Of a stretch of DNA of 64,000 bases, positions 1 to 64,000 are shown piece by piece. The notes under the pieces were generated by a model that saw nothing but the letters and a program-made list of their open reading frames with translations, made no database searches and had not been told where the DNA came from. Both the position numbers and the translations under genes were made by a program. The stretch comes from Patescibacteria group bacterium. Its GTDB lineage: Bacteria > Patescibacteriota > Minisyncoccia > Phycocordibacterales > UBA9973. Each line of letters opens with the position of its first letter. The first letter of the stretch is position 1. Location of the stretch: NCBI GenBank assembly GCA_040390725.1, contig JAZJXT010000004.1, forward strand, positions 30,026 to 94,025, in the 5' to 3' direction.

Positions 1-1614
1 ATAGGTGCAGGAAATACGGGTTTTAGTATTGCTCTGCCTTTTATTATTTTAATCATTCTAATAATTCTTGTTCGCGAAAGTTTAACTGTTGTCAGAAAAT
101 ATTTTATAGAAAATATAGCGACTCAGACAGAAAAGAAGCAAACTGTAAATGTCATTGAACATTTATTAAAGACAGATATTACGAATATCACAGGTCAGCA
201 AATAGGTTCTCTACATGGTAGGATTTTTCGTTCAATTCAGGGGTTAGTGCGTATAATAAAACTTGGCTTTTTAGATTTTTTCCCTGCATTCTTTAGCGCT
301 TTGGCTGCTATTGTGATAGCTTTATTTCAAAAACCATTTCTCGCTAGCATAATGATATTAGTTATTCCTACTGGGCTTTTTATTATTATCAAACAAGTTT
401 CTTCACAAAAGGGCATACGAGTGGCATTACTCCGCGGAAAGGAAAAAATCGACGGTACTGTGGTGGAAATGTTGGGCGGAATAGAAACAGTCAGAGTGCT
501 AAACACAGAGCAACAAGAAGTCGAAAGAATAGAAAATATTGCCGAAGAATTAAGAAAAAAAGAAATCAAGCATCATATTTCAATGTCGTTTTTCGATGCG
601 GGTAAATATTTAAATGAAGGATTTTTTTATATTCTTGTAATTTCTATTTCGATATTTTTATCAGCGGAGGGTGTCATCACTCGTGGAGATATTTTAGTTT
701 ATTCAATTTTGTTTTTGAGCATAACAGGACCATTGCGGGAAATTCATAGAATTCTCGATGAGGCGCATGAGAGTTCAATAAAAGTAAATGATTTATATGA
801 TTTACTTAATCAGCCAAAGGATATTTCCTTTTTAAGTTCTATTAGTACTGAAGGCGTAAATACAGAAAGTAATGAGGCAATTAAGGTAGATAATTTATCT
901 TTTTCGTATAGCGATAGAGATAGCAAGGTTTTAGATAATATAAATTTTGTAATAAAAAAGGGTGAAAAAATAGGTATTGCTGGCGCTTCCGGTTGTGGTA
1001 AGTCTACTCTAGTAAAAATAATTTTGCGGTTGGTTCATGATTATTCCGGAAAAGTTTATTTATTTGGCAGGGATTTAAATTTAATTAATAGAGGCGAAAT
1101 CGCAGATAGTATAGCTTATGTTCCACAGAAGACTTATATTTTTTCGGGGACAATAAAAGAAAATATAGTTTATGGATGTTCTCGTGAGAAAATTACTGAT
1201 GAAGAAATAAACAATGCAATAAAGTTGGCAAATTTGGACAATGAAGTTGAAAATTCCTTGGGTGGTTTGCTTGGAAAAGTTACGGAAAATGGAAATAATT
1301 TAAGCGGTGGACAAAAACAAAGGCTTGCAATTGCGAGATTGATATTAAAATCACCGGATATTTTGATTTTTGACGAAGCTACTTCTGCCCTAGATAATAC
1401 AAATGAAATTAAAATTCAGAAGAATATCGAGCAGTTATTTAAAGATAAAACATTGATTACAGTCGCGCACAGATTGACGACATTAAAGAATACAGACAGG
1501 ATATTTGTATTTGAAAAAGGTAAAATCGCGCAAGAGGGAACATATGAAAATTTATCAACCAGTAAAGGATTGTTTCAGGACTTCTTGAAGCAAAAAGTCG
1601 AAGAAGAAAATTAA
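1..1614 (+). CDS. ABC transporter, fused permease/ATP-binding subunit (exporter type). 5' end lies outside the window.
   Basis: Reading frame is open from base 1 and the upstream residues are hydrophobic TM-like. The C-terminal NBD has Walker A GASGCGKST, ABC signature LSGGQKQRLAIAR and Walker B ILIFDEATSALD. The ORF-track Met at 247 is internal. Confidence 0.85.
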   Translation: MGAGNTGFSIALPFIILIILIILVRESLTVVRKYFIENIATQTEKKQTVNVIEHLLKTDITNITGQQIGSLHGRIFRSIQGLVRIIKLGFLDFFPAFFSALAAIVIALFQKPFLASIMILVIPTGLFIIIKQVSSQKGIRVALLRGKEKIDGTVVEMLGGIETVRVLNTEQQEVERIENIAEELRKKEIKHHISMSFFDAGKYLNEGFFYILVISISIFLSAEGVITRGDILVYSILFLSITGPLREIHRILDEAHESSIKVNDLYDLLNQPKDISFLSSISTEGVNTESNEAIKVDNLSFSYSDRDSKVLDNINFVIKKGEKIGIAGASGCGKSTLVKIILRLVHDYSGKVYLFGRDLNLINRGEIADSIAYVPQKTYIFSGTIKENIVYGCSREKITDEEINNAIKLANLDNEVENSLGGLLGKVTENGNNLSGGQKQRLAIARLILKSPDILIFDEATSALDNTNEIKIQKNIEQLFKDKTLITVAHRLTTLKNTDRIFVFEKGKIAQEGTYENLSTSKGLFQDFLKQKVEEEN

Positions 1615-1636
1615 TAGAAAATTAAAAAACAAAAAT

Positions 1637-2068
1637 ATGAATGAAGAAATTATTAATTATATAAAAAGTCAGAGGGTTTGCGTGTTGGCAGTCGAGATGC
1701 TCGATGGTTCACCTCATGCCTCGACGGTGCATTTTGTGGAAACAGAAGACCCTATGGTATTTTTATTTGAAACTTATAGGGATTATCGTAAATGCGAACC
1801 GCTTTTCGGTAGAGAAATGAGCAGGGCCTCAATAGTTATTGGCTGTGATGAAGATACTATGAAAACATTGCAACTCGACGGGGAAGTGAGTTTGGTTAAA
1901 AAAGAAGACAATAAAATTTACGATTTATATTTCACTAAATTTCCAAACAAAAAAGAAAAGTCAGAAAAAATGGGAGATAAATTTGTACTGTTCACTTTTA
2001 AAGCAAAATGGTGGCGATTTACGGATTGGACTAAGCCCGAGGGGAAATTAATTATAACTTCGGAATAG
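1637..2068 (+). CDS. Small FMN-binding split-barrel protein (pyridoxamine 5'-phosphate oxidase-like / general stress protein 26-like)
   Basis: 143 aa. The N-terminal pattern (IKSQRVCVLAVEMLDGSPHASTVHFV) resembles the PNPOx-like family. Call rests on motif resemblance only. Confidence 0.4.
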   Translation: MNEEIINYIKSQRVCVLAVEMLDGSPHASTVHFVETEDPMVFLFETYRDYRKCEPLFGREMSRASIVIGCDEDTMKTLQLDGEVSLVKKEDNKIYDLYFTKFPNKKEKSEKMGDKFVLFTFKAKWWRFTDWTKPEGKLIITSE

Positions 2069-2924
2069 AAAACTTTTTTGACGCATCTATCCATTTTATT
2101 TCTTTGTCTCTTTTAAACCAAGTCATCTGTCGTTTTGAGTATTTGAAAATTTCCGAATTGAGGCGGGCGAGCATTTCTCCTTTGGTAATTTTCTTTTGTA
2201 AATACAGTGCCATATAGCGATATTCAAGGCCTAGTTCTTCCATTCTTTTCCAAGACAAACCTTGTTTATGCAGTTTCTTGGCTTCATTTAACATACCTTT
2301 TTTTATGCGTGCTAGTAGGCGAGTATGTATTTTTTCTGCCAAGATTTCTTTCGGTACATAAAGACCAATTTTAGTAAATTCATAAGGTAAGTTTTGTTTT
2401 TTGATTTTTGGCACTTTGCCCAATGCTTTAGCGATTTCTATTGCTCTTATTAATCTGATTTTATTTTTTGCATCAATAGTTTTTGCGCGGTTTTTGTCTA
2501 GAGTTTTTAAAATTTTAAAAAGTTCTAATTCTGATTTTTCATCTAAACTTTTCCGCAGTTTTTCATTCGGCGGAACTTCTGGCAAGATTATTCCATTCAC
2601 TACTGCATCAATATAAAATCCTGTGCCTCCACAAATTATTGGCACATTTCCACGTGTAATTATTTCTTCTATTTTTTTATTGGCAAGTTCTTTGTAGTCT
2701 GTGACGGTAAATTTATTTTTTGGGTTTGCGACGTCGAGTAAATGATGTGGTACACCCTGCATTTCTTTTTTAGTGATTTTCCCTGAGCCTATGTCGAGGC
2801 CTTTGTAGACTTGGCGAGAATCAGCGGAAATAACTTCGCCGTTAACCTTTCGGGCGATTTGAACAGCTAAATCACTTTTACCTGAAGAAGTCGGTCCTAA
2901 TATTACTATTATTTTAGGTTTCAT
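2052..2924 (-). CDS. miaA: tRNA dimethylallyltransferase
   Basis: P-loop GPTSSGKS at the N-terminus and an IICGGTGFY motif, at the typical MiaA length (290 aa). Confidence 0.9.
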   Translation of the reverse strand: MKPKIIVILGPTSSGKSDLAVQIARKVNGEVISADSRQVYKGLDIGSGKITKKEMQGVPHHLLDVANPKNKFTVTDYKELANKKIEEIITRGNVPIICGGTGFYIDAVVNGIILPEVPPNEKLRKSLDEKSELELFKILKTLDKNRAKTIDAKNKIRLIRAIEIAKALGKVPKIKKQNLPYEFTKIGLYVPKEILAEKIHTRLLARIKKGMLNEAKKLHKQGLSWKRMEELGLEYRYMALYLQKKITKGEMLARLNSEIFKYSKRQMTWFKRDKEIKWIDASKKFSIPKL

Positions 2925-4264
2925 TATTTTATAACTTTTATATCAGCACCGATAGAATTTAATCTTTTAACAATTTCTTCATAACCGCGATTGATCATAT
3001 ATACATTTCTTAAAATTGAAGTGCCTTTTGCGCCTAGCATCGCTATCATTATGACCATCGAAGGGCGTAGTGCCGGCGGGCAGACTATTTGTGCAGGCTT
3101 TAGGGCATGACCACCTTCGATGAAGACTCTATGCGGGTCAGCGAGGGTTACTTGCGCATCCATCCTATTTAATTCGGTTAAATATATTGCGCGGTTCTCA
3201 TAACTCCAGTCATGGATAAGAGTTTGACCTTTTGCCTTCATTGCCGGAATTGCGAAAAAGGGAAGGTTGTCCATATTTATTCCTGGATAGGGGTTGGCAT
3301 GAATTTTGTCATCGAGAGCAATAAGTTTTGAAGGATAGATAGTAATGTCCGCGAGGTTTGTATTGCCATTTTTACTTTTATAAATTTTTGAAGTTTCATA
3401 TTTCAAACCCATCTTGCCCATTTTATAAAGTTCGAGCTCCATAAAATTTATCGGTACATTGGTGATTTTTAATTTTGAATCAGTGGCAATAGCGGCAGAG
3501 ACAAACATCATTGATTCTATCGGGTCTTCGCTATTGTAGTATTCAATAGTTTTATTTATTTCTTTTACTCCATGAACTGTCAAAGTGGAAGATCCTATGC
3601 CTTCGATTTTTACCCCGCATTTTTCCAAAAAGAAGCATAGCTCTTGCACCATATAATTTGAACTGGAGAATTTAATAACAGTTTTACCCGGGATTTTAGC
3701 GCAAGCTGTCAGTACATTTTCTACCGCAGTATCACCGGCTTCATACATTATTATCTCAGCCGGTTTTAATTTCTTTGCATTTATTTGATAATCTTCTTGA
3801 GTAACTTTTATATTGATACCGAGTTCTTCCAATGCATAGCTGTGCGCAGCGATAGTGCGTTTACCGAGGTGGCAACCGCTAGCGTGGGGAATGTTGAAAG
3901 AGGGAATTAAATGCGCCAAAGGACCTATAATCATCAAAATCGAGCGAGTTTTTATGGCTGATTCTTTGTTTAAATTTTTTAAATTAATTTCTTTTGATTT
4001 TTTTGGTGGAATTATTTCTAAAGAATTTTGTCCCGTCCAAGATATTTTTACCCCGATGCTTTCAAGGATTTCTATAACCCTAAAAACTTCTTCAATGCGC
4101 GCAATGTTGTGCAAAATTGTTTTTCCATTATTTAATAATGAAGCGCAAAGTAAACCCACCGAGCCATTTTTAGAATACCCAGTGCGTATTGTTCCTGATA
4201 ATTTCTTCCCGCCTTTTATTTCAAAATCAACAGAAGTATTTTTTTTGATTATTTTATTTTTCAT
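2924..4264 (-). CDS. murA: UDP-N-acetylglucosamine 1-carboxyvinyltransferase
   Basis: EPSP-synthase-fold protein; KLSGTIRTGYSKNGSVGLLCASLL matches the MurA N-terminal motif. The ORF-track start at 4342 runs through a tRNA; the real start is the internal Met (MKNKIIKK) at 4264. Confidence 0.85.
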   Translation of the reverse strand: MKNKIIKKNTSVDFEIKGGKKLSGTIRTGYSKNGSVGLLCASLLNNGKTILHNIARIEEVFRVIEILESIGVKISWTGQNSLEIIPPKKSKEINLKNLNKESAIKTRSILMIIGPLAHLIPSFNIPHASGCHLGKRTIAAHSYALEELGINIKVTQEDYQINAKKLKPAEIIMYEAGDTAVENVLTACAKIPGKTVIKFSSSNYMVQELCFFLEKCGVKIEGIGSSTLTVHGVKEINKTIEYYNSEDPIESMMFVSAAIATDSKLKITNVPINFMELELYKMGKMGLKYETSKIYKSKNGNTNLADITIYPSKLIALDDKIHANPYPGINMDNLPFFAIPAMKAKGQTLIHDWSYENRAIYLTELNRMDAQVTLADPHRVFIEGGHALKPAQIVCPPALRPSMVIMIAMLGAKGTSILRNVYMINRGYEEIVKRLNSIGADIKVIK

Positions 4265-4267
4265 TTG

Positions 4268-4348
4268 TGCCTGGGAGAGGACTCGAACCTCCACCCCTTG
4301 CGAGAGACGATTTTGAGTCGTCCGCGTATACCATTCCGCCACCCAGGC
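4268..4348 (-). tRNA. tRNA-Leu (anticodon CAA), type II with long variable arm
   Basis: Cloverleaf folded by hand: acceptor GCCTGGG/CCCAGGC, D stem GCG/CGC, anticodon stem GACGA/TCGTC with loop CTCAAAA (anticodon CAA), 13-nt variable arm, T arm GGAGG-TTCGAGT-CCTCT, discriminator A. Ends 3 nt before the murA start codon. Confidence 0.8.
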
Positions 4349-4433
4349 ATTTGCCTATAATATCTTAAATTTTAATAAAAATCAACAGGTTATTAACGTT
4401 TTGATAATTTTTTTTATGTGCTAAAATGTCCCT

Positions 4434-5456
4434 ATGTCTAATTTATATTCCAATTCAATATTCTGGATCGACACGGATAAAATCAAACCGAATCCTTATC
4501 AGCCACGCCGGGAATTTGATGAAGCTCGTCTTCGTGATTTAGCTGACTCTATTCGCCAATATGGCATCTTGCAACCGCTCACAGTTTCTCGTTTAGAGGT
4601 GGAAAAAGCAGAAGGCGGATTACTGACCGAATATGAGCTCATTGCTGGTGAGCGACGTCTTCGCGCAGCGATGCTTGCGGGAGTTTCTCAAGTGCCGGCT
4701 ATCATCCGCGTCGGGGACTCTAATATGATGAAGCTCGAGCTTGCGATATTGGAGAACTTGCAAAGAGAAGATTTGAATGCCGTTGACCGCGCTAGAGCAT
4801 TTTTCAAATTGGCAAGTGAATTTAAATTTACTCACAATGAAATAGCAAAAAAAATGGGCCGAAGCAGGGAATACGTTTCTAATTCTTTGCGCATACTTGC
4901 ATTGCCGGAAGAAATTTTAAATGCATTGTCGGAGGGAAAAATAACCGAAGGACACACTAGGCCGATACTGATGCTTACAGATCATCCAGCAGAACAACTC
5001 GTTTTATTTAAAGAAATTTTATACAAGAAAATAACTGTGCGTGAGGCAGAAAGACTCGCAAGAAAAATCGCTTTTGACAGAGTAAGGAAGAAAGAATTTA
5101 TGCCGGATCCAGAAATAGTGGAACTCGAAGAAGAATTGCAAGATAAATTTGGTACTCGAGTGCACATAGACAGAAAAGAATTGGGCGGACAAATTAAAAT
5201 TGACTTTTTCTCAAATGAAGATTTGCGCGCTATTTTAGATATGATAGGAAAGGCAACAGTAGAAAAAAAACCTACAGATATGATGGATAATCACATCGCT
5301 AAAAATGCAGAGTCAATAAATAATGTTTCAGAAAATAAAATAGAATCAGTAGATCCTATGACTGTGGATGAAAATCAAAATCCTATAGATGACAGTACTG
5401 CTGAGGACGCAAAAGATGATGAGAATCTTTACAATATTTCTAATTTTAGCGTTTAA
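4434..5456 (+). CDS. parB: Chromosome partitioning protein ParB/Spo0J
   Basis: ParB box IDTDKIKPNPYQPRREF, LQPLTV, ELIAGERRLRAA; HTH region; acidic C-terminal tail. Confidence 0.85.
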   Translation: MSNLYSNSIFWIDTDKIKPNPYQPRREFDEARLRDLADSIRQYGILQPLTVSRLEVEKAEGGLLTEYELIAGERRLRAAMLAGVSQVPAIIRVGDSNMMKLELAILENLQREDLNAVDRARAFFKLASEFKFTHNEIAKKMGRSREYVSNSLRILALPEEILNALSEGKITEGHTRPILMLTDHPAEQLVLFKEILYKKITVREAERLARKIAFDRVRKKEFMPDPEIVELEEELQDKFGTRVHIDRKELGGQIKIDFFSNEDLRAILDMIGKATVEKKPTDMMDNHIAKNAESINNVSENKIESVDPMTVDENQNPIDDSTAEDAKDDENLYNISNFSV

Positions 5457-5471
5457 ACTTAAGAACAAAAT

Positions 5472-6932
5472 TTAAGAATTACCCATTGATTTTAGTCGGC
5501 TCAATAAGCTGTGTTTTTCTTCGTAAGATTTTATATTTTTTTTGGCCATTGTTGTTTTGGCAAATTCGAGCCACTTGCTCGATGGGTGAGCGTCTTTTCT
5601 CGTAACTATTTCTACAATGTCACCATTTTTTAAACTTGCGCTAATGGTAGCCATTTTGCCATTTATTTTAGCGCTAGAAGTATGATCACCAATATCAGAA
5701 TGTATGGCATAAGCAAAATCAACAGGCGTGGAATCTTCGGGCAAATCCACTACATCACCCTTTGGGGTAAAAATAAAAATACGATCATTAAAAAAGTCCA
5801 TTTTTAAATGTTCAATAAAACTTTGCGGTTCATTTGCCACATCTTTCAAATCTTTCAGTTCTTCCAGCCATTCTATCTTTGATTTATTTTTCATTTTTCC
5901 GCGTTCCTTGTAAGCGAAATGTGCTGCGACTCCATACGAAGCTTCTGTGTGCATCTCTTTTGTTTTAATTTGTATTTCAGCTATGCCACCAGAACCTGTA
6001 AATACGGTAGTGTGTATAGAGCGATAACCATTTGGTTTTGGCACAGCTATGTAGTCTTTGATTCTACCCGGTAATGGTTTCCATATTGAATGTATTAATC
6101 CTAAAATTTTATAACATTCGTCCATGGTGTTTACAATGACTCGGAGCGCCACTACGTCATATATTTTATCTATATCCATATCGTAACGTAAAAGTTTTTT
6201 ATACAAACTATATTTATGTTTCATTCTGTAGTCTATTTTTTCTACATTTATTTTATTTCTTTTCAATTCTTTTTCGAGTCCTTCACGCACTTCATTTAAA
6301 TATTTTTGAAATAAATCTTTTTTTTCTTTTATAATTTCTTCCGTTTGAGCATACTCTGCAGGGTACGCAAAAGGGAAGGCCGCATCCTCAATTTCGCCTT
6401 TTAATTTCCCCATACCGAGGCGGTTCGCCAGTGGCGCATACACTTCGATGGATTCAATCGCTATTCTTTGTCTTTTATCTTCGCGTACATGTTCTAGGGT
6501 TTTCAGATTGTGCAATCTGTCCGCAAATTTTATCATCACCACACGTATGTCATTTGCAACTGCGACGAAAAATTTGCGTAAGCTTTCTACGTGCCTCTCA
6601 CTGCCGTGATATTTTAGCTTGCCGAGCTTTGTCACACCATTTACCAAAACAACAATTTCTTTTCCAAATTCTTTCTCTAATTCTTTTTCTGGAGTTTTTG
6701 TGTCTTCTAAAACATCGTGCAAGAATCCTGCGGCGACTGTCTTTGCATCCATTCCAAATTTTGATAAATTTTTCGCTGTTTCAAAAACGTGCGTGAAATA
6801 TGGCTCTCCACTATTGCGCAACTGTCCCTCGTGCGCTTTCAAAGCGAAACCATAAGCTTTTTCAATAAGCTCTTTGTCCTTAGGTTTAAACTCTTTCATT
6901 AAATTAAATATTTCGTTTATATCTATTACCAT
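5472..6932 (-). CDS. rel: Short bifunctional (p)ppGpp synthetase/hydrolase (RelA/SpoT homolog) with HD, synthetase and TGS domains, lacking the C-terminal ACT/RRM region
   Basis: HD motif FLHDVLEDT, RelA/SpoT synthetase core (YRSIHTTV, DxxxD region) and a TGS-like segment (IFTPKGDVVDLPEDSTPVDFAYAIHSDIGD). 486 aa versus ~700+ for canonical Rel. Confidence 0.85.
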   Translation of the reverse strand: MVIDINEIFNLMKEFKPKDKELIEKAYGFALKAHEGQLRNSGEPYFTHVFETAKNLSKFGMDAKTVAAGFLHDVLEDTKTPEKELEKEFGKEIVVLVNGVTKLGKLKYHGSERHVESLRKFFVAVANDIRVVMIKFADRLHNLKTLEHVREDKRQRIAIESIEVYAPLANRLGMGKLKGEIEDAAFPFAYPAEYAQTEEIIKEKKDLFQKYLNEVREGLEKELKRNKINVEKIDYRMKHKYSLYKKLLRYDMDIDKIYDVVALRVIVNTMDECYKILGLIHSIWKPLPGRIKDYIAVPKPNGYRSIHTTVFTGSGGIAEIQIKTKEMHTEASYGVAAHFAYKERGKMKNKSKIEWLEELKDLKDVANEPQSFIEHLKMDFFNDRIFIFTPKGDVVDLPEDSTPVDFAYAIHSDIGDHTSSAKINGKMATISASLKNGDIVEIVTRKDAHPSSKWLEFAKTTMAKKNIKSYEEKHSLLSRLKSMGNS

Positions 6933-6949
6933 AAACCTATTATAACAGT

Positions 6950-9181
6950 TTATTGCATTTTGTTTAACTTATGTGGGTTGTGCATTTTACAGAGTTTGTT
7001 TGAGCAACGTTCAGGTATTGTTTTTGTGCCTTCCATCATTAAGGATTGGCAGAGTTCGCAAATGCGCCCTGTTGGCTTTGCTTTTATCGCGTTTTTACAA
7101 TCGGGATAATTCGAGCAGGAATAAAATATACCAAAACGTCCTCGGCGCTCCATCATTTTGCCTTTTTGACAAACAGGGCAGGTGACATCGGTCATTTTTC
7201 TTTTTATTTCTTCTTCATCTTGTTTTATAAATTTGCATTTTGGATAACGTGAGCAGGAAATGAATGTGCCTGTACCATCGCGTCTTTCTCGTATCACTAG
7301 TTTACCTCCGACAGCATTTCCTTTTCTATCTTTTTTATTTCCGCAAGTCGGACATATTTCGCCTGTTTCTTTTGGACCTTGGAGTTCTGTGCCGTCGAGC
7401 ATCAAGGCTCCATCGCATTCCGGATAATTTGCACAAGAATAAAATTTCCCCGCGCGGGCGAGCTTGATTATCATTTTGCCTCCGCACTTTGGACATTTTA
7501 TGTCATCCGGCGCATCGCCCATATTTGTGGCTTTTTCCAATTTATCTTTTTCTTTTACTTCTTTCAAGAATGGCCCATAGAAATCTTTCAAAGTTTTTTC
7601 ATATTCTCTTTCGCCTCTGGAAATATCATCGAGCTTGTCTTCCATTTCGGCTGTGAAAGTGTCCGATATATAAGTAGGGAAATTTTTCTCAAGAAAATCA
7701 GAAACGACTTCACCTGTGTCAGTAGGGAATAATGTCTTGCCTTCTTTGCGTACATAACCGCGGTCTTCAATAGTGCGCATAATAGATGCATAAGTCGAAG
7801 GTCGGCCGATGCCTCGCGCTTCGAGTTCTTTCACAAGTCCGGCCTCACTGTATCTGCCTGGCGGTTGAGTTTCTTTTGCTATGCTTATCAAATCAATCAA
7901 AGAAAGTTTCTCGCCTTTTTTAACTTCTGGTAATTCCACATCTTCTCCGCGAGCATCAGCATCTACTTTGAGCCAGCCGGGGAAAAGAACACGCGAACCG
8001 TTTGCGGAGAATTCAGGAATTTCTTCGTGACCTTCCACAACAGCAGAAATTTTTGTTTTCAATAACTTCGCATCAGTCATCTGTGAAGACACTGCGCGTT
8101 CCCAAATAAGTTTATAAAGTCTTTCTTGTTCTTGAGTGCCGGCGTGCATATTTTCTATGTGTGTAGGGCGGATAGCTTCGTGCGCTTCTTGGGCATTTTT
8201 GCTTTTTGTCTTATATATATGAGCCTCGGCGTATTCTTTGCCGTATTTTTTTTCTACAAGGTCTAAGATTTGTTTTTGCGCGACAGCTGATAAATTTGTC
8301 GAATCTGTACGCATATATGTGATATGTCCGGCTTCGTAAAGTTTCTGCGCGATTTGCATCGTGCGTGAAGGGGAATATCCCAGGCGCGAGCTGGCTGTTT
8401 GTTGGAGTGTTGAGGTCGTAAACGGCGCGCGAGGAGAACGTTTTTGTTCAGTTTCTTTTATACCGGCTACAATCCAATTTCCTTTTTTCCCAATTTCTAA
8501 AATATTTTCAACGAATTTTTCATCACGCGGTTCTTCGTTGCAAGTGAGCGTAATTCTGTCTTTTTTTAATGTATCAAAAAGCCCTTCGAGCACCCAGTAT
8601 TTTTCCGGAATAAATGCGCGGATTTCTCTTTCGCGTTCCATTATTATGCGAAGAGCGGGGGATTGCACGCGTCCTGCGGAAAGCCCATAGCGAACTTTTT
8701 TCCAAATTATTCCCGATAAATCATAACCCACTAATCTGTCCAAAACTCTCCTCGCTTCTTGAGCCTTCCGCAAATCAGTATCTATCGCTCGCGGATGCAG
8801 TAATGCTTCCTCTACGGCTTCTTTTGTAATTTCGTGAAAGGTCACGCGTTTTATAGGAGCTTTTACTTTCTTGTCGGCATTCAAAAGTTCTTCGATGTGC
8901 CAAGCTATCGCTTCACCTTCTCGGTCAGGGTCAGTCGCTAACATTATTTCCTTTGCTTTTTCTGCGAGGCCTTGGAGTTCATGAACGACTTTTTCTTTTC
9001 CTTTTGAGATTTCGTAATGAGGCACAAAACCAGCTTCGATGTCTATCGCTTTTTTATTTGATTTCGGCAAATCACGAACGTGTCCGACACTCGCGCGCAC
9101 AGTAAAAGCGCCGTCGAGATACTTCTCAATCGTCTTTGCTTTTGATGGTGATTCCACAATTAATAATTTCATAACCCACAC
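6950..9181 (-). CDS. topA: DNA topoisomerase I with C-terminal zinc-ribbon repeats
   Basis: Toprim KLLIVESPSKAKTIEKYL, catalytic region GYSPSRTMQIAQKLYE, multiple C4 zinc fingers at the C-terminus. Confidence 0.9.
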   Translation of the reverse strand: MWVMKLLIVESPSKAKTIEKYLDGAFTVRASVGHVRDLPKSNKKAIDIEAGFVPHYEISKGKEKVVHELQGLAEKAKEIMLATDPDREGEAIAWHIEELLNADKKVKAPIKRVTFHEITKEAVEEALLHPRAIDTDLRKAQEARRVLDRLVGYDLSGIIWKKVRYGLSAGRVQSPALRIIMEREREIRAFIPEKYWVLEGLFDTLKKDRITLTCNEEPRDEKFVENILEIGKKGNWIVAGIKETEQKRSPRAPFTTSTLQQTASSRLGYSPSRTMQIAQKLYEAGHITYMRTDSTNLSAVAQKQILDLVEKKYGKEYAEAHIYKTKSKNAQEAHEAIRPTHIENMHAGTQEQERLYKLIWERAVSSQMTDAKLLKTKISAVVEGHEEIPEFSANGSRVLFPGWLKVDADARGEDVELPEVKKGEKLSLIDLISIAKETQPPGRYSEAGLVKELEARGIGRPSTYASIMRTIEDRGYVRKEGKTLFPTDTGEVVSDFLEKNFPTYISDTFTAEMEDKLDDISRGEREYEKTLKDFYGPFLKEVKEKDKLEKATNMGDAPDDIKCPKCGGKMIIKLARAGKFYSCANYPECDGALMLDGTELQGPKETGEICPTCGNKKDRKGNAVGGKLVIRERRDGTGTFISCSRYPKCKFIKQDEEEIKRKMTDVTCPVCQKGKMMERRGRFGIFYSCSNYPDCKNAIKAKPTGRICELCQSLMMEGTKTIPERCSNKLCKMHNPHKLNKMQ

Positions 9182-9230
9182 AGTATTACATGAAGTCTAC
9201 TTTTTTTGCAAATTTATTTTAAAAATTCAT

Positions 9231-10094
9231 TTAGGCATTTAGCCTAATCTCACCCATTTCTTCTTTTATTAATTCTTTTATTTCCATTACGGAAAGAATC
9301 GCATTTGCATTTGAAGTCGGCATTTTCATCGCTCGGATCAATTCATCTCTAGGTATCGGCTCGCGGAGTAAATCAACAACTATTTTTTCTTCTTTTGATA
9401 AATCTTCAAAAAGTTTCATTTGTTTATTCTCATCAGTCGGCAGAGAAAAACCTAATGCTTCCAAAACATCTTCGGCGCAGGTCACAGGCGTCGCTCCTTG
9501 GCGGATTAATTTATTTGTGCCTTTGGAGCTCGGTGAAAATACCGAGCCGGGCACTGCGAGCAAATCTCTGTTGTATTCAGTAGTGAGGCGCGCGGTGATG
9601 AGTGTACCGGATCTTTCTTCGGCTTCGATGACGAGGGTTGCTTTGCAAAGTCCCGCCATCAATCTATTCCTCATAGGGAAGCTCCACTGCGTGGCTTTGA
9701 AATCCGGTTCAAATTCTGAAATCAAACATCCACCGGCATCAATAACTTCGCGCATCATTCGCACATTTGTTTTCGGATACATTGCCTCCGCGGAAAGTCC
9801 CGAGCCGGGGAATACTAAAGTTTTTAAATTCATCTGCATAGCTTTTTTATGTGCGATGGTGTCTATGCCCATAGCAAAACCAGAGACTATCGCTATCGGG
9901 TAGCCTTTTAGCCCTGTGATTATTTTTTCACAAATTTCTTTTCCGTATGAAGTGAATTTCCTCGAACCGACAACGCATAAATAAATAAGTTCCTCGGTAG
10001 GCAAGTCACCAATAATCCAAAGATCTTCCGGCGGTTGCGGAATTTCCAAAAGCTGACTCGGGAATTTGTTTTTTGGTAGTTTTTTAATTTGCAC
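9231..10094 (-). CDS. dprA: DNA processing protein DprA (Smf)
   Basis: Rossmann-like DprA core: VVGSRKFTSYGKEICEKI ... AIVSGFAMGIDTIAHK ... GTLITARLTTEYNRDLLAVPG. Confidence 0.85.
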   Translation of the reverse strand: MQIKKLPKNKFPSQLLEIPQPPEDLWIIGDLPTEELIYLCVVGSRKFTSYGKEICEKIITGLKGYPIAIVSGFAMGIDTIAHKKAMQMNLKTLVFPGSGLSAEAMYPKTNVRMMREVIDAGGCLISEFEPDFKATQWSFPMRNRLMAGLCKATLVIEAEERSGTLITARLTTEYNRDLLAVPGSVFSPSSKGTNKLIRQGATPVTCAEDVLEALGFSLPTDENKQMKLFEDLSKEEKIVVDLLREPIPRDELIRAMKMPTSNANAILSVMEIKELIKEEMGEIRLNA

Positions 10095-10129
10095 TTTTCT
10101 ATTTTAGCACTTTAGTATATAATGGGGAA

Positions 10130-11389
10130 ATGTTAGATATTAAATTCATTCGGGAAAATAAAGATATTGTGCAGGCAGGTGCGAAGAAAAAGCGCGTGGA
10201 AATTGATATTGAAAAGCTTATTGCGCTTGATGATGACCGTTTGAAGGTCTTGAAAGAAGTCGAAGAACTTCGCAGTGAGGTAAATAAAGTTTCAAATGAT
10301 ATAGCTCGCGACCAAGACCCAGCTTTGAAAATACAGCTCATCGAAGAAATGCGTGGAGTCAAAGAAGACATTAAGGCAAAAGAAGAAAAATTAAAACAAA
10401 TTACCGAAGAGTGGCAAGCTTTGATGTTACAAGTTCCAAATGTTCCTGATATGACAGTGCCTGATGGTGTAACTGATGCCGACAATCAAGAAATAAAAGC
10501 TTGGGGTAACAAATTTGAATTTGCTCCAAAAGATCACATAGAAATAATGACGGCATTAAAAATGTGTGATTTTGAACGTGGCGCAAAGGTGCACGGTTTT
10601 CGAGGATATTTTTTGACTGGTGATGGAGCTAGGCTTTGTTTTGCAATTTGGAATTACGCTATGGATTTTTTTGGAGACAAAGGTTTTACTCCTATTATCC
10701 CGCCGGTTATTGTACGCAAGCAAAATCTTTTCGGCACAGCGCATTTGCCGGGTGATGTCGAAGACTATTATGTGACTCAAGATGATGATGCATTGGCAGG
10801 TACAGCAGAGGTGCCTTTGATGGGTATGCATGCGGGAGAAACTTTGGATAAAAATTCTTTCCCGATAAAATATTTAGGATTCTCTCCATGTTTTCGACGT
10901 GAAGCAGGCAGTCATGGAAAAGATGTCAAAGGTCTTATTCGTGTACATGAATTTTATAAATGGGAACAAGTTATTTTGTGTGAAGCTAGTCATGAGACTT
11001 CTGTAAAATTCCATGATGAATTGAATCGCAATACGGAAGAATTTATTGAAAGTATGCACATACCTTATCGTACAGTTTTAAACTGCGGAGGGGATTTGGG
11101 CACAGGGCAAGTTAAAAAATATGACATTGAGCTTTGGGTTCCAAAAGAAGGCAAGTATCGCGAGATTTCTTCCGCTTCTTATTTCCATGATTTCCAATGC
11201 AGAAGGTTTGGCATCAGATATAAAGACGAAAATGGCAAAATGCAATATGCCCACTCTTTGAATTCTACTGCAATACCTACTCCTAGAATTCTCGTTTCCT
11301 TGATGGAAAATTTCCAGCAACCAGATGGATCTTTTAAAATCCCTGAAGTTTTGAGAAAGTACATGAGAGGCAGGGAATTCATAAAGTAA
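10130..11389 (+). CDS. serS: Seryl-tRNA synthetase
   Basis: N-terminal coiled coil (MLDIKFIRENKDIV) and class II aaRS core motifs (FRRE, GxGxGxR-like region). Confidence 0.9.
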   Translation: MLDIKFIRENKDIVQAGAKKKRVEIDIEKLIALDDDRLKVLKEVEELRSEVNKVSNDIARDQDPALKIQLIEEMRGVKEDIKAKEEKLKQITEEWQALMLQVPNVPDMTVPDGVTDADNQEIKAWGNKFEFAPKDHIEIMTALKMCDFERGAKVHGFRGYFLTGDGARLCFAIWNYAMDFFGDKGFTPIIPPVIVRKQNLFGTAHLPGDVEDYYVTQDDDALAGTAEVPLMGMHAGETLDKNSFPIKYLGFSPCFRREAGSHGKDVKGLIRVHEFYKWEQVILCEASHETSVKFHDELNRNTEEFIESMHIPYRTVLNCGGDLGTGQVKKYDIELWVPKEGKYREISSASYFHDFQCRRFGIRYKDENGKMQYAHSLNSTAIPTPRILVSLMENFQQPDGSFKIPEVLRKYMRGREFIK

Positions 11390-12213
11390 TGCAAAAAAGA
11401 ATTGTTTTAAATTCTCGACACTTAGAAGAACTTCGAAAAAAGAAGTTAAAAATTCTTCGTAATAGAATTTTATTTTTTGTTGTTAGTTTTTTAATAATTA
11501 TAGGCGGGTCGGCGGGTATTTCACATATACCAAAACTTTTAATAAAGTCAGTGGAGGTGCGGGGAGTAAAGATTTTGGATGCTGATGTATTGCAGGGTGA
11601 AGTAGAGGGTACTTTCAAAAGTAAATATAATATATTTTCTAAATACAATGTTTTTATTTATCCAAAAAGTAAAATCTCGAGAATTTTGGCTCAAATACCG
11701 CGCATAAAAACTTTTGATATTAGCTTGGAGAATTTTAACCATTTAGTCGTAAATATTTCCGAAAGAGAAAATAAATATATTTGGTGTGGAGATGAAATGC
11801 CGGCGGACAATGCAAGTTTGAAAAATACAGATTGTTATTTTATGGATGAGAATGGTTATGTCATGGAACAAGCGCCGTATTTTTCCGGTGATGTGTATTT
11901 TAGATTTTTTGGAAAAATAAACGGAGATAGTGAGAATCCATCTAGTAATTATTTCCTGCCGAATATTTTTGGAAAAATTTCTTTATTTAAAACTAATTTG
12001 GAAAAAATGGGCTTGAAGCTTTCTTCGTTTAGCGCAAAAGAAAATGGTGATATGGAGATGCGTCTTTCTTCTGGTTCGACGATTCTTTTCAAGGGTGATG
12101 CTGATTTTGACAAACTAACCGAGAATTTGCAGGCTGCATTAGTTACTGAGCCTGATTTGATTAATAAAAGTGTTGATTTACGTTTTGGCAATAAGGTTTA
12201 TTTTCTTAAATGA
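11389..12213 (+). CDS. FtsQ/DivIB-like cell-division protein (single N-terminal TM plus POTRA-like domain)
   Basis: Cytoplasmic basic N-terminus, one TM helix, then a SVEVRGVKILDADVL POTRA-like start. Overlaps the serS stop. Weak similarity only. Confidence 0.4.
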   Translation: MQKRIVLNSRHLEELRKKKLKILRNRILFFVVSFLIIIGGSAGISHIPKLLIKSVEVRGVKILDADVLQGEVEGTFKSKYNIFSKYNVFIYPKSKISRILAQIPRIKTFDISLENFNHLVVNISERENKYIWCGDEMPADNASLKNTDCYFMDENGYVMEQAPYFSGDVYFRFFGKINGDSENPSSNYFLPNIFGKISLFKTNLEKMGLKLSSFSAKENGDMEMRLSSGSTILFKGDADFDKLTENLQAALVTEPDLINKSVDLRFGNKVYFLK

Positions 12214-13268
12214 ACAATTTCTGGGAAAAACTAAAGAAACCAATTTTTGTCCTCGCGCCGATGGCAGACGTGACGGATTGCGCTTTTCGAAAAATAATAA
12301 ATAAATACGGCAAGCCGGATGTTTTTTGGACTGAGTTCGTATCAGCGGATGGACTGGCGCATCCCGTCGCGCGAGAAAAACTTTTGATTGATTTAAAATT
12401 TGAAAAAGGTGAGCATCCGATAGTCGCACAAATATTCGGAGGCCGGCCGGAGAATATTCGCGAAGCAGCCAAGCTTTGTGCTCTACTTGGTTTTGATGGT
12501 GTGGACTTAAATATGGGCTGTCCGGATAAATCAATCGAGAAGCAAAATTCCGGCGCTGGGTGCATAAAAAATCCAAAGTTAGCCATCGAGGTCATACGCG
12601 CGGCGAAAGAAGGCGCAATGTCCGCCAGTGGGCGGATTCCTGTTTCTGTGAAAACTCGTATCGGATACAATAAAGAAGAAATAGATACTTGGATAGCAGG
12701 ATTGTTGGCAGAAAAATTGCCCGTACTTACTGTGCATTTACGAACAAGAAAAGAAATGTCTTTAGTTCCTGCGCATTGGGAACTGATGCCTAGAATTATA
12801 GAATTAAGAAATAAAATTTCTCCCGAGACTTTGATAATAGGGAATGGTGATGTTGTGGATTTGAAAGATGCAGAAGAAAAAGTAAAAAAATACGGTTGTG
12901 ACGGTGTGATGCTCGGCAGGGCGATTTTTGGGAATCCGTGGTTGTTTGCAAAGTCGGAGAAAGCTTCTCTTGAAAAGCACAAAAATTTTCTGCTGAAAAT
13001 TTTATCTGTCCGTCGTCGCCACTCCTACCAAGGCTTTTCTCAAGAACTTTCTCCGACTTTGCATCACAAGCTCGAAGTCATGATAGAACATACCAAACTT
13101 TTTGAAGAAATGCTTGGCAAACATAAAAATTTCGCAATTATGAAAAAGCATTACAAGGCATATGTAAATGGTTTTGATGGAGCGAAAGAATTGCGAGTGA
13201 AACTTATGGAAGCTGAAAATGCCGACGAAGTCGAAAAAATAACAAATGATTTTTTAAAAACTTTCTGA
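12210..13268 (+). CDS. dus: tRNA-dihydrouridine synthase
   Basis: TIM-barrel Dus motifs: LAPMADVTDCAFR, DLNMGCP, plus a C-terminal helical domain. Confidence 0.85.
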   Translation: MNNFWEKLKKPIFVLAPMADVTDCAFRKIINKYGKPDVFWTEFVSADGLAHPVAREKLLIDLKFEKGEHPIVAQIFGGRPENIREAAKLCALLGFDGVDLNMGCPDKSIEKQNSGAGCIKNPKLAIEVIRAAKEGAMSASGRIPVSVKTRIGYNKEEIDTWIAGLLAEKLPVLTVHLRTRKEMSLVPAHWELMPRIIELRNKISPETLIIGNGDVVDLKDAEEKVKKYGCDGVMLGRAIFGNPWLFAKSEKASLEKHKNFLLKILSVRRRHSYQGFSQELSPTLHHKLEVMIEHTKLFEEMLGKHKNFAIMKKHYKAYVNGFDGAKELRVKLMEAENADEVEKITNDFLKTF

Positions 13269-13280
13269 TATAATCAAACA

Positions 13281-14339
13281 ATGATTGAATTAGCATTATA
13301 TCGTAAATACAGACCGCAGAATTTTGAGGAGATGCTTGGGCAAGAGCATATTGCCAGCGTTTTGCAGAATGCCATTGATACGGGTAAAATTTCACATTCG
13401 TATTTATTTGTGGGGAGCAGAGGCACAGGCAAGACCAGTGCCGCACGTATTTTTGCGCATGGTATAGGAGTTTCCAATAATGATATTTATGAAATAGATG
13501 CAGCTTCGAATAGAGGCGTGGATGATGTGCGCGAGCTTCGCGACGGAGTCAGCACTTTGCCTTTTGATTCAAAATACAAAGTTTATATTTTGGACGAGGT
13601 GCATATGTTCACCAAAGAATCTTGGAATACTCTTTTGAAAACTTTAGAAGAACCGCCGAATCATGTCATTTTTATAATGGCGACCACTGAACTTCAAAAA
13701 GTTCCCGACACTATTGTGTCTCGTTGTCAGGTTTTTACTTTCAAGAAGCCGACTGATTTAATTTTAAAAAATATGCTTTTGTCCGTAGCAGAGAAAGAAG
13801 GTTTTGAACTCGATGCCGGCTCGGCGGAACTCATTGCTATATTGGGCGATGGTTCATACCGCGATGCATTGGGTTATTTGCAGAAAGTTTTAAACTTCTC
13901 CGATAAAAAGAAAAGTAAAAAAATAAAAAGGGAAGATGTAGAAAAAATAACCGGCGCGCCGAAGACTACTTTGGTAAATAGTTTTATTTCCGCAATTGCT
14001 GAGAAAAAATTGGAAGAAGGCATAATGGCAGTGCGCAAAGCATCCGAGGAAAATTTAGATATGAAATTATTTTTGAAATTAATTATCCAGAAATTCCGAA
14101 TGGCTATTATCCTAAAATCTGCGCCGAAACTCGAAACAGAAATGGCAGGGGATTTATCAGGGGAAGATCTAGTCTTTTTAAAAGGTTTAGTAAAAAATGA
14201 TTTACCCGGCAAAGCAGGAATGTTCCACTCCGCGACACTCATAGCCCTCCTGGAGGCATATCAAAACATAGACAAAGCATTTGTGTCCGAATTGCCCCTT
14301 GAGCTTGCGTTAATAAAAATTCTGGCGTCTTCGAACTAG
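13281..14339 (+). CDS. dnaX: DNA polymerase III subunit gamma/tau, short form (AAA+ clamp-loader core only)
   Basis: YRKYRPQNFEEMLGQEHI, Walker A GSRGTGKTS, Walker B/DExx ILDEVHM, sensor motifs. 352 aa with no tau C-terminal extension. Confidence 0.85.
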   Translation: MIELALYRKYRPQNFEEMLGQEHIASVLQNAIDTGKISHSYLFVGSRGTGKTSAARIFAHGIGVSNNDIYEIDAASNRGVDDVRELRDGVSTLPFDSKYKVYILDEVHMFTKESWNTLLKTLEEPPNHVIFIMATTELQKVPDTIVSRCQVFTFKKPTDLILKNMLLSVAEKEGFELDAGSAELIAILGDGSYRDALGYLQKVLNFSDKKKSKKIKREDVEKITGAPKTTLVNSFISAIAEKKLEEGIMAVRKASEENLDMKLFLKLIIQKFRMAIILKSAPKLETEMAGDLSGEDLVFLKGLVKNDLPGKAGMFHSATLIALLEAYQNIDKAFVSELPLELALIKILASSN

Positions 14340-14383
14340 AACCATGTCAGCCAAATGTTATTAGTAATAGATAGTTTAGAAAA

Positions 14384-14707
14384 TTATCGTAAGTCTTTCC
14401 ACTGATTGGTTTCAGGATTATAAACAACAATCATTTCCCCACTTATTGGAATTTCATCTTGGTAGTAAGTAGCAGAAACAGATGTATCTGATGATTGATT
14501 CTTTCCGAATCTTCCTTTTCTCATATATTGATATTCAATAGTTTCGCCTGGCTCTTTACCATCAATTTTTACTTCAAGCAAGTAGAGTCCTTGGTTATCA
14601 GACAGCTCACGAACAAAAGTGGCATTCTCTGCTATTCGAGACATGACCTCCATTACTTCATTTTTTGTTGGGATTCTTTCGTGTTCTCCTTCAAATGGAT
14701 TTTTCAT
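14384..14707 (-). CDS. Hypothetical protein (107 aa)
   Basis: Clean ORF with non-repetitive composition and no recognisable motif. Divergent from the downstream HTH gene. Confidence 0.35.
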   Translation of the reverse strand: MKNPFEGEHERIPTKNEVMEVMSRIAENATFVRELSDNQGLYLLEVKIDGKEPGETIEYQYMRKGRFGKNQSSDTSVSATYYQDEIPISGEMIVVYNPETNQWKDLR

Positions 14708-14755
14708 ACTATAGATTATAGTATATTAAATTATTTAAGTACATAAAGCTTGGTG

Positions 14756-14785
14756 TTGATAAAAACATAAGTAAGATGTTATAAT
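14756..14785 (+). promoter_or_regulatory. Sigma70-like promoter (TTGATA-N18-TATAAT) for the 14801 gene
   Basis: TTGATA at 14756-14761 and TATAAT at 14780-14785, about 15 nt upstream of the ATG at 14801. No obvious Shine-Dalgarno sequence. Confidence 0.35.
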
Positions 14786-14800
14786 AATCATATCCTACCT

Positions 14801-15502
14801 ATGATTAAAAAAGAAACAGAAAAAGAGCTAGCTGTAAAACTTCGCAAGAATGGGCAAACTTATTCTGAGATTTTGAAAGTTATTCCTGTGGCAAAATCAA
14901 CACTTTCTCTTTGGCTTCGCGAAGTGGGCATTTCAGAAATGCACAAGCAAAGTTTTAGTGCTAAAAAGAGATTATCAGCAATGCGCGGAGGTCAAGCCAA
15001 GAAGAAGCAACGAATAGAAAAGCAAAATAAAATTATTTCTAAGGCAAAATCAGAAATTACAGGTGTTTCCTTGAAAGAATTATTTTTGATAGGGGCTGTA
15101 TTGTATTGGGCAGAGGGCGCAAAAGAAAAAGAATATCATCCAGGGTCACAGCTTCAGTTTTCCAATATGGACACGAGAATGATACAGGTTTTTCTCGTTT
15201 GGCTTTTAAAAGTGTGCAAAATTAGTAAAAATATGATAGTCTTCAATATATTTCTTCATAAAAGCCAAGAGCATAGGCTTGAAGAAGTTAAGAAATATTG
15301 GGCTGGGATAACAGGTTTTTCCAAAGACAAATTTGATACTGTTTATTGGAAAAAGAATAAGTTAAGTAAAACTAGCCGAAAAAATACTGGAGAAAAGTAT
15401 TATGGTGTGTTAAAAATAAAGGTAAGGACGAGTTCGGATTTAGTCAGAAAAATAGCAGGCTGGACGGATGGAATTTTTGAAAAAATAAATAGTGTTAAAT
15501 AA
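14801..15502 (+). CDS. Hypothetical protein with N-terminal helix-turn-helix
   Basis: The N-terminus (ELAVKLRKNGQTYSEILKVIPVAKSTLSLWLRE) has the pattern of an HTH of the transposase/resolvase-N type. The rest is unrecognised. Sits immediately upstream of tRNA-Gln. Confidence 0.45.
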   Translation: MIKKETEKELAVKLRKNGQTYSEILKVIPVAKSTLSLWLREVGISEMHKQSFSAKKRLSAMRGGQAKKKQRIEKQNKIISKAKSEITGVSLKELFLIGAVLYWAEGAKEKEYHPGSQLQFSNMDTRMIQVFLVWLLKVCKISKNMIVFNIFLHKSQEHRLEEVKKYWAGITGFSKDKFDTVYWKKNKLSKTSRKNTGEKYYGVLKIKVRTSSDLVRKIAGWTDGIFEKINSVK

Positions 15503-15516
15503 ATTGTCACTACCGC

Positions 15517-15587
15517 TGGGAGATCGTCTAATGGTAGGACTCCTCCCTTTGAAGGAGGCTATCTTGGTTCGAATCCAGGTCTCCCAG
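15517..15587 (+). tRNA. tRNA-Gln (anticodon TTG)
   Basis: Hand-folded: acceptor TGGGAGA/TCTCCCA (U1-A72 as in bacterial tRNA-Gln), D stem GTCT/GGAC, anticodon stem CCTCC/GGAGG with loop CTTTGAA (anticodon TTG), T arm CTTGG-TTCGAAT-CCAGG, discriminator G. Confidence 0.75.
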
Positions 15588-15620
15588 CAGTGTTGAGAAT
15601 TATCTATTTAATAAAATTAC

Positions 15621-15833
15621 ATGAGTATTAATATTAAAAACGTAAAAGGAGATATAATTGCTAGTGAAAAACAAACCGGTGGTTTTACCGGGAAAGCTAC
15701 TAATTGTTATAATTTCTTTGATAAAAATAAAAAATCTATGATTATTTCTACACTACTATTTATAGTTGCATTAATAGCATTTTTTTCAAATTTAACAACT
15801 ATTTTAAATTATTTTAAAATTATTATTTTTTAA
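15621..15833 (+). CDS. Small protein: conserved N-terminal module plus one C-terminal TM helix
   Basis: 70 aa. The N-terminal INIKNVKGDIIASEKQTGGFTG is paralogous to the N-terminus of the next ORF. The C-terminal half is a hydrophobic helix (IISTLLFIVALIAFF). The stop lies 3 nt before the next start. Confidence 0.45.
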   Translation: MSINIKNVKGDIIASEKQTGGFTGKATNCYNFFDKNKKSMIISTLLFIVALIAFFSNLTTILNYFKIIIF

Positions 15834-15835
15834 TA

Positions 15836-16378
15836 ATGTCAGAAGAAAATAAAAACCAAATAAATATCGATAACATATCTGGCGATGTAGTAGTTTCAGA
15901 GTATCAATCAGGGGGCATAACAGCTCATTCTGTGTATATCACTCAAGGAGTTAATAAAAGGGTATTAACCAATAAAATTGATAATATTATTGAGGAATTA
16001 AAAAAAAGTCCAGTTGCAGCGTACAGATTACATTATGCACCAGGCGACGATGAAGTTAATAAACTTACAAATGAACTCAACTACATATTATCTAGTTGTG
16101 GTTGGAAAAAGATGAATCCAGTACAACGTCTTGGTGGCCATAACTTACCAGTAGGAATTACAATTTTTATGTTAAAGCCAGAAGAACCTCTGACCACCCT
16201 TGTTAACTTGTTATGGAATGCGTTAGGTCATCAAGGTGTTGAGGGAAATGTTTTAGTTGATGTAAAAAATATTTTTACTATTCATGGATGGCCACCAGTA
16301 GAATTACCTATAGGAATGAATGGCGCAGTGATTTTTATAGGTTCTAATCCTGATCAATTACATAATTTCCATGCCTAA
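15836..16378 (+). CDS. Hypothetical protein (180 aa) sharing the N-terminal module with the preceding ORF
   Basis: INIDNISGDVVVSEYQSGGITA aligns with the upstream ORF, giving the consensus INIxN[VI]xGD[IV][IV]xSExQ[ST]GG[FI]T. Unrecognised ~150-aa soluble domain. The 3' end overlaps the ATP-grasp start by 8 nt. Confidence 0.5.
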   Translation: MSEENKNQINIDNISGDVVVSEYQSGGITAHSVYITQGVNKRVLTNKIDNIIEELKKSPVAAYRLHYAPGDDEVNKLTNELNYILSSCGWKKMNPVQRLGGHNLPVGITIFMLKPEEPLTTLVNLLWNALGHQGVEGNVLVDVKNIFTIHGWPPVELPIGMNGAVIFIGSNPDQLHNFHA

Positions 16379-17396
16379 ACAAAAGAAAAAATCATTTACT
16401 CCATTACTGGGGCAAGTTTTGAAAAAGATTGCTCATCGGATTGGGGCGACTGTTGTGATGGAGCCGGAATATAATATTGTGGGGCAGATTATTTACAAAA
16501 GCGGAAGGAAAAGATATTTTAGATACTCCAGTCTCGACTTAAATTCTTTGGGGGCTTCAGAAATTGCCAAAGACAAAGATTATGCGAATTTTTTTATGAA
16601 AAGAATGGGCTATCCAATAGTTCCCGATACTAAAACTTTTTTTAAAACGCAGTGGGCTATGGCAATAGGCGAGCCAGGGCGCAACATGCTATCCGCTTAT
16701 AATTATGCTAAGAAAATCGGTTTCCCTGTGATAGTCAAACCAAACAGCGGGAGTCAAGGCTCGGGGGTAACATTGGTGCATAATAAAAAAGAACTTTACA
16801 GGGCGATGCGTTTTATATTTAAAAATGACAGAGTCGCTATGGTTCAAAGAAAAGTAGAAGGCAAAGACTATCGTCTGGTAGTTTTGGATAATCAAATTAT
16901 TTCGGCTTATGAGCGCATACCCTCGAGTGTCGTCGGTGATGGCAAGTCAAATATACTACAGCTCATGCAAATAAAACAAAAAGATTTTATTGCTTCGAGT
17001 CGTGATACGCAATTAAAATTCACTGACCCGCGTATAAAAGAAAAATTAAAACATTTCGGACTAAATTTAAAATCCGTTTTAGCACGAGGGCAAAGAATTT
17101 ATTTATTGGATAATGCAAATCTTTCCACGGGCGGAGATTCTATCGATGTGACTAAAAAAGTTCATCCTTTATTTAAAAAATTAGCTATAAAGCTGACAAA
17201 AGATATGGGGCTCAGGCTTTGCGGAGTAGATTTGATGGTTAAAGGCGACATAAGTGAGAAGCCAAATACATATTGGGTGCTTGAAATAAATTCTGCGCCG
17301 GGACTCGACCATTATGCCAAAACAGGTAAAGCCCAAGAAAAAATCGTTGAAGACTTGTATCTGCAAGTTTTAAAAAGCATGGAAAAAGCAAAATAA
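16371..17396 (+). CDS. ATP-grasp family ligase (resembles the cyanophycin-synthetase / RimK-type ATP-grasp module)
   Basis: ATP-grasp fold signatures: FPVIVKPNSGSQGSGV (central lysine region), DYRLVVLDNQ, NANLSTGGDSIDVT (typical of CphA-like ATP-grasp domains), WVLEINSAPGL. Confidence 0.7.
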   Translation: MPKQKKKSFTPLLGQVLKKIAHRIGATVVMEPEYNIVGQIIYKSGRKRYFRYSSLDLNSLGASEIAKDKDYANFFMKRMGYPIVPDTKTFFKTQWAMAIGEPGRNMLSAYNYAKKIGFPVIVKPNSGSQGSGVTLVHNKKELYRAMRFIFKNDRVAMVQRKVEGKDYRLVVLDNQIISAYERIPSSVVGDGKSNILQLMQIKQKDFIASSRDTQLKFTDPRIKEKLKHFGLNLKSVLARGQRIYLLDNANLSTGGDSIDVTKKVHPLFKKLAIKLTKDMGLRLCGVDLMVKGDISEKPNTYWVLEINSAPGLDHYAKTGKAQEKIVEDLYLQVLKSMEKAK

Positions 17397-17416
17397 AATG
17401 TTAGAATGAAATTTCT

Positions 17417-18067
17417 ATGGAACAGCCATTTATAAGTTGGGCGGAAAAGCAATTGGGCGGGAATATCGTCGTAAACAGAGAAGTTTGCGGGAATCAAAGC
17501 ACCGTTTATAACTTGGCGACTCCGCAAGGAAATTATTTTTTGAAAATTGCTCCGGATTTAGAACAAGAACGTCAGAGTATAGAGAAAGTTAGTGGGAAAT
17601 TACCAGTACCGAAAGTCATAGCTTTTGCGTGTATTGGGGACAAGGATGCATTATTATTGTCAGCATTGCCTGGAGATAATTTAAAAAAATTTAGCAAAGA
17701 ATGGCCAGTGGAAAAAATCATAGACAAGATGGTTGAAACTTTGCGAGAACTTCATAATGTGAATACGGAAATTTATTCAGACGATGGAAACATCGAAGGA
17801 AAAGTCATAGTGCACGGTGATGCTTGCCTGCCGAATTTTATTTTTGAAGGGGATAAATTTTCCGGTTTTGTTGACCTGGGTGATATGCGAGTAGATGATG
17901 CGGATGTGGACCTAGCCGCGGCTGTGTGGAGCCTGGATTATAATTTCGGCAAAGGGCACGGGTTAAAATTCTTGGATAAATACGGTGTGAAAAATCCAAC
18001 GGAAGAAATGGTGGAAAATTTGGAAAAAAAATACGAAGAAATGCAAAAAAAGTGGGGGTTACTTTGA
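17417..18067 (+). CDS. Aminoglycoside-phosphotransferase (APH)/choline-kinase-like small-molecule kinase
   Basis: Brenner motif VIVHGDACLPNFIF (HGDxxxxN) and Mg-binding FVDLGDMRVDD (DxGD). Short at 216 aa. Confidence 0.7.
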   Translation: MEQPFISWAEKQLGGNIVVNREVCGNQSTVYNLATPQGNYFLKIAPDLEQERQSIEKVSGKLPVPKVIAFACIGDKDALLLSALPGDNLKKFSKEWPVEKIIDKMVETLRELHNVNTEIYSDDGNIEGKVIVHGDACLPNFIFEGDKFSGFVDLGDMRVDDADVDLAAAVWSLDYNFGKGHGLKFLDKYGVKNPTEEMVENLEKKYEEMQKKWGLL

Positions 18068-18157
18068 AAGCTTGACTTTTAAAGCTCCATATGATAATAT
18101 AAACTTTGTAGGAAGAAAATTTGTTCTTTCCGGTAATTAATTTTTTAAAAAAAGATT

Positions 18158-18511
18158 ATGAAAAAATTTAAATTTTTACTACTAAATTTTTTTAGTGGCA
18201 ACGAAGAAGGTTTTGAAATCCTGAAATCCAAGATTATCGGGATTTTAGGGAAAAAAACCTTAAGGGTTGAAAAAATTTTTAAACCCAAAAAAGACCTATC
18301 ATTATCTGGTTGTGTAGAATTACTAAAAAAACATAGCCACGTTTCACATTCAGAATTAATTAATTTATTCTGGCACATTGTGGATAAATGGACAAATAAA
18401 ACATCTCCATCTTGTCAAATGCAAATATTGACAGATGGAACAATAGTGTTTTTTCAAGGAAACTACGATTCTGATAATTGTCAGATTAGGTTTCTTATTC
18501 ATGAACGTTAA
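18158..18511 (+). CDS. Hypothetical protein (117 aa)
   Basis: ORF with no recognisable motifs, followed by a strong terminator. Confidence 0.35.
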   Translation: MKKFKFLLLNFFSGNEEGFEILKSKIIGILGKKTLRVEKIFKPKKDLSLSGCVELLKKHSHVSHSELINLFWHIVDKWTNKTSPSCQMQILTDGTIVFFQGNYDSDNCQIRFLIHER

Positions 18512-18526
18512 ACTTTTGTTGTATAG

Positions 18527-18579
18527 CCCGCCCCTGGTCCTTCAAGTCAATACTTGAGGACCAGGGGCATTTTTTTGCC
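18527..18579 (+). terminator. Rho-independent terminator
   Basis: GC-rich 11-bp stem GCCCCTGGTCC ... GGACCAGGGGC followed by ATTTTTTTG. Confidence 0.65.
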
Positions 18580-18618
18580 AATTTTTAATAATATTTTAAA
18601 ATATGCTAGAATATAAAA

Positions 18619-19062
18619 ATGCAAAATTTAAAAGTTGCCAAAATAGAAAATACTATTGAGACAATTACAGCGGGTGGAGTCGTTATGAACGATGGCAAAG
18701 TTATTGTCGTAAATCAAAATGGTAATTCGTGGTCTTTGCCGAAGGGGCATATCGAAGCAGGTGAAAATTTGATGGATGCAGCTAAAAGGGAAATATATGA
18801 AGAGTCAGGGATTACAGAACTGGAATACATAAAACCACTTGGCAAATATGCCAGGCATAAAATAGGTAAAGATGGAAATACTGATTCTTCTGAATTAAAA
18901 CACATAACAATATTTTTATTTAAAACAAAAGAAACAGAACTCAATCCGCAAGACAAAGAAAATCCAGAAGCAATCTGGCTCCCGATATCCGAAGTTTCAT
19001 CCAAACTTACTCACCAAAAAGATAAAGAATTTTTCGAGTCGGTGATTAGTTTGTTGAAATAA
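18619..19062 (+). CDS. NUDIX hydrolase
   Basis: Nudix box GHIEAGENLMDAAKREIYEESGI (GX5EX7REUXEEXGU). Confidence 0.8.
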   Translation: MQNLKVAKIENTIETITAGGVVMNDGKVIVVNQNGNSWSLPKGHIEAGENLMDAAKREIYEESGITELEYIKPLGKYARHKIGKDGNTDSSELKHITIFLFKTKETELNPQDKENPEAIWLPISEVSSKLTHQKDKEFFESVISLLK

Positions 19063-19092
19063 TTTTTTATTAAATTATGTTAATATGTAAAT

Positions 19093-19635
19093 ATGAATAA
19101 ATTAAAAATTTTGGCTATTAGCGGGAGCTTAAGGAAATATTCTATAAATACGGGATTATTAAAAGCGGTAGTTGGTTTGGGTGGGGATGATATGGAAATT
19201 ACCCTTGCAGATATTTCAACTTTACCTATGTATAATCAAGACCTAGAAGCAAGTTTCCCGGAAGTAGTTACAAATCTGAAAAAACAAATTAGTGAAGCCG
19301 ACGGAGTTATTATCGCTACGCCGGAATTTAATAGGTCAATTCCCGGCGCTTTGAAAAATATGCTTGATTGGACTTCGAGGCCTTATGGTGATGCTACCTG
19401 GAAAGGCAAACCCGTAGCGACAATGGGCGCAACCACGAGCACCCTAGGCACAGGGCTCGCTCAATATCACTTAAAACAAATTTTACTTTATTTGAACACG
19501 CATGTATTGGGGCAGCCGGAATTTTATCTAAACGCTTCTGAAAAATTCGACAAAGAAGGGAATTTGACCGACGAAAAAACCAAAGAACATATCAAAAAAC
19601 TACTGGATGTTTTTGGGCAACATATAAAAAGTTAA
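19093..19635 (+). CDS. NAD(P)H-dependent FMN reductase (flavodoxin-like fold)
   Basis: MNKLKILAISGSLRKYSINTGL N-terminal flavodoxin-like motif and VIIATPEFNRSIPGALKNMLDW, typical of the FMN_red family. Confidence 0.75.
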   Translation: MNKLKILAISGSLRKYSINTGLLKAVVGLGGDDMEITLADISTLPMYNQDLEASFPEVVTNLKKQISEADGVIIATPEFNRSIPGALKNMLDWTSRPYGDATWKGKPVATMGATTSTLGTGLAQYHLKQILLYLNTHVLGQPEFYLNASEKFDKEGNLTDEKTKEHIKKLLDVFGQHIKS

Positions 19636-19813
19636 GATATTGACTTTGTCTTTAAATGATGTAATCTTTTGATAGATTTGTCCGTTTTCCTCTTTGAATC
19701 AAATTTAGCATTTTGGCACTTTTATATTTATTAAAAGGTTCTAAAATGCTGAATTTGATTATCTTTACAATAGAGTAGAGAGTCATAGGAGGTAAACTTT
19801 AAAAATTAAATAG

Positions 19814-20671
19814 ATGAATTTAACATCTTTTTGGCAAGTGGGAACACTAGTATCGCTTGCTTTGATAGTATTCTTTGTATTGCTTTATTATCTAGCTTGT
19901 TTAAAAAAATTTACAGCTCTTAACGAAAGAAGTTTTAAAAAAAATCCTTCTTTTTCTAATTCTTTTAAGGAACTTTATAATGTCCTAAGTGTTTTGCACA
20001 AAATTCGGGGTCTTGAAGCAGTTTTTTTCAAAAATCAGTACATTAATCTTATAAATTTGTATATTCAACGAATAATTTTTGAATTAGAACAAATTAAGTA
20101 TTTTCAAGAACGGCACGGAGAAATATTCAAGAATACACGAATATCCTTCCTCCATCAGTGGATAAAAATAACAACTTTTCTTTTCGAAGAAGATGAAGCT
20201 GAAGACTATGTGCTTAAAGAAAAGGGAAGTTTAGGCCGATGTGCTGAACTATTTTCACTATTCGGAGATTCGATGGAAAGTAAATTGAGTGAATTATACA
20301 TGAAACAGGCTCTTCTGGTATTAAAAAATGAAGGGTATAGCGCACTCTCTGCTTTTCTTGGTACATATGGAAAAATTAGTTCTAGGTATGGGAGTTTTGG
20401 TGGCATGATACCTGTTTCAATAATTAGCAGTGAGCTTAACCAAAATTTTTTAGTGACATACTGCAAGGAAATCACTGAACAATTACGACGAGAAGTGAAT
20501 ATTATTAAAAAGACCGGTTCTTCAAAAGAAAAATATGTTGAGTTGTTAAATACTTATATATTTAATTTTTTTAAAACAATTAGGCCTGTTTATTTTGAAC
20601 TTTTTAAAAGAAGTCAGGAATATTATGAGCTTAAAGGTTTAATCGAAAACATTAAATTTGCGGCAAAATAA
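19814..20671 (+). CDS. Hypothetical protein with N-terminal TM helix (285 aa)
   Basis: N-terminal hydrophobic segment LVSLALIVFFVLLYYLA. No recognisable domain. Followed by a terminator. Confidence 0.4.
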   Translation: MNLTSFWQVGTLVSLALIVFFVLLYYLACLKKFTALNERSFKKNPSFSNSFKELYNVLSVLHKIRGLEAVFFKNQYINLINLYIQRIIFELEQIKYFQERHGEIFKNTRISFLHQWIKITTFLFEEDEAEDYVLKEKGSLGRCAELFSLFGDSMESKLSELYMKQALLVLKNEGYSALSAFLGTYGKISSRYGSFGGMIPVSIISSELNQNFLVTYCKEITEQLRREVNIIKKTGSSKEKYVELLNTYIFNFFKTIRPVYFELFKRSQEYYELKGLIENIKFAAK

Positions 20672-20696
20672 TAGTAAGTTTATTAATGTTATGATT

Positions 20697-20729
20697 TTAC
20701 CAATCCTTTCGGGGGTTGGTAATTTTTTT
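20697..20729 (+). terminator. Rho-independent terminator
   Basis: TTACCAATCC-TTTCG-GGGGTTGGTAA hairpin followed by TTTTTTT. Confidence 0.55.
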
Positions 20730-20782
20730 GTATAAAAAATAGTAAATTTTATTTTTGAATTTAAATATGCTAATATGCATAT

Positions 20783-23700
20783 ATGATATCGCGTATATAT
20801 GTGGCGACAAAAGTTAAAGACAGCCGGGCTTTGGGCTTTATGAAGTCTTTTAAAGGGCTGGGTTTGTCTGGAAAAGTCGCAAATGTTGCAGTGCTTGATT
20901 CCTATTTGATTGATTCTGATATATTTAAAGAAAACTCCAAAGAAATGATAATGAGGTCAGCCGGAGCTTTGACTAATCCAATTTTAGAGAAATTTTCTAT
21001 AAATGAATTGCCGGCGGATAAGGATTTTAATTATGTTATTGAAATAGGATTCTTGCCGGGGGTGACGGACAATATAGCGCATACGGCAAAAGAAACTATT
21101 TCAGATTTATTAAAACTTAAAGATGATGCAAGGCTGGAAATTTATACTTCAAAAGTTTTTTTAATTTCCGGAAGCATAAATGTAAAAGATATAGAAAAAA
21201 TCGCTTCTTCACTCTACAATCCTTTGATTGAGCGCGCATATATTGCAAGTGCAAGAGAAATAAAACAAATAGGCGGTTTGCCTTTAGAGACTCCGCAAGT
21301 TATTTTGCCGGATCAAAAATCAGTGATAAATGTATCACTCCGAGCGCCTGACGAAGAGCTTGTTAAAATAGGTAGTGAAGGCATAATGGATGAAAATGGA
21401 AAAAGGCGCGGTCCACTTTCGCTCGATTTAGTTTCAATGAAAGTCATTCAGGCACATTTTGAAAAAATGGGACGCGACCCTCGAGATATTGAAATAGAAT
21501 CTTTGGCGCAGACATGGTCTGAGCATTGCAAGCATACTATTTTTGCAAATCCGATAGATGATATCAAAGACGGTTTATATAAAACTTATATAAAAGGCGC
21601 GACGAAATTAATCCGTGAACAAAAAGGAAATAAAGATTTTTGTGTTTCTGTTTTTTCCGATAATGCCGGCGGAATTATTTTTGATGATAATTATTTAGTA
21701 ACGCATAAAGTAGAAACTCACAATAGCCCTTCGGCACTTGATCCATTCGGTGGATCTATCACAGGCATTGTTGGAGTCAATCGCGATACAATTGGTTTCG
21801 GCTTAGGCGCGAAGCCTGTCGCGAATGCTTATGGATTTTGTTTTGGAGAACCCTCGGATACAAGGGCATTATTTTTGGATAAAGAAAAAAAACAAAAAAT
21901 GTTTTCTCCGAAAAGAATAATGGAAGGTGTTATAAAAGGCATAAATGCTGGGGGGAATTGTTCTGGCATTCCGACAGTTTCAGGTTTTGTAAAATACGAT
22001 GATAGGTTTCGGGGTAAGCCATTGGTCTTTGCCGGCACAGTCGGACTTATTCCAAGAGAAATAAATGGTAAACCTTCTCACGAGAAAAAAGCGCAAGCGG
22101 GGGATTATATCGTAGTTGTCGGTGGGCGAGTCGGAGCTGACGGTATACACGGTGCTACATTTTCATCAGTTGCGATGGATTCCAAATCTCCGGCTGCTGC
22201 AGTACAAATAGGCGACCCTATAACTCAGAAAAAATTAAGTGATGCAATAGTAAAAGAAGCTCGTGATATGGATTTGTATAACAGCATTACCGACAATGGT
22301 GCCGGAGGAATTTCTTGTTCCATCGCAGAGATGGCTCGAGAATGTAATGGCGCAAAAGTTGAATTAGAAAAAGTGCCGTTGAAATATCCAGGGTTACGAC
22401 CTTGGGAAATTTGGATTTCAGAATCACAAGAGAGGATGACTTTGGCTATCCCTCCAAAAAAGTGGGAAGTTTTTAGAAAATTAATGGAGAGCAGAGGAGT
22501 GGAGGCGACGGTAGTCGGTGAATTTACTGATTCCGGGAATTGCGTTGTGAATTATAATGGTAAAAATATTATGGAAATGACTCTTGATTTTCTTCATAAT
22601 GGATTGCCAAAAAGGCAATTAGAAACTACACCAGTTATACATACTTTTCCTGAACCAAAAATAACAAAAGAGTCTCGTGCAAAAATTTTAGAAGAATTAT
22701 TATCAAATAATAATATAGGCGGATCATCTTTTATTGCTGAACAATATGATCACGAAGTGCAAGCTTCCTCTGTCCTGAAGCCTCTCTCGGGTGCGGGTAA
22801 AATAAATACTGATGCGCAAGTTTTCGCTCCTGTGCTCAGCTCAAAAAAGGGCGTAGTAGTTTCTACTGGTGTGTATCCCTCTTATGGGGACATCAGTACT
22901 TACCATATGGCATCTTGCGCATTAGATACTGCTGTCAGGAATATTATTTGTGCCGGAGGTACGCTAAGCCATTTAGCAATACTTGATAACTTTTGCTGGT
23001 GTTCATCAGATGATAAAGTTCGCCTGGCAGAACTCGTGGATGCAGTGAAGGCTTGTTATAAATACGCAGTAGGCTACAGCACTCCGTTTATTTCCGGAAA
23101 AGACAGTATGTTTAATGATTTCAAAGGTTATGATGAAAAAGGAAATCCAATAAAAATTTCTATACCACCGACATTGCTTATATCCGGCATAAGCGTCACG
23201 CAAGATATTTCAAAAACTATATCTCCTGAATTTAAAAATGCAGGAGACATTATTTATTTATTGGGTGATACATATGATGAAATGGGTGCGAGTGAATATT
23301 TTAAATTATTAGCTAAAAAAGAAGTCCACCCCGCCTTAAAAGGCACCCCTCAAGAGGGGAATTTATCAATCGGTAGTAATGTTCCGCAAGTTGATTTAGG
23401 AAAAAATCTAAAAACTTATTTAGTATTAGAAGATGCAATTAAAAAAGAATTAATAAATTCCGCAATTTCTCTAAATTCCGGTGGTTTGGCTGTGGCTTTA
23501 GCGAAAGCCTCAGTAGGCGGAATGTTGGGATGCAAAGTAAATATTAAAAATATACCCGGAAATAATTCCTCAGATGATGCGAAATTATTTTCTGAAAGCC
23601 AAGGTAGAATTTTAGTTTCCATATCACAGGAAAATGTTAAAAAATTTGAAAAGATAATTCTGGCAATACCGCGAGCAGAACTCGGTAAAGTCACTAAAAA

Positions 23701-23803
23701 CGGAAAGTTTGAAATTGTGAATAATAAAAATAAAACAATTATCAAAACAGATATAAAGAAATTAAAAAAGGCTTATCATAGTTTTTCAGAAAGTATGAAA
23801 TAA
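20783..23803 (+). CDS. purL: Phosphoribosylformylglycinamidine synthase subunit PurL with a ~200-aa N-terminal PurS-like extension
   Basis: Linker motif WSEHCKHTIFANPI and duplicated AIRS-like ATP-binding domains (DNGAGGISCSIAEMA). 1006 aa, between small PurL (~740) and large fused PurL (~1300). Confidence 0.9.
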   Translation: MISRIYVATKVKDSRALGFMKSFKGLGLSGKVANVAVLDSYLIDSDIFKENSKEMIMRSAGALTNPILEKFSINELPADKDFNYVIEIGFLPGVTDNIAHTAKETISDLLKLKDDARLEIYTSKVFLISGSINVKDIEKIASSLYNPLIERAYIASAREIKQIGGLPLETPQVILPDQKSVINVSLRAPDEELVKIGSEGIMDENGKRRGPLSLDLVSMKVIQAHFEKMGRDPRDIEIESLAQTWSEHCKHTIFANPIDDIKDGLYKTYIKGATKLIREQKGNKDFCVSVFSDNAGGIIFDDNYLVTHKVETHNSPSALDPFGGSITGIVGVNRDTIGFGLGAKPVANAYGFCFGEPSDTRALFLDKEKKQKMFSPKRIMEGVIKGINAGGNCSGIPTVSGFVKYDDRFRGKPLVFAGTVGLIPREINGKPSHEKKAQAGDYIVVVGGRVGADGIHGATFSSVAMDSKSPAAAVQIGDPITQKKLSDAIVKEARDMDLYNSITDNGAGGISCSIAEMARECNGAKVELEKVPLKYPGLRPWEIWISESQERMTLAIPPKKWEVFRKLMESRGVEATVVGEFTDSGNCVVNYNGKNIMEMTLDFLHNGLPKRQLETTPVIHTFPEPKITKESRAKILEELLSNNNIGGSSFIAEQYDHEVQASSVLKPLSGAGKINTDAQVFAPVLSSKKGVVVSTGVYPSYGDISTYHMASCALDTAVRNIICAGGTLSHLAILDNFCWCSSDDKVRLAELVDAVKACYKYAVGYSTPFISGKDSMFNDFKGYDEKGNPIKISIPPTLLISGISVTQDISKTISPEFKNAGDIIYLLGDTYDEMGASEYFKLLAKKEVHPALKGTPQEGNLSIGSNVPQVDLGKNLKTYLVLEDAIKKELINSAISLNSGGLAVALAKASVGGMLGCKVNIKNIPGNNSSDDAKLFSESQGRILVSISQENVKKFEKIILAIPRAELGKVTKNGKFEIVNNKNKTIIKTDIKKLKKAYHSFSESMK

Positions 23804-23804
23804 A

Positions 23805-25457
23805 ATGGAAAATAAAAATTGCCAAAATTGCAAGAAAGATTTTACGATAAATAAAATTGAACTTACTCAATACGCAAAAATTAACTTAGTTATTCCTGAT
23901 ATTTGTGTTCCATGTCGATGGAAACATCATATGGCTTTTTGGCCGTTTGGTAAATTTAGACAAGGGAAGTCTGATCTTTCAGGGGAAAGACTCATAACAG
24001 TTCTTCCAAATAATGCTAGATATCCTATTTTTACATCAAAAGAATGGTGGAGTGATGCTTGGGATCCGGCATCCTACAGTCAGGAATATGATGAAAATCG
24101 ATCTTTTTTTGATCAACTTAAAGAATTACAAGAGAAAGTTCCTCGTCCGCATCAGCAGGGAGCTCAAAATACTGATTGTGACTGGTGCGACGATGCATGG
24201 GAATCAAAAAATTGTTACCTTTCTCGTTCGACGAAAAAAGCTGAAAATTTACTCTACGGATATCGCGCTATTGAAGTAAAAGATTCAATAGACATATCGC
24301 ATGTTTTTACTTTAGATCAATGCTATGATTGCACATACTGCTTTAGATCTTATAATTTACTTTTTTCAAAAAATTGCCGAGATTGTATGGAGAGCGCTTT
24401 TCTTTTTGATTGTCGTAATTCGTCAAATTGTTTTATGTGTTGGAACTTGCGAGGCAAATCGTATTGCATAGAAAATATGCAATACACAAAAGAAGAATAT
24501 CAAGAAAAAATGAAGTCGATTAATCTCGGTTCGTATTCCGAGCTTGAAAGATTTAAAAATCGTTATGCGGAAATCTTGAAAGAAAATGCCGTTCATAGGG
24601 AAAATTTTAATGTTAAAACATATAATTCCACCGGAACCTATATGTCTGATTGCAACAACTGCACAAATGTATTTTTTTGGGAGGATTCAGAAAATTGTAT
24701 AAATTGTTTGCGCGGACTGAAAACCAAAGACTCAATCGACATGACTGGTTGTTGGTATGTTGAAGTTTCCGGAAACAATAGTTGTTGTACTAATTCTTAC
24801 GACCTTAAATATTCTATTTGGTGTGATGGAGCTAAGTACTCAGAATATTGCGATCAATGCCTCGAGGTGGATTATTGTTTCGGTTGCATCGGCTTGCGCA
24901 AGAAAAAATATTGCATTTTAAATAAACAATATACCAAAGCAGAATACGAAGTTCTTATAGAAAAAATTATTTCTGACATGAAGGCTCGCGGTGAATACGG
25001 AAAATTTCCGCCATATTCTTTGGGCTTATGTCCATACAATTTTTCTACCGGAGCAATTTATTTTCCGGAAGTTACCAAAGAATACATAAAAGAAAGAGGA
25101 GGGTATTGGGAAGAAGATAACGGGCAACAGGCGGAGGGATTGCCCACCTCCGAGCTCCCGGATTCTATTTCTGATGTGGATTCTTCGATTACCAGACAGG
25201 CTCTCGTCTGTCCCGTAACCGGCTGGAGGTACAATATAGCCGAAGCCGAATTAGCATTTTTGAAACGAAAAAATATTGCATTACCTAGGTTGCATTTCGA
25301 TGTACGTACTAAAAAACGATTACTTACTATTAGTCAAACAAAAAGTGAACCTTATGTCTGCACCTACTGTTCGAAAAATATTATCGCTTATTATCCAAAA
25401 GATTGGGGATACAAGAAAATAGCCTGCGAAGAATGTTATAAAAAGGAAGTTTATTAA
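23805..25457 (+). CDS. Cysteine-rich protein with N- and C-terminal zinc-ribbon knuckles and internal C-x2-C repeats; paralog of 58738..60435
   Basis: N-terminal NCQNCKKDF...CVPCRW; C-terminal CTYCSK...CEECYKKEVY; two internal repeated halves each ending K(S/K)YCIxNxQYTKxEYE. Start is 2 nt after the purL stop. Confidence 0.6.
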   Translation: MENKNCQNCKKDFTINKIELTQYAKINLVIPDICVPCRWKHHMAFWPFGKFRQGKSDLSGERLITVLPNNARYPIFTSKEWWSDAWDPASYSQEYDENRSFFDQLKELQEKVPRPHQQGAQNTDCDWCDDAWESKNCYLSRSTKKAENLLYGYRAIEVKDSIDISHVFTLDQCYDCTYCFRSYNLLFSKNCRDCMESAFLFDCRNSSNCFMCWNLRGKSYCIENMQYTKEEYQEKMKSINLGSYSELERFKNRYAEILKENAVHRENFNVKTYNSTGTYMSDCNNCTNVFFWEDSENCINCLRGLKTKDSIDMTGCWYVEVSGNNSCCTNSYDLKYSIWCDGAKYSEYCDQCLEVDYCFGCIGLRKKKYCILNKQYTKAEYEVLIEKIISDMKARGEYGKFPPYSLGLCPYNFSTGAIYFPEVTKEYIKERGGYWEEDNGQQAEGLPTSELPDSISDVDSSITRQALVCPVTGWRYNIAEAELAFLKRKNIALPRLHFDVRTKKRLLTISQTKSEPYVCTYCSKNIIAYYPKDWGYKKIACEECYKKEVY

Positions 25458-25486
25458 AATAAGCTTTTTGTGCTATAATTTGGCTT

Positions 25487-26542
25487 ATGATTTTGAATTT
25501 GGTGAAAATTTTCTTGCCGACGGCCTTTGCCTTTTTTTTAGGTATTTTTATCACACCTTTTGCCACTCACTTTTTTTATAAATATAAAATGTGGAAGAAA
25601 TACGCTCGCACAGAAGAAGTAACAAATAAAGATTTTAAAAAAATACACAACAATGAAGTAGAATTAAAAACACCGCGAGTGGGAGGCATTATTATTTGGG
25701 TTTCAGTATTATTTACTATCTTACTTTTTTATTTAATATCGATAATTTTTCCTACACCTATATTTTCAAAAATAAATTTTCTTTCCAGGAACCAAACCCT
25801 CATTCCATTATTCACTTTACTTTTTGGCTCACTATTGGGTCTGTGGGATGACTTGATACAAATATACGGCACGGGTAGGTTTGCGCGTGATGACAAATCT
25901 TGGCGTAACTGGAAAGCTTTTTTAATCGCATTTCTTTCACTCTTGGTTGGTATTTGGTTTTTTTATAAATTAGGCATGCACTCTATACATATTCCATTTG
26001 ATGGTATTTGGGAATTAGGTATTTTAATAATTCCACTTTTTATAATTGTAGCTCTAGCTACTTTTTCCGGCGGAGTAATAGATGGCATTGACGGACTTTC
26101 CGGGGGAGTATTGGCTTCTATTTTTGGAGCTTATTCTGCTATTGCCTTTGCAAATAATCAGATAGACCTAGCGGCTTTTTCCGGAGTCATTACCGGAGGA
26201 ATCTTGGCATTTTTATGGTTCAATATTCCACCAGCTAGATTTTACATGGGGGAGACGGGCATGATGGGGCTCACTATCACCCTGGCAACATTGGCATTTA
26301 TGACTGATTCAGTTTTGGTCTTGCCTGTTATTGCTTTACCTCTCGTCATCACTTCATTGTCAGTGCTCTTGCAAATGTTTTCCAAAAAATTTAGAAATGG
26401 AAAAAAGATTTTTAAAATAGCACCGATACATCATCATTTTGAAGCTATCGGCTGGCCATCATACAAAGTGACCATGCGTTTCTGGATTTTGTCTTTAGTG
26501 TTTGCAATTATTGGAATAATCTTGGCTATTATCAGCAGATAA
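25487..26542 (+). CDS. mraY: Phospho-N-acetylmuramoyl-pentapeptide transferase
   Basis: Polytopic membrane protein with KTPRVGG (cf. KxGTPTMGG), WDDLIQIY (DDxxD) and IDGIDGLSGG motifs. Directly upstream of ftsW-murG. Confidence 0.75.
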   Translation: MILNLVKIFLPTAFAFFLGIFITPFATHFFYKYKMWKKYARTEEVTNKDFKKIHNNEVELKTPRVGGIIIWVSVLFTILLFYLISIIFPTPIFSKINFLSRNQTLIPLFTLLFGSLLGLWDDLIQIYGTGRFARDDKSWRNWKAFLIAFLSLLVGIWFFYKLGMHSIHIPFDGIWELGILIIPLFIIVALATFSGGVIDGIDGLSGGVLASIFGAYSAIAFANNQIDLAAFSGVITGGILAFLWFNIPPARFYMGETGMMGLTITLATLAFMTDSVLVLPVIALPLVITSLSVLLQMFSKKFRNGKKIFKIAPIHHHFEAIGWPSYKVTMRFWILSLVFAIIGIILAIISR

Positions 26543-26543
26543 A

Positions 26544-27650
26544 ATGGCAAAAACAAAAACAATTGATAGATTTTTCTTAATAATAATTTTGATTCTGATT
26601 TCCGTTGGTGTGGCTATGTTTATTTCTGCATCATTGGGAATCCTGGCAAAAAATGAAAAGATTTTTTATTCAGTTCTTACGAGCCAGCTAGTGCTCGGTC
26701 TAGGGTTTGGACTTGTCGGCATGTATATTGCCTTAAAAATAAACTACAAATTTTGGCAAAGATACTCTCTGCATATTTTCATAGCTTCTATTTTATTGAC
26801 AGCAGCTGTATTTATTCCTCACTTAGGCTGGAACCACGGAGGAGCGACGAGATGGATAAAGTTAGGCCCTGTTTCTTTTCAACCGGCAGAAATATTAAAA
26901 TTTGGTTTTATTATTTATTTTTCGGCATGGCTTTCTTGGACAAAAAATAAAGTAAAGGATTTTAAATTCAGCATACTACCCCTAGGCATCATGCTCGCAG
27001 TCATCGCCGCTATTTTATTTAAACAACCGGACACAAAAAGTTTTATCTTAATAGCGGTCACAGGCATATCAATGCTTTTTATTTCCGGAGTACCGATAAA
27101 ATATATCTTGGGAGTATTCTTTGGGGCAATATTTGTTCTCGGTTCTTTGGTATTTTTTACGCCATACCTCCAACAACGCGTAAAAACATTTATTGATCCA
27201 TCACAGGATGCCAGAGGGTCTTCTTATCAAATACAACAATCATTAATAGCTCTCGGTTCGGGTGGAGTATTTGGCAGGGGATATGGGCAAAGCATCCAAA
27301 AATTCAGCTACCTGCCGGAACCACAAGGGGACTCTATCTTTGCAGTTCTGGGTGAAGAATTTGGTTTTATCGGGGGATTAGTAACAATATTACTTTATTG
27401 CATTTTTGCTTTACGTGGAATGCGCATCGCCAATAATTCCCCAGACTTATTCGGTAGACTTTTAGTCTCAGGAATTGTTATACTGATTACAGCGCAGTCA
27501 TTCATGAATATAGCTTCGATCACGGGAGTTTTTCCATTGACTGGTGTGCCGCTTGTTTTCATGAGTCATGGAGGTACTTCGCTCATGATATACTTGATGG
27601 CTATAGGTATAATACTTAATATATCAAAATTTCAAAAATATAATATATGA
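26544..27650 (+). CDS. ftsW: SEDS-family peptidoglycan glycosyltransferase FtsW/RodA
   Basis: About ten TM helices, SEDS motifs (PEPQGDSIFAVLGEEFGFIGG; PLTGVPLVFMSHGGTS). Sits in the dcw context between mraY and murG. Confidence 0.8.
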   Translation: MAKTKTIDRFFLIIILILISVGVAMFISASLGILAKNEKIFYSVLTSQLVLGLGFGLVGMYIALKINYKFWQRYSLHIFIASILLTAAVFIPHLGWNHGGATRWIKLGPVSFQPAEILKFGFIIYFSAWLSWTKNKVKDFKFSILPLGIMLAVIAAILFKQPDTKSFILIAVTGISMLFISGVPIKYILGVFFGAIFVLGSLVFFTPYLQQRVKTFIDPSQDARGSSYQIQQSLIALGSGGVFGRGYGQSIQKFSYLPEPQGDSIFAVLGEEFGFIGGLVTILLYCIFALRGMRIANNSPDLFGRLLVSGIVILITAQSFMNIASITGVFPLTGVPLVFMSHGGTSLMIYLMAIGIILNISKFQKYNI

Positions 27651-28777
27651 AAATAATATTTACAGGAGGGGGTACGGGCGGACATTTTTATCCTATTATC
27701 GCCGTAGCCCAAAAAGTCAATCAAATAATAGACCAAGAAAAAATAATAGGTGCCAAGCTTTATTATTTTTCCAACAACCCTTATGACAAAGAGGCCCTAT
27801 TTGAGAATGGATTATTATATGAGGAAATCAATGCCGGCAAGATGCGCACATATTTTTCTATAAGAAACTTCTTTGATATTTTTAAAATATTTTTTGGAGT
27901 ACTAGGTGCAACATACAAAGTATTTACGATTTATCCTGATGTTATTTTTGGCAAAGGAGGATTTGCTTCATTCCCGACTATCGTCGCCGCTAGGATTTTA
28001 AACATACCTGTGATCATTCATGAATCTGACTCTGCTCCTGGACGAGTAAATAAATGGGCGGGAAGTTTTGCAAAAAAAATTGCCATTTCATTTAATGAAG
28101 CCGCAGAGTATTTTCCTAGTAAAAAAATAGCTTGGACTGGCCAACCCATCAGGTCAGAAATAGAACAACCGGCCGAAAGACAAAAGGCTTTGGAATATTT
28201 TAAATTAGAATCCAACATACCTATTATTCTAGTTTTAGGCGGTTCACAAGGTGCTGAACTTATAAATAATACTATCCTAGACGCGTTACCTAGGCTTATA
28301 AAAAATTATCAAATTATTCACCAGACAGGGGTACGGAATTTTAAAATGGTGACTGAGCGTGCACAAGTCGTCATAACAAGCGAAGAAGATAAAGCTAAAT
28401 ATATGCCTATTTCTTTTTTAAATCCCTTGCAAATGAAAATGGCTGCCGGTGCTGCGACCATCATAATCTCTCGTGCAGGCTCAACTTTATTTGAAATTGC
28501 ATCCTGGGGAGTGCCTTCAATTTTAATTCCATTCACCACATCAAATGCTGATCATGCAAGAAAAAATGCATTTAATTATGCGCGTGCCGGAGCATGCAGT
28601 GTAGTGGAAGAAATGAATATGACTGCAAATATTTTAAGTTCGGAAATTGAAAGGATAACAGAAGACAAATCAACCTTGGAAAGAATGGCAAAATCTGCCA
28701 AAGCATTCAGCAGACCTGGAGCTGCACTAAAAATCGCTCGGGAGCTTGTAGATATGGCTTTATCTCACGAGGAATAA
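27647..28777 (+). CDS. murG: UDP-N-acetylglucosamine--N-acetylmuramyl-(pentapeptide) pyrophosphoryl-undecaprenol N-acetylglucosamine transferase
   Basis: N-terminal GGGTGGHFYPIIAVA G-loop, GT-B fold. Confidence 0.85.
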   Translation: MKIIFTGGGTGGHFYPIIAVAQKVNQIIDQEKIIGAKLYYFSNNPYDKEALFENGLLYEEINAGKMRTYFSIRNFFDIFKIFFGVLGATYKVFTIYPDVIFGKGGFASFPTIVAARILNIPVIIHESDSAPGRVNKWAGSFAKKIAISFNEAAEYFPSKKIAWTGQPIRSEIEQPAERQKALEYFKLESNIPIILVLGGSQGAELINNTILDALPRLIKNYQIIHQTGVRNFKMVTERAQVVITSEEDKAKYMPISFLNPLQMKMAAGAATIIISRAGSTLFEIASWGVPSILIPFTTSNADHARKNAFNYARAGACSVVEEMNMTANILSSEIERITEDKSTLERMAKSAKAFSRPGAALKIARELVDMALSHEE

Positions 28778-28793
28778 ATGCTAGAATAGCACT

Positions 28794-30104
28794 ATGTTAG
28801 AAAGTAAAGTTGTAACAAGATTTGCGCCTAGCCCAACGGGATTTTTGCATTTGGGTGCATACAGGACGGCTATTTTTTCTTATCTTTATGCTAGGAAAAA
28901 TAATGGTATTTTTGTACTTCGGATTGAAGATACTGATAAGGAAAGATCCAAAAAAGAATATGAAGAAAATATTATTGAGAGCTTGAAATGGCTCGGGCTT
29001 GATTATGATCAATTTTACAGACAATCAGAAAATGTTGAAAGACATAAATTTTATTTGGAAAAAATGATTAAAGAGGGAAGTGCGTATATATCAAAAGAGG
29101 AAGCAAAAGACGGCAGTGGAATTATTAAAGAAATAATTCGTTTCAAGAATCCAAATATTGATGTAAGCTTCAAAGACGAAATAAAAGGTGAAGTGACAAT
29201 GAATACAAAAGATTTAGGTGATTTTGTCCTTGCGAAAAATTTAAATGAACCATTATTTCACTTGGCAGTAGTTGTGGATGATTTTGAAGAAGGAATAACT
29301 CACGTAATTCGAGGTGAAGATCATGTATCTAATACTCCTAGGCAAATCTTAATTCAAAAAGCTATCGGTGCACCAACCCCTATGTACGCGCATTTACCCC
29401 TCGTGCTAGGTGCTGATAAATTAAAACTTTCCAAGCGACGCGGAGCTCTAGCTATTACTGAATACCGAAAACTTGGTTTTTTACCGGAAGCTATTTTAAA
29501 CGGTGTGGCTTTTGTAGGATGGAATCCAGGCACAGAACAAGAAATTTTTACACATGATGAACTAATAAAAACATTTGAATTGTCAAAAGTCCAAAAAAGT
29601 CCGGCAGTTTTTAGTGAAGAAAAACTAGAATGGTTTAACAAAGAGCACATCAAAAAACTTTCGCAAAATGAAATAGAAAAAAATATTTTAGAATGGTTGC
29701 CAGAAAATATGCGTGATATGAAAATCGTTCCAATAATATCTGAAAGAATTTCAAAATGGAGCGATGTAAAAAAAATGATAAATACAGGGGAGTTAAATTT
29801 CTTTTTTGAAACCCCAGTACTTGTAAAAGAAAAATTAATTTTTAAAAATACGCCCATTGAAAAAATTTCTCAAAATTTAAATTCGGCCATTAATGTATTA
29901 CAAAACATCAATGATAAGGATTTTAATAAAGAAAATATAAAAAATTTATTGATGCCGATAGCTGAAACACTGCCTAGCAGAGGGGAGTTGTTGCATCCTG
30001 TACGCTATGCCTTGTCTGGACTCGATAAATCCCCTGATCCATTTATAATTGCAGAAATTTTAGGAAAAAATGAAACTTTATCACGCTTACAAAAAGCAGT
30101 TTAG
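28794..30104 (+). CDS. gltX: Glutamyl-tRNA synthetase (short form)
   Basis: HIGH motif RFAPSPTGFLHLG and KMSKS-like LKLSKRRG. 436 aa. Confidence 0.9.
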   Translation: MLESKVVTRFAPSPTGFLHLGAYRTAIFSYLYARKNNGIFVLRIEDTDKERSKKEYEENIIESLKWLGLDYDQFYRQSENVERHKFYLEKMIKEGSAYISKEEAKDGSGIIKEIIRFKNPNIDVSFKDEIKGEVTMNTKDLGDFVLAKNLNEPLFHLAVVVDDFEEGITHVIRGEDHVSNTPRQILIQKAIGAPTPMYAHLPLVLGADKLKLSKRRGALAITEYRKLGFLPEAILNGVAFVGWNPGTEQEIFTHDELIKTFELSKVQKSPAVFSEEKLEWFNKEHIKKLSQNEIEKNILEWLPENMRDMKIVPIISERISKWSDVKKMINTGELNFFFETPVLVKEKLIFKNTPIEKISQNLNSAINVLQNINDKDFNKENIKNLLMPIAETLPSRGELLHPVRYALSGLDKSPDPFIIAEILGKNETLSRLQKAV

Positions 30105-31353
30105 GGTTTTAATATTATTATTGGTATTTACCATACCGATAGTTTTTTCTTATGCGCAAACAATCGACGACTTAAATACTAAAATAAATCAAAGAAATAA
30201 TGACATCTTGGCACTGGAAAAAGAAATAGCATCTTATCAAAATCAACTAGATGATATCGGCAAGCAAAAAGTTTCCTTAAATAGTTCCATACAACAACTC
30301 GACCTGACTAGAAAAAAATTATCAGCTGACATTGCAGTCACAGAAAATAAAATTGAAAATACAAATTCTAAAATTGAAGAATTAAGTTCACAAATTGGTG
30401 ACAAGGAAGAAAAAATACAAAATGACACTGAAGCTATTAAACTAGAAATCCGAAAAACAAATGAGCTAGAATTAAATTCTATCGCCGAAACAATATTATC
30501 GGAAAATGATTTTACCTCCGCGTGGAATGATATTGATAATATGGCATCAGTTCGTGAAAAAATAAGAGGTAGCATCAATGAATTACAACAAATAAAGGGT
30601 CAGTTAGAAGATAATAGAAAAGAAACTACAGACGCTCGCAATGAGCTTTTGACCTTGAAATCAACATTAAATGACCAGAAGAAAATCGTCGATCAAAATA
30701 CAAATGAGAAAAAGAAGCTCTTGGCACAGACAAAAAATAATGAAACAAATTACCAAAAATTATTAAAAGACAGGATTGCAAAAAAAGATGCTTTCGAAAA
30801 AGATTTGCGTGATTACGAATCACAATTAAAATATATTTTAGATACATCTAAACTACCCCAAGCCGGAGTATTGTCTTGGCCTCTCGATAGTATTTTAGTG
30901 ACACAGCGTTTTGGTAAAACAGAAGCGGGTAAACGTCTTTATGCTACTGGCTCACACAATGGAGTGGATTTTCGCGCATCTGTGGGTACACCAGTAAAAG
31001 CAATGGCCGATGGCATAGTATCCGGCACCGGTGATACTGACATCCAATGTCCGGGAGTTTCATTCGGGCGCTTTGTGCTTATTAAGTATAACAACGGCTT
31101 AGCTAGTACTTATGGACATCTTTCTTTAATTAAAGTAAGTATCGGGCAAAAAGTCGCAAGGGGAGAAGTCGTAGGTTATAGTGGCAACACTGGATATTCT
31201 ACCGGCCCTCATTTACATGTGTCAGTTTATGCTCGTGATGCCGTAGACTTAAAGACATTACCAAGCAAGTCATGCCCGGGGCATGTATTAACCCAGCCAA
31301 TATCACCGATTAATGCTTATCTTGACCCATTATATTATTTACCTCATTTATAA
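30070..31353 (+). CDS. M23 (LytM-type) peptidoglycan endopeptidase with long N-terminal coiled coil (EnvC-like)
   Basis: Signal/TM segment, ~250 aa of heptad-rich coiled coil, C-terminal M23 motifs HNGVDF ... GNTGYSTGPHLH. The annotated start overlaps the gltX 3' end by 35 nt, so the true start may be downstream. Confidence 0.75.
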   Translation: MKLYHAYKKQFRVLILLLVFTIPIVFSYAQTIDDLNTKINQRNNDILALEKEIASYQNQLDDIGKQKVSLNSSIQQLDLTRKKLSADIAVTENKIENTNSKIEELSSQIGDKEEKIQNDTEAIKLEIRKTNELELNSIAETILSENDFTSAWNDIDNMASVREKIRGSINELQQIKGQLEDNRKETTDARNELLTLKSTLNDQKKIVDQNTNEKKKLLAQTKNNETNYQKLLKDRIAKKDAFEKDLRDYESQLKYILDTSKLPQAGVLSWPLDSILVTQRFGKTEAGKRLYATGSHNGVDFRASVGTPVKAMADGIVSGTGDTDIQCPGVSFGRFVLIKYNNGLASTYGHLSLIKVSIGQKVARGEVVGYSGNTGYSTGPHLHVSVYARDAVDLKTLPSKSCPGHVLTQPISPINAYLDPLYYLPHL

Positions 31354-31374
31354 AAACAAAAAGAAATTAACATC

Positions 31375-31581
31375 TTGGACGTTTTGAGCCTTGCGCTGAT
31401 TTTATACTTTATGGTAAAATTACTTGTAATGTTAAAAGAAAAAAAATTAGAAAATAAAGAGGGGGGATTTTTACAATTAATTCTTTTTATAGTAGCGGTG
31501 ATTCTCATATTATGGTATTTTCATTTAACTGTGCATGACATTTATAATTGGTTCATAACGATGTTCAATAATGTTTGGTAA
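31375..31581 (+). CDS. Small hydrophobic protein (68 aa)
   Basis: Two predicted TM helices and short. Could be a genuine small membrane protein or noise. Confidence 0.3.
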   Translation: MDVLSLALILYFMVKLLVMLKEKKLENKEGGFLQLILFIVAVILILWYFHLTVHDIYNWFITMFNNVW

Positions 31582-31960
31582 AAATACAAAAAAAGAAGCG
31601 GGGAGTTTGAGTATTTTAGGAATAGTATCCTTGCTGATTATTTTAATTGTCATTTTAAGTTACTTTAATATAAACCTTAAATCTGTCGTTGAAGACACTA
31701 CGAACACTTCAAGCGTAAAAAGTGTCGTACAAAGTCCTCAAACAGCCGATAATGTAAACTACGTGACCAGCACCATTCAAAATTTCTGGAATGATTTATG
31801 GGATAATTATCTAAGCGTACCTTTTACAAATTTTTATAATAATTTCTGGTTACCTTATATCTGGAATCCTTTTTGGGACAACATGAAAAGAATACAGAAC
31901 GGCCAACCGACTGATATTCAGAATGCAGCTCCCACGGTATACTTTGGCAATAATCCATAA
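31571..31960 (+). CDS. Hypothetical membrane-anchored protein with Trp-rich aromatic repeats
   Basis: N-terminal TM helix, then repeated FWNDLWDNYL / FWLPYIWNPFWDNM aromatic motifs. Confidence 0.4.
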   Translation: MFGKNTKKEAGSLSILGIVSLLIILIVILSYFNINLKSVVEDTTNTSSVKSVVQSPQTADNVNYVTSTIQNFWNDLWDNYLSVPFTNFYNNFWLPYIWNPFWDNMKRIQNGQPTDIQNAAPTVYFGNNP

Positions 31961-32052
31961 TAACAATATACGTACCCTACCGAAAACATATATTGTGCGA
32001 CACTGTATTATCTTAATTCCCCAATAAAATAGAGCTTTTAAAAAAGTAAATA

Positions 32053-32508
32053 TCAACACGAACTAGAGAGCGTATACCCTGCACGTTCTGCTTCTTCTTT
32101 TGTTTGGAAATAAATTTTGTTTTCTTCTTTGAGGTTATTGCCGGAAGTACAACCATTTGTATAATATTTGTGCCCTCTTTTTGAGGCAAAAAAATTACCA
32201 GATTTTGCACTAATATCTGTATCTTTTTGAGTTGATTTTATGGTGCTTAATACCCTTTTCGAGCCTATATTAGCCTCATTTAATCCATTTATAGCTGATT
32301 CTTGGCCCATTAAAGCATTTGCAGGCATAGTTAGGTGTGTTGAGCTTAAATCAGCCACAGATGTATTCTTAGACATTCTACCTAGCCCAAACGAGCTTAA
32401 ACCTACTAGAATAACGATTATAACCGTCAAAATATCTTTCCCCTTTTCAGTTCCGATAAAATACTTGATTTTTTCTATGTAATCGTTTATACTCATATCT
32501 GTATTCAT
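32053..32508 (-). CDS. Membrane-anchored protein with C-terminal Ada-like zinc-binding-type domain
   Basis: N-terminal TM segment. The C-terminus (KRGHKYYTNGCTSGNNLKEENKIYFQTKEEAERAGYTLSSSC) matches the pattern of the Ada N-terminal metal-binding fold (YH..C......I...F.S..EA...GY..C). Confidence 0.45.
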   Translation of the reverse strand: MNTDMSINDYIEKIKYFIGTEKGKDILTVIIVILVGLSSFGLGRMSKNTSVADLSSTHLTMPANALMGQESAINGLNEANIGSKRVLSTIKSTQKDTDISAKSGNFFASKRGHKYYTNGCTSGNNLKEENKIYFQTKEEAERAGYTLSSSC

Positions 32509-32576
32509 TATTATATTATATTTAAGTATTTAGTCATAGTTTCTACCAACTAGAACCTAGCAACTAACCCAAATTT

Positions 32577-32852
32577 ATGGCACATAGAAAAGCCGGCGGA
32601 ACCGCCAAAAACCTGCGAGATTCAAATCCAAAGTACCTAGGTACTAAACTTTCTGATGGCCAAAAGGCTCAAGCAGGCTCTGTTATCATTCGTCAAAGAG
32701 GCACAGCTATTATGGCCGGTGTAAACGTAGGTATCGGTAAAGACCACACCCTATTTGCCTTAAAGCCAGGCACTGTAAAATTCGGCACAAAGCGCAAAAC
32801 TTCTTTTAACGGCAAAACCGCAGTCAAAAAAATGGTGAGTGTGATTGCGTAA
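32577..32852 (+). CDS. rpmA: 50S ribosomal protein L27
   Basis: [22 protein letters not shown] ... IIRQRGT ... GKDHTLFA matches conserved L27. Confidence 0.9.
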
Positions 32853-32880
32853 CAACTAGTTTTAAATAAAATAAAAAAAA

Positions 32881-32920
32881 GGGAGCAAACTTTGTTGTTT
32901 GTTCCCTTTTTGATTTTTTG
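32881..32920 (+). terminator. Rho-independent terminator after rpmA
   Basis: GGGAGCAAAC-TTTGTT-GTTTGTTCCC hairpin followed by TTTTTGATTTTTT. Confidence 0.6.
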
Positions 32921-32921
32921 G

Positions 32922-33149
32922 TTAGTGGCTTTTTCCACATCCATTATCGTGCATTCCATATGGATCAAGCTTTGTTTCTTCTTGTTTGAAGCAAAATTTG
33001 CAATATGGTTTTGCTACTAGTCTGGACTTATCCAAACTTTCCTCTTGTCTTGGGTAAACCCATTCGTGTTTACCTGTCGATGATTTTTTACACTCTTTCA
33101 TTTCGAAGAACAATTTTATACATGCGCCTGTTTTGGGACATAAACGCAA
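32922..33149 (-). CDS. Possible small Cys-rich protein (75 aa); uncertain
   Basis: Six Cys including a CKFC pair. A hairpin sits immediately upstream with no room for a separate promoter, so this may be spurious. Confidence 0.2.
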   Translation of the reverse strand: MRLCPKTGACIKLFFEMKECKKSSTGKHEWVYPRQEESLDKSRLVAKPYCKFCFKQEETKLDPYGMHDNGCGKSH

Positions 33150-33178
33150 AACCCCTTCTCAAACTTGAGAAGGGGTTA
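33141..33178 (-). terminator. Hairpin terminator/attenuator downstream of the TrpR-like gene (minus strand)
   Basis: AACCCCTTCTCAA-ACT-TGAGAAGGGGTT perfect 13-bp stem with a weak U-run on the minus strand (TTTTGCGTTT). Confidence 0.4.
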
Positions 33179-33228
33179 ATTTTATATTTTAGTTAAGATT
33201 TTCTTTTTTGTGTTTTTAAAATAGAATA

Positions 33229-33570
33229 TCAAACCAATCCCTTTCCAAGTTTAAGTTGAGAATGGTTATGATGATGCAAATTATTTATTACGGAACGATA
33301 TCCGCCGAAAATTCCTTTCAGGGCTTTTGAGACTCGAGCTATCGTCGTCGAGCTTAATCCTGTTTTTTCTATGATTGCATTGTATTGAACATCTTGCGAA
33401 AGCATTCGTGCAGCTAAAAAGCGATTGGAGAATTCCTCGATTTCTTGTTTGGTTAAAAGGTCACACAAAAAACGCTCGGCTTCGTCTTTATCTTTCAAAG
33501 ATAAAATAGCCTCTACCAGTTCCCTCTTTTCTTTTGTATTCCAATTCACTTGTGTTTCTTTGTCTGACAT
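33229..33570 (-). CDS. TrpR-like / YerC-YecD family DNA-binding protein
   Basis: LCDLLTKQEIEEFSNRFLAARML ... IIEKTGLSSTTIARVSKALKGIFGGY matches the TrpR_YerC helix-turn-helix pattern. Confidence 0.6.
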   Translation of the reverse strand: MSDKETQVNWNTKEKRELVEAILSLKDKDEAERFLCDLLTKQEIEEFSNRFLAARMLSQDVQYNAIIEKTGLSSTTIARVSKALKGIFGGYRSVINNLHHHNHSQLKLGKGLV

Positions 33571-33655
33571 AAGGCTACTTTAGCAAAGTAAAGTTCTTTA
33601 GTCAAGTAAAGTAGATAAGTAAGCTGTGGATAACTCGAAATACCCTTTATTTACA

Positions 33656-33687
33656 ATAAAAAAAAATCCCTTCAGGTGAAGGGATTA
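33656..33687 (-). terminator. Rho-independent terminator (minus strand) after 33721..34116
   Basis: AATCCCTTCA-CC-TGAAGGGATT hairpin followed by a run of nine T on the minus strand. Confidence 0.55.
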
Positions 33688-33720
33688 GGGGGGGTCAGTC
33701 TCTTATTGTTTAAGAAAATT

Positions 33721-34116
33721 TTATTTCCTTGATAATTCATGTAACTTTTTAAATAATAAATCATAGGAATTTTCTTTTTTTTGATTTAGCACGAAATCAA
33801 ACTTCTTATCTTCTCCTTCTTCCAGGTATTCCGGTGAAAATGCATACAAAATAATATAACAGGCCGGATTTTTTTTCTTGGCATCTTTAACAAGACGCAG
33901 TACTGCTCCCGTTTTATTGGGTCCAATATTTTCACCGGGTAATACTGCCTCAGTAACTATTACGCAATGTCCATGCTGAGGAATTAATGAAAGAACTTTA
34001 TTTTCATGTTGAGCATAATGTACATCAAATAAAAGTCTACTTGACTGGACACGCTCTTCAATTGCCGAAAAATTTAATTTCGACTCATTGCATAGAATTA
34101 AGGTTTTATTAGGCAT
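33721..34116 (-). CDS. Hypothetical protein with receiver-domain-like (CheY-like) fold signature but no phospho-acceptor Asp
   Basis: LILCNES N-terminus and HCVIVTEAVLPGENIGPNKTGAVLRLVK resemble the receiver beta3/alpha3 region, with T/E where the Asp would be. Inference only. Confidence 0.35.
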   Translation of the reverse strand: MPNKTLILCNESKLNFSAIEERVQSSRLLFDVHYAQHENKVLSLIPQHGHCVIVTEAVLPGENIGPNKTGAVLRLVKDAKKKNPACYIILYAFSPEYLEEGEDKKFDFVLNQKKENSYDLLFKKLHELSRK

Positions 34117-34202
34117 AACTAAAGTGGTTTAATGTGAATTGAATTAGAAAAAACTAAACTTTTTCATAGTTTAGCGTATATTTTTAAGTCTGTCAATTTA
34201 AT

Positions 34203-34646
34203 TTATGCCTTCTCAACAACTAGCTTAAATGAAGTTTTGTGACCTTTAATTTGAATAGGGATTTCATATTCCCCTGTTTCTTTTATGGGCTTTTCTAAAA
34301 CAACAAAGCTCTCCCCTATTTCGGCTTTGTGCTGAGTTTTTAATGCATCTATTATTTCTTTTTTGTGAACTGCAGAAAAGAGGCTCCCCTTTTCATTTGC
34401 CTTGCCAGAAATTTTTACAATTTTATTTTTTATTTCAGATAAATTCTTTAATAGTAAATCTTCTTGGATTTTATTTGTCATTACTATTTCTTGTTTGCGT
34501 CTTTCTAGATTTGCCACAGCCGATGCCGTAGCCATCTCTGCTAATTTCTTTGGAAAAAGAAAATTTGCGGCGTAACCGTCGTTTACTTCTTTTATATCAT
34601 GCCTCTTCCCTACTCTCGGTACATCTTTTAAGAATATTACTTTCAT
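34203..34646 (-). CDS. rplI: 50S ribosomal protein L9
   Basis: MKVIFLKDVPRVGKRHDIKEVNDGYAANFLFPKKLA is the conserved L9 N-domain. Confidence 0.85.
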   Translation of the reverse strand: MKVIFLKDVPRVGKRHDIKEVNDGYAANFLFPKKLAEMATASAVANLERRKQEIVMTNKIQEDLLLKNLSEIKNKIVKISGKANEKGSLFSAVHKKEIIDALKTQHKAEIGESFVVLEKPIKETGEYEIPIQIKGHKTSFKLVVEKA

Positions 34647-34665
34647 ATAAATTAGGTCCTAGGGA

Positions 34666-35889
34666 CTAGTGATTAGGTTCTAGTAATAATTGCACCGCTT
34701 TATCCATTTGTGGATCTTTTTTAGCATCAGAATCTTTTTGAGTAAACTCAACTTTATAATCAGGAGTTAGACCTTTTTCAGAAATAGAATTACCATTTGG
34801 TGTGAGCCACTTTGCAATAGTAATTTTTAAAATTGTATCGGGAGTAATATCTACAACTTCTTGTACGGAACCTTTGCCATAGCTTTGTTCACCTACGAGT
34901 TTTGCTTTTTTATAATCCTGCATTGCGCCGGCAAAAATTTCTGAAGCGGAAGCTGAGCCACCGTCAATTAAAATAATAAATTTTAATTTATCAGTGAATA
35001 CGTCATAACCGGCACTCCTGTGACTTTTCGGCTTATCTTTGCCTCCATAATCTTCGGTAACTATAGTTTTACCGGATGGCAAGAACCAGCTCGCCATATC
35101 CACAGCTGCATCTAAATATCCTCCAGGATTGCCTCGTAAATCAAGAATTAATTTATCACTTCCGGAATCTGCAAATTTATTCACGGCATCTCTGAAAAGA
35201 TTTGCTGAATTTGCGGAGAAGCTATACAGCTTAATTACAAAAATTCCATCTTTACGTGTTTCAGTATCGAGAGTCGGCACATTAATAACATCACGCACAA
35301 CTTTTATTTCTCTAGGAGTTTTTTCACCATCTCGGAAAATAGTCAGAGTAACGGTCGTACCTTTTTCACCGCGAATAAGTTTTATTGCTTTTTCTATACT
35401 CAAATCTGAAGTAATTTTCCCATCAATTTTCAAAATCTTATCGCCTGATTTAATGCCTGCATTATATCCAGGCGTATCTTTGAGTGGAGCAACTACTGTT
35501 AAAATTTTATCTTTTATACCTACCTCTACCCCTATTCCTGTGAAATTACCAGCAATATCACCTTCAAATACCTTTGCCTCGTCCGGACTAAAAAAGACGC
35601 TGTATGGGTCATTTAATGAGCCCACAAGCCCTGAAATAGCACCGTAAACCTTGCTCTGATCGTTTAATTTGCTAGCATCCGGTGATTTTTCATTTATAAC
35701 ATTCCAAGCCTTCCAAAATGGAGAAAAATCCGCTTGCGCTGTAACTGTACTAGGAACTTCTTTGCCTATGAGTGCTATCCTGTCTACATAAGGACGATTA
35801 TGAAATCCAATATAAACACCAAAGCCAAAAAAAATAGCGAGAAGTAAAATAATTCCTGAAGTTCTTCTTGTTTTAAAATATTCAAGCAT
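34666..35889 (-). CDS. ctpA: Carboxyl-terminal processing protease (S41 family) with PDZ domain
   Basis: N-terminal TM, PDZ region, S41 catalytic motifs LDLRGNPGGYL and GGSASASEIFAGAMQD. Confidence 0.85.
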   Translation of the reverse strand: MLEYFKTRRTSGIILLLAIFFGFGVYIGFHNRPYVDRIALIGKEVPSTVTAQADFSPFWKAWNVINEKSPDASKLNDQSKVYGAISGLVGSLNDPYSVFFSPDEAKVFEGDIAGNFTGIGVEVGIKDKILTVVAPLKDTPGYNAGIKSGDKILKIDGKITSDLSIEKAIKLIRGEKGTTVTLTIFRDGEKTPREIKVVRDVINVPTLDTETRKDGIFVIKLYSFSANSANLFRDAVNKFADSGSDKLILDLRGNPGGYLDAAVDMASWFLPSGKTIVTEDYGGKDKPKSHRSAGYDVFTDKLKFIILIDGGSASASEIFAGAMQDYKKAKLVGEQSYGKGSVQEVVDITPDTILKITIAKWLTPNGNSISEKGLTPDYKVEFTQKDSDAKKDPQMDKAVQLLLEPNH

Positions 35890-35915
35890 ATATAAATGTT
35901 AGTATAGCACTTTTT

Positions 35916-37241
35916 TTATTGTGGCAAAAGAGCATCTTCGGTATAAGTATTTTCCGGATCCCAAAGCATCCAAGAATTCAATCCGGCATCATCTACGGCT
36001 TTTATTTGAGCTCGAACCATTTCCGGAGTGTACTGCGCACCCAAATTAAAATCTTGCAACCAGGGTCGTAGTTTTAGTGAATCAATGCCTGCTGTCTTTA
36101 ATCTTTCAACTGCTTTTTTCATAGAAAAATTTACAATTTCATAAGGCTTTGTCGCAGGATTTTTATATCCATAAGTGTCAGAAGCAAAATGTGAAGGATA
36201 ATCCATCGGCGCCACATAATCAAAATAAGTAGATACTGGAATTAACATTTGCCCGATGCCTAAGTCATTGTCTTCGGTGGTGGCGAGCCCAAAAATATCT
36301 GCAGATATTTTTGGGCGTAAAGTTACTTCATTATTTACCCCCGCAAAACTATCATGCAAGTATGTAAAAAAACTTTTCATAACTTCTGCGCGAATTTTTC
36401 CATTTGAAACAGGATAATAAATATCTTTCAAATCTCCATCTGCAGGATATCGAATATAGTCAAAATTTAATTCATCAAAACCATCCATATAGGCTTCATG
36501 ACCAATGGCTACAACGTAATCCCAAACTTCTTTTGTTCCAGCATCAAGCCAATAAGTGCACAGCTTTTCTTGATGTCTCCTTATGGCTCTTTTACATTTA
36601 TCATCAGCCCATAATGCAGTTTTATCTGAACGTTTTTTTACAGCAAACTCACTATATTTCTTTGCAAAATACGGATCCTGAAAAGTAGCAATACGTCCGA
36701 TAACATAAATATTATTTTTATGAAGTTCATCTATAAAACTTTTTATATCTTTAACTCTTTTTTCAACAGAACCCATTTTTATAAGTTCCGGATTTGAAAC
36801 TGAAAAAGAAATATGCCCGGTGGAATCCTTCACATCTATCACAACAGCATTTAGCTCTGTACGTTTTATCATATCAAAAATTTTATTTCTAAAAGATAAA
36901 TTCCCTGCCACCCAACTAGACATATATACAGCTTTAACGGGAGAAGGAGTATCAATGTGTGTGACGACTACGGCATCTTCGGGATTTACTTTTACTGTCG
37001 TAGTAGTATTTACACTAATGGCATTTTCCGGAGTACTTACAGCCTGGGGTAATTCATTGTTAGGCAAAATAGATTCATGATTTGACTGACCTAATTTTGC
37101 ATTATATTTGAAGTTATAAATTTCCGGTATAATAAAATAAGCCAGAACCACAAGCAAAAAACCTGCGAGAAATATCAGGAAAATTCTTTTTTTCTTAATT
37201 ATTTTCTTCATTAAAATTTCTATTTTCTGAAAAAGTATCAA
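35916..37241 (-). CDS. Putative glycoside-hydrolase-like TIM-barrel protein (YngK/DUF4015-like), membrane-anchored
   Basis: N-terminal TM; the GFDELNFDYIRYP motif is characteristic of the putative GH-like DUF4015 family. Confidence 0.45.
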   Translation of the reverse strand: MILFQKIEILMKKIIKKKRIFLIFLAGFLLVVLAYFIIPEIYNFKYNAKLGQSNHESILPNNELPQAVSTPENAISVNTTTTVKVNPEDAVVVTHIDTPSPVKAVYMSSWVAGNLSFRNKIFDMIKRTELNAVVIDVKDSTGHISFSVSNPELIKMGSVEKRVKDIKSFIDELHKNNIYVIGRIATFQDPYFAKKYSEFAVKKRSDKTALWADDKCKRAIRRHQEKLCTYWLDAGTKEVWDYVVAIGHEAYMDGFDELNFDYIRYPADGDLKDIYYPVSNGKIRAEVMKSFFTYLHDSFAGVNNEVTLRPKISADIFGLATTEDNDLGIGQMLIPVSTYFDYVAPMDYPSHFASDTYGYKNPATKPYEIVNFSMKKAVERLKTAGIDSLKLRPWLQDFNLGAQYTPEMVRAQIKAVDDAGLNSWMLWDPENTYTEDALLPQ

Positions 37242-37422
37242 AAACTTTCTTTTTAGATGCTCCTATTTTTATTTGAAATTCTTTATACAAAACATAAGAA
37301 AAACAAACCAGACAAAAGCCGGTCAAAGTAAATAGAACATTTTTCCATGATTCAGGAAAACCTAAATAAGGCAGTATTACCACCCATATACCTAAAACTA
37401 AAAGTATTCTCGCTCGTTGCAT
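37195..37422 (-). CDS. Small membrane protein (75 aa)
   Basis: Two TM helices. Overlaps the start of the downstream GH-like gene by 47 nt. Confidence 0.3.
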   Translation of the reverse strand: MQRARILLVLGIWVVILPYLGFPESWKNVLFTLTGFCLVCFSYVLYKEFQIKIGASKKKVFDTFSENRNFNEENN

Positions 37423-37462
37423 TCAGCCATTATAACAGAAAAGCTTTTCAAAATGCAACAAA

Positions 37463-39163
37463 TTATTCTACCTTAAAATACTCAGGGGTATTTATAGACA
37501 TCCAGTCCAATAGTTCACGCATTATGTATGGTGCGCCGACGCCATTGGTCGAAGGACCCGCCTCCATCATTATAGTAAAAGCATATTTTGGATTTTGATA
37601 CGGGAAAAAACCCATGACCCAAGAGTTCACTTTATTTTTGGCGAGCCCGAGCTGGGCGGTACCGGTCTTTGAAGCGACTTGAACATAAGGCACATTTAGA
37701 GCGACAGATGTACCTTCCAAGACTCCGCGACGCATTCCCTCTTGCACTACATTAAAATATTCCTGTTTCAAATCTATTTTTGAAACTTGCAACTCTTTTG
37801 CAGTATCACCTGAAATAAAATGTGGCATAACTAACGTACCCCTATTGGCAATCACGGAAACTGCTCGCACCATCTGAAGAGGAGTGACCTGGAAACCATA
37901 CTGTCCGATGGCCGTGTGATATGTGTCTCCGATGCGCCAATCATCTCCTTTAAATTTAGTTGCTTTCCATTCCGGGCTCGGTATCGTGCCCCCTGCTTCG
38001 TCCGGCAGATCAACTCCTGTTTTTTCTCCAATGCCAAAAAGTTTCGCATATTTTTCTATATTTAATATGCCCAACCCTTTTTGCCCCTGGAATCCTCCGC
38101 CTATTTCATAAAAATAAACGTCTGAAGACACAGCTATGGCTTGCCTCATGTCCACCCAACCGTGTGCTTTCCAATCTTTAAAAACTGTTTTTTGATCAGG
38201 AAAATATGGATTCGGAATTGAAATAGATCCAGTTGAAAGTATTTTAGTTAATGGATCAATCACTCCTTCGTTCAAAGCACCTAATGCAAAAAATGGCTTC
38301 ACGATAGATCCCGGCGTATAAAGACCGGAAAGAGTTCTATCCATAAAAACTTTTCTTTTGTCAGTAAAATATCCTTTTATTTTTTGACTATCTTTTCCTT
38401 GTGAAAGAATTTCTGAATCATACTCCGGGAAACTCACCGAAGATATCACTTCACCCGTCCTAACATCGATGATAACACCGGCCCCACCCTTGAAAGAATT
38501 ACTATCTGAAAGTTGTTGAATTAAATTAAATAATTGCATTTGAATGCGTGAATCCACAGTAGTCACCAGGTCTTCCCCGCGCTTTGGAGCATTTACCACA
38601 TTTTCTGATTGGATTTTTTTATGAGCATCAGTCTCTACTATTTTTAAACCATTTTGACCTTTTATTTTATCACCATATTCTTTTTCTAAACCATCCTTGC
38701 CGATGAATTCCCCTTGCCAATAATTTCCTGTTTTATCCTTGGCAGGATAACTAACGTAACCCAGCAAGTGTGAGAGCCCCGGAGTCAGATACGAGCGAAC
38801 AGAAAAATCTTGCCCCTCTTCTTTTTTATTCCAAGCCAATTCTTTTTTATTTCTATCATAGATAATACCTCTATCAGCGAAAATAATTTGTTTATTCAAA
38901 GTATTATTCTGGCTGCGCACATAATTCGTCTCGCCATGAGCTATTTGCAAATAGCCGAGCCTGGCACCAAATATTCCAAAAATAAAAACAAAAAAAGTTC
39001 CTAAGAATAAAATAGTTTTCTTTGTAATTGGTTTTTCGATTCTCCCTTCAAATTGCTGACTATCGAAATTCTGCAAATTTTTTGAATCCAGAAAAATCTC
39101 ATCCGGCTCTACGAAAAAGTGTGCATTTTTTATTTTATTTTTTCTCAATATTTTTCTAATCAT
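37463..39163 (-). CDS. mrdA: Penicillin-binding protein 2 (class B transpeptidase)
   Basis: N-terminal TM; SxxK motif PGSIVKPF, SxN region and KTG motif SKTGTAQ. Confidence 0.85.
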   Translation of the reverse strand: MIRKILRKNKIKNAHFFVEPDEIFLDSKNLQNFDSQQFEGRIEKPITKKTILFLGTFFVFIFGIFGARLGYLQIAHGETNYVRSQNNTLNKQIIFADRGIIYDRNKKELAWNKKEEGQDFSVRSYLTPGLSHLLGYVSYPAKDKTGNYWQGEFIGKDGLEKEYGDKIKGQNGLKIVETDAHKKIQSENVVNAPKRGEDLVTTVDSRIQMQLFNLIQQLSDSNSFKGGAGVIIDVRTGEVISSVSFPEYDSEILSQGKDSQKIKGYFTDKRKVFMDRTLSGLYTPGSIVKPFFALGALNEGVIDPLTKILSTGSISIPNPYFPDQKTVFKDWKAHGWVDMRQAIAVSSDVYFYEIGGGFQGQKGLGILNIEKYAKLFGIGEKTGVDLPDEAGGTIPSPEWKATKFKGDDWRIGDTYHTAIGQYGFQVTPLQMVRAVSVIANRGTLVMPHFISGDTAKELQVSKIDLKQEYFNVVQEGMRRGVLEGTSVALNVPYVQVASKTGTAQLGLAKNKVNSWVMGFFPYQNPKYAFTIMMEAGPSTNGVGAPYIMRELLDWMSINTPEYFKVE

Positions 39164-39447
39164 AGATTATTTTGCTCCGGATAAAACTTAAGCTTCTTTT
39201 TCATGAATTCTATCAATACAAAAACCAAAATGGACGCGATAAAAATTATAAATAAAACATTTGAAAATCTAGCTTCTCTCACTCCATAAAGCAAGTCTGG
39301 CAATAACAATAAGCCCACACCTTCAATAAAAAATGAAAAATAAACCATGCAAATAAAGGCCAAAATAGAAGACACCCAAAAAGGCATAAATAATACTGAA
39401 AATAATAAAACACAAAAAGCTATAATTCTTAAAAATCTCTTCCCCAT
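39160..39447 (-). CDS. Small polytopic membrane protein, possibly MreD-like
   Basis: 95 aa, three TM helices. Overlaps the PBP2 start by 4 nt in the usual mreD-mrdA position. Assignment by context only. Confidence 0.3.
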   Translation of the reverse strand: MGKRFLRIIAFCVLLFSVLFMPFWVSSILAFICMVYFSFFIEGVGLLLLPDLLYGVREARFSNVLFIIFIASILVFVLIEFMKKKLKFYPEQNNL

Positions 39448-39482
39448 AACACCATATTACACCCTATATGAAAAAATACAAA

Positions 39483-40340
39483 TTAAAAAACTAAACGCAA
39501 GGCATATCGTAAAATAAAGAAAATAATGATGCTTGAAATACCATAAAATAAAGGCTTATTGCCGAAAATAATAGAGCCTAGATTTAAGAAAAAAAGCTCT
39601 GCGTACTTGAGCGGTTTCAATAATTTATTGTTACCTATTTTTATGTCCGAGGGCATTTTTGTACTTTCCTGTTTATCCAGAGATGCAATTTCTGCTTTTA
39701 CTTCTTGTTGTTTATTCTCTGAAGCAACATCAACATTTTGCCTGACTCCTTCCATAAAACCAACAGCGGAATTTACAGAATTTTTTATTACGTCTGGTGT
39801 CTTGCTAGTTATTGAATTTTCAATATTCTGAAAAGTCTTAGATACAACATTATCAACAATGCCATTTGAACCAGCTAAGTCTGCTCCAGCACCCAAAGTA
39901 TTACTTTGTGGAATTATTTTTTTCGCCACTGTGCTTTCGCTTTTTTCCGTTTCATTTTCTGAAAGATAGACATCTTCGTACTTCCCTGTGGAAATTAAAA
40001 ATTTGGCATTTTCAATTTTAGCAAATATTTGATGGCTCCCCACTGTCACCGTCCAATCAATAGAAATATCTTTTACTCCTTTAGACTGTACAATAAAATT
40101 TTTCTTGCCTAAAAAAATAGTATTATCAAAAAAACTTACCGTACCGGAAAGCTCTCTTGTGTCCGGATTGAAAACCAAGGTATAAATTTTTATCTTATCC
40201 CCTTCTTCAAAGGGATCTTTGGAGTACCAAATATTTGAAGGAATAAATCCTGCATTAGTAGATGCATTTATTTTATAAACTGGAAAAAAGGAAAATATTA
40301 AAAACAATATAATCCAAAATTTTTTTACTGATTGTCGCAT
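39483..40340 (-). CDS. Hypothetical secreted/membrane protein (285 aa)
   Basis: N-terminal signal/TM segment and a C-terminal hydrophobic segment. Not recognisably MreC. Confidence 0.4.
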   Translation of the reverse strand: MRQSVKKFWIILFLIFSFFPVYKINASTNAGFIPSNIWYSKDPFEEGDKIKIYTLVFNPDTRELSGTVSFFDNTIFLGKKNFIVQSKGVKDISIDWTVTVGSHQIFAKIENAKFLISTGKYEDVYLSENETEKSESTVAKKIIPQSNTLGAGADLAGSNGIVDNVVSKTFQNIENSITSKTPDVIKNSVNSAVGFMEGVRQNVDVASENKQQEVKAEIASLDKQESTKMPSDIKIGNNKLLKPLKYAELFFLNLGSIIFGNKPLFYGISSIIIFFILRYALRLVF

Positions 40341-40352
40341 TTATTTATTTTA

Positions 40353-41735
40353 TCACAAAATGGCAATTTTATCCGCAAGACCGATATAATTTTCCGGTGT
40401 GAACTTTTCAAGTTCTAATTTTACTTTTGAAGATACATTTAATTTTTCTATGAAGTTTTCAAAATCTTTCATTGTAATAACTTTTCCACGAGTAAGTTCT
40501 TTTAATGCTTCGTACGGCACAGGGTAATTTTCTCTCCGCAGTACTGTCTGTATTGCTTCTGCGATTACTTCCGAATGCGCATTTAGGTCAGCTTTTATTC
40601 TTTCTTCATTTACTGCTATTTTACTCAAACCTTTTTCCAAAGATAAATATGCCAAATACGAATGCCCAAATGCTGTGCCGAAACTTCGCAAGACTGTGGA
40701 ATCAGAAAGGTCTCTTTGCAATCTAGAGATAGGTAATTTACGAGAGAAAAATTCAAATAAAGCATTTGCGATACCTATGTTCCCCTCGCTATTTTCAAAA
40801 TCAATCGGATTTATTTTATGAGGCATCGTGCTCGAGCCCACTTCGCCGGCTTTTGGTTTTTGAGTTATATAATGATCACTGATATATCTCCACATATCTT
40901 GATTGAAATCCAAAAGAATATTATTTATTCTTTTCATATTGTCAGAAAGTTCAGCGTAAGTATCGTGTGGTTCTATTTGAGTAGTTATTAAATTCACTTC
41001 GAGTGTCGTGCCGGAAACTTTGCTCAAATGCGCAATATATTTTTTGGAAAAACTCAACCAATCAATTTTGGGATATGCGGAAACAAATGCATTATAGTTC
41101 CCCGTTGCACCATTTAATTTCGCTAAAACTTTAAAATTTTTCAGCATTTCTAATTGTCTGTTTAAACGACTTTCAAAAACCGCAAATTCTTTACCTAAAG
41201 TAGTAGGACTGGCACTTTGCCCGTGAGTACGAGAAAGCATTGAGAGTTTTGCATAAGTTTTTGCATAATTTTTTAAAGTTTTTTCTATATTTGAAATTTC
41301 CGGAATTATTACATCTTTCAATGCGCCGGATAACATCAAAGCATAACTGCAATTATTTGTATCCTCAGAAGTTAAACCAAAATGCACCCATTCCAAAACA
41401 TTTTTTAGACTATCATTTTTTAAATTTTCTTTTATAAAATACTCTACGGCTTTTACATCGTGATTTGTCGTAGCTTCAAATTTTTTAATTTGTTCGTAAT
41501 CTTTTTGGTCAAAATTCTCATATAAAGCGCGCAATTGTTTTGTTTCAGTAGAATTAAATGCTCTCAAATTAGTATTTTTAGATGCTGACAAGAATATCAA
41601 AAACTCGCATTCCATCATCACTCGATATTTCATTAACGCTTCCTCACTAAAATAAGGCGCAAGCGCCCGAGTTTTTTCAAAATATCTTCCGTCCAATGGA
41701 TTTATAGCGTCATTTATCATAGATATATTATACAC
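40353..41735 (-). CDS. purB: Adenylosuccinate lyase
   Basis: INPLDGRY N-terminal motif and fumarate-lyase signature region (GSSTMPHKINP). The track start is GTG; an ATG lies 5 codons downstream. Confidence 0.9.
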   Translation of the reverse strand: MYNISMINDAINPLDGRYFEKTRALAPYFSEEALMKYRVMMECEFLIFLSASKNTNLRAFNSTETKQLRALYENFDQKDYEQIKKFEATTNHDVKAVEYFIKENLKNDSLKNVLEWVHFGLTSEDTNNCSYALMLSGALKDVIIPEISNIEKTLKNYAKTYAKLSMLSRTHGQSASPTTLGKEFAVFESRLNRQLEMLKNFKVLAKLNGATGNYNAFVSAYPKIDWLSFSKKYIAHLSKVSGTTLEVNLITTQIEPHDTYAELSDNMKRINNILLDFNQDMWRYISDHYITQKPKAGEVGSSTMPHKINPIDFENSEGNIGIANALFEFFSRKLPISRLQRDLSDSTVLRSFGTAFGHSYLAYLSLEKGLSKIAVNEERIKADLNAHSEVIAEAIQTVLRRENYPVPYEALKELTRGKVITMKDFENFIEKLNVSSKVKLELEKFTPENYIGLADKIAIL

Positions 41736-42031
41736 CTTTTTAGTATTTACTCCAAATTCTACGTTAGGTCTTGCCTAACGCAAGCTTTAATTCCCTATGA
41801 ACCCCCGAATAATTTACTCCGGAACTCAATAAGATGGGGGAAGAGTTTTTGAAAAATCTCAACTCTTGCCCCCGATTTCTTTTTTCTAGTTCTGCTCCTA
41901 GAAGGCTCGCCATTATTCTAAATTAGGTCCTTCCTAATTTGAACATACGGTGACAAAATACATTTTTTTTTACTTTAGCTTGCAAAGCAAACTAGCGAAG
42001 AAAAATGAAAAACTCCTGAATGTAAAATTCT

Positions 42032-42349
42032 TTAGGAAACTACAGGTTCATCCATAAGAATCTCCATTAGCTCATTCAGTGGTCGGTAAAGGTAATTTTT
42101 TCTTACCGTGACTCCTTGAGTTATAAACTCAACCACTCCCCCATACGACATTCCTCGTTTTTCATCTCTGCCGTAGTTTATTGCCTGAACCTCAAGCAAC
42201 AATGGTTCTGTTCGTGGACCACCAACATCTAAACAAAAATACCTGTGGCCAGAAATGCCACTGATGCTTTTTACTAAATCTAGCATCGAGATTTTTGTCC
42301 TACTAATAAGCCTACCCTTAGGTAGCTCTAAATGATTTGCATTTGCCAT
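42032..42349 (-). CDS. Hypothetical protein (105 aa)
   Basis: Clean ORF with SD GAGGGA 6 nt upstream, its own strong promoter and a structured leader. No recognisable domain. Confidence 0.4.
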   Translation of the reverse strand: MANANHLELPKGRLISRTKISMLDLVKSISGISGHRYFCLDVGGPRTEPLLLEVQAINYGRDEKRGMSYGGVVEFITQGVTVRKNYLYRPLNELMEILMDEPVVS

Positions 42350-42461
42350 ATTAATCCCTCATTAAAATTAGTTTCGTGAGGGGTATTTACGCACAAAATT
42401 TATGCACAAATACCCCCACAAAAATAGAAAATTGATGAGAAAAAACACTTTATTTACAAAG

Positions 42462-42491
42462 AAAAGTCCGAGGTAAGTATAGCACAGTCTT
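42462..42491 (-). promoter_or_regulatory. Sigma70-like promoter (TTGACA-N18-TATACT) on the minus strand
   Basis: The minus strand reads TTGACAaatggcataagactgtgcTATACT. It lies ~100 nt upstream of the 42349 start codon. Confidence 0.4.
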
Positions 42492-42518
42492 ATGCCATTT
42501 GTCAATAGCGATTTTTAT

Positions 42519-43337
42519 TTAATCAAGTTCTGCAATTATCTTGTTTTTATTAAGTATTTTAGAAAACTGAACCCAGAGAAATAAAAAAATACCTACGACA
42601 AAATAAGAAATTAATGTTCCCCACCAAATGCCATATAAGGGGAAAACTACCCCGGCGGTAAATCCATAAAGAATCAAACCAATAGCCCCCGGAAAGAAAA
42701 ATGATTTACATATTGACGGTATTACTTTTTTACCGTGGGCAAAATAATATATAAAAAGAGCAGTTGAGTTCGATGCGGGGAAATTTGCAAAAATTCCGCC
42801 CCAAGCATTGCCGAACAATTTAGCGAGAATTACTGTCGTAGCTATGACGCTTCCCGCTAGAAATGAACGAAGTAATATATGTTTTATATTAAAATCTACG
42901 GGGGTAATTTCTGTCTCTTGGGGCAATTTACGAATTAAAAAATAACATACAACAAAAAATGGTATACCGATAATTAATGCTTGCAAAAAAGTGCTCGGGG
43001 TAAAAGTAAGAATTAGAAATGTGCAAAAACCCCAAATGACAAAAGACAATATAGCTCCCAAAATAAAATTTCTCTTCTGAGAGAAGAAAGCGAAAACTAA
43101 AACAAAAATATAAAAAGATATTAGCAGTCCAGCTGTTGCTGTGACGACTGCTTGCGATACATCCATAGGACTTTTAGTCAGACCTATAAAGAAAAGACTG
43201 ACTGCGAGAGTAGTCGGAATTGTAAGTACTATTCCGCGATATTTTAATGAGACTCTTTCGGCAATTAATGTTATTAACCCAATAAGAAAACCTCCGACAA
43301 TAAATGAAACTATAACCTGTAAGACAAATAGATTCAT
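42519..43337 (-). CDS. Polytopic integral membrane protein (about 8 TM helices), unknown function
   Basis: 272 aa, almost entirely hydrophobic helices. No transporter signature recognised. Confidence 0.5.
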   Translation of the reverse strand: MNLFVLQVIVSFIVGGFLIGLITLIAERVSLKYRGIVLTIPTTLAVSLFFIGLTKSPMDVSQAVVTATAGLLISFYIFVLVFAFFSQKRNFILGAILSFVIWGFCTFLILTFTPSTFLQALIIGIPFFVVCYFLIRKLPQETEITPVDFNIKHILLRSFLAGSVIATTVILAKLFGNAWGGIFANFPASNSTALFIYYFAHGKKVIPSICKSFFFPGAIGLILYGFTAGVVFPLYGIWWGTLISYFVVGIFLFLWVQFSKILNKNKIIAELD

Positions 43338-44152
43338 TTTTGTAATTTTTTTAACTTTACTGATTTTTTAACTCTTTTCTTTGATTCTTTGATATGTGAA
43401 ACTTTTGGCAAATTTTCCGGCATTGTGCCACCGAGATTTTTTATGGTGTTTCGAACTTTTTCACCGACTTGTTTATGCGCCATATTTGCATTATCCTGAC
43501 CTTGGGTATTTTCTCGTTTTAATTTTGCTTCTGTTTGCGTAGCTCTAAATAAATTCGCGGCAAGTTCCTCGCTGTTCATATGATCTAAAATTAAATCTTT
43601 TTCTTTTAGTCCTTTTTTATTTTTAATATCTTTTTGACGCATTCCGCCGTAAAGCCCCATATATCCGAAGTCTTGAAAATTGGCGTAGTTGGTCACGCCG
43701 GATTTTTTGGCGACGCTTGCCAGATTTTTATTATGCTCTTTCATTTCACCGCGCAAGAAAATTCTTTTTTGATCTTCAACTAAATTATCTTGCGTTTCTT
43801 GGCGATGAGTTTGAATTGCGAAATATGTTTGAGCTTTTGCAATTTCGACTTTTCTCGGGTCGCCATTTTGTGCTATGAGATAGCAAGCGTAGCGGGAAAG
43901 GTGATAGTCTTCTATAATTTGACCATTTATTTCTCCATATTGGTTGCGGGATTTTTGGGGTTCGCTCACGCCGGCGAAATGCTCATTTATATTTGCACCG
44001 CTATTTTTACACGCTTCTTTTGCTCTTTCTATTGCTCGCAAAAATTTACCATATTCCGTATATCCCAGAATTTTATATAAATCACGAGCGCTCCAATATT
44101 CATATCCATGCTCGTTTATTTTTTTAATTTTTTCAAAAAGATTTTCTTTCAC
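43334..44152 (-). CDS. DinD / Bro-N-domain-like protein (phage antirepressor-like) with basic C-terminal tail
   Basis: HGYEYWSARDLYKILGYTEYGKFLRAIERAKEACKNSG matches the Bro-N/DinD pattern. Lys-rich C-terminus. Confidence 0.5.
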   Translation of the reverse strand: MKENLFEKIKKINEHGYEYWSARDLYKILGYTEYGKFLRAIERAKEACKNSGANINEHFAGVSEPQKSRNQYGEINGQIIEDYHLSRYACYLIAQNGDPRKVEIAKAQTYFAIQTHRQETQDNLVEDQKRIFLRGEMKEHNKNLASVAKKSGVTNYANFQDFGYMGLYGGMRQKDIKNKKGLKEKDLILDHMNSEELAANLFRATQTEAKLKRENTQGQDNANMAHKQVGEKVRNTIKNLGGTMPENLPKVSHIKESKKRVKKSVKLKKLQK

Positions 44153-44183
44153 TAATTCATTATAGCATAATTATTATCATTCA

Positions 44184-45137
44184 TTATTCCAAATTCTTTT
44201 TTATTCTTTCCAGGACAGGAGTATTGAAATCGTGTTCGAAAGTTTTGCCTGTGATTGTCTCATAAATTTCAATATATCGGCGGGAAAGTTCGGCTATTAG
44301 GTCGGCTGGAGCTTCTGGTAAAACAGCATCTTTGTATGGGTCAGAATGTTCTTTGAACCATAGGCGAATAAATTCTTTGTCAAAATATTCCGGCTCTTGT
44401 CCTGCATTAAATCTTTCATCATAACTCCCCGCTTTCCAATATCTGGAAGAATCCGGAGTATGTATTTCATCAATCAATATCAAATTGCCGAATTCATCAA
44501 TGCCGAATTCGTATTTTGTATCGACTAAAATAAGTCCGCGCTGTAAAGCTATTTCCTGTCCGCGCGCAAATAATGCCAAAGAATATTTTTCAACTTGATC
44601 AAAAAGTTCTTTCGTGATAAATCCTTCGGCAATCATTTCGTCTTTGGTTAAAGTCCTGTCGTGTAAATCTTCTTTTGTCGTCGGGTCGAAAATAGCTTGC
44701 GGAAGTTTTTGATTTTTCTTCATACTATCAGGCAAGACTACGCTGCCAAAAGTTCTGATGCCTTTCGAATAACGAGTCCAAATGGAAGTATCCGTCACAC
44801 CGGTTAAGTATCCACGCACGACGCCTTCTATTTTTAATGGCGCACATTTCTTGCCGACGGTTACATTGGGGTCAGGCACAGCGACGACGTGGTTTGGAAT
44901 AATGTCTCTTGTTTGCTCAAACCAAAAATTACTGATTTGATTTAACACTTCGCCCTTGAAAGGAATATTTGCTAATACTCTGTCAAAACCGGTCAATCTA
45001 TCGGTAGTTATCAAAATAATCTGATGCGGTTCTGTGTAAATATCACGCACTTTGCCGGCTTTTTTTTGACCCAAATGTTTAAAATCTGTTTCTGTTAATA
45101 CGTCATTCAAATGCTTTTTAATAAGCTCTATATCCAT
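44184..45137 (-). CDS. purC: Phosphoribosylaminoimidazole-succinocarboxamide synthase (long form)
   Basis: SAICAR synthetase motifs: GKVRDIY, LITTDRLTGFD. 317 aa. Confidence 0.85.
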   Translation of the reverse strand: MDIELIKKHLNDVLTETDFKHLGQKKAGKVRDIYTEPHQIILITTDRLTGFDRVLANIPFKGEVLNQISNFWFEQTRDIIPNHVVAVPDPNVTVGKKCAPLKIEGVVRGYLTGVTDTSIWTRYSKGIRTFGSVVLPDSMKKNQKLPQAIFDPTTKEDLHDRTLTKDEMIAEGFITKELFDQVEKYSLALFARGQEIALQRGLILVDTKYEFGIDEFGNLILIDEIHTPDSSRYWKAGSYDERFNAGQEPEYFDKEFIRLWFKEHSDPYKDAVLPEAPADLIAELSRRYIEIYETITGKTFEHDFNTPVLERIKKNLE

Positions 45138-45140
45138 AAT

Positions 45141-46217
45141 TTATTTCAAGATTACTTTTCTATTTCCCTTTTTAATTTTTCCTATCCAGAAAATTTTATC
45201 TGATCCTAGAATTTCTTCAATTTTATTTTTTTCTTTTGGCGAGACAATTATCGTGAGACCGATACCCATATTAAAAACTCTATACATTTCTTGCTCAGAA
45301 ACTTTACCTGCTTGTTGCATATAAGAAAAAATAGGAAGCATAGGCCAGGAACCTTTCATTATTTCCGCATTCACATTTTTCGGCAACACGCGCGGAATAT
45401 TTTCCAAAAGTCCACCACCGGTGATGTGCGCTATGCCTTTTATTTCTACACCTTTATCTAAAAGAGAAAATACGGGCTTGCAATAATTCACATGAACATT
45501 TAATAAAACATCCCCGATAGTTTTACCAGTTAATTTACCTTTGCTTTTTACTGTATGATTTGCCATTTCAAAAAGAATTTTTCTAGCTAAAGAATAACCA
45601 TTAGTATGTAAACCACTAGAAGGAAAACCTAAGACAATATCACCGACTTTTATTTTTTCACCGGTAATTATTTGATCTTTTTCTACAACTCCCGTAATAA
45701 CTCCGGCTATATCGTGCTCGCCTTTTGTGTAAACACCCGGTAATTCTGCCGTCTCGCCACCTATTAATGCTACGCCGGCTTCCTTGCAAGCTTTAGCCAT
45801 GCCTTTTACCATAGCTTCCATAACTTTCGGGTCCAGTTTTTCGTGAGCTACATAATCTAAAAAAGTTATAGGTTTTGCGCCCATAGCTAAAACATCATTG
45901 CAAGAGTGGTTCACCATATCCTCACCAACAGTATCATATTTATTCATCAACTTGGCGATAGAAAGCTTTGTGCCTACGCTATCGATACTTTGAACCAAAA
46001 CAGGATTTTTGTAATTTTTTACAATTTCTCCCAAATCATAAAGTCCACCGAAACTGCCGATACCTGTCAGTACAGCTTTTGTATGAGTAGAAGCCACAGA
46101 TTTTTTAATTCTCTTTACGACTTCATTGCCGGCATTTATATTTACTCCTGATTTTGAGTACAAATCTTTCTTGCTTTTAGTATTAGTTTTTTTAGCTTTA
46201 CTTTTTTCTTTCTTCAT
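45141..46217 (-). CDS. purM: Phosphoribosylformylglycinamidine cyclo-ligase (AIR synthetase)
   Basis: PurM N- and C-domains: GIGSFGGLYDL, DMVNHSCNDVLAMGAKP. Lys-rich N-terminal extension. Confidence 0.9.
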   Translation of the reverse strand: MKKEKSKAKKTNTKSKKDLYSKSGVNINAGNEVVKRIKKSVASTHTKAVLTGIGSFGGLYDLGEIVKNYKNPVLVQSIDSVGTKLSIAKLMNKYDTVGEDMVNHSCNDVLAMGAKPITFLDYVAHEKLDPKVMEAMVKGMAKACKEAGVALIGGETAELPGVYTKGEHDIAGVITGVVEKDQIITGEKIKVGDIVLGFPSSGLHTNGYSLARKILFEMANHTVKSKGKLTGKTIGDVLLNVHVNYCKPVFSLLDKGVEIKGIAHITGGGLLENIPRVLPKNVNAEIMKGSWPMLPIFSYMQQAGKVSEQEMYRVFNMGIGLTIIVSPKEKNKIEEILGSDKIFWIGKIKKGNRKVILK

Positions 46218-46224
46218 ATTATTT

Positions 46225-46743
46225 TTATTTTTGATCTAAATATTTTTTAATACCCAAAATTGATAACTTTTTACCTTTTTCTTCAACTTCAATACTCATC
46301 TTTTTTTTGTAAGCAATTAATTTTTTTTCTAAATTTTTGTCAGAGAGTGAAAGTATTTGTACCGCTAAAATACCGGCATTCTTTGCAGCATTTACACCGA
46401 CAGTAGCTACGGGCACGCCCGGAGGCATACCGACAGTAGAAAGTAGTGAATCAAGTCCGTCTAGATTTTTAGCGCTCACTGGCACACCGATAACAGGCAA
46501 AGTGGTAAGTGCTGCAGTCACTCCGGCTAGATGCGCTGCGCCTCCTGCACCGGCAATAATAGTCTTTAAGCCTCTTTTTATGGCAGTAGTAGCGTATTTA
46601 TGTACTAAATCAGGCGCTCTATGAGCTGAGGCTACTGTTATTTCATAAGGTATACCAAATTCTTCAAAGACTTTTACAGCTTCAGCCATTACAGCCAAAT
46701 CTGAATCCGAACCCATAATAATGCCAACTGATATTTTTTTCAT
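46225..46743 (-). CDS. purE: N5-carboxyaminoimidazole ribonucleotide mutase
   Basis: VGIIMGSDSDLAVM ... ASAHRAP ... AGGAAHLAGV are hallmark PurE motifs. Confidence 0.9.
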   Translation of the reverse strand: MKKISVGIIMGSDSDLAVMAEAVKVFEEFGIPYEITVASAHRAPDLVHKYATTAIKRGLKTIIAGAGGAAHLAGVTAALTTLPVIGVPVSAKNLDGLDSLLSTVGMPPGVPVATVGVNAAKNAGILAVQILSLSDKNLEKKLIAYKKKMSIEVEEKGKKLSILGIKKYLDQK

Positions 46744-46825
46744 ATTTCTATTATATCAAAAGAAAATTAAAAAACAAAAGGGCTGTCATACGACTGCCCT
46801 TATCTATCTTTTTGAGGGGAATTAA

Positions 46826-47023
46826 TTATTTCCCCTCAAAGTCTTCTCTGGGATTACCATCAGGGTAATCACTTACATCAGGAATGTAGCTGATGCCCAA
46901 ATATCGGAGACCAACTTCTCCGATATCCTGAAGTGCGGCCTGCAGGCCGGCCAATTGATCATCTTGAGGACTAATTCTATCCCGAAGACCATCTCTATAC
47001 TTGTTTTGGTGTTGCTTTCCCAT
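46826..47023 (-). CDS. Small GC-rich ORF (65 aa) or structured sRNA between purN/D and purE
   Basis: The ORF is preceded by TTGCAA-N17-TATATT on the minus strand and followed by a perfect hairpin and a terminator. Codon usage (ctg, gcc, ggc, ctc, agc, ccc) is atypical for this AT-rich genome. Coding status uncertain. Confidence 0.3.
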   Translation of the reverse strand: MGKQHQNKYRDGLRDRISPQDDQLAGLQAALQDIGEVGLRYLGISYIPDVSDYPDGNPREDFEGK

Positions 47024-47088
47024 ACTATATATAAAAAAAATGTGAACAATTTATAGAACTTTTACGTGAGCAATATATCACAATTAAA

Positions 47089-48990
47089 TTATTTTTGCAA
47101 TAGCAATGCTTTTTTACCTATATCTCGCCTATACTGCATACCTTCAAATGATATTTTTTTGATAGCTTCATATGCCGTGTTCAAAGCTTCTTGTAATGTA
47201 TCACCAATAGCAGATACTCCCAGCACTCGCCCACCGTTGGTGACTAAATTATTATTTTCCATTTTTGTACCGGCGTGAAAAACAACAACGTTTTTATTTT
47301 CTTCCGCTTCTTTAACTTCAAAAATAATTTTCCCTTTTTCATAATCCCCCGGATATCCGGCTGAAGCTATTGCAATATTACAGGCAAATAAATCTTTCCA
47401 TTTTATTTCCATTTGATTTAATTTTTTATCAACACAAGCATTTATTATTTCCAATAAATCACTATCAAGCAAACGCATATAGCTTTGTGTTTCAGGATCG
47501 CCAAAACGAGAATTAAATTCAATTATTTTCGGTCCGTCTTCTGTGATAATAATTCCAGGGAAAATTATTCCTTCAAATAATGCACCTTCATCACGCATGC
47601 CCTTTAATACCGGCGCGATAATTTCTTTTTCAATTCTATTTTTCATTTCTTCATTTATAAATGGCAATGGAGCAATTGTTCCCATGCCTCCTGTATTTAA
47701 CCCTGTATCATTTTCACCAATTCTTTTGTGGTCTTGCGACAATGGAAACATCGAATAAGTTTCACCGTCTGATAATGCATGCACAGAAATTTCAATTCCC
47801 GTAAGGAATTCTTCTATGACTATTTCCCTGCCTGATTCACCAAAAACTTTTTTAATAAAAATATCTTGCAAGGCTTTTTCAGCTTCTTCTTTATTTAAAC
47901 AAATCAAAACACCCTTACCAAAAGCTAGTCCATCCACTTTTATGACTACTGGAAATTTTTGCGTATTTAAATACTCCAGTGCCTTATCGTAGTCATCAAA
48001 ACTTTCCCATCGTGCTGTAGGTAAATTATGCCTCTTCATAAAATCTTTTGCATAAACTTTTGACCATTCAAGTTTTGCCGCCATTTTTGTCGGCCCCCAA
48101 ATACGTAAATTCTCTTTCTTAAATTCATCCACTACACCAAGCGCCAAAGGGTCATCAGGCACAGCTAAAGTCAAATCTATTTTTTCTTTTTTTACAAAAT
48201 CAATAAGCCCAGCTATGTCTGTGGCTTTAATATCAATATTTACACCTATTTCAGCCGTACCGGCATTCCCCGGAGCAAAATAAATCTCACCCGCCAAAGG
48301 CGACTGCGCTATTTTCCATCCGATAGCGTGTTCCCTGCCGCCAGACCCTATTATTAAAATTTTCTGCTTACTGATTTCGCATAATTTTTCTAAAACTTCC
48401 ACGTAAAGCTTATTTTCTTTTCTTTTTAATCTTGAGTATAAAGAAATAACATTATCGTTTTCTTCAGCTTTCTCATATACTCTACCAAGAACTGGCCCAA
48501 AGTCGAAGTTTAAAGTCAAAAAATGTATTGAAGAGCCGGCATAAGTTGATCTTTTATCCAAAACATTTTGTATCGCCTTTTCGGTCAGCATTCCTTTATT
48601 CCAAAGTGACTCTGTGCCGTCAGGATTTTTAAATACTCCATCCTCAGCATCTGGAATAATTCCCGGATGTAAATTTATAATTTTATTCGGATACCCAGTA
48701 ATAACTTCATCTAAAATTATTTTTTTCCAACCGCATAAACAAATAAAATCAGGATTTAATTTTTGTAAAAGCGGTAAGAGATTTTCTTTCTCCGCGCAAA
48801 TTTCAATTTTTAAATTGTGCCTTTTTGCATGCTCTAACCCCAAAGCTTTTTCGGTATCGGAAACTACCGCGCAAATCTCCGCATTTATTTTACCTTGTTC
48901 TATGCCTTCTATTATGGCCTGCAAATTTGTGCCTGTACCGGTGTCAGAAATCAAAACAGCTAATTTTATTTTATTCTTTTGGGACATCAT
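47089..48990 (-). CDS. purND: Bifunctional phosphoribosylglycinamide formyltransferase / phosphoribosylamine--glycine ligase (PurN-PurD fusion)
   Basis: N-terminal ~200 aa is PurN-like (KLAVLISDTGTGTNLQAII ... LHPG). The remainder is a PurD ATP-grasp (KILIIGSGGREHAIGWKIAQSP ... GAGTAEIG). One continuous 633-aa frame. Confidence 0.85.
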   Translation of the reverse strand: MMSQKNKIKLAVLISDTGTGTNLQAIIEGIEQGKINAEICAVVSDTEKALGLEHAKRHNLKIEICAEKENLLPLLQKLNPDFICLCGWKKIILDEVITGYPNKIINLHPGIIPDAEDGVFKNPDGTESLWNKGMLTEKAIQNVLDKRSTYAGSSIHFLTLNFDFGPVLGRVYEKAEENDNVISLYSRLKRKENKLYVEVLEKLCEISKQKILIIGSGGREHAIGWKIAQSPLAGEIYFAPGNAGTAEIGVNIDIKATDIAGLIDFVKKEKIDLTLAVPDDPLALGVVDEFKKENLRIWGPTKMAAKLEWSKVYAKDFMKRHNLPTARWESFDDYDKALEYLNTQKFPVVIKVDGLAFGKGVLICLNKEEAEKALQDIFIKKVFGESGREIVIEEFLTGIEISVHALSDGETYSMFPLSQDHKRIGENDTGLNTGGMGTIAPLPFINEEMKNRIEKEIIAPVLKGMRDEGALFEGIIFPGIIITEDGPKIIEFNSRFGDPETQSYMRLLDSDLLEIINACVDKKLNQMEIKWKDLFACNIAIASAGYPGDYEKGKIIFEVKEAEENKNVVVFHAGTKMENNNLVTNGGRVLGVSAIGDTLQEALNTAYEAIKKISFEGMQYRRDIGKKALLLQK

Positions 48991-50368
48991 GATTTACTTC
49001 CCCCGCTCTTTCTAATAAAGGTATGGGGTACTCTCCATTAAAAAATGACAATGATAGATGATCCTTTGGAAGACCGATTGATTCCACTAATCCATCCAAG
49101 GAAAGAAAACAAAGTGACGTAGCTCCTAAGAATTCTCGAATTTCTTCTACAGTTTTATGTGAAGCAATTAAATCTTTTTGTTTCGGCGTATCAATACCAT
49201 AAAAATCTGGGAATTTTACCGGAGGAGAAGAAACTAGAAAATGAACTTCTTTAGCGCCTGCCTTAAAGAGTGCTTCGACTAATCTCTTGCTAGTAGTCCC
49301 TCTCACAATGGAGTCATCAATCACAGCAATTTTTTTACCGGATAAAATCTCCGGTAAGGGAATTAACTTGAGAGCAACACTGTGCTGGCGAGATGCTTGA
49401 TCAGGTTCGATAAATGTCCTGTGCACATAACGATTTTTCACCAAAGCCATTTCCAAGGGAATACCTGAAGCCTCGGAATAACCAATAGCTACAGGAGTAG
49501 CTGTATCAGGCACTGGTACGATAATATCAACATCGACTTTGCATTCACGAGCAAGAATTTTACCAAAATTTTTCCTTACATCATAAATAAGTTTACCGGA
49601 AAGAACACTATCAGGCCGAGCAAAATAAACATATTCAAAGACATCATGTTTCGGCGTAGGCTCTGCGAGCTTTATACTTTGTAAACCATTTTCATTTACT
49701 AAAATCATTTCTCCGGGTTCTACTTCTCGCAAGAATTCAGCGCCGATAGTTTTTAATGCGCAAGTTTCAGAAGCTACAATATATCCATCTCCAATGGCAC
49801 CTAAAACCATAGGACGCATACCATATGCATCACGAATAGCAACCATATTATTTTTATCCATCATTGTAATAGAAAATGAACCGGTCAAGAGCGGAAAAAC
49901 TTTTGTAACGGCTTCTGATAATGTCAAACCTTGTGACAAATAAAAAGAAATAGCATCAGCTATTAATTCAGAATCAGTACGGCCTTTTTTTAAAATATTT
50001 TTGGAAGATAAAAATTCTTGCAAAGCTTTTACGCTAGGTAAATTGCCATTGTGCGCCAAAGCAAAATAATTATTTTCATCGAGCACAGGCTGAGCATGAT
50101 CAAGAGCAGTTCCGCCGGAAGTCGAATATCTGTTATGCCCTATCGCTATATGCCCCGATAGAGAATTTATAGCTTCTTCCGTGTAAACTCCAGACACGAG
50201 CCCTGCGCCCTTGTGTGTGTAAAATTTATCTCCATCACTCGTAGTGATACCGGAAGCTTCTTGTCCGCGATGCTGAAGAGCAAACAAACCAAAAAACGCA
50301 AGCCTAGAAACTGGCGCATTTTTGGCATATATACCGACTATTCCACATTTTTCTTTTAATTCTTCCAT
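48971..50368 (-). CDS. purF: Amidophosphoribosyltransferase
   Basis: N-terminal nucleophile MxxKCGIVGIY, Ntn glutaminase domain and PRTase domain (VVPVPDTATP). Confidence 0.9.
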   Translation of the reverse strand: MEELKEKCGIVGIYAKNAPVSRLAFFGLFALQHRGQEASGITTSDGDKFYTHKGAGLVSGVYTEEAINSLSGHIAIGHNRYSTSGGTALDHAQPVLDENNYFALAHNGNLPSVKALQEFLSSKNILKKGRTDSELIADAISFYLSQGLTLSEAVTKVFPLLTGSFSITMMDKNNMVAIRDAYGMRPMVLGAIGDGYIVASETCALKTIGAEFLREVEPGEMILVNENGLQSIKLAEPTPKHDVFEYVYFARPDSVLSGKLIYDVRKNFGKILARECKVDVDIIVPVPDTATPVAIGYSEASGIPLEMALVKNRYVHRTFIEPDQASRQHSVALKLIPLPEILSGKKIAVIDDSIVRGTTSKRLVEALFKAGAKEVHFLVSSPPVKFPDFYGIDTPKQKDLIASHKTVEEIREFLGATSLCFLSLDGLVESIGLPKDHLSLSFFNGEYPIPLLERAGEVNHDVPKE

Positions 50369-50378
50369 AATTTATTTT

Positions 50379-51188
50379 TTATTTTCTAAAATAATCAACT
50401 GCGTTTTTAAATAAAATAATACCGTCACCCATTTCACTTTTTTGGGAGCCGAGCTCCCCCTTGGGAGCTCGGCTCCCAAATTTATTCTTTTGCCACAAGG
50501 GACTATGATACGCAAACATTGCGCGTTCCGGATGAGGCATCATTCCCAATACCCTGCCATTATACGCTAAAACTCCGGCTATTGCATAATCCGAGCCGTT
50601 TGGATTTACTTCGGTATTCTGGAATTTACAAATATCACCTTTCGTATAAGTAAAAGCAATTTGTTTATTTTTCTTCAAAATTTTATATTCTTTTGCATCA
50701 GCTATATATCTGCCTTCGCCGTGCGCTATAGGCAAGGAAATTTTCTTAATATTTTTAAGCCAAGGACTAGTACTATTTTCTGTTTTTAGATCCACCCAAT
50801 AATCAATATACAAAGCATTCTTGTTGTGTGTGAGAGCTCCCGGTATAATTCCTAAATTCGTCATTATTTGAAAACCATTACAAATACCTATCGCTAAAGT
50901 ATTACGAGATAAAAATTCCTCTAATTCTTTTGCCAAGTGATTTTTAAATTTATTCGCATAAGCTTTTCCACTGCCCGTATCATCACCATAAGAAAATCCT
51001 CCAGGGAAAGCTAAAATTTGGTATTCCAAAAGCATTTTTGGCTTCGCGATTAGGTCATTTATATGCACAATGTCAGCCTTACCACCTACTTTTTCAAAAG
51101 CATACTTTGTTTCCTCTTCGCAGTTTAAACCATACCCGGAAAGCACTATAATTCTTGGCTTTTTAATTTTTTTTTGGGCTTTTTTCAT
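50379..51188 (-). CDS. purQ: Phosphoribosylformylglycinamidine synthase glutaminase subunit
   Basis: Class I glutamine amidotransferase with catalytic GICNGFQ and HPE triad motif. 269 aa. Confidence 0.85.
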   Translation of the reverse strand: MKKAQKKIKKPRIIVLSGYGLNCEEETKYAFEKVGGKADIVHINDLIAKPKMLLEYQILAFPGGFSYGDDTGSGKAYANKFKNHLAKELEEFLSRNTLAIGICNGFQIMTNLGIIPGALTHNKNALYIDYWVDLKTENSTSPWLKNIKKISLPIAHGEGRYIADAKEYKILKKNKQIAFTYTKGDICKFQNTEVNPNGSDYAIAGVLAYNGRVLGMMPHPERAMFAYHSPLWQKNKFGSRAPKGELGSQKSEMGDGIILFKNAVDYFRK

Positions 51189-51225
51189 CTATACACCATA
51201 TATTAACATTTTTTTTACTTTTCGG

Positions 51226-51354
51226 CTAATACACCTCCTGCTGATAACATTTTTCACAATACACTATTTCCGGTCTTTCCGGAGCATAACTTGTTTCAAA
51301 TTCTACATTGCATCTTGCCCCGCCTTGGCGTGGGTTTTTTGTTTCGTAATTCAT
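51226..51354 (-). CDS. 42-aa zinc-ribbon-like mini ORF, an in-frame internal-deletion derivative of the Cys-rich paralog family (possibly a gene remnant)
   Basis: Not in the ORF track (<60 aa). Translation is MNYETKNPRQGGARCNVEFETSYAPERPEIVYCEKCYQQEVY. The N-terminus matches ...NKTPRQGGINC of 58738..60435 (15 nt identical, cccgccttggcgtgg at 51318-51332 vs 60388-60402). The C-terminus matches its ...EITTSYSPEDQKKYVLYCEQCYQQEMY end. Immediately upstream of purQ, same strand. Confidence 0.45.
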   Translation of the reverse strand: MNYETKNPRQGGARCNVEFETSYAPERPEIVYCEKCYQQEVY

Positions 51355-51391
51355 TTGGTTTTTTTATTTTATAAGTGTATCATATTAATAT

Positions 51392-52087
51392 ATGAAATTA
51401 CATAGATTTATAGGAAAATACGACCTTTCGCAAAAAGAGGTAGAAATCACCGATATTGAAACTATCAAGCAAATAAGGGCTGTTTTGAGACTAGAAGAAG
51501 GTGATAAAATCATACTTTGTGATGGTAGTGGCACAGAAGCAGAAGCTATTATCACTTCCCTTTCTCATAATAAAATCATTTGTGAAATAGAAAAAATACT
51601 CGACACAAATGAACCGGAAAGAAAAGTGAGTTTATATATTGCAATATTAAAAAAAGAAAATTTTGAACTAGCTGTACAAAAAGCTGTAGAATGCGGAGTT
51701 GCCAACATTATACCCGTCATTACTGAACGTACCATAAAAACAGGATTGAATAATGAAAGACTGGAAAAAATAATCCGTGAAGCGAGTGAGCAATCAGGGC
51801 GAAGCATCGTGCCGAAACTTTTTGAAATTATGAATTTTATAGATGCATTAGAAAATGGAAAAAGTGCGGAGGAAAAAATAATTTTTCACTTAGTTGAAAA
51901 TAAATATATGCCCGACAAAAATGCTAATCTTATTAGCATTTTTGTCGGGCCTGAAGGTGGATTCACAGAAAAAGAAATTATTTTAGCGCAAGAATCCGGC
52001 TACACTCCAGCATCCCTAGGCCGACTCACCCTACGCGGAGAAACTGCCGGCATAGTGGCTACCTACCGCGCTGTTAATAAAATATAA
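51392..52087 (+). CDS. rsmE: 16S rRNA (uracil1498-N3)-methyltransferase
   Basis: PUA-like N-terminus and SPOUT C-terminal region (FVGPEGGFTEKEI). Confidence 0.8.
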   Translation: MKLHRFIGKYDLSQKEVEITDIETIKQIRAVLRLEEGDKIILCDGSGTEAEAIITSLSHNKIICEIEKILDTNEPERKVSLYIAILKKENFELAVQKAVECGVANIIPVITERTIKTGLNNERLEKIIREASEQSGRSIVPKLFEIMNFIDALENGKSAEEKIIFHLVENKYMPDKNANLISIFVGPEGGFTEKEIILAQESGYTPASLGRLTLRGETAGIVATYRAVNKI

Positions 52088-54268
52088 TTATTCTAAAAGA
52101 TTCTTAAGAACATCCTCGGGTACTTCGCGAACTTTTGGTGCTGGCGGAGGTGTCGGCGTGGGCGTTGGTCCTGATATTGGTCTTGGTGTCGGCTCAGGCA
52201 CTGATTCAGTTTTCTCGGAAATCAAATCTTTTAATTTATTCATTTCATCAATACTTGCTGAGCGGTCGCCATGTAAAATGACAGGTGGTTGAGAAATTTT
52301 TAAATCACTCAAAGACATAGGTGGAGGTGTCGGCTTTTCTACTATTGAAATAGCCTCGGGTGAAATAGAATTCGATTCAGAAATTTTATTTTCTGATAAA
52401 GTTTTATTTAAAATATCTCGAAGCGCTAAATTTTCTTTTCTAGGCTCTTTTTTAAATATAACAGGTTTTGCAAATGGAGTCTTTATAGAAAAATTTGGCA
52501 AAAGTTTAGAAATATTTTTTAAAGGTGAAGATACTGACGGCTTTATGGTTGGTCTTACCGGTGGTCTAATATTTTTATCAAAAGTTTTTTTAATTTCTAA
52601 AAATGGACTAGGCTTCTTTGGGGCTTGAGGGGCTTTAACCGGTGAAGCATTAACCGATACAGACCTCTCGGTATTTGTAGGAGCGCCTTGATTGCCACCG
52701 CCACCTTGACTCTTGTTTTCAAATTCAATACCTAAATCCGCCAATGGTCTGTAAAATTTTGTTTCATCTTGCTTGATTTGATTCATGGATCCCGAAAGAG
52801 GCTTCAATTCACCTGACTTCATTTTTGCTATACAATCCTTGCAATACACGGGCCTGCCTGGCTGCGGCATAAATGGTACAAAAGTTTCTTTTTTACAAAT
52901 AGAACAAACTGCGGGGAATTTTTCCATACTGCCAGAATCATTGTCGCCACCTACCATCATGCCACTCCAATTATTTATTTCCCTTTCTACTTCTTCTCTG
53001 GATCTGCAATACAAAGCGCGAGAAGACCTGATAACTTCTTCTTCTATTTCTTTAATGCCTGACTTCACCAAGGGTGGCAAAGTCTTTGCAGAAAATGGCC
53101 GGCTCGTAATACCGCCTATCATTAATTTTAAATAAATTCTATAGTTCGGTAAGTTCACGATATCTTGCGGAATAAATTCCGGCTCAAATTCTTTTTCCAA
53201 AAATTCCGCATCATCGGCGCCGACACGAAATACAATCATGGTACCCACGTTACCGAAAACAGAGTCGCGCACATTTGTACTTTCTTTAGTGACAAGCTGA
53301 GCAGTGTATTGGTGAGCAACTGTTAAATTAAGACGATATTTTCGAGCCTCGGAAAGAATAGATGCGAAAGAATCTGTAACGAAATTTTGGAATTCGTCCA
53401 CGTAAAGATAAAAATCTTTACGCTCTTCTTCAGGAATACGAACGCGCTCCATCGCCGCCAGCTGAATCTTTGTAATAATCATACCTCCGAGTAATGCAGA
53501 GTTATCTTCACCGATACGCCCCTTGGAAACATTCACTAGAAAAATCTTTCCTTCATTCATAACATCAAAAACATTTATTGTGCTTTTTGATTGGCCTACA
53601 ACATTTCGAATTATAGAAGTTGAAAGAAATTGTCCGACTTTATTTTGAATCGGAGCAATAGCTTCATTTCTAAATTTATCCTGCCAAGCTTCATATTCAT
53701 GAATCCAAAAAGCCTTGATGACGGGATCTTTTAAATTACTAATTATTTTTTGACGATAATCTTTATCCACTAGCATTCTGGGTATTCCCAAAAGAGTGGT
53801 ATTTGGGGTGTCGAGCAATGCTAAAATAGCGTTGTTCAAAATATATTCCATTCTCGCAGACCAAGCATTCGCCCAAATTTTTGTAAATATTCCCATGAGA
53901 CCGGAAGCCACCAAATGTTTATATTTTGGATCAAGTAATTCCAAAACATTAAAACCAATATGATAATCAACATCTGCAGGATTAAAATAAACAACGTCTT
54001 TCATGCGGTGCGGAGGAATAGCCGAAAGAATACTTTCTACGAGTTCTCCGTGAGGGTCAACCACACAAACACCATCACCATTTATGACATTTTGAATAAC
54101 CATATTGAACATCAAGACAGATTTACCGGTACCGGATTTACCGAGCAGATACATATGCTGGCGCCTGTCTTTTCGCTTGATACCGAAAAGAGTTTTTTTG
54201 TCGCGATAGGTCGTCTGACCTATATATGTCATATCCTTATTGGCTGGTAAATCTTTAAATTCCATCAA
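52088..54268 (-). CDS. P-loop NTPase of the HerA/FtsK/TraD-VirD4 superfamily with C-terminal zinc ribbon and long Pro/Ser-rich low-complexity tail
   Basis: Walker A HMYLLGKSGTGKS, Walker B YLYVDEFQNF, zinc ribbon CSICKK...CKDC, then ~250 aa of PxP-rich tail. No N-terminal TM. Exact family not resolvable by eye. Confidence 0.45.
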   Translation of the reverse strand: MMEFKDLPANKDMTYIGQTTYRDKKTLFGIKRKDRRQHMYLLGKSGTGKSVLMFNMVIQNVINGDGVCVVDPHGELVESILSAIPPHRMKDVVYFNPADVDYHIGFNVLELLDPKYKHLVASGLMGIFTKIWANAWSARMEYILNNAILALLDTPNTTLLGIPRMLVDKDYRQKIISNLKDPVIKAFWIHEYEAWQDKFRNEAIAPIQNKVGQFLSTSIIRNVVGQSKSTINVFDVMNEGKIFLVNVSKGRIGEDNSALLGGMIITKIQLAAMERVRIPEEERKDFYLYVDEFQNFVTDSFASILSEARKYRLNLTVAHQYTAQLVTKESTNVRDSVFGNVGTMIVFRVGADDAEFLEKEFEPEFIPQDIVNLPNYRIYLKLMIGGITSRPFSAKTLPPLVKSGIKEIEEEVIRSSRALYCRSREEVEREINNWSGMMVGGDNDSGSMEKFPAVCSICKKETFVPFMPQPGRPVYCKDCIAKMKSGELKPLSGSMNQIKQDETKFYRPLADLGIEFENKSQGGGGNQGAPTNTERSVSVNASPVKAPQAPKKPSPFLEIKKTFDKNIRPPVRPTIKPSVSSPLKNISKLLPNFSIKTPFAKPVIFKKEPRKENLALRDILNKTLSENKISESNSISPEAISIVEKPTPPPMSLSDLKISQPPVILHGDRSASIDEMNKLKDLISEKTESVPEPTPRPISGPTPTPTPPPAPKVREVPEDVLKNLLE

Positions 54269-54288
54269 AACATTATACCAAAAAAAAT

Positions 54289-56151
54289 TTAGTTTTGTCC
54301 ACCTTCAGGTGGAGTTTCCGGGTTTGGATTCTCTTGTGCCGGCTGTTCAGCAGAAGCCTTTTGCACAGCTTCGCCAATTTTAGACATTTCACTGGAAAGC
54401 TCTTCGGTGGCTTTTTTAACCGCTTCCATGTCACTGCCATCTTTTAATCCGCGAAGCATTGTGATTTTTGCATTCACGCCGTCTTTGAGTTCAGCAGGAA
54501 TTTTCGCTTCATTATCCTTGATTGCTTTTTCAGCTGTGAAGATAACCATATCAGCAGTATTTTTCACATCGGCATTTTCTTTTTTCTTTTTATCTTCATC
54601 AGCGTGAATTTCCGCGTCTTGTTGCATTTTTTTAATGTCTTCTTCTTTGAGTCCGGAGCTGGCTTCGATTCTGATAGTTTGTGTTTTACCTGAAGCTTTA
54701 TCCATAGCTTTCACATTCAAGATTCCGTTTGCATCCACATCAAAAGTCACTTCAATCTGAGGCATACCTCGAGGCGCTGGCGGAACTCCGTCTAAAATAA
54801 ATCGTCCCAGACTTTTATTGTCAGATGCCATAGGGCGTTCACCTTGCACTATGTGTATTTCCACACTTGTTTGATTGTCAGCAGCGGTAGAAAATGTTTG
54901 CGATTTTGATGAAGGAATAGTTGTATTTCTTTCCACTAATTTTGTAGCGACACCACCCAATGTTTCAATACCTAAAGATAATGGAATAACATCAAGAAGC
55001 AAGACATCACGCACATCACCTTGCAACACTCCAGCTTGCACCGCAGCGCCGAGAGCGACAACTTCATCGGGATTAATAGAAAGATTTGGAACTTTACAAA
55101 AAACTTTTTTCACTTCTTCCACGATTTTCGGCATTCTCGTTTGTCCTCCGACCATTATTATTTCATTCATTTCTTCCATTTTAAAACCGGAAGCAGTCAT
55201 CGCGCGTTTTGTTATTTCTATCGAACGAGCGATATATTCATCAGCGATTGATTCGAGTTGCGCGCGAGTCATTTTCAAGAGCAAGTGTTGCGGACCCTCA
55301 GCAGTAGAAGTAATAAACGGAATGTTTATTTCAGTTTCGATAGCTGTGGAAAGTTCGATTTTTGCTTTTTCAGCAGCTTCATCGAGACGTTGCAATGCTA
55401 GCTTGTCATTTCTTACATCTACACCGGAAGTCTTTTTATATTCTTCCGCAATCCAAGCGATAATCTTGTGGTCGATGTCGCGACCTCCTAGGTGACTGTC
55501 CCCATCTGTAGATTTTACTTCGATAACATCATCACCAATTTCTAAAACGGAAACGTCGAAAGTTCCTCCACCGAAGTCATACACAACTACTTTTTCATTT
55601 TTCTTTTTATTAAAACCATAAGCGAGCGCTGCAGCTGTCGGCTCATTGATAATTCTTTTTACGTCGAGGCCTGCTATCGCTCCTGCGTCTTTTGTAGCTT
55701 TTCTTTGCGCATCGTTGAAATACGCCGGCACAGTGATGATGGCTTCAGTTATTTTCTCGCCGATTTTTGCTTCGACATCACTTTTTATTTTTCCTAAAAT
55801 CATCGCGGAAATTTCTTCCGGGCGCATCCATTTGTCGCCTATCATTACTTCCACTCCGCCATTTGCTGATTTCTGAATTTTAAAAGAAGCATTTTTTAAA
55901 TCTTTCTGCACTTCCGGATCTTCGAAATTGTGACCCATAAAACGCTTGATGCCATACACAGTATTTTCCGGATTCGTCACCGCTTGTCTTTTTGCAAGCA
56001 AGCCTACCAGCCTGTCGCCATTTTTTGCAACAGAAACTACCGAAGGAGTCGTCCTCGCTCCCTCCGCATTCTCAATAATCTTCGGCTGTCCGCTTTCGAT
56101 TATCGCCACCGCACTATTTGTTGTACCCAAATCTATTCCTATTATTTTCAT
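54289..56151 (-). CDS. dnaK: Chaperone protein DnaK (Hsp70)
   Basis: [21 protein letters not shown] and full-length Hsp70 architecture with an acidic C-terminal tail. Confidence 0.95.
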
Positions 56152-56163
56152 ATATTTTTTTTA

Positions 56164-56598
56164 TTAATTACTAATAATTTGAAAACCTAATTCTTTAACT
56201 TTTGAATCAAATAATTCTGCCCGCTTTGCAACATCAATTTTTTTAGTATCTTCAGTATAAGAAATAATTTCTTTATTTGTATACAAATCTACAACAAAAT
56301 ATGAGTTAATTTCCAGAGTGGAAAATCCACCCAAATACAAGCAAGCCTTAAGGCCTTCATCGTATCTATACTGGGGCTTACTAGCTATAAACATAGACTC
56401 GAAACTTTTTGTATTATTTTTTTCTGATTCCGAAGCATATTTTTTAATACCTAACTCTTGACATTTAACAATATTTTGACTTAAAGAAACTTCTCTATCC
56501 TTTTTAGGTAAATAAGAAACAAAATAATAACCGACAGCTAATGCTATTATTATTAAAGAAATACAGACTAACAAACTAGCGAAATTTATTTTTTTCAT
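56164..56598 (-). CDS. Hypothetical membrane-anchored/lipoprotein-like protein (144 aa)
   Basis: N-terminal signal-like helix (ASLLVCISLIIIALA). Stop lies 12 nt upstream of the dnaK start. Confidence 0.4.
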   Translation of the reverse strand: MKKINFASLLVCISLIIIALAVGYYFVSYLPKKDREVSLSQNIVKCQELGIKKYASESEKNNTKSFESMFIASKPQYRYDEGLKACLYLGGFSTLEINSYFVVDLYTNKEIISYTEDTKKIDVAKRAELFDSKVKELGFQIISN

Positions 56599-56610
56599 AT
56601 ATTTATATTT

Positions 56611-56988
56611 TTATAAATCTTTTAATAACTTATCGATTACTTCTACTGATGTATTTTTTGATACTGCCATTGCGGTATTAAAAAGTATTCTTAGAGATTC
56701 CTTGTATGAAGAATCTATTACTGTATTTACTTGCAAAATTACTTCATTTGGATTAGTTGCCTGAATGGTAAAAACATAATTATTATTATTTTGTCCAAGT
56801 GATGGTGGTATAGATCTGTTAATAATCATTGCCATTTGTTGTATCTGTAATGTAATAGTGAAAGACCTGTCGTCCTCTTGTTTTATCCAACGCACAAGAT
56901 TAGAATTTGCTGATTTCCATGGAATTTTTTCTTCCTTGGATTTTTCAATAAGTTTTTTAATTTGTTCTAAAATTTTTGTATTATCCAT
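56611..56988 (-). CDS. Hypothetical protein (125 aa)
   Basis: Soluble. Middle gene of the tightly packed three-gene set upstream of dnaK. Confidence 0.4.
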   Translation of the reverse strand: MDNTKILEQIKKLIEKSKEEKIPWKSANSNLVRWIKQEDDRSFTITLQIQQMAMIINRSIPPSLGQNNNNYVFTIQATNPNEVILQVNTVIDSSYKESLRILFNTAMAVSKNTSVEVIDKLLKDL

Positions 56989-57001
56989 ATATTTATATAT
57001 T

Positions 57002-57454
57002 TTACTTATTAATAGATTCCTTTTTTAAGCGACCTCTTAACTCTTGTAAGCTACCAATCAATTCCCTAAAAGGAGAAGCGAGTGTAAAACATATCTGAGA
57101 ACTTGTCGTTTCTACATCATCAAGTGTGTTAAATGCAACACCCATGTCCGCTAAATCCTTTTCAAGGATATCAATAATCTCTTTATAATTTATATTTGTT
57201 TTAAGTTGTCCAATTATAGTTTTCACTCTTCCATTTATAGTGGCAATTTGATTATTAGCATCCATCCAAGCAACATCTTTTTTTAATGTACAACTATTAC
57301 AAATATCTGAAATTTCCTCTTCCGTTGATCTTAGTTGTACTTCTTGTTTAGCTTCTCGGGCTGCTAACTTAGATCTATAGGCTTGCCAAAAAGCACCGGC
57401 AGAAAGCAAAATTCCAATATATACTAATATTCTATCAAATGTGAAATAATCCAT
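57002..57454 (-). CDS. Hypothetical protein with N-terminal TM helix (150 aa)
   Basis: First gene of the set. Preceded by a near-consensus promoter overlapped by a perfect palindrome. Confidence 0.4.
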   Translation of the reverse strand: MDYFTFDRILVYIGILLSAGAFWQAYRSKLAAREAKQEVQLRSTEEEISDICNSCTLKKDVAWMDANNQIATINGRVKTIIGQLKTNINYKEIIDILEKDLADMGVAFNTLDDVETTSSQICFTLASPFRELIGSLQELRGRLKKESINK

Positions 57455-57460
57455 GACTTA

Positions 57461-57495
57461 ATTATATACAAACCTAAATACTTTTGCAAGTATTT
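57461..57495 (-). promoter_or_regulatory. Promoter TTGCAA-N17-TATAAT (minus strand) whose -35 is embedded in a perfect 8+4+8 palindrome AAATACTTTTGCAAGTATTT (candidate operator)
   Basis: The minus strand reads TTGCAAaagtatttaggtttgtaTATAATtaagtcATG. Palindrome at 57476-57495. A second 5-bp inverted repeat ATACT...AGTAT follows at ~57509-57530. Confidence 0.4.
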
Positions 57496-57569
57496 CGCGA
57501 CCGCAGAATACTTGTCAAAAAGAGTATATATTATGGGGTATGGGTATGTCAACAGTTTTCCACAAGAGC

Positions 57570-57599
57570 TTGCAAACGTCTTAACGTTTATGATATACT
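57570..57599 (+). promoter_or_regulatory. Promoter-like TTGCAA-N18-TATACT on plus strand upstream of a GC-rich structured segment
   Basis: TTGCAA at 57570-57575 and TATACT at 57594-57599. The spacer contains the palindrome AACGT-CTTA-ACGTT. Confidence 0.3.
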
Positions 57600-57605
57600 A
57601 CATCT

Positions 57606-57700
57606 ACTGAAAGGCGGAAAATCGGAGTGCCGCCGGCCCACGTGGCTATGGAGGGAAGTTCCGTCCTCCCAGAGAAAAACACCCGCAAGGGTGTTTTTCT
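57606..57700 (+). ncRNA. Candidate small structured RNA (~95 nt), GC-rich, ending in a bidirectional terminator
   Basis: Hairpins GGCGG(aaaatcggagtg)CCGCC and GGAGG(gaagttccgt)CCTCC, the palindrome CCACGTGG, then ACACCC-GCAA-GGGTGT-TTTTTCT. Strongly GC-enriched relative to flanks. The 86-aa ORF drawn over it is probably spurious. Confidence 0.3.
57675..57700. terminator. Bidirectional rho-independent terminator
   Basis: The ACACCC GCAA GGGTGT hairpin has a U/T-run on both strands (TTTTTCT on plus; TTTTTCTCT on minus, downstream of the 57705..58112 stop). Confidence 0.5.
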
Positions 57701-57704
57701 ATTT

Positions 57705-58112
57705 CTATTTGATGAGTTTACCCAACTTCTTGGCTGACCTGTAAAATCCAGTTTTTATATAATAATGATTTGCAGATTGTTTAACTATTTCTAAAACTAA
57801 AACAACTCCCTTCTCCTTATCTTCTACTATTTCAAATAACAGAAAAATGTTATCATCTTTATCTTTATTATCGACAATTTTAAAATTATTAGAATTTAAA
57901 ACATTAAATATATCAGAGAAAAATTCCAATAAATCCTCTTCGGAATAATTATCCTGCTTTCTTTTTTCTACTATATGTTTTAAAGCTCTATATTTGATTT
58001 TAATTACTATGTCAGTTTCAAAAATAACTAATTCCTCCTGATAGTCTTTTATATGACAACCATTTTCCATCGGATAATATATTTTTATCAGGTTGTGAAT
58101 AATATTTAACAT
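57705..58112 (-). CDS. Hypothetical protein (135 aa)
   Basis: Acidic, Lys-rich soluble protein with no recognisable domain. Divergent from the PaaX-like regulator gene. Confidence 0.4.
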   Translation of the reverse strand: MLNIIHNLIKIYYPMENGCHIKDYQEELVIFETDIVIKIKYRALKHIVEKRKQDNYSEEDLLEFFSDIFNVLNSNNFKIVDNKDKDDNIFLLFEIVEDKEKGVVLVLEIVKQSANHYYIKTGFYRSAKKLGKLIK

Positions 58113-58143
58113 AAACTTAAGTATAACAAATTAAAAATTAAAT

Positions 58144-58737
58144 ATGCTATCATTTAACCTAAATTGCAAAAAACAAATTTTATTGTATACTCAAAAAATG
58201 AATAAGAATGACTATTCCAAGAAAATATTAAAGATTTTAGGACAAAAAAGCGCTATTTCAGTGCCAGAAATTAATAAACACCTCACCCCTGACCCCTCTC
58301 CGGAGTACCAGAGAGGGGAAAAATACGCCATTACACGCTCTTTAAAGGGCTTGAAAGAAGCGGGGTTTATAGAACAAGTGCATTCTGGACAGAATAACTA
58401 CGCCCGACTGACAAAAGAAGGAAAAAAGAAAATGCATAGTTTGAAACTCGAAAATGAAACGACTTTGGTAAATACTTCTTGGGATGGATTTTGGAGAATT
58501 ATTTTACTCGACTTGCCGGAAAATAGAAAAAGTGAACGCGAAAGTTTGCGTTATTTGTTAAAAAAAGCGGGATTCGTCTGCCTGAAAAATTCCGCTTGGA
58601 TTTCCCCCTACCCTTTTGAACACCTTTTCATAAATATAAAAAAAGACCTAGGCCTGACTTCCGAGATGATGATAATAGTCACGCAATTCGTAGACGAAGA
58701 AACCAAAAAAATATTGTTTGAAACTTTTGGAAAGTAA
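58144..58737 (+). CDS. PaaX-family winged-helix transcriptional regulator
   Basis: N-terminal wHTH (ISVPEINKHL...YAITRSLKGLKEAGFIEQ) and a C-terminal PaaX_C-like segment (SWDGFWRIILLDLPENRKSERESLRYLLKKAGFVCLKNSAWISPYP). Confidence 0.55.
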   Translation: MLSFNLNCKKQILLYTQKMNKNDYSKKILKILGQKSAISVPEINKHLTPDPSPEYQRGEKYAITRSLKGLKEAGFIEQVHSGQNNYARLTKEGKKKMHSLKLENETTLVNTSWDGFWRIILLDLPENRKSERESLRYLLKKAGFVCLKNSAWISPYPFEHLFINIKKDLGLTSEMMIIVTQFVDEETKKILFETFGK

Positions 58738-60435
58738 TCAATACATCTCCTGCTGGTAACACTGCTCGCAGTAAAGCACATATTTCTTTTGATCTTCAGG
58801 AGAATAAGATGTAGTAATTTCCTTTGAGCATTTTGCGCATTTGATAGGCCATAAATTAAATGTATTTCTTTTATTCATTCTATTTTGATGCCGGCAATTA
58901 AAACATTGCGCCGGAAGCGCTAACCTATTTTTCTTGTAAAAAACAATTTCCCTATTTATTAATTTAAAATTCTTCTCGCAACTCTCACAAGTTAAAACTT
59001 CTTTCAGTAAATCATCGTTATAATCATCGGGATTTTTTGGCAATTTTGAAAATTCAATAGTACCCTGTCCTTTAGTGCTCGGTATATTATCTTTCCATAA
59101 AAACCCTTTGTTCTGTGCCTCTTCTTTTGTCAAAGGCATATGTTCATTGACGATGGATTCGTTGTAAGCAAAAGGGCTCATAAAACTCGGAAAGAAATTC
59201 CCCCATTCGCCATTCTTATTCATATGCTCAATTAATTTACTGACCAGAATTTCGTATTCTTGTTTTGAATACTGTTTGTTGAAAATGCAATATGATTTCT
59301 TGCGCAAACCACAACAGCCGAATAAATTATTGGAACCGTAGCAATTGCTGGAATAAAAAACATCATGCGAGTCAACCGCCAACTCTGAGCCGATAATTCT
59401 ACTACTGCCAAGGCAAGTAAGAGCTTGATAACTTTCTTCTACCCCATTACCGGAAAAAGAACAATCATATGAGTTCACGGCTTTTGCAATAATAAAACAA
59501 TATTTGGAATTCTCACCGCCTTTTATATCAAAAGAATTTAAAATATTATGAGAATTATAAATGTGATTGCCGGAAACTTTATTATTGTGCGAACCAAAAA
59601 ATGCGCGCTGGGGAACTTTTGTCCGTAAATTATCCCGTTCTTTTAAAATATAATCTATTGATGATTTTTCAGTTAAAGGATATTTCAGTAAAAAATCTTT
59701 ATACTCTTCCCTTGTGACAGGCTTATTGAAAATATAATAAGACTTATTTACTTGCCCTACGCAACCGATGCAATTTAGACAATTCCGACAATCAAAAAGC
59801 CCTATGCTGTCTATACAACTTTCACACTCTTGGGAATAAAAAAGTTTAGTAGACTCCAGGCAGTCAATGCATTCATAGCAGGATTCGCATTTATAAAGAA
59901 AAATATTATCCACCGACTCACGAGAATTCCAAATAATATATCCATAATCACAATCTTCATCTTCGATACAACCAAAAATTAAATAACAATTTTTTGCTCC
60001 ATAAGCAATGTTTGCATATTCGCAATTTTCACTTTTTGTTTGCATTAAAGCCATATGCGGAACAACATTAAAAAGCTCAGCCAGCTGCTGAAAAAATGAT
60101 TTTGTAAAATCAAAATCTCTGCCATAACTCATCGGCTCCCAATCATCACCCCACCATTCTTCACTGGAGTAAACAGGAAAAAGCGTATCTGGACTATACA
60201 TTGAAACAATCATCTTTCCGCTTTTATCTGATTTCCTTTTATAAAGAGTTTTAAAATTTCTAAAACAAATTCGTAAGCGTTGTCTGCATTCAGGGCAAAT
60301 TTCTGGCACGGGAACCTTCATTCTTTCATAAAATCCAAAATCATCTTTTGTGATTTCAAAATCTTTTTTACAGTTCTGGCAATTTATCCCGCCTTGGCGT
60401 GGAGTTTTATTCTGACTGCTTATATTCATAAACAT
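58738..60435 (-). CDS. Cysteine-rich protein; paralog of 23805..25457 (N- and C-terminal zinc-ribbon knuckles with internal C-x2-C repeats)
   Basis: N-terminal INCQNCKKDF...CPECRQ, C-terminal IKCAKCSK...YCEQCYQQEMY, internal repeats (KCESCYECIDC, ECESCIDS, DCRNCLNCIGC, KKSYCIFNKQYSKQEYE). Start overlaps the grpE 3' end by 29 nt. Confidence 0.6.
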   Translation of the reverse strand: MFMNISSQNKTPRQGGINCQNCKKDFEITKDDFGFYERMKVPVPEICPECRQRLRICFRNFKTLYKRKSDKSGKMIVSMYSPDTLFPVYSSEEWWGDDWEPMSYGRDFDFTKSFFQQLAELFNVVPHMALMQTKSENCEYANIAYGAKNCYLIFGCIEDEDCDYGYIIWNSRESVDNIFLYKCESCYECIDCLESTKLFYSQECESCIDSIGLFDCRNCLNCIGCVGQVNKSYYIFNKPVTREEYKDFLLKYPLTEKSSIDYILKERDNLRTKVPQRAFFGSHNNKVSGNHIYNSHNILNSFDIKGGENSKYCFIIAKAVNSYDCSFSGNGVEESYQALTCLGSSRIIGSELAVDSHDVFYSSNCYGSNNLFGCCGLRKKSYCIFNKQYSKQEYEILVSKLIEHMNKNGEWGNFFPSFMSPFAYNESIVNEHMPLTKEEAQNKGFLWKDNIPSTKGQGTIEFSKLPKNPDDYNDDLLKEVLTCESCEKNFKLINREIVFYKKNRLALPAQCFNCRHQNRMNKRNTFNLWPIKCAKCSKEITTSYSPEDQKKYVLYCEQCYQQEMY

Positions 60436-61000
60436 TTACTCGCGCGGGGCGGAGAACGCGATCGCCTAGTTTGTAGCCTTTTTGAATGACATTGGAAATT
60501 TTGTGGTCATTTTCTTTTTTATCTGTTTGCATCATCTCAATAGACTCGTGCATATTTGGGTCAAAAGTTTCGCCCGCTTCACCTATTCCCTTTACGCCGT
60601 ATTCTTCAAAAACATTATTCATTTGCGCGTAAATATATTCCACGCCCTTACGCCAATTCTCATCTACTTTTTCCCAAGCTTGCTTGTTTGCAAATGCCAT
60701 ATTAAAACTATCCATCACGCCTAAAAATCGGGTCAAGATTCTCTCACGCATTGATTCCGACAACATTGATTTTCTGTCTTCCTCTTGTTTTTTGTAATTC
60801 ACAAAATCCGCGCGTTCTTTCTGCCAGCCGACTAAAAATTCTTCTTTTTCTTTTTTGCACGCCTTCAAATCAGCCCTAAATTTCTTTAAAGTTTTCTTTA
60901 AATCTTCCTCGCCGTCTTCATTGAATTCAAATTCAAGAACTTCTGTGTCGTCTTCTTTCGGCTCAGTATTTTCTACTTTTTTATTTTCTTCGTCTTGCAT
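60407..61000 (-). CDS. grpE: Nucleotide exchange factor GrpE
   Basis: Acidic N-terminal region, coiled coil, and GrpE C-terminal beta-domain (VIQKGYKLGDRVLRPARV). Confidence 0.85.
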   Translation of the reverse strand: MQDEENKKVENTEPKEDDTEVLEFEFNEDGEEDLKKTLKKFRADLKACKKEKEEFLVGWQKERADFVNYKKQEEDRKSMLSESMRERILTRFLGVMDSFNMAFANKQAWEKVDENWRKGVEYIYAQMNNVFEEYGVKGIGEAGETFDPNMHESIEMMQTDKKENDHKISNVIQKGYKLGDRVLRPARVNVYEYKQSE

Positions 61001-61060
61001 AAGCTAATATTAGCATAAAAAAATCTCCCAGGAAAGGGAGATTTTTCATAAACGATAAGA

Positions 61061-61474
61061 TTAACGTTTACTCCATTTTGGAGCCTTACGAGCCTTTTTG
61101 AGACCGAATTTGCGTCTTTCTTTAGCTCTTGGATCACGTTTTAGATAACCTAATGTCTTTAATTTACCGCGAAGTTCTGGTTCTGATTCTGTAAGAGCGC
61201 GAGCGAGGCCGTGGCGAACAGCTTCGGATTGGGAATGAATTCCACCTCCGGAAACCTTTGCTTCTACGCTCCACTTTGACCCAGGCTTTGCCTTGATCAT
61301 AGGGTCTTGGACTAATCGGCGTTGATCTTCAGTTTGAAAATATTCTTTTGAATCTTTGCCATTTACAACGAAGCTAGCCTTTGCGGATTCAAAAATACGC
61401 ACTCGCGCAGTAGACGTCTTTCTTCGTCCTATTGCTTCGATATATTTTGCTGTTGATTTTTTTTCTGTTGCCAT
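61061..61474 (-). CDS. rpsI: 30S ribosomal protein S9
   Basis: GRRKTSTARV motif and basic C-terminus ending ...SKR. Confidence 0.9.
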   Translation of the reverse strand: MATEKKSTAKYIEAIGRRKTSTARVRIFESAKASFVVNGKDSKEYFQTEDQRRLVQDPMIKAKPGSKWSVEAKVSGGGIHSQSEAVRHGLARALTESEPELRGKLKTLGYLKRDPRAKERRKFGLKKARKAPKWSKR

Positions 61475-61481
61475 AAATTAT

Positions 61482-61850
61482 TTAGTCTTGGATTTTTAAA
61501 TTCTTCATCATCTCTCTGCGGATTTTATTATCAGGAAGCATTTGGTACGTTGCGAGCTTTATCAATTCTTTTAAACCTTTCTTCTCAGATGTCTCCGTAC
61601 CTTTCATGATGCGAAGTCCTCCCGGATAACCCGAATATCTAGTGTGATAAATTTCATCCAATTTTTTTGGAGTAATTTTAAGCTTGGAAGCATTGATAAC
61701 TTTTACAGGAACTCCGGAATATACATTTCTCTGAAATGTTACCTTTGTCTTACCCATCAAAGACATAGCTACTTCTGTGGCTACTCGCCCTAAAGTCCTG
61801 CCTCCGGCATCTATCGTCTTTTCTTCATTTTTGTTAATTATTTTTTTCAT
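61482..61850 (-). CDS. rplM: 50S ribosomal protein L13
   Basis: IDAGGRTLGRVATEVAMSLMGK conserved L13 N-terminus. Short form. Confidence 0.85.
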   Translation of the reverse strand: MKKIINKNEEKTIDAGGRTLGRVATEVAMSLMGKTKVTFQRNVYSGVPVKVINASKLKITPKKLDEIYHTRYSGYPGGLRIMKGTETSEKKGLKELIKLATYQMLPDNKIRREMMKNLKIQD

Positions 61851-61892
61851 AACTTTGTTATACTAAACTATTTCTACAAATTACACAAATTC

Positions 61893-62246
61893 CTAAACAA
61901 ACTCAATGACTGCCATCTCTGCGCCGTCCGACTTTCTCGCGCCTAATTTCAAAATCCTAACATATCCGCCTTTTCTCTCTGCGTATTTCGGAGCGATAAC
62001 ATCAAAAAGTTTCTTTACTTCCTTGCTACGATTTGTAAGCTTGGAAATAACCAAACGTCGTGAAGCTAAAGTGTTTATCTTTGCTTTTGTAACTAATTTC
62101 TCTATGAAAGGTTTTAATTCTTTTGCTTTTGGTAAAGTTGTTTTGATTTTTTCTCGCACTATTAAGTTGAGCGCCAAAGAATGCATCAAAGCGTTTCTCT
62201 GATTTTTTTCTCGTCCGAATTTTCTTTTATTGCTGTGGTGTCTCAT
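61893..62246 (-). CDS. rplQ: 50S ribosomal protein L17
   Basis: MRHHSNKRKFGR...RNALMHSLALNLI conserved L17 start. Confidence 0.9.
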   Translation of the reverse strand: MRHHSNKRKFGREKNQRNALMHSLALNLIVREKIKTTLPKAKELKPFIEKLVTKAKINTLASRRLVISKLTNRSKEVKKLFDVIAPKYAERKGGYVRILKLGARKSDGAEMAVIEFV

Positions 62247-62251
62247 AAAAA

Positions 62252-63244
62252 TTATTCCTTCAAATTAAGCCCGAATTTGCCGAGCGCTTTTTTAATTTCT
62301 GTAATTCCTTTCTCGCCGATACCTTCCACTTCCAACAAATCCTCACGCTTCTTACGAGCAAGACCGCCAAGTGTACGGATATTTGCATTTGTAAGAGCAT
62401 TCAAAGTTCTAGTGGAAAGATCAAGTGTATCAGTGCGAGTCTTTAGAACATCAGTAAAATCATCGCCTTTTGATTCATCAGCACTTTCTTCTTTATTTTC
62501 AGATTTTGATTCAGCCTTTGCAACTTTCTTTACAGGCTTTTCTTCTTCTACTATTTCTTTAAAATCAACAATTGCTTTTAATTGATGAATCATTATTTCG
62601 ATAGACTTTGCCAAAACTTCACGAGGAGTAAGAGTGCCGTCAGTCTCAATAGAAATTCTCAAGCGATTGTGATTTGTATTGTCACCAACACGCATATTTT
62701 CAACTTCATAAGCAACTCGGCGTATAGGAGTAAAAATAGCATCGACAGCAATAGTGCCGACTTCTACTTTTTCTTTTTGCATAACTTCTTTTGGAATAAA
62801 GCCGAGACCTTTTTCTATTTTCATTTCAATATCTAAACTAACCTTACCTGTAACTTCAGCAATGTAAAGCTCTGGATTTAAAATCTCTACTTGTCCGCTT
62901 ACCTTTATGTCTCCTGCAGTAACCAACTTTGGACCTTTGATTGAAAGTTTTACTGTCTGTGGCTCATCAGATGCCATTTTAAAACGAGTCTTTTTCAAAT
63001 TTAAAATCAAAATAATAACATCTTCTTTGATGCCATCCATAGTAGAAAATTCATGAGAAACACCTTCAATCTTTATAGACGTAATACTTGCGCCAGGCAA
63101 AGAAGAAAGAATAATCCTTCTCAAGCTGTTACCCAAAGTGTGTCCATATCCAGGGTAAAGACCGTCTATTTCAAATACTCCTTTATTTCCCTCTTCCGAA
63201 ACCGCACGTGGCTTGGAAGGTAAAATTATTTTGTAGTCAGGCAT
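62252..63244 (-). CDS. rpoA: DNA-directed RNA polymerase subunit alpha
   Basis: N-terminal dimerisation domain (GYGHTLGNSLRRILLS) and C-terminal alpha-CTD HhH (LDLSTRTLNALTNANIRTLGGL). Confidence 0.9.
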   Translation of the reverse strand: MPDYKIILPSKPRAVSEEGNKGVFEIDGLYPGYGHTLGNSLRRIILSSLPGASITSIKIEGVSHEFSTMDGIKEDVIILILNLKKTRFKMASDEPQTVKLSIKGPKLVTAGDIKVSGQVEILNPELYIAEVTGKVSLDIEMKIEKGLGFIPKEVMQKEKVEVGTIAVDAIFTPIRRVAYEVENMRVGDNTNHNRLRISIETDGTLTPREVLAKSIEIMIHQLKAIVDFKEIVEEEKPVKKVAKAESKSENKEESADESKGDDFTDVLKTRTDTLDLSTRTLNALTNANIRTLGGLARKKREDLLEVEGIGEKGITEIKKALGKFGLNLKE

Positions 63245-63312
63245 AATTTTTTAAAAAAGTTAATTATAAATTTATAATATAAACAATACAATGAAAACGA
63301 AATGTTAAAAAT

Positions 63313-63918
63313 TTAACGGCTGTAGAATTCGAGAACGGCATTCAAATCTAGGAATGTCTCGATATTTTTTGGCTTCGCGGAAACCTTACCTTCCATTTTG
63401 CCGGGATCAAATGATAACCATGCGGGAGGATTGTAATCCTTTAATTTCTCTGCTAAATTTTCAAAAAGTTTACTGGTCTTGGAACCCTCGCGAACTTTTA
63501 TGATATCTCCAGGCTTAACTTCGTAAGAAGGAACAGTGATTTTGTGAGCTCCGATAACAAAGTGTCCGTGAGAAACCATTTGTCTCGCTCCGCGACGACT
63601 TGGGGAAAGTCCCATTCTGTAAACAACATTATCAAGGCGAGATTCTAATCCTTCATAGAATTTCTCAGCTGTGCCTGCACCTTTTATGTGTGAAGCTTTT
63701 TTAACGTAATTTGAAAGTTGTCTTTCTGTGATACCGTATGAGAAACGAACTTTTTGTTTTTCAACCAAACCTTGTCCATATTCAGATAGAGCCTTTGGGC
63801 GCTTTGCTCCAGGGCTGGCAAATTTGCCAGTAGCAGAAGAAAACTTGGCAGTCTGACATTTGTCATAAACTCCCGGACCTAATCTGCGACATATTTTAAA
63901 TTTTGGTTTTGGTATCAT
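63313..63918 (-). CDS. rpsD: 30S ribosomal protein S4
   Basis: Conserved RRLGPGVYDKCQ region and S4 domain. The track ORF extends 22 codons further upstream; the start is placed at the internal Met (MIPKPKFK). Confidence 0.85.
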   Translation of the reverse strand: MIPKPKFKICRRLGPGVYDKCQTAKFSSATGKFASPGAKRPKALSEYGQGLVEKQKVRFSYGITERQLSNYVKKASHIKGAGTAEKFYEGLESRLDNVVYRMGLSPSRRGARQMVSHGHFVIGAHKITVPSYEVKPGDIIKVREGSKTSKLFENLAEKLKDYNPPAWLSFDPGKMEGKVSAKPKNIETFLDLNAVLEFYSR

Positions 63919-63949
63919 ATTTTTTAAAAAAATTATTATAACTTTATAT

Positions 63950-64000
63950 TTATACTCTTCGTGGCTTCTTTGCTTTTGGACCATTGTGCGGTACTGGTGT
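63950..64000 (-). CDS. rpsK: 30S ribosomal protein S11, C-terminal fragment (gene continues beyond window end)
   Basis: Minus-strand translation ...TPVPHNGPKAKKPRRV* matches the conserved S11 C-terminus. Order rpsK-rpsD-rpoA-rplQ is canonical. Confidence 0.7.
   Translation of the reverse strand, partial: TPVPHNGPKAKKPRRV

Follow-up and report, generated by a model that had tools for sequence, protein, structure and literature searches.

A cysteine-rich paralogue family of Patescibacteria encoded beside purL, Hsp70 genes and VirD4-like ATPases

What is the role of a cysteine-rich protein of 550 amino acids encoded directly after a purine biosynthesis gene in Patescibacteria? The gene (copy 1, 23805..25457, + strand) lies between purL and mraY in a stretch of 64,000 nucleotides from a Patescibacteria group bacterium, hereafter the window. 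A second, diverged gene of the same kind (copy 2, 58738..60435, - strand) is encoded in the same window. The original prediction described both from the letters of the DNA, could not assign them to a characterised family and linked copy 1 to FGAM synthase. The family, here called X, has now been examined by profile and structure searches, by comparison of its members and by a survey of its gene neighbourhoods.

Two divergent copies and the architecture of X

Both open reading frames have been recovered. Copy 1 encodes 550 aa. Copy 2 encodes 565 aa if translation begins at the ATG at 60435, and 563 aa with the start in the NCBI annotation (P0121), the ATG at 60429. BLASTP aligned the two proteins end-to-end over 552 columns with 32% identity, and because the E value over the full length is 2e-94 their paralogy is not due to chance, in agreement with the earlier description of two long, homologous but divergent proteins. 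The motifs first read by eye have largely been borne out. The N-terminal NCQNCKKDF is present in both copies, the chains end in CEECYKKEVY (copy 1) and CEQCYQQEMY (copy 2), and the box (K/S)YCIxNxQY(T/S)KxEY closes each half-repeat, with a weaker version in module 1 of copy 2. The internal half-repeats were recovered when the profiles of residues 116-240 and 266-390 were compared with hhalign (probability 99.95%, E 6.5e-38). The tryptophan motif is also present in both copies (EWWSDAWDP and EWWGDDWEP, respectively), but its wording had to be corrected to W-W-(S/G)-D-x-W-(D/E)-P. Copy 1 contains 35 Cys (6.4%) and 13 CxxC, and copy 2 contains 34 Cys and 13 CxxC. The AF2 models have a pLDDT of 83 and a pTM of 0.81 for copy 1, and a pLDDT of 83.4 and a pTM of 0.85 for copy 2.

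The layout of X comprises an N-terminal treble-clef finger, a W-W-x-D-x-W-D-P linker, two modules of ~125 aa, an acidic middle, a second finger that is basic and, at the end, a CxxC-x17/18-CxxC finger. In copy 1, the N-terminal treble-clef zinc finger (23820..23915, +) contains C6, C9, C34 and C37, and these four Cys are kept in 88-97% of 152 diverse members. Cys-ladder module 1 (aa 116-240; 24150..24524, +) consists of 12-residue coils followed by the capping box YCIENMQYTKEEY, and module 2 (aa 266-390; 24600..24974, +) closes with KYCILNKQYTKAEYE. The second zf_Tbcl-like unit (aa 466-510; 25200..25334, +) lies in a basic region and is degenerate in copy 1, where C469 is the sole survivor of four Cys; at the aligned position copy 2 has CESC...CFNC. 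This second finger region has a net charge of +5, a pI of 9.7 and an invariant Arg. The C-terminal finger, CxxC-x(18)-CxxC (25359..25457, +), contains C519, C522, C541 and C544 and is followed by a 6-residue tail and the stop codon. Its Cys are 97-100% conserved, and the chain ends six residues past the last Cys in 750 of the 796 X members.

Paired CxxC motifs like those of the zf_Tbcl and zf_Tbcl_2 fingers (PF13451, PF23477; TIGR04272) occur in the N-terminal unit of X and in both of its C-terminal units, and many relatives exceed the Pfam cut-offs. Among 60 aligned members, PF13451 (counted at E<=0.01; cut-off 24 bits) matched 22 and PF23477 matched 18, at aa ~7-45, 467-509 and 517-554. PF13451 scores reached 34.1 bits in P0205 (aa 467-509) and 27.5 bits in P0170 (aa 7-44), and P0170 and P0145 exceeded the PF23477 cut-off with 29.1 and 28.7 bits. 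The Pfam scan found no PF13451 match in copy 1 or copy 2. Copy 2 gave weak matches at aa 530-563 to PF23477 (19.8 bits; cut-off 27) and TIGR04272 (17.3 bits; cut-off 36), and copy 1 matched neither of these, though C519-x2-C522-x18-C541-x2-C544 is present. The middle finger of copy 1 has lost three of its four Cys. The fingers, of ~40 aa each, account for <25% of X, whereas its 420-aa core is unmatched. No paper on the function of the zf_Tbcl/zf_Tbcl_2 finger families was found.

The modules are built of 12-residue coils with Cys or Ser at each third residue and at most four interior Cys per coil, and all 12 Cys of copy 1 module 1 fall in a single phase. The module Cys autocorrelate at lag 3 (0.69) and at lag 12 (0.61), values that were matched by 0 of 2000 shuffles. 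According to sequence and models, each module is followed by a capping helix, NKQY(S/T)KEEY. Cys on each third residue together with 12-residue coils suggests a narrow beta-solenoid, and the modules are probably of this kind, similar to the antifreeze protein (AFP) of Tenebrio. The likeness to the Tenebrio molitor-type AFP repeat (PF02420; TCTxSxxCxxAx beta-helix) is one of geometry and composition. Insect AFP is secreted and has a Thr-Cys-Thr ice-binding face, whereas X is without this face (TCT in 36 of 796 members) and without a signal peptide, and its modules are embedded between cytoplasmic zinc fingers. PF02420 had no match at E<=1 in either window copy and a precomputed match in 3 of 120 relatives.

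With ~6% Cys in X, the motif CxxCxxCxxC in 612 of 796 members and up to four interior Cys per coil, a metal or redox protein, one of the examples given in the original prediction, has to be considered. Its coils would bind Zn or Fe-S, either in storage or to scaffold assembly, or it would act as an Hsp33-like thiol/zinc redox switch holdase passing clients to DnaK. DnaK, DnaJ and GrpE are encoded next to X, and the divalent-ion tolerance protein CutA1 adjoins it in 9-12 loci. Cys scaffolds can be clients of Hsp70 systems, as IscU is of HscA/HscB, and Hsp33 works together with DnaK. We nevertheless consider this reading quite improbable. Individual module Cys are conserved in only 50-90% of cases, which is consistent with a packing role, and they are freely swapped for Ser or Leu, also in copy 1 (S182, S206, L149). 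Ferredoxin-like and radical-SAM motif ideas have been rejected by motif counts, with CxxCxxCxxxCP in 0 of 796 members; the DnaJ motif CxxCxGxG occurs in 13 of 796, and no Isc or Suf genes recur near X. The DnaJ CxxCxGxG domain, Hsp33 and IscU with HscA/HscB may serve as analogies, since they are Cys/Zn-rich and encoded or acting with DnaK, DnaJ and GrpE as X is. In contrast to them X has no J domain, and Hsp33, IscU and DnaJ_CXXCXGXG were absent from the Pfam/NCBIfam scans. X as a substitute for DnaJ has likewise been rejected: Pfam gave no DnaJ or DnaJ_CXXCXGXG match in X, and the J-domain search matched only separate, bona fide DnaJ genes in the same clusters.

The invariant residues of X are Cys, aromatic residues, Pro, Gly, Asp and Asn, with no His among them. 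No catalytic signature, signal peptide or TM segment was seen in X, and a hydrophobic N-terminus occurs in only 5 of 796 members. From the lack of these three features we infer that X probably serves as a cytoplasmic, non-enzymatic binding scaffold.

Family range, arrays and the purL-X-purQ slot

The X family comprises 5,181 clusters at 50% identity, nearly all of 540-600 aa, and has been seen only in Patescibacteria, in genomes of the Paceibacteria type and of the Peribacteria/Peregrinibacteria/Gracilibacteria type. Its several paralogues per genome agree with the lineage-specific, multi-copy character first proposed for it. That no characterised family could be assigned also holds, as the core is without a match in Pfam, NCBIfam, PADLOC, PDB sequences and fold searches. 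Scans of both copies against Pfam, NCBIfam, PADLOC and PHROGs gave only the sub-threshold finger matches and a weak match of phrog_15341 to module 1 (E 5.6e-5), and the PADLOC defence models gave nothing for X. Among PDB sequences, both a single-sequence query and a profile of 60 sequences found only LIM-finger noise (E ~1), and the fold searches gave weak structural echoes of ribosomal protein S26e and HNH-type fingers. In the literature on finger families and on Cys-rich or paralogous families of Patescibacteria or Parcubacteria, a description of X was not found. A phage origin has been rejected, as tblastn against 50,697 phage records was unmatched and a single partial IMG/VR match was obtained. 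Overall, X is a very large uncharacterised family that probably belongs to a lineage-specific cell system and is unlikely to be an accessory of the purine pathway.

X genes commonly occur in arrays. At least two members are present in 60 of 78 loci, with a maximum of 10-11 within 21 kb. Patescibacteria are ultra-small, and their genomes are of ~1 Mb with scant spare coding capacity, yet nine X genes in one 21.6-kb locus (L060) take up >1% of a complete 1.3-Mb chromosome, and other genomes carry at least 10-12 copies over two loci. The array paralogues are ancient. For 91% of array members the closest relative is in another genome, on which ground a recent amplification or arms-race expansion has been rejected. 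The nearest neighbour occupies the same slot in 71-73% of cases, where 5% would be expected, identity between genera is 55-80%, and the slots are stable inside core operons. Distinct orthogroups have fixed slots after grpE, in purL-X-purQ and in X-mraY-ftsW-murG, the latter order being found in L047, L074, L106, L111, L124 and L146. In Paceibacteria the gene order is grpE-X(n)-paaX-like-dnaK-ATPase(long)-X(n)-ATPase(short)-dnaJ-X(n). Within the DNA fetched, ~40-45% of loci have none of the four recurrent contexts. Copy 1 belongs to the 'after short ATPase' orthogroup: its nearest relatives (63-77% identity) lie 3' of the short T4CP-like (VirD4-like) ATPase or of ruvX, and its orthologues are positioned after the ATPase, grpE or ruvX. 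The nearest relatives of copy 2 are found in the purL-X-purQ slot or at the end of the grpE array.

In the window, purL (20783..23803, +), which encodes an FGAM synthase subunit that lacks a glutaminase domain, is directly 5' of copy 1. The near-contiguity of the two genes stands, with a spacer of 1 nt between the purL stop, which ends at 23803, and the start at 23805. Co-transcription with purL, called almost certain in the original prediction, is better described as plausible, on account of the 1-nt spacer and because the terminator scan found no convincing terminator between purL and murG. The genes mraY-ftsW-murG (25487..28777, +), another recurrent X slot, begin 29 nt 3' of copy 1. A strong terminator is present upstream of purL (20697-20722), and besides it the promoter and terminator scans gave nothing informative. 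The tRNA/Rfam scans of the window found two tRNAs only, both distant from the X loci.

On the minus strand, a 42-aa relic of a third X member (51226..51354, -) lies 37 nt upstream of purQ (50379..51188, -; PF13507 E 5e-70), which is directly 3' of the relic and is followed by purF and purN-purD. The relic joins a C-terminal half finger to an N-terminal head that bears the 'PRQGG' signature of copy 2; tblastn aligned it with aa 534-565 of copy 2 at 53% identity, and it has a weak TIGR04272 match. The order purL-X(1-3)-purQ has been found in L087, L088 and 12 of 80 metagenome loci, with members of the orthogroup closest to copy 2, and in L087 and L088 the orthologous PurL precedes copy 2-type members. 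In L051, from Peregrinibacteria, an X member lies between purF and purN/D. The purL-X-purQ unit is broken in the window, where copy 1 now follows purL and the relic precedes purQ. The linkage to purL/purQ that had been proposed is thus strongly conserved as a slot, for the orthogroup of copy 2 but not for that of copy 1. Because the slot is conserved and a relic is kept 5' of purQ, the survey of gene order does not refute a link between X and the pur genes; for the orthogroup of copy 1 itself, whose relatives follow the ATPase or ruvX, conserved purL adjacency has been rejected.

That copy 1 serves FGAM synthase (PurL/PurQ), perhaps as a subunit for its assembly or regulation, is suggested by the 1-nt spacer and by the pur-slot loci just listed, but it is highly improbable. 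The pur-slot orthogroup is that of copy 2, purL adjoins an X member in 0 of 78 species-representative loci, and most X members are far from pur genes. In addition, the pur-slot gene of the window has decayed, yet purL, purQ, purF and purN-purD are all intact ORFs. The pur link is one of four recurrent contexts of X, and its widest partners are VirD4-like ATPases, plus the Hsp70 genes in Paceibacteria.

Partner ATPases and Hsp70 genes

The window encodes a long soluble VirD4/TraD/TrwB-like ATPase of 726 aa (52088..54268, -), which is matched by VirD4/TraD-type models in Pfam and NCBIfam and by TrwB in the PDB. It contains a CxxC-x17-CxxC finger (aa 449-484) with a clear PF23477/TIGR04272 match, a Pro-rich tail and a C-terminal tip, REVPEDVLKNLLE (tip peptide EVPEDVLRKILE). 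The tip motif is present in 22 of 28 distinct long ATPases and the finger in 27 of 32 long-form ATPases, and a TM segment was found in 0 of 62 partner ATPases of the short and long classes. An ATPase lies next to X in 25 of 78 and 14 of 80 loci. In Peribacteria-type arrays the ATPase is present without the finger, and there are no Hsp70 genes. In the window, the gene of the long ATPase begins 20 nt after dnaK (54289..56151, -), and grpE (60407..61000, -) is immediately 5' of copy 2, the start of which overlaps its end. A PaaX-like wHTH regulator (58144..58737, +; PF20803 E 2.7e-19) is divergent from the array, and its place between the X array and dnaK is conserved. The GrpE-X order has been found in 18 of 78 and 7 of 80 loci, and dnaJ lies directly 3' of the short ATPase in 7 loci. 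The Hsp70 linkage occurs in Paceibacteria-type loci only and represents few independent observations, as it may stem from one or two ancient insertions that have since been inherited.

In Bartonella, virD4 adjoins a tandem array of bep effectors. The X loci may be likened to this arrangement, as a coupling-protein gene lies beside diverged tandem paralogues that share conserved terminal modules, although they are without an ATPase membrane anchor and adjacent VirB genes, and their paralogues are ancient, slot-conserved and located in core operons. By this likeness X could be exported cargo, either effectors or surface proteins, passed by the adjoining VirD4-like ATPases to the Patescibacteria T4SS; Hsp70 would keep X unfolded, and once outside the cell the Cys ladder would become disulfide-bonded in the manner of insect antifreeze proteins. 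The tandem arrays of divergent paralogues right beside T4CP-like genes favour export, and the basic conserved C-terminal region with its rigid C-terminus could be a C-terminal signal. The i/i+6 Cys spacing also recalls the disulfide-bonded 12-residue coil of Tenebrio AFP (PDB 1EZG). However, the canonical N-terminal TM domain of T4CPs is found in none of the 62 ATPases, no T4SS component is among the 30 most recurrent neighbour families of X, and three conserved zinc fingers favour folding in the cytoplasm. The antiquity of the paralogues, their stable slots in core operons and their identity across genera are also unlike fast-evolving effectors. According to a 2025 study (Microb Genom, PMC12102498), Patescibacteria T4SS have no known substrates or relaxases, a point in favour of X as cargo. 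The same study reports 5,713 VirD4-like T4CPs in 2,918 Patescibacteria genomes, just 148 of them near virB4, and a T4CP that is dispensable for epibiotic growth while the T4SS is essential, which speaks against it. On balance, export is unlikely.

The ATPases of X resemble the orphan VirD4-like T4CPs of that study in that they match VirD4/TraD/TrwB models and lie away from T4SS genes. They stand apart in being TM-less, in having a short form and a long one that bears the finger, and in being interleaved with X arrays and Hsp70 genes. Exaptation of VirD4-like T4CPs 'cannot be ruled out' according to the study (PMC12102498), which leaves T4CP function open and in which term searches found no mention of X.

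The ATPase also raises the reading that X is the nucleic-acid-binding partner of a translocase, a nucleic-acid-binding scaffold being the other example given in the original prediction. DNA or RNA would be held by the basic treble-clef fingers and pumped by the FtsK/HerA-superfamily ATPase, with DNA uptake, salvage, segregation and RNA handling as possible settings. The ATPase is TrwB/TraD/CedD-like and has distant relatives in Bacillus phages annotated as DNA translocase or VirD4-like. The charge and invariant Arg of the second finger region, the echoes of S26e and HNH-type fingers and the link of X to purine operons point in the same direction. Still, X matches no nucleic-acid-binding family, its modules and middle region are acidic, and a need for 5-11 paralogues per array is hard to see. 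Three Hsp70-system genes interleave the arrays, but genes of replication or repair do not recur beside them. This reading is unlikely.

A putative role for X

As a tentative explanation, drawn from sequence and gene order, the X paralogues may be non-enzymatic cytoplasmic adaptors, or obligate clients, of exapted ATPase/Hsp70 machinery. Each paralogue would be a client-specific adaptor of a protein-handling machine, or possibly one of its obligate clients, and the ancient orthogroups would be hard-wired into the operons that they serve, in the slots purL-X-purQ, X-mraY-ftsW-murG and after grpE. The long ATPase carries an X-type finger, and its tethered C-terminal tip would serve for docking. 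A physical interaction of X with the ATPase or with DnaK is entirely inferred. A broader and rather doubtful proposal is that an unrecognised cytoplasmic machine specific to Patescibacteria consists of the X arrays, the wHTH regulator and both classes of soluble VirD4-like ATPase, and is built into the Hsp70 operon in Paceibacteria. Its paralogues would recognise clients such as FGAM synthase subunits and cell-wall enzymes by a new Cys-ladder mini beta-solenoid, possibly metal-cored, and the exapted, conjugation-derived ATPases would remodel, assemble or translocate these clients.

The family is large and ancient, holds fixed positions in core operons and has a core without a detectable relative in sequence or structure, and these properties argue for a core lineage-specific function of proteins that are now annotated as 'hypothetical protein'. 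The strict third-residue Cys pattern predicts an unusual intracellular solenoid. Candidate interaction partners of X are the ATPases of both forms and DnaK/DnaJ; for the pur-slot X they are PurL/PurQ. The link to X offers a concrete, testable set of partners for thousands of orphan VirD4-like ATPases, the role of which is explicitly left open in the 2025 study (PMC12102498). If the proposed machine is real, it would give a role to thousands of 'orphan' coupling proteins.

The two window copies and the architecture of family X

Copy 1 of the Cys-rich protein family X (23805..25457, + strand) encodes 550 aa, and copy 2 (58738..60435, - strand) encodes 565 aa; with the ATG at 60429, which NCBI takes as the start, its product has 563 aa. 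The original prediction that the two are paralogues was borne out by an end-to-end alignment with 32% identity (E 2e-94). The motifs quoted with it were all present, the tryptophan motif being corrected to W-W-(S/G)-D-x-W-(D/E)-P. Copy 1 contains 35 Cys and copy 2 contains 34, with 13 CxxC in each and few His. Pfam scans of relatives have revealed small treble-clef fingers, zf_Tbcl at ~aa 7-45 and ~aa 467-509 and zf_Tbcl_2 (CxxC-x17-CxxC) at ~aa 517-554; the two copies themselves scored under the cut-offs, and the middle finger of copy 1 has one Cys left. The terminal fingers are members of known, functionally uncharacterised finger families. The C-terminus lies exactly six residues past the last Cys in 750 of 796 members. 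The residues that do not vary among 152 diverse aligned members are Cys, aromatic, Pro, Gly, Asp, Asn, and Arg, with no His among them. A metal or redox protein, as the Cys content might suggest, is distinctly improbable.

The two internal half-repeats (modules 1 and 2) proved to be a true duplication when the profile of aa 116-240 was compared with that of aa 266-390 (probability 99.95%, E 6.5e-38). Across the same 152 members Cys occurs only at every third module residue, with an autocorrelation of 0.69 (lag 3) and 0.61 (lag 12), matched by none of 2000 shuffles. In copy 1 all 12 Cys of module 1 are in a single phase, and 12 of 13 Cys in module 2 share another. We take this to be the pattern that interior residues follow in the 12-residue coil of the Tenebrio antifreeze protein (TCTxSxxCxxAx). 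A precomputed PF02420 match on three relatives and the strand spacing of 12 residues in AF2 models both agree with such a coil. The models of both copies are globally confident (pLDDT 83; pTM 0.81 and 0.85) with the modules as their lowest-confidence part (pLDDT 60-75). A solenoid is suggested by sequence periodicity and models of moderate confidence.

Range, age, and genomic slots of the family

Family X is large and old, with a shared architecture, gene arrays, and conserved slots. Word-indexed searches returned 5,471 matches to copy 1 and 4,927 to copy 2, nearly all unnamed or "hypothetical" proteins of ~550 aa from Patescibacteria MAGs. With E<=1e-3 as the limit, an exhaustive profile search recovered 5,181 50%-identity clusters; with E<=1e-30 it recovered 2,126. 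The top 150 were for the most part full-length matches. At least 553 stretches of species-representative genomes encode a relative. Record titles name Nomurabacteria and Paceibacteria as well as Harrisonbacteria, Liptonbacteria, Gribaldobacteria, Peribacteria, Peregrinibacteria, Abawacabacteria, and Gracilibacteria; a title like "uncultured Candidatus Saccharibacteria" is a placeholder that cannot be relied on and gives no basis for placing X in Saccharimonadia. The X core had no match in Pfam, NCBIfam, PADLOC, PDB sequences, PDB folds, or viral folds, and no homologue was found in phage records. No curated family spans it and no solved or viral structure resembles it. No published description was found in the literature.

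Gene order was compared across 168 loci selected by similarity to copy 1 and copy 2, with an ORF caller that ignores code 25, possibly used by some genomes, and single-sequence phmmer labelling with window proteins as queries, which may miss divergent ATPases or regulators. At least two X members were present in 60 of 78 species-representative loci, with a maximum of 10-11 within 21 kb (L040, L045) and nine in L060, a locus of a complete 1.3-Mb chromosome. Genes in these arrays abut or overlap. The median best identity was 43% within a locus vs 59% to another genome, and for 91% of members the nearest relative is in another genome; the paralogues are thus ancient. The nearest neighbour in another genome occupied the same slot for 73% of members "after grpE", 71% in "pur", and 53% "after long ATPase", where chance would give ~5%, and the slots are orthologous across genomes. 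The order purL-X(1-3)-purQ was found in L087, L088, and 12 of 80 metagenome loci, and X(n)-mraY-ftsW-murG in at least seven loci. Three tandem members, not one, lie between purL and purQ in L095 and L096.

The broken purL-X-purQ unit of the window

On the + strand the window has the order purL-copy1-mraY. The purL stop codon runs to 23803, and copy 1 begins at 23805. Because the terminator scan placed a strong terminator upstream of purL (20697-20722) and no convincing one from purL to murG, a single purL-copy1-mraY-ftsW-murG transcript is plausible. PurL (20783..23803, + strand) is a ~1000-aa form that lacks the glutaminase domain; PurQ has a gene of its own. Copy 1 does follow purL, the adjacency from which a functional tie had been proposed, and purL-X-purQ recurs elsewhere, but the kin in the pur slot are those of copy 2. 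The nearest relatives of copy 1 lie after a short ATPase (63-77% identity) or after grpE (58-60%), and those of copy 2 (64-71%) between purL and purQ or last in a grpE array. A purine-specific accessory, to which the adjacency would point, is highly improbable.

The - strand carries rpsI-grpE-copy2-(paaX-like)-four small ORFs-dnaK-ATPase(long)-(rsmE-like, opposite strand)-relic-purQ-purF-purN/D. The relic (51226..51354, - strand), a 42-aa ORF 37 nt upstream of purQ, has the sequence MNYETKNPRQGGARCNVEFETSYAPERPEIVYCEKCYQQEVY, in which an X head with a "PRQGG" signature is joined to the last half finger at the tail and 3 of 4 finger Cys are kept. "PRQGG" is found in copy 2 and is absent from the five copy 2 orthologues inspected. 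The relic is a deletion remnant of the gene in the purL-X-purQ slot. Because it precedes purQ, and purL lies apart with copy 1, an ancestor had a purL-X-purQ unit, since broken. Cumulative GC skew reaches its maximum at ~31500..32050 (peak about 31.5 kb), where genes also switch from + to -; this may be a replication terminus or simply a convergent-transcription point. The two copies lie on opposite arms and opposite strands relative to it. Inversion by recombination between the inverted paralogues would be a reasonable cause of the separation of purL from purQ.

Other features were seen on this strand. The purQ CDS (50379..51188, - strand) of this AT-rich genome contains a perfect 40-bp GC-rich palindrome at 50441..50480, unique in the window, with 18-bp stems and 12 GC pairs; it may be a hairpin element inserted in frame. 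The genes purN and purD are fused in a single 633-aa ORF (47089..48990, - strand). The four small ORFs between the PaaX-like gene and dnaK (144, 125, 150, and 135 aa; 56164..58112, - strand) had no Pfam match and were not identified in other labelled grpE-dnaK loci.

Partner ATPases, Hsp70 genes, and possible function

Family X is linked to soluble VirD4/TraD/TrwB-like ATPases and, in Paceibacteria, to grpE, dnaK, and dnaJ, the Hsp70 linkage possibly stemming from a few ancient insertions. An ATPase was present in 32 of 78 species-representative and 18 of 80 metagenome loci, immediately adjoining an X member in 25 and 14, respectively. Since a 2025 survey gives about 2 VirD4-like genes per Patescibacteria genome (PMC12102498), 20 kb taken at random from a genome of ~0.8 Mb would be expected to contain one only ~5% of the time. 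The short class (~495 aa) is without a finger; the long class (~722 aa) has a CxxC-x17-CxxC finger in 27 of 32 and ends in a Pro-rich tail and the tip EVPEDVLRKILE, present in 22 of 28 distinct sequences. Peribacteria-type long ATPases are without the finger and end in EEFExPLI. A TM-like segment was found in none of 62 ATPases. The long ATPase of the window (52088..54268, - strand) is soluble and VirD4/TraD-like, with an internal CxxC-x17-CxxC finger. Its Pro-rich tail of ~240 aa ends in the conserved tip REVPEDVLKNLLE, which resembles a tethered docking motif. Its ATPase domain has a match to phrog_5156 (E 7e-65) and relatives of 22-28% identity in Bacillus phages (phage G, SPO1-like).

The order rpoA-rplQ-rplM-rpsI-grpE-X(n)-paaX-like(-)-dnaK-ATPase(long)-X(n) is recurrent, and in seven loci a short ATPase is directly followed by dnaJ. 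Pfam has confirmed this in L170, which has the order ATPase(long)-X-X-X-X-ATPase(short)-DnaJ-GIY-YIG-X-X; a small 88-aa GIY-YIG domain gene (L170:9707-9973) there separates dnaJ from the following X gene. Other recurrent neighbours are CutA1, ordinary core genes, and wHTH regulators, PaaX-like in Paceibacteria and of the TrmB family heading Peribacteria-type arrays. The TrmB-family genes are divergent at the array heads of L036, L044, L045, L058, and L060. Genes for CutA1 (divalent-ion tolerance) lie beside X or the ATPase in 9-12 loci (e.g., L084:8769-9044 and L116:633-938).

X lacks a signal peptide and has essentially no TM segment, and no T4SS component was recurrent among its neighbours in the fetched loci; exported T4SS cargo, as VirD4-like neighbours might imply, is unlikely. 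The second finger region is basic (+5) and the modules and middle region are acidic. A nucleic-acid partner of a translocase is quite unlikely. We favour, by a small measure, a narrower claim, a functional partnership between X and the ATPases. That they work together physically would follow from the finger type they share, the tethered docking tip, and their constant adjacency. X would be a non-enzymatic cytoplasmic binding scaffold that acts physically with the ATPases and, in Paceibacteria, also works with Hsp70, its paralogues being specialised for separate clients or operons. This full adaptor/client model is tentative. The survey counts 5,713 VirD4-like coupling proteins across 2,918 Patescibacteria genomes, with virB4 near only 148, and states that a VirD4-like gene was dispensable for epibiotic growth and the T4SS essential; in its authors' words, exaptation of VirD4-like proteins "cannot be ruled out" (PMC12102498). 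The linkage to X is a candidate for such an exapted role of VirD4-like coupling proteins.

Follow-up and report, generated by a model that had tools for sequence, protein, structure and literature searches.

A purC-purB interval in a Patescibacteria pur operon that is probably a layered composite of three independent pieces

The interval between purC and purB in this Patescibacteria pur operon is probably a layered composite of three independent pieces. These are a tandem DUF3147 membrane protein gene, a DinD family gene and a 783-nt block with a 105-aa ORF, and they all lie on the minus strand of the window, by which we mean the whole 64,000-nt stretch of DNA that was analysed. Gene identities, synteny, junction sequences, promoter motifs and the absence of homologues were read directly, and from these we infer the order in which the pieces arrived. 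The upstream flank is purC (SAICAR synthetase, 44184..45137; SAICAR_synt 230 bits, NF009251 425 bits) and the downstream flank is purB (adenylosuccinate lyase, 40353..41735; NF006764 640 bits). As the original prediction had described, purM, purE, a fused purN/D, purF and purQ are found in collinear order upstream of purC. Its three ORFs, 43334-44152 (272 aa), 42519-43337 (272 aa) and 42032-42349 (105 aa), are also present, with a 4-nt overlap (ATGA) between the first two and a 296-nt gap before purB. What did not hold was the idea that they constitute one three-gene insertion or module, as the pieces are unrelated and the DUF3147 gene occupies the same site without DinD in a related lineage represented by two contigs (L073 and L074). 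The distance from purC to purB is 29-31 nt in two comparators (L004 and L005), versus 2.4 kb here. The interval is expanded relative to other genomes, as had been supposed, but the DUF3147 gene was already resident in L073 and L074. At the purC-purB junction of a Nomurabacteria contig that is about as distant as L073 (L002), we observed a Cas2-like/PaaX_M gene on the opposite strand. An exact-protein look-up for strain variants of the locus returned no match for purC and only the source contig for DinD.

The ORF at 42519..43337 encodes a polytopic membrane protein with two stretches that match the GlpM-like Pfam family DUF3147 (PF11345; 42.9 bits against a gathering cutoff of 23.6, and 54.3 bits for the L073 orthologue). 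Its AF2 model (pLDDT 94) is all-helical with about eight hydrophobic spans, in agreement with the earlier description. In L073 and L074 the gene order is purL-Q-F-N-D-E-M-C-DUF3147-purB-PBP2, without DinD and without the orphan ORF. The L073 DUF3147 gene overlaps purC by 4 nt and ends 19 nt before purB, and its junction with purC reads 'cttaaATGAatatt', the same ATGAAT junction that joins DinD to DUF3147 in the window. Between the window and L073, DUF3147 is 63% identical, which matches the flanking pur genes (65-74%), and PBP2 is 67% identical. After L073, the closest DUF3147 homologue has 55% identity and is located elsewhere. Of the three ORFs, the DUF3147 gene is the only one found in core synteny in relatives, and its sequence context indicates that it is a pur-operon resident in this lineage. 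It would have joined the pur cluster before the split from the L073/L074 lineage and would have been retained there, coupled translationally to the upstream gene.

The tandem DUF3147 protein has 35 homologues, one of which carries the JGI label 'GlpM family'. When 80 other DUF3147 loci were inspected, DinD was next to DUF3147 in none of them, and pur genes adjoined DUF3147 only in the window and in L073 and L074. The placement of DUF3147 in a pur cluster was thus seen in a single related lineage. Elsewhere its neighbours included DnaJ (six times), ArsP (five times), MFS (three times) and dCTP deaminase (twice), and no recurrent partner was found among 109 neighbouring ORFs from about 35 loci. 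As these neighbours are heterogeneous, nothing links the family to purines generally. The window protein resembles the small GlpM-type membrane proteins of Pfam DUF3147 in being all-helical and polytopic with two DUF3147 stretches, but it is a fused tandem of ~265 aa that is mostly found in Patescibacteria-type metagenome contigs. BLASTP detected no similarity between its two halves that would indicate an internal duplication, no related solved structure was found by sequence or fold, and a literature search on DUF3147 found no publication. Our best guess, and a weak one, is that it would transport small molecules, or form a channel for them, and be co-expressed with the late steps of purine biosynthesis. 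As a secondary reading, the retention of tandem DUF3147 in the pur clusters of two lineages may point to a purine-linked transporter whose fold has no solved relative.

In the window, DinD (43334..44152) is located at the junction of purC and DUF3147. The heptamer AATGAAT is found at the purC stop (44179..44185), directly 5' of the DinD start (44155-44161) and at the DinD stop, where TGA overlaps the DUF3147 start ATG AAT (Met-Asn; 43332..43338). Among the 20 copies on both strands of the 64 kb, 11 are on the minus strand and three of these coincide with DinD boundaries, but this count is post hoc and concerns a short motif in AT-rich DNA. The purC TAA stop is followed by an in-frame TGA that is overlapped by an ATG, and this sequence resembles what would be left of an ancestral ATGA overlap between purC and DUF3147. 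We propose that a single DinD gene would later have landed exactly where the purC stop overlapped the DUF3147 start, and that this would have duplicated the AATGAAT junction. As the DinD stop overlaps the DUF3147 start, DinD would have taken over the translational coupling that purC formerly provided. Alternatively, DUF3147 may have been inserted independently, or DinD may have been lost in L073.

An extended -10 promoter motif (TGcTATAAT, 44159..44167) is found 6 nt 5' of the DinD GTG. In the window, -10-like hexamers are enriched at exactly this 6-nt spacer (12 of 63 ORFs, nine of them with TG, against a background of ~1.3 per offset). DinD would be expressed from this leaderless promoter of its own, and the predicted transcript spans DinD and DUF3147. 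Here and throughout the locus, transcription is predicted and promoters and terminators are consensus matches.

The expected Bro-N identity of the DinD ORF was borne out. Residues 9-111 match Bro-N (PF02498, 41.3 bits; cutoff 25.6), a helical C-terminal domain follows, and residues 3-267 align to positions 10-279 of 288 in the DinD equivalog model NF008573 (335.8 bits; cutoff 242). The protein also matches phrog_8036 (304 bits), the PADLOC PDC-S13 model PDLC04919 (348 bits, E 8e-105, residues 3-267) and PDLC03083 (269 bits, residues 1-259), which describes a DinD-like module at the N-terminus of some Type I R-M specificity subunits. More than 8000 homologues were found. The closest are 84-85% identical in protein and 79-81% in DNA and occur in unrelated contexts, and DinD is absent from L073, L002, L004 and L005. 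Full-length copies occur in 42 phage/satellite records, including Streptococcus satellite phages, and in 30 records of a plasmid collection. DinD-bearing contigs have no gene besides DinD in common with the window, and the flanks of eight copies revealed no conserved cassette boundary, with only the ORF in common and nothing beyond. Judged by these sequence comparisons, DinD appears to be an accessory, horizontally mobile gene that was acquired recently here. Its identity across phyla is 67-75%, a high conservation that could stem from strong constraint or from transfer.

In many bacteria, DinD has the behaviour of an accessory gene, or a candidate defence gene, that stands alone. In three other contigs (L157, L159 and L164) it is found between ABC-ATPase and MacB-permease genes, the same single-gene placement in MacAB-like operons of other Patescibacteria. 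In two further Patescibacteria contigs (L162 and L163) a DinD homologue is part of an AbiE / ParE / Type III R-M island. PADLOC PDC-S13 is a single-gene candidate, and the neighbours of the window copy are purC, DUF3147 and purB rather than a defence island. PDC systems are candidates that were proposed from co-localisation and are not known to have been demonstrated by experiment, and our literature search on PDC-S13 found no paper. Similar to phage 'morons' and free-standing selfish genes, the window DinD consists of one ORF and a promoter of its own, sits co-directionally between linked genes and destroys neither. Unlike these, DinD copies have flanks that are not conserved, no nuclease domain or mobility mechanism was found, and its host is a chromosome.

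The window protein also resembles E. coli DinD (PcsA; NF008573 / PRK11525) in its Bro-N N-terminus and its length of ~270 aa, at ~51-56% identity by tblastn. It differs from the E. coli protein in that its gene lies inside a Patescibacteria pur cluster and is predicted to be leaderless. E. coli DinD is reportedly SOS-induced and is said to antagonise RecA filaments. Near the DinD promoter in the window we found no E. coli-type LexA box, a consensus that may not be the one used by this phylum. A Cheo-type box with one mismatch (44226-44237) is present ~60 nt upstream inside purC, and the window-wide count of such boxes is below chance. With no convincing LexA or Cheo box at the promoter, SOS control of DinD is not evident.

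To our knowledge, DdrC has been described as unique to Deinococcus. The AF2 model of DinD (pLDDT 88.7) matched DdrC from Deinococcus radiodurans (PDB 7qvb, 7udi, 8u0g), a DNA-break-sensing, DNA-compacting homodimer, with a Foldseek probability of 1.00 and an E-value of 1.4e-5 over ~245 columns that include both domains. The model and the published description of DdrC (PMC9303277) appear to have the same order of elements: a beta-hairpin, a winged HTH, a helix, a long linker helix and a C-terminal helical bundle. Both DdrC and DinD are induced by DNA damage in their own model organisms. According to its model, DinD would be a two-domain DNA-binding protein in which a Bro-N/winged-helix N-domain is joined by a long helix to a helical-bundle C-domain. 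We raise, as a tentative idea that may well prove wrong, that the widespread DinD family is a distant structural homologue of DdrC and that in Patescibacteria DinD spreads as a minimal one-gene cassette, gaining a leaderless promoter and landing between co-directional operon genes. Biochemical functions given for any of the three proteins are predictions.

The third piece lies between DUF3147 and purB, where a 783-nt block unique to this lineage is found, versus the 19-nt spacer in L073. We suggest that the block would have entered downstream of DUF3147 and upstream of the conserved leaderless promoter of purB, and that it would comprise a -35/-10 promoter, a leader that sequesters the SD, the 105-aa ORFan and a terminator-like spacer. 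The strong promoter noted previously is present as a sigma-70-type motif (TTGACA-18-TGcTATACT, 42505-42476, 11 of 12 matches), from which the orphan transcript would start at about 42469. It is the best of 27 promoter-like sites in 39000-47000, a number that is no higher than in shuffles. The leader is structured, as had also been proposed. It contains a near-perfect 24-bp hairpin (42372..42423) that is specific to the RNA strand because of its G-U pairs, and its folding z-score is -5.3 to -5.5 on the minus strand versus -2.95 on the plus strand. A predicted outer helix (42355-42442) encloses the hairpin and pairs with the SD GAGGG (42356-42360). Unlike most genes here, the ORFan (42032..42349; 84 aa in the NCBI call) is SD-led, with GAGGG 6 nt before its ATG. 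It had no homologue other than itself among 1.84 billion representative proteins (k-mer-indexed search and full HMMER scan) and none in the phage collection, where the best PHROGs hit was insignificant (phrog_25345, E 0.38). A search of 156 fetched loci, the phage collection and the window for relatives of the 783-nt block recovered only its own hairpin. We consider that the ORFan is probably a genuine gene for a small protein and specific to this lineage, and the block would most likely be a separate transcription unit for a small protein that is young or foreign.

The block could instead be a structured non-coding or regulatory RNA, such as a long purB leader or an sRNA, with a fortuitous 105-codon ORF, although we regard this as unlikely. 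The lack of any homologue of the ORF is consistent with an RNA, as are the strand-specific leader hairpin with its G-U pairs (z -5.5), the folding of the 3' region (z -5.8) and, uncommonly for this genome, a strong promoter that has a leader. By its codon-usage score the ORF ranks at the 16th percentile among segments of real genes, and 5% of spurious ORFs reach the same score, so that the ORF could be non-coding. However, that score also exceeds those of 95% of spurious ORFs, the ORF is preceded by a good SD at a 6-nt distance, and its own region is not unusually structured (z -1.9). At E<=1, Rfam returned only sub-threshold, miRNA-precursor-like noise on the leader hairpin (23-24 bits) and only noise over 38000-48000, and at the gathering score the whole window contained two tRNAs only. 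The 296-nt spacer before purB (41736..42031) folds with z -5.8 and contains seven local stem-loops, one of them a GC-capped 14-bp hairpin (41836-41873) that resembles a terminator and runs into a T-rich tail. Rfam gave no match for the spacer, and no relative of it turned up among the fetched loci, in the phage collection or elsewhere in the window. Most of the window's long intergenic regions have z -4 to -8, so that hairpin-rich spacers are common here and the structure of this gap is not special.

A role of the block as a purB leader is also at odds with the presence of a conserved promoter at purB itself. A TATAAT box (41727..41732) lies 6 nt 5' of an ATG at 41720, and the box is conserved in the alignment with L073 (window 'gtgTATAATatatctATG' vs L073 'cagTATAATtactctATG'). 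The ATG at 41720 is the probable true start of purB (the Logan gene call is 455 aa), and the box is predicted by consensus match to be a leaderless purB promoter. As purB keeps its own TATAAT-6 nt-ATG promoter, insertions upstream of it need not disrupt pur expression.

It seems very improbable to us that the 2.4 kb as a whole derives from one mobile element, such as a prophage, satellite or integrative island, that has since decayed. The presence of DinD homologues on phages and Streptococcus satellite phages would fit such an origin, as would the orphan, which is SD-led and slightly higher in GC (0.41), unlike the leaderless genes of the host, and the foreign gene at the L002 purC-purB junction. 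Against it, the ORFs in 39483-45137 include no integrase, transposase or recombinase, tRNA genes are found only at 4267 and 15517 in the window, and a 64-kb repeat search and a blastn self-search revealed no long direct or inverted repeat, att-like sequence, TSD or MITE-like repeat at the flanks, the only repeat being the 7-nt AATGAAT at the DinD boundaries. Composition does not shift across the interval, the codon usage of DinD and DUF3147 fits that of the genome, with GC/GC3 of 0.355/0.29 for DinD and 0.344/0.27 for DUF3147 vs 0.367/0.305 for the genome's genes, and a GC of 0.406 for the orphan. DUF3147 has diverged together with the pur operon, and the phage collection contains no relative of the orphan block.

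Least probable of all is that DinD and DUF3147 form a two-gene functional module that was inserted as a unit, in which a DNA or phage sensor would work with a membrane effector as in abortive infection. In its favour, DinD matches a candidate defence model, its ORF has a 4-nt overlap with that of DUF3147, and the DinD promoter probably serves both. Synteny largely refutes such a module: DUF3147 is found without DinD at the same site in L073 and L074, coupled to purC, the 4-nt overlap repeats the L073 purC/DUF3147 overlap, DUF3147 has no PADLOC or PHROG match, and PDC-S13 is a single-gene candidate. Neither the orphan nor the membrane protein matched any PADLOC model. Six other DinD contexts were inspected as well, and DUF3147 adjoined DinD in none of them. 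The lack of this pairing in all the other loci examined leaves a joint defence module without support. What remains of the original suggestion of defence is the match of DinD to PDC-S13 and the defence island in one Patescibacteria genome. The analysis lends no support to a defence module placed inside the pur operon.

The composite reading leaves several leads, none of which alters current understanding on its own, and the locus is mildly interesting but mostly ordinary. If the structural link between DinD and DdrC is true, it would provide a mechanistic model, paired DNA-break recognition, for the poorly understood DinD. DUF3147 is a second lead, a membrane protein inherited alongside late purine genes, and the ORFan with its SD-sequestering leader is a further one. 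As each unit has its own predicted leaderless promoter, with TATAAT 6 nt before the start, single genes can drop between biosynthetic genes. The locus thus illustrates how the compact operons of Patescibacteria may take up foreign genes while their function is kept.

The locus belongs to a Patescibacteria (CPR) MAG (NCBI locus tags V4439_), whose minus strand carries purQ, purF, fused purN/D, purE, purM and purC (identified by Pfam), followed by ORF1, ORF2, ORF3, purB, a gene for a secreted or membrane protein of 285 aa, a 95-aa ORF and PBP2. The three ORFs placed between purC and purB by the original prediction are all present, at 43334–44152 (ORF1, DinD), 42519–43337 (ORF2, a tandem DUF3147 membrane protein according to Pfam, sharing an ATGA overlap with ORF1) and 42032–42349 (ORF3, a 105-aa orphan). 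The finding is real, but the interval combines pieces of already known kinds and is not the coherent defence or abortive-infection module that had been proposed as one reading.

The DUF3147 gene is also linked to pur genes in a related lineage. Its closest homologue (P0003, 63% identical) is found on contigs L073 and L074, which carry a full operon in the order purL-Q-F-N-D-E-M-C-DUF3147-purB-PBP2. There, DUF3147 overlaps purC by 4 nt ('cttaaATGAatatt') and ends 19 nt from purB, and the purC-purB interval contains neither DinD nor the orphan. As the flanking genes are 65–74% identical to those in the window, the divergence of DUF3147 keeps pace with that of the pur operon. The second-closest homologue (55% identical) is a GNAT fusion in a NUDIX/HAD gene cluster. 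Among 80 further metagenome DUF3147 loci, none had adjacent pur genes or an adjacent DinD, and their neighbours shared no common theme. The AF2 model of ORF2 is confident (pLDDT 94), with no PDB counterpart by fold or by sequence, and our literature search found no mention of DUF3147. The protein may serve as a membrane transporter or channel that is expressed together with purC and purB. On contig L075, a DUF3147 tandem protein fused to a GNAT acetyltransferase (8001–9308) comes after a serine recombinase and a reverse transcriptase, with three NUDIX, two Exo_endo_phos, inositol-phosphatase, HAD and HD_4 genes downstream of it (to 15862); the set resembles a cassette for nucleotide metabolism carried by a mobile element.

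The purC-purB spacing, which was to be compared in relatives, is 29–31 nt in two other loci (L004 and L005). Candidatus Nomurabacteria RIFCSPHIGHO2_02_FULL_42_19 (L002), about as distant from the window as L073, has an opposite-strand gene for a 181-aa Cas2-like/PaaX_M protein in this interval (2298–2843 (−)). As this is a different gene, the junction repeatedly takes in foreign genes. Separately, a purC 66% identical to that of the window occurs on a 1.1-Mb contig labelled Alphaproteobacteria (L003, 10001–10912), and the ORF after it is not purB, which points to either a purC type that has moved horizontally or an error in the label of the bin.

ORF1 is a true DinD, scoring 336 bits against the NCBIfam equivalog NF008573 (cutoff 242), 348 against the PADLOC candidate defence system PDC-S13, 304 against phrog_8036 and 41 against Bro-N. 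It is the mobile part of the interval. Its nearest relatives are 84–85% identical in protein and 79–81% in DNA, and none of the window's housekeeping genes is as close to its own nearest known relative. In three genomes these relatives sit within a MacAB-like operon, where they separate the ABC ATPase from the MacB/FtsX permeases; others have a PF1765-like gene and DUF1653 on either side, precede a 1603-aa gene that overlaps them, or lie inside an island (AbiEi/AbiEii, Phd/ParE, DinD, Type III R-M). Full-length DinD is also found in 42 phage or satellite records, among them Streptococcus satellite phages and Campylobacter phages, as well as in 30 plasmid-collection records. Different DinD copies share no conserved flanks; only the ORF moves. 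In the window, purC ends in TAA-TGA, with an ATG overlapping that TGA ('ggaaTAATGAATgat'). The heptamer AATGAAT at this purC stop recurs directly 5' of the DinD GTG and again where DinD stops and DUF3147 starts ('caaaAATGAATcta'), so that 3 of its 11 minus-strand copies in the 64 kb are at the insertion boundaries. These copies would fit a DinD that inserted at an ATGA overlap once shared by purC and DUF3147 and thereby duplicated the junction; the repeat is short and AT-rich, and was spotted post hoc.

The AF2 model of DinD (m5e2791cdc0b7, pLDDT 88.7) comprises an N-domain of beta-hairpin plus winged helix, then a helix of 50 residues and a C-domain that is also helical. In the PDB it significantly matches only the six chains of Deinococcus radiodurans DdrC (7qvb, 7udi, 8u0g), aligned by Foldseek over ~245 columns and both domains (probability 1.0, best E 1.4e-5, TM 0.38–0.46); no link was detectable between the sequences. 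According to the abstract of PMC11347143, DdrC is a homodimer, induced by damage, that compacts DNA and binds nicks or breaks in pairs. It is built of a wHTH plus a four-helix bundle, an architecture that the predicted DinD appears to share; no structural homologues of DdrC were known according to the authors who described it (PMC9303277). DinD is mentioned in neither paper. From this fold match, DinD may be a DNA-end or lesion-binding, recombination-modulating protein with a role in stress or phage conflict.

A −10-like hexamer lies exactly 6 nt ahead of the start codon in 12 of the 63 window ORFs (for example at 4434, 5472(−), 9231(−), 10130, 13281, 18619, 25487, 28794, 46743(−) and 57454(−)), with a TG extension in nine, against a background of ~1.3 per offset; SD motifs are rare. 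As boxes at 6 nt are enriched and SD motifs rare, leaderless units seem to be the rule, and extended −10 promoters that yield leaderless mRNAs appear to drive much of this genome's expression. DinD has this geometry (predicted promoter TGcTATAAT, 44167–44159 (−); GTG at 44152), as do purE and the 285-aa gene. The predicted purB promoter (TATAAT, 41732–41727 (−)) would be leaderless if the start is the ATG at 41720, an arrangement that is kept in L073 and fits the 455-aa gene call. With these predicted leaderless promoters, the 'pur operon' would be a string of small units, and the insertions here would not have to be polar.

The orphan departs from this rule. The strong promoter and structured leader ascribed to it were both recovered: TTGACA-18-TGcTATACT at 42505–42476 (11/12 matches), the best of 27 promoter-like sites in 39000–47000 (shuffled sequence gives at least as many), and a 118-nt leader with a 24-bp hairpin (z −5.5), in which the SD GAGGG is paired within a predicted outer helix. 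The 296-nt non-coding gap ahead of purB likewise stands; this hairpin-rich spacer 3' of the orphan folds with z −5.8 and has a terminator-like stem at 41836–41873. No orphan homologues were found in a 5.8-billion-cluster search, in 1.84 billion representatives scanned in full with HMMER, or in phages. In codon usage the orphan resembles a gene weakly: it falls at the 16th percentile of real gene segments, and 5% of spurious ORFs score as well or better. The product is most likely a small protein that is young or of foreign origin.

Spacers rich in hairpins are the general pattern across the window, and none matched an Rfam family. The 345-nt spacer at 46744–47088 (z −5.9) splits the pur cluster between purN/D and purE, compared with only ~40 nt in L073. 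It has bidirectional terminator-like stems, sub-threshold MicX/MicC matches (33 bits; gathering score 75), probably artefacts of the hairpins, and a 65-aa ORF (46826–47023) with no Pfam match. Long intergenic regions at 19636–19813 (+), 32853–33228 and 57455–57704, which fold much better than their shuffled controls (z −8.3, −7.2 and −4.5; no Rfam family), could be unannotated ncRNAs or belong to a genome-wide hairpin-spacer class.

Other features of the gene string also differ from L073. PurN and purD form one 633-aa ORF (47089–48990 (−); Formyl_trans_N plus GARS_N/A/C), whereas in L073 they are separate, overlapping genes. Between purB and PBP2, only ~280 nt apart in L073, the 285-aa gene (39483–40340 (−); signal peptide or TM segment, weak Big_3_5 match) and the 95-aa hydrophobic ORF (39160–39447 (−)) are another lineage-specific addition. 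Elsewhere, a VirD4/TraG-like type IV coupling protein with a treble-clef zinc finger adjoins the dnaK-grpE region, and a second protein has the same zinc-finger domain (52088–54268 (−) and 58738–60435 (−)).

The leads from this locus are a possible relationship between DinD and DdrC, operon-splitting by DinD in CPR genomes, a pur-linked DUF3147 protein, and a leaderless promoter geometry that appears to be genome-wide.

Follow-up and report, generated by a model that had tools for sequence, protein, structure and literature searches.

A 42-codon open reading frame between rsmE and purQ of a Patescibacteria bacterium is probably an in-frame remnant of a multicopy Cys-rich gene family

A short open reading frame of 42 codons (here, the mini-ORF or stub) lies on the minus strand of the window (the whole stretch of 64,000 nucleotides analyzed here), 37 nt from the start of the divergent rsmE gene (51392) and 37 nt upstream of purQ. 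The initial annotation of this DNA had recognized the frame and translated it exactly. It had also called it a missed gene, which is true of the open reading frame track used there but not of GenBank, where an identical protein is deposited (MES2023631.1, “hypothetical protein V4439_03025”) from a 127,866-nt contig of a Patescibacteria metagenome-assembled genome (MAG). The protein is present in the protein collection, and an exact-sequence look-up in the contig index returned no record. The features needed for the analysis are as follows.

51226..51354, minus strand: mini-ORF of 42 codons, MNYETKNPRQGGARCNVEFETSYAPERPEIVYCEKCYQQEVY plus stop codon, probable in-frame remnant of an F-family gene (see below); it includes the peptide stretch MNYETKNPRQGGARC...
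51334..51354, minus strand: N-terminal stub MNYETKN, equal to the canonical F N-terminus (MNxETKN/CQNCKKDF), stopping before the first Cys
51314..51333, minus strand: mini-element CCACGCCAAGGCGGGGCAAG, GC-rich and palindromic (read PRQGGA-R), which directly adjoins the proposed deletion junction on its 3' side
51229..51312, minus strand: C-terminal tail CNVEFETSYAPERPEIVYCEKCYQQEVY, with the second Cys of the first knuckle and the entire second half of a CxxC-x17-CxxC-type (treble-clef) module
51189..51225, minus strand: 37-nt spacer from the mini-ORF stop to the purQ start
51355..51391, no strand: 37-nt divergent intergenic region between rsmE and the mini-ORF, with motif TATGATACACT at 51384-51374 (minus)
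50379..51188, minus strand: purQ, heading purQ-purF-purN/D-purE-purM-purC
20783..23803, plus strand: purL (1006 aa), opposite in strand to purQ and about 27 kb away from it, with the GC-skew maximum (at about 32 kb) in between
23805..25457, plus strand: copy 1, a full-length divergent F gene that begins 1 nt beyond the purL stop and precedes mraY-like and ftsW genes
58738..60435, minus strand: copy 2, a full-length A-type F gene in a GrpE-F-PaaX slot
60385..60405, minus strand: 21-nt insert ACTCCACGCCAAGGCGGGATA (TPRQGGI) in the N-terminal knuckle of copy 2, carrying the second 15-mer (see below)

Judged from its sequence, the mini-ORF descends from a multicopy family of Cys-rich Patescibacteria proteins of 550 to 600 aa (here, family F). 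At E ≤ 1e-10, the homologues of copy 2 number 4927; they carry the names “hypothetical” or “zinc-ribbon domain containing protein,” and some F members match PF13451, PF23477, or PF02420. Scanning GTDB species genomes for the tail motif yielded more than 560 matches. The best 79 loci together contain about 115 F genes encoding 550 to 600 aa, often two or three in tandem and with several loci per genome. The canonical N-terminus reads M(N/K/Q)xETKNCQNCKKDFxIEPEDFxFYEK..., and there are two types of C-terminal end, ...CAKCxxxIxTSYKPEDQKIYKIYCEKCYQQEVY (A-type) and ...LWHRxCMCDKxNHxHxGKCEVEFETSYAPERPEIVYCEKCYQQEVY (B-type). The mini-ORF starts like the family N-terminus, its last 36 residues are those of the family C-terminus, and it sits in the conserved slots of the family (divergent from rsmE and upstream of purQ). 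N-termini like its own (MNSETKNCQNC and MNAETKNCQNC) are found in L048, L081, and L018. Beyond MNYETKN, the N-terminal zinc ribbon (CQNCKKDFxIExxDFxFYEKxxVPxPxxCPxCR) is absent, as is the central Cys-rich repeat body of about 400 aa, a predicted beta-solenoid in a model of copy 2.

The F-type C-terminal tail, C-x2-EFETSYAPERPEIVYCEKCYQQEVY up to the stop codon, is present in the mini-ORF. This module is the most conserved part of the family, and 28 of 28 tail residues fit the B-type consensus wherever it is defined, with no degenerate change. In a two-protein BLASTP search, residues 13 to 42 align with residues 534 to 565 of copy 2 (E = 6e-11), and residues 1 to 30 align weakly with the copy 2 N-terminus. 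Thus, the earlier assignment of the last ~26 residues to the family C-terminus is borne out by an alignment with the last 32 residues of copy 2, and the three remaining Cys residues counted there are indeed present (C15, C33, and C36). The first CxxC pair of the module is reduced to C15, C33xxC36 is intact, and the C15-C33 spacing is 17 residues. The tail scores below the curated cutoffs of both zf_Tbcl_2 (PF23477; 18.8 bits versus 27) and TIGR04272 (16.4 versus 36). Among phage-family and defense-system (PADLOC) profiles, the mini-ORF, copy 1, and copy 2 gave no PADLOC match, and a weak match to phrog_15341, of unknown function, was seen for copies 1 and 2 alone.

Residues 7 to 42 of the mini-ORF (NPRQGGARC...QQEVY) correspond without interruption to the last 36 residues of a B-type F protein. 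The closest example, P0286/L164, ends in ...HFHGAG-NPRQGGARC-EIEFETSYAPDRPEIVYCEKCYQQEVY and is identical to the mini-ORF at 33 of 36 residues and 94 of 114 nt, including an exact 23-nt run, AACCCACGCCAAGGCGGGGCAAG. Another relative, L008 (NPRQSGARC), shares a 27-nt run with one mismatch, and the same insert precedes the last knuckle Cys in L008, L005 (DPRQGGARC), and L020 (IPRQGGASC, with an exact 20-mer). Because residues 7 to 42 are contiguous with B-type C-termini, the junction is placed by sequence comparison at K6/N7, with only MNYETK(N) derived from the F N-terminus. The codon of N7, AAC, fits both sides, so the junction shows an AAAC microhomology. An in-frame deletion had been proposed before, and that proposal holds in its essentials, with about 540 codons (rather than about 500) lost from a full-length member, but it had been placed at the wrong site. 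We therefore consider that the mini-ORF is an in-frame remnant of an F gene of about 580 codons and most probably a product of ordinary decay that serves no function of its own, a reading to which we give a probability of roughly 0.6.

The initial annotation had instead derived about 15 N-terminal residues, including PRQGG, from a copy-2-like gene, with a homology-mediated join between NCKKDFEITK-like and KCSKEITTSY-like segments. In favor of this version are a 15-of-15-nt identity with copy 2 at an equal distance from the start codon and the independent mini-protein P0133, which does have a knuckle junction (...CQNCKNDF/VKGCENEFETSY). However, only MNYETK(N) of those residues is N-terminal, since the residues from N7 onward match the P0286/L164 C-terminus; PRQGGARC is C-terminal, and the real junction lies about 8 codons upstream of the one proposed. 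PRQGGARC agrees at eight of eight positions with the C-terminal versions of L164 and L005 but at six of eight with PRQGGINC of copy 2, and the exact nucleotide run continues 3' into GCAAG as in the C-terminal copies and not as in copy 2. The stub has a B-type tail and copy 2 an A-type tail, so the stub does not represent a third paralog of the same kind. The copy 2 insert is, moreover, unique among its 120 best homologues. We regard it as very unlikely.

The shared 15-mer, CCACGCCAAGGCGGG, is real and occurs twice in the window, both times on the minus strand (51319-51333 and 60388-60402), whereas dinucleotide shuffles, with two mismatches allowed, predict 0.02 occurrences; the first site had been given one base off, as 51318-51332. 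What fails is its use as evidence of N-terminal ancestry. The stretch is absent from L041, the counterpart of copy 2 (an F gene in the same GrpE-adjacent slot), in which the flanks are continuous and copy 2 has only 21 nt extra; the comparison with L041 revealed no clean target-site duplication. Of the 119 other best homologues of copy 2, none has this 21-nt insert. In relatives, the C-terminal zinc knuckle of B-type F proteins carries the mini-element as an insert (L008, 6004; L005, 6004; L164, about 1008-1028). The same element also occurs in PurQ and DnaK. The exact 20-mer lies in frame within purQ of L109 (525-544) and L110 (5388-5407), and it is found in L020 at 2268-2287; longer versions with arms CCCCGCC/GGCGGGG and variable loops fill that PurQ loop in L093 (about 5385-5420) and L146 (about 5400-5435). 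The element is inverted in a second PurQ loop in L106, L135, and L161 (near 5060, minus) and lies in the DnaK tail in L011 (about 3500-3525) and L065 (about 4205-4230). Because the motif recurs in frame in unrelated genes, the shared stretch is identified as part of a short GC-rich palindromic element. Its form is CC[AC]CGCC / GGCGGGG arms plus CAAG, with a loop of 2 to 8 nt and an overall length of about 20 to 33 nt. A second arm type (CCTCCC..GGGAGG) occupies the same PurQ loop in L084, L112, L129, L155, and L159. We also considered the 15-mer as a plus-strand terminator; the T-run stems from Lys/Asn codons and is missing at other copies of the element, and this candidate was rejected.

The 11-mer GGCGGGGCAAG was located at 12 distinct sites within 1.43 Mb, where 0.09 would be expected (in F, in PurQ at two sites in both orientations, and in DnaK); the motif thus repeats at unrelated sites far above chance and has inverted-repeat arms. 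In yeast mitochondria, GC clusters include an in-frame insertion in var1, and GC-rich palindromic clusters are deletion hotspots (PMC8811140); the window element is comparable in kind. Like mobile GC-rich palindromic elements (REP or GC-cluster-like), it is a palindrome in an AT-rich genome, lies in frame in unrelated genes in both orientations, and has variable loops. Unlike them, it is far shorter, about 20 to 33 nt versus about 30 to 50 and 100 to 150 nt. This likeness of sequence concerns the 15-nt motif and not the whole mini-ORF. A 20-mer scan of viral contigs gave zero matches, and a literature search on in-frame palindromic elements in Patescibacteria and on the Pfam names returned nothing relevant. 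One might go further and propose that AT-rich Patescibacteria carry undescribed GC-rich palindromic elements of about 20 to 33 nt that spread in frame into surface loops (F, PurQ, and DnaK) and act as recombination sites, that two copies recombined to give the mini-ORF, and that the 42-aa peptide or the F family is functionally tied to formylglycinamidine ribonucleotide (FGAM) synthase; we consider this combined scenario doubtful.

Other palindromes were seen in coding sequences of the window. Inside purQ (50441-50480, minus), 40 nt form a perfect palindrome (18-bp stem, 4-nt loop) that is in frame and reads FGSRAPKGELGSQ, which amounts to about 10 extra residues relative to the closest PurQ relatives; other relatives have different inserts at the same C-terminal PurQ loop (PRRKASFLRGRQ, SPRHGGVK, and GLPRLNTRRGEG). 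A perfect 41-nt palindrome (19-bp stem) is present inside rsmE (51910-51950, plus), whose homologues are equal in length; it overlaps the conserved IFVGPEGG motif, as though one arm had been remodeled on the other. A palindrome with a 14-bp stem lies at 36287-36316 inside the gene at 35916-37241.

Because F genes are multicopy with near-identical 3' ends and the source is a MAG, the mini-ORF might be an assembly artifact, in which a full-length F gene collapsed or contigs were joined across repeated F sequence. Several observations speak against this. No exact repeat longer than 15 nt connects the region 51189-51391 with other parts of the window, which makes k-mer collapse within the window unlikely. 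The junction of the stub 3' end with purQ is confirmed by an independent Logan assembly of SRR26324628 (L001), which is identical to the window at 49425-51274 (the last 49 nt of the open reading frame, the spacer, and purQ), and the rsmE/stub junction is as arranged in L029. An artifact is therefore highly improbable.

The rsmE side of the locus is syntenic with L029 and L083, in which a full-length F gene is divergent from rsmE, and the F start in L029 is likewise 37 nt from rsmE. The first 6 to 7 codons, the start codon, and the upstream spacer of the stub match the 5' end of this rsmE-divergent F gene. A motif, TATGATACA(C/A)T, is common to the rsmE/mini-ORF intergenic region of the window and the rsmE/full-length-F intergenic regions of L029 and L083, and TATGATACACT looks like a predicted -10 box for one or both of the divergent genes. 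The 37-nt spacer between the stub and purQ has no recognized homology with the F-purQ spacers of relatives, which are short and variable (2 to 70 nt).

To survey the purQ side, 80 metagenomic purQ loci (68 to 78% identity) were collected, of which 71 are informative. In 36 of these, purQ is directly preceded by an F gene or F remnant; 25 of them have one to three full-length copies, and purL is visible beyond the F genes in 23 of the 36; in the other 35 loci, purL and purQ are directly adjacent. Hence, full-length homologues do exist at this position in relatives, either divergent from rsmE (L029 and L083) or directly upstream of purQ, and the association of F with purL and purQ that had been noted is real and widespread, although clustered in part of the clade. 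In a rough PurQ tree, the window falls in a clade in which purL-purQ adjacency without F is the rule (L084 to L086; L167 at 77%), whereas F-bearing pur operons mostly belong to the other PurQ clade, plus L111. The suggestion that an ancestral full-length copy led the operon is not supported by these comparisons, since F before purQ is internal (purL-F-purQ) and the nearest PurQ relatives lack F. The link between F and the FGAM synthase genes is real and phylogenetically clustered, and it need not be functional. Both A-type and B-type F genes occur between purL and purQ (L092 to L163), and F genes are also seen elsewhere in pur operons, between purN and purD (L090 and L123) and between purF and purD (L031). 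In the window, purN and purD are fused as one open reading frame (47089-48990), and a Bro-N domain protein and a DUF3147 protein (42519-44152) interrupt the run of purine genes between purC and purB. About 210 residues extend PurL at its N-terminus (20783-21412) and have no detectable Pfam match, and no separate purS was found in the window. F or the mini-ORF as a PurS substitute was considered and found unsupported, with no PurS-like domain in the N-terminal 210 aa of PurL or in the upstream gene.

Two synteny breakpoints (rsmE/stub/purQ and purL/copy 1/mraY-ftsW) coincide exactly with the stub and copy 1, which are on opposite strands and flank the GC-skew maximum near 32 kb. This maximum of the cumulative GC skew is at about 31960-32053, where gene orientation turns from plus to minus, a replication terminus-like arrangement between both breakpoints. 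A single in-register inversion between the rsmE- and purL-adjacent F genes fits both gene orders. However, the arrangement of rsmE/F followed by mraY occurs in no relative, and copy 1 orthologues lie after GrpE. We therefore rejected the inversion as a full explanation of the layout and keep it as a partial idea. Copy-2-type genes (66 to 69% identity) are found between purL and purQ in relatives (L106, L147, L110, and others), and copy-1-type genes (61% and 57%) are found after GrpE in L056 (865-2508) and L044 (6781-7713). The copy 1 and copy 2 slots are thus swapped relative to those of relatives, indicating that slots are conserved while cassettes are exchanged. These patterns point to F paralogs as substrates of rearrangement, and the stub may have arisen by fusion of two paralogs instead of by deletion within one gene. 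The GrpE-adjacent F gene overlaps the 3' end of GrpE by its first codons, and these codons remain with the slot. F genes recurrently flank genes for a TraD/VirD4-like ATPase, its shorter paralog, GrpE, DnaK, and DnaJ (in many genomes; L004, L029, L053, and others), and the TraD/VirD4-like coupling ATPase of the window (52088-54268) has an internal zf_Tbcl_2 (CxxC-x17-CxxC) domain above threshold.

Under the decay reading, nearly all of an F-family gene of about 580 codons would have been deleted in frame, leaving the mini-ORF stub. The two gene ends would have been joined at the AAAC microhomology beside the C-terminal GC-rich insert or, alternatively, by recombination between an N-terminal copy of the insert (as in copy 2) and the C-terminal one. 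Deletion between short direct repeats or at microhomology is an ordinary route of bacterial pseudogene decay. The event was possibly intragenic; otherwise, two F paralogs may have been fused during a rearrangement that parted purL from purQ and brought purQ to rsmE. Because the nearest PurQ relatives have purL-purQ without F, the 3' piece may come from either a purQ-adjacent or an rsmE-adjacent F gene. The stub keeps the ancestral start region and is therefore probably transcribed with the purQ operon and translated ahead of it, as a leader open reading frame. Like ordinary deletion pseudogenes, it lost the gene interior precisely, with both ends kept, and there are other partial derivatives in the F family. 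Unlike them, it is in frame, with start and stop codons intact, and stands at a synteny breakpoint before the operon of an essential pathway.

The partial F derivatives found elsewhere are as follows (slashes mark junctions).

L162: 213 aa, in frame, upstream of purQ
L120/L122: 408 aa, in frame, upstream of purQ
L113: partial derivative of 126 aa
L121 and L125: frame-broken F copies
L011 and L075: short C-terminal F open reading frames
L003: 50 aa, 5'-truncated
L002: 35 aa, in frame, MNRETKQC/PNEFETSY...
P0133: 55 aa, in frame, ...CQNCKNDF/VKGCENEF..., in two assemblies
P0066: 185 aa, in frame
L070, about 2425-2500, directly after GrpE: F N-terminal tip (MSIKTEQNKIHLQSSVA...) and C-terminal scrap (...CEECYKQNIA, then stop codon) in different frames

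The last of these is an out-of-frame counterpart of the stub in the window. From these sequences, the F family appears to decay to remnants repeatedly, its genes being duplicated, shuffled, and deleted. All listed derivatives, in frame or not, have a perfect tail, with the reservation that a tail-based search biases which derivatives are found.

The intact frame and consensus tail of the stub could mean selection, recency, or gene conversion. If selection is responsible, the 42-aa product would be a functional microprotein, maintained as a free copy of the treble-clef tail of F; coexpressed with the purQ operon, it might bind zinc by its three Cys residues plus a fourth ligand or as a dimer and compete with or mimic F at a partner. 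The frame is intact and the tail agrees with the consensus at 100%, and a comparison of the last 26 codons with the stand-alone L003 open reading frame shows 10 codons with synonymous differences and zero with nonsynonymous ones. At least three independent in-frame proteins combine an N-terminal tip with the C-terminal tail (the window, L002, and P0133, the last in two assemblies). Moreover, stand-alone small proteins of Methanosarcina mazei with four Cys residues in a CxxC-x17-CxxC arrangement have been seen by mass spectrometry and bind zinc (PMC12704099). The stub resembles these and other TIGR04272/PF23477 proteins in its size, its second CxxC, and its 17-residue spacing from the knuckle Cys to the CxxC; it differs in that its first knuckle has one Cys, it scores below both curated cutoffs, and its metal binding is putative. 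With the first Cys of the module gone, three of four ligands are left. The mini-proteins were found with the tail query itself, so tails are oversampled, and their junctions and genomic contexts differ among the window, L002, and P0133. Because out-of-frame and frame-broken remnants (L070, L121, L075, and L011) also keep perfect tails, rapid turnover or gene conversion is a better explanation than selection on mini-proteins. Neither an orthologue with the K6/N7 junction nor, as a means of testing stub conservation, a PurQ relative closer than 77 to 78% identity was found in the collections searched. A selected microprotein is thus unlikely, although it deserves more weight than any other alternative considered here.

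Another possibility is that the region works mainly at the RNA level, providing the pur operon with a structured 5' leader or regulator, and that the open reading frame is incidental. For the 212-nt leader, the predicted folding energy is -39.1 kcal/mol (z = -3.0), and 1 of 200 shuffles was as stable. However, its helices are made of coding features common to full-length F (the GC element and a CCGG..CCGG pair in APERPE), and no Rfam family fits, so that we give an RNA role very little credence. In a cmscan of 50800-51800 at E ≤ 1, the sole match was a subthreshold snoRNA model (E = 0.22, 27 bits versus a cutoff of 50); a riboswitch or purine/ZTP-type leader was rejected for want of a curated RNA family match in this interval. 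A scan of the minus strand at 51100-51700 gave no terminator-like sites.

By itself, the stub, as a probable decay product, carries little weight; it is one more remnant of an uncharacterized family with fast turnover, and it is already in GenBank. As a marker, it links F-family genes to the rearrangement by which purL and purQ were separated, and it suggests that the N- and C-terminal modules of F recombine. If the tail peptide is made and binds a partner, it would offer a minimal handle on the function of F, whose thousands of members lack annotation. The stub also led to two further observations, namely, that about half of the related pur operons have one to three F genes between purL and purQ and that tiny GC-rich palindromic inserts occur in frame in several unrelated genes.
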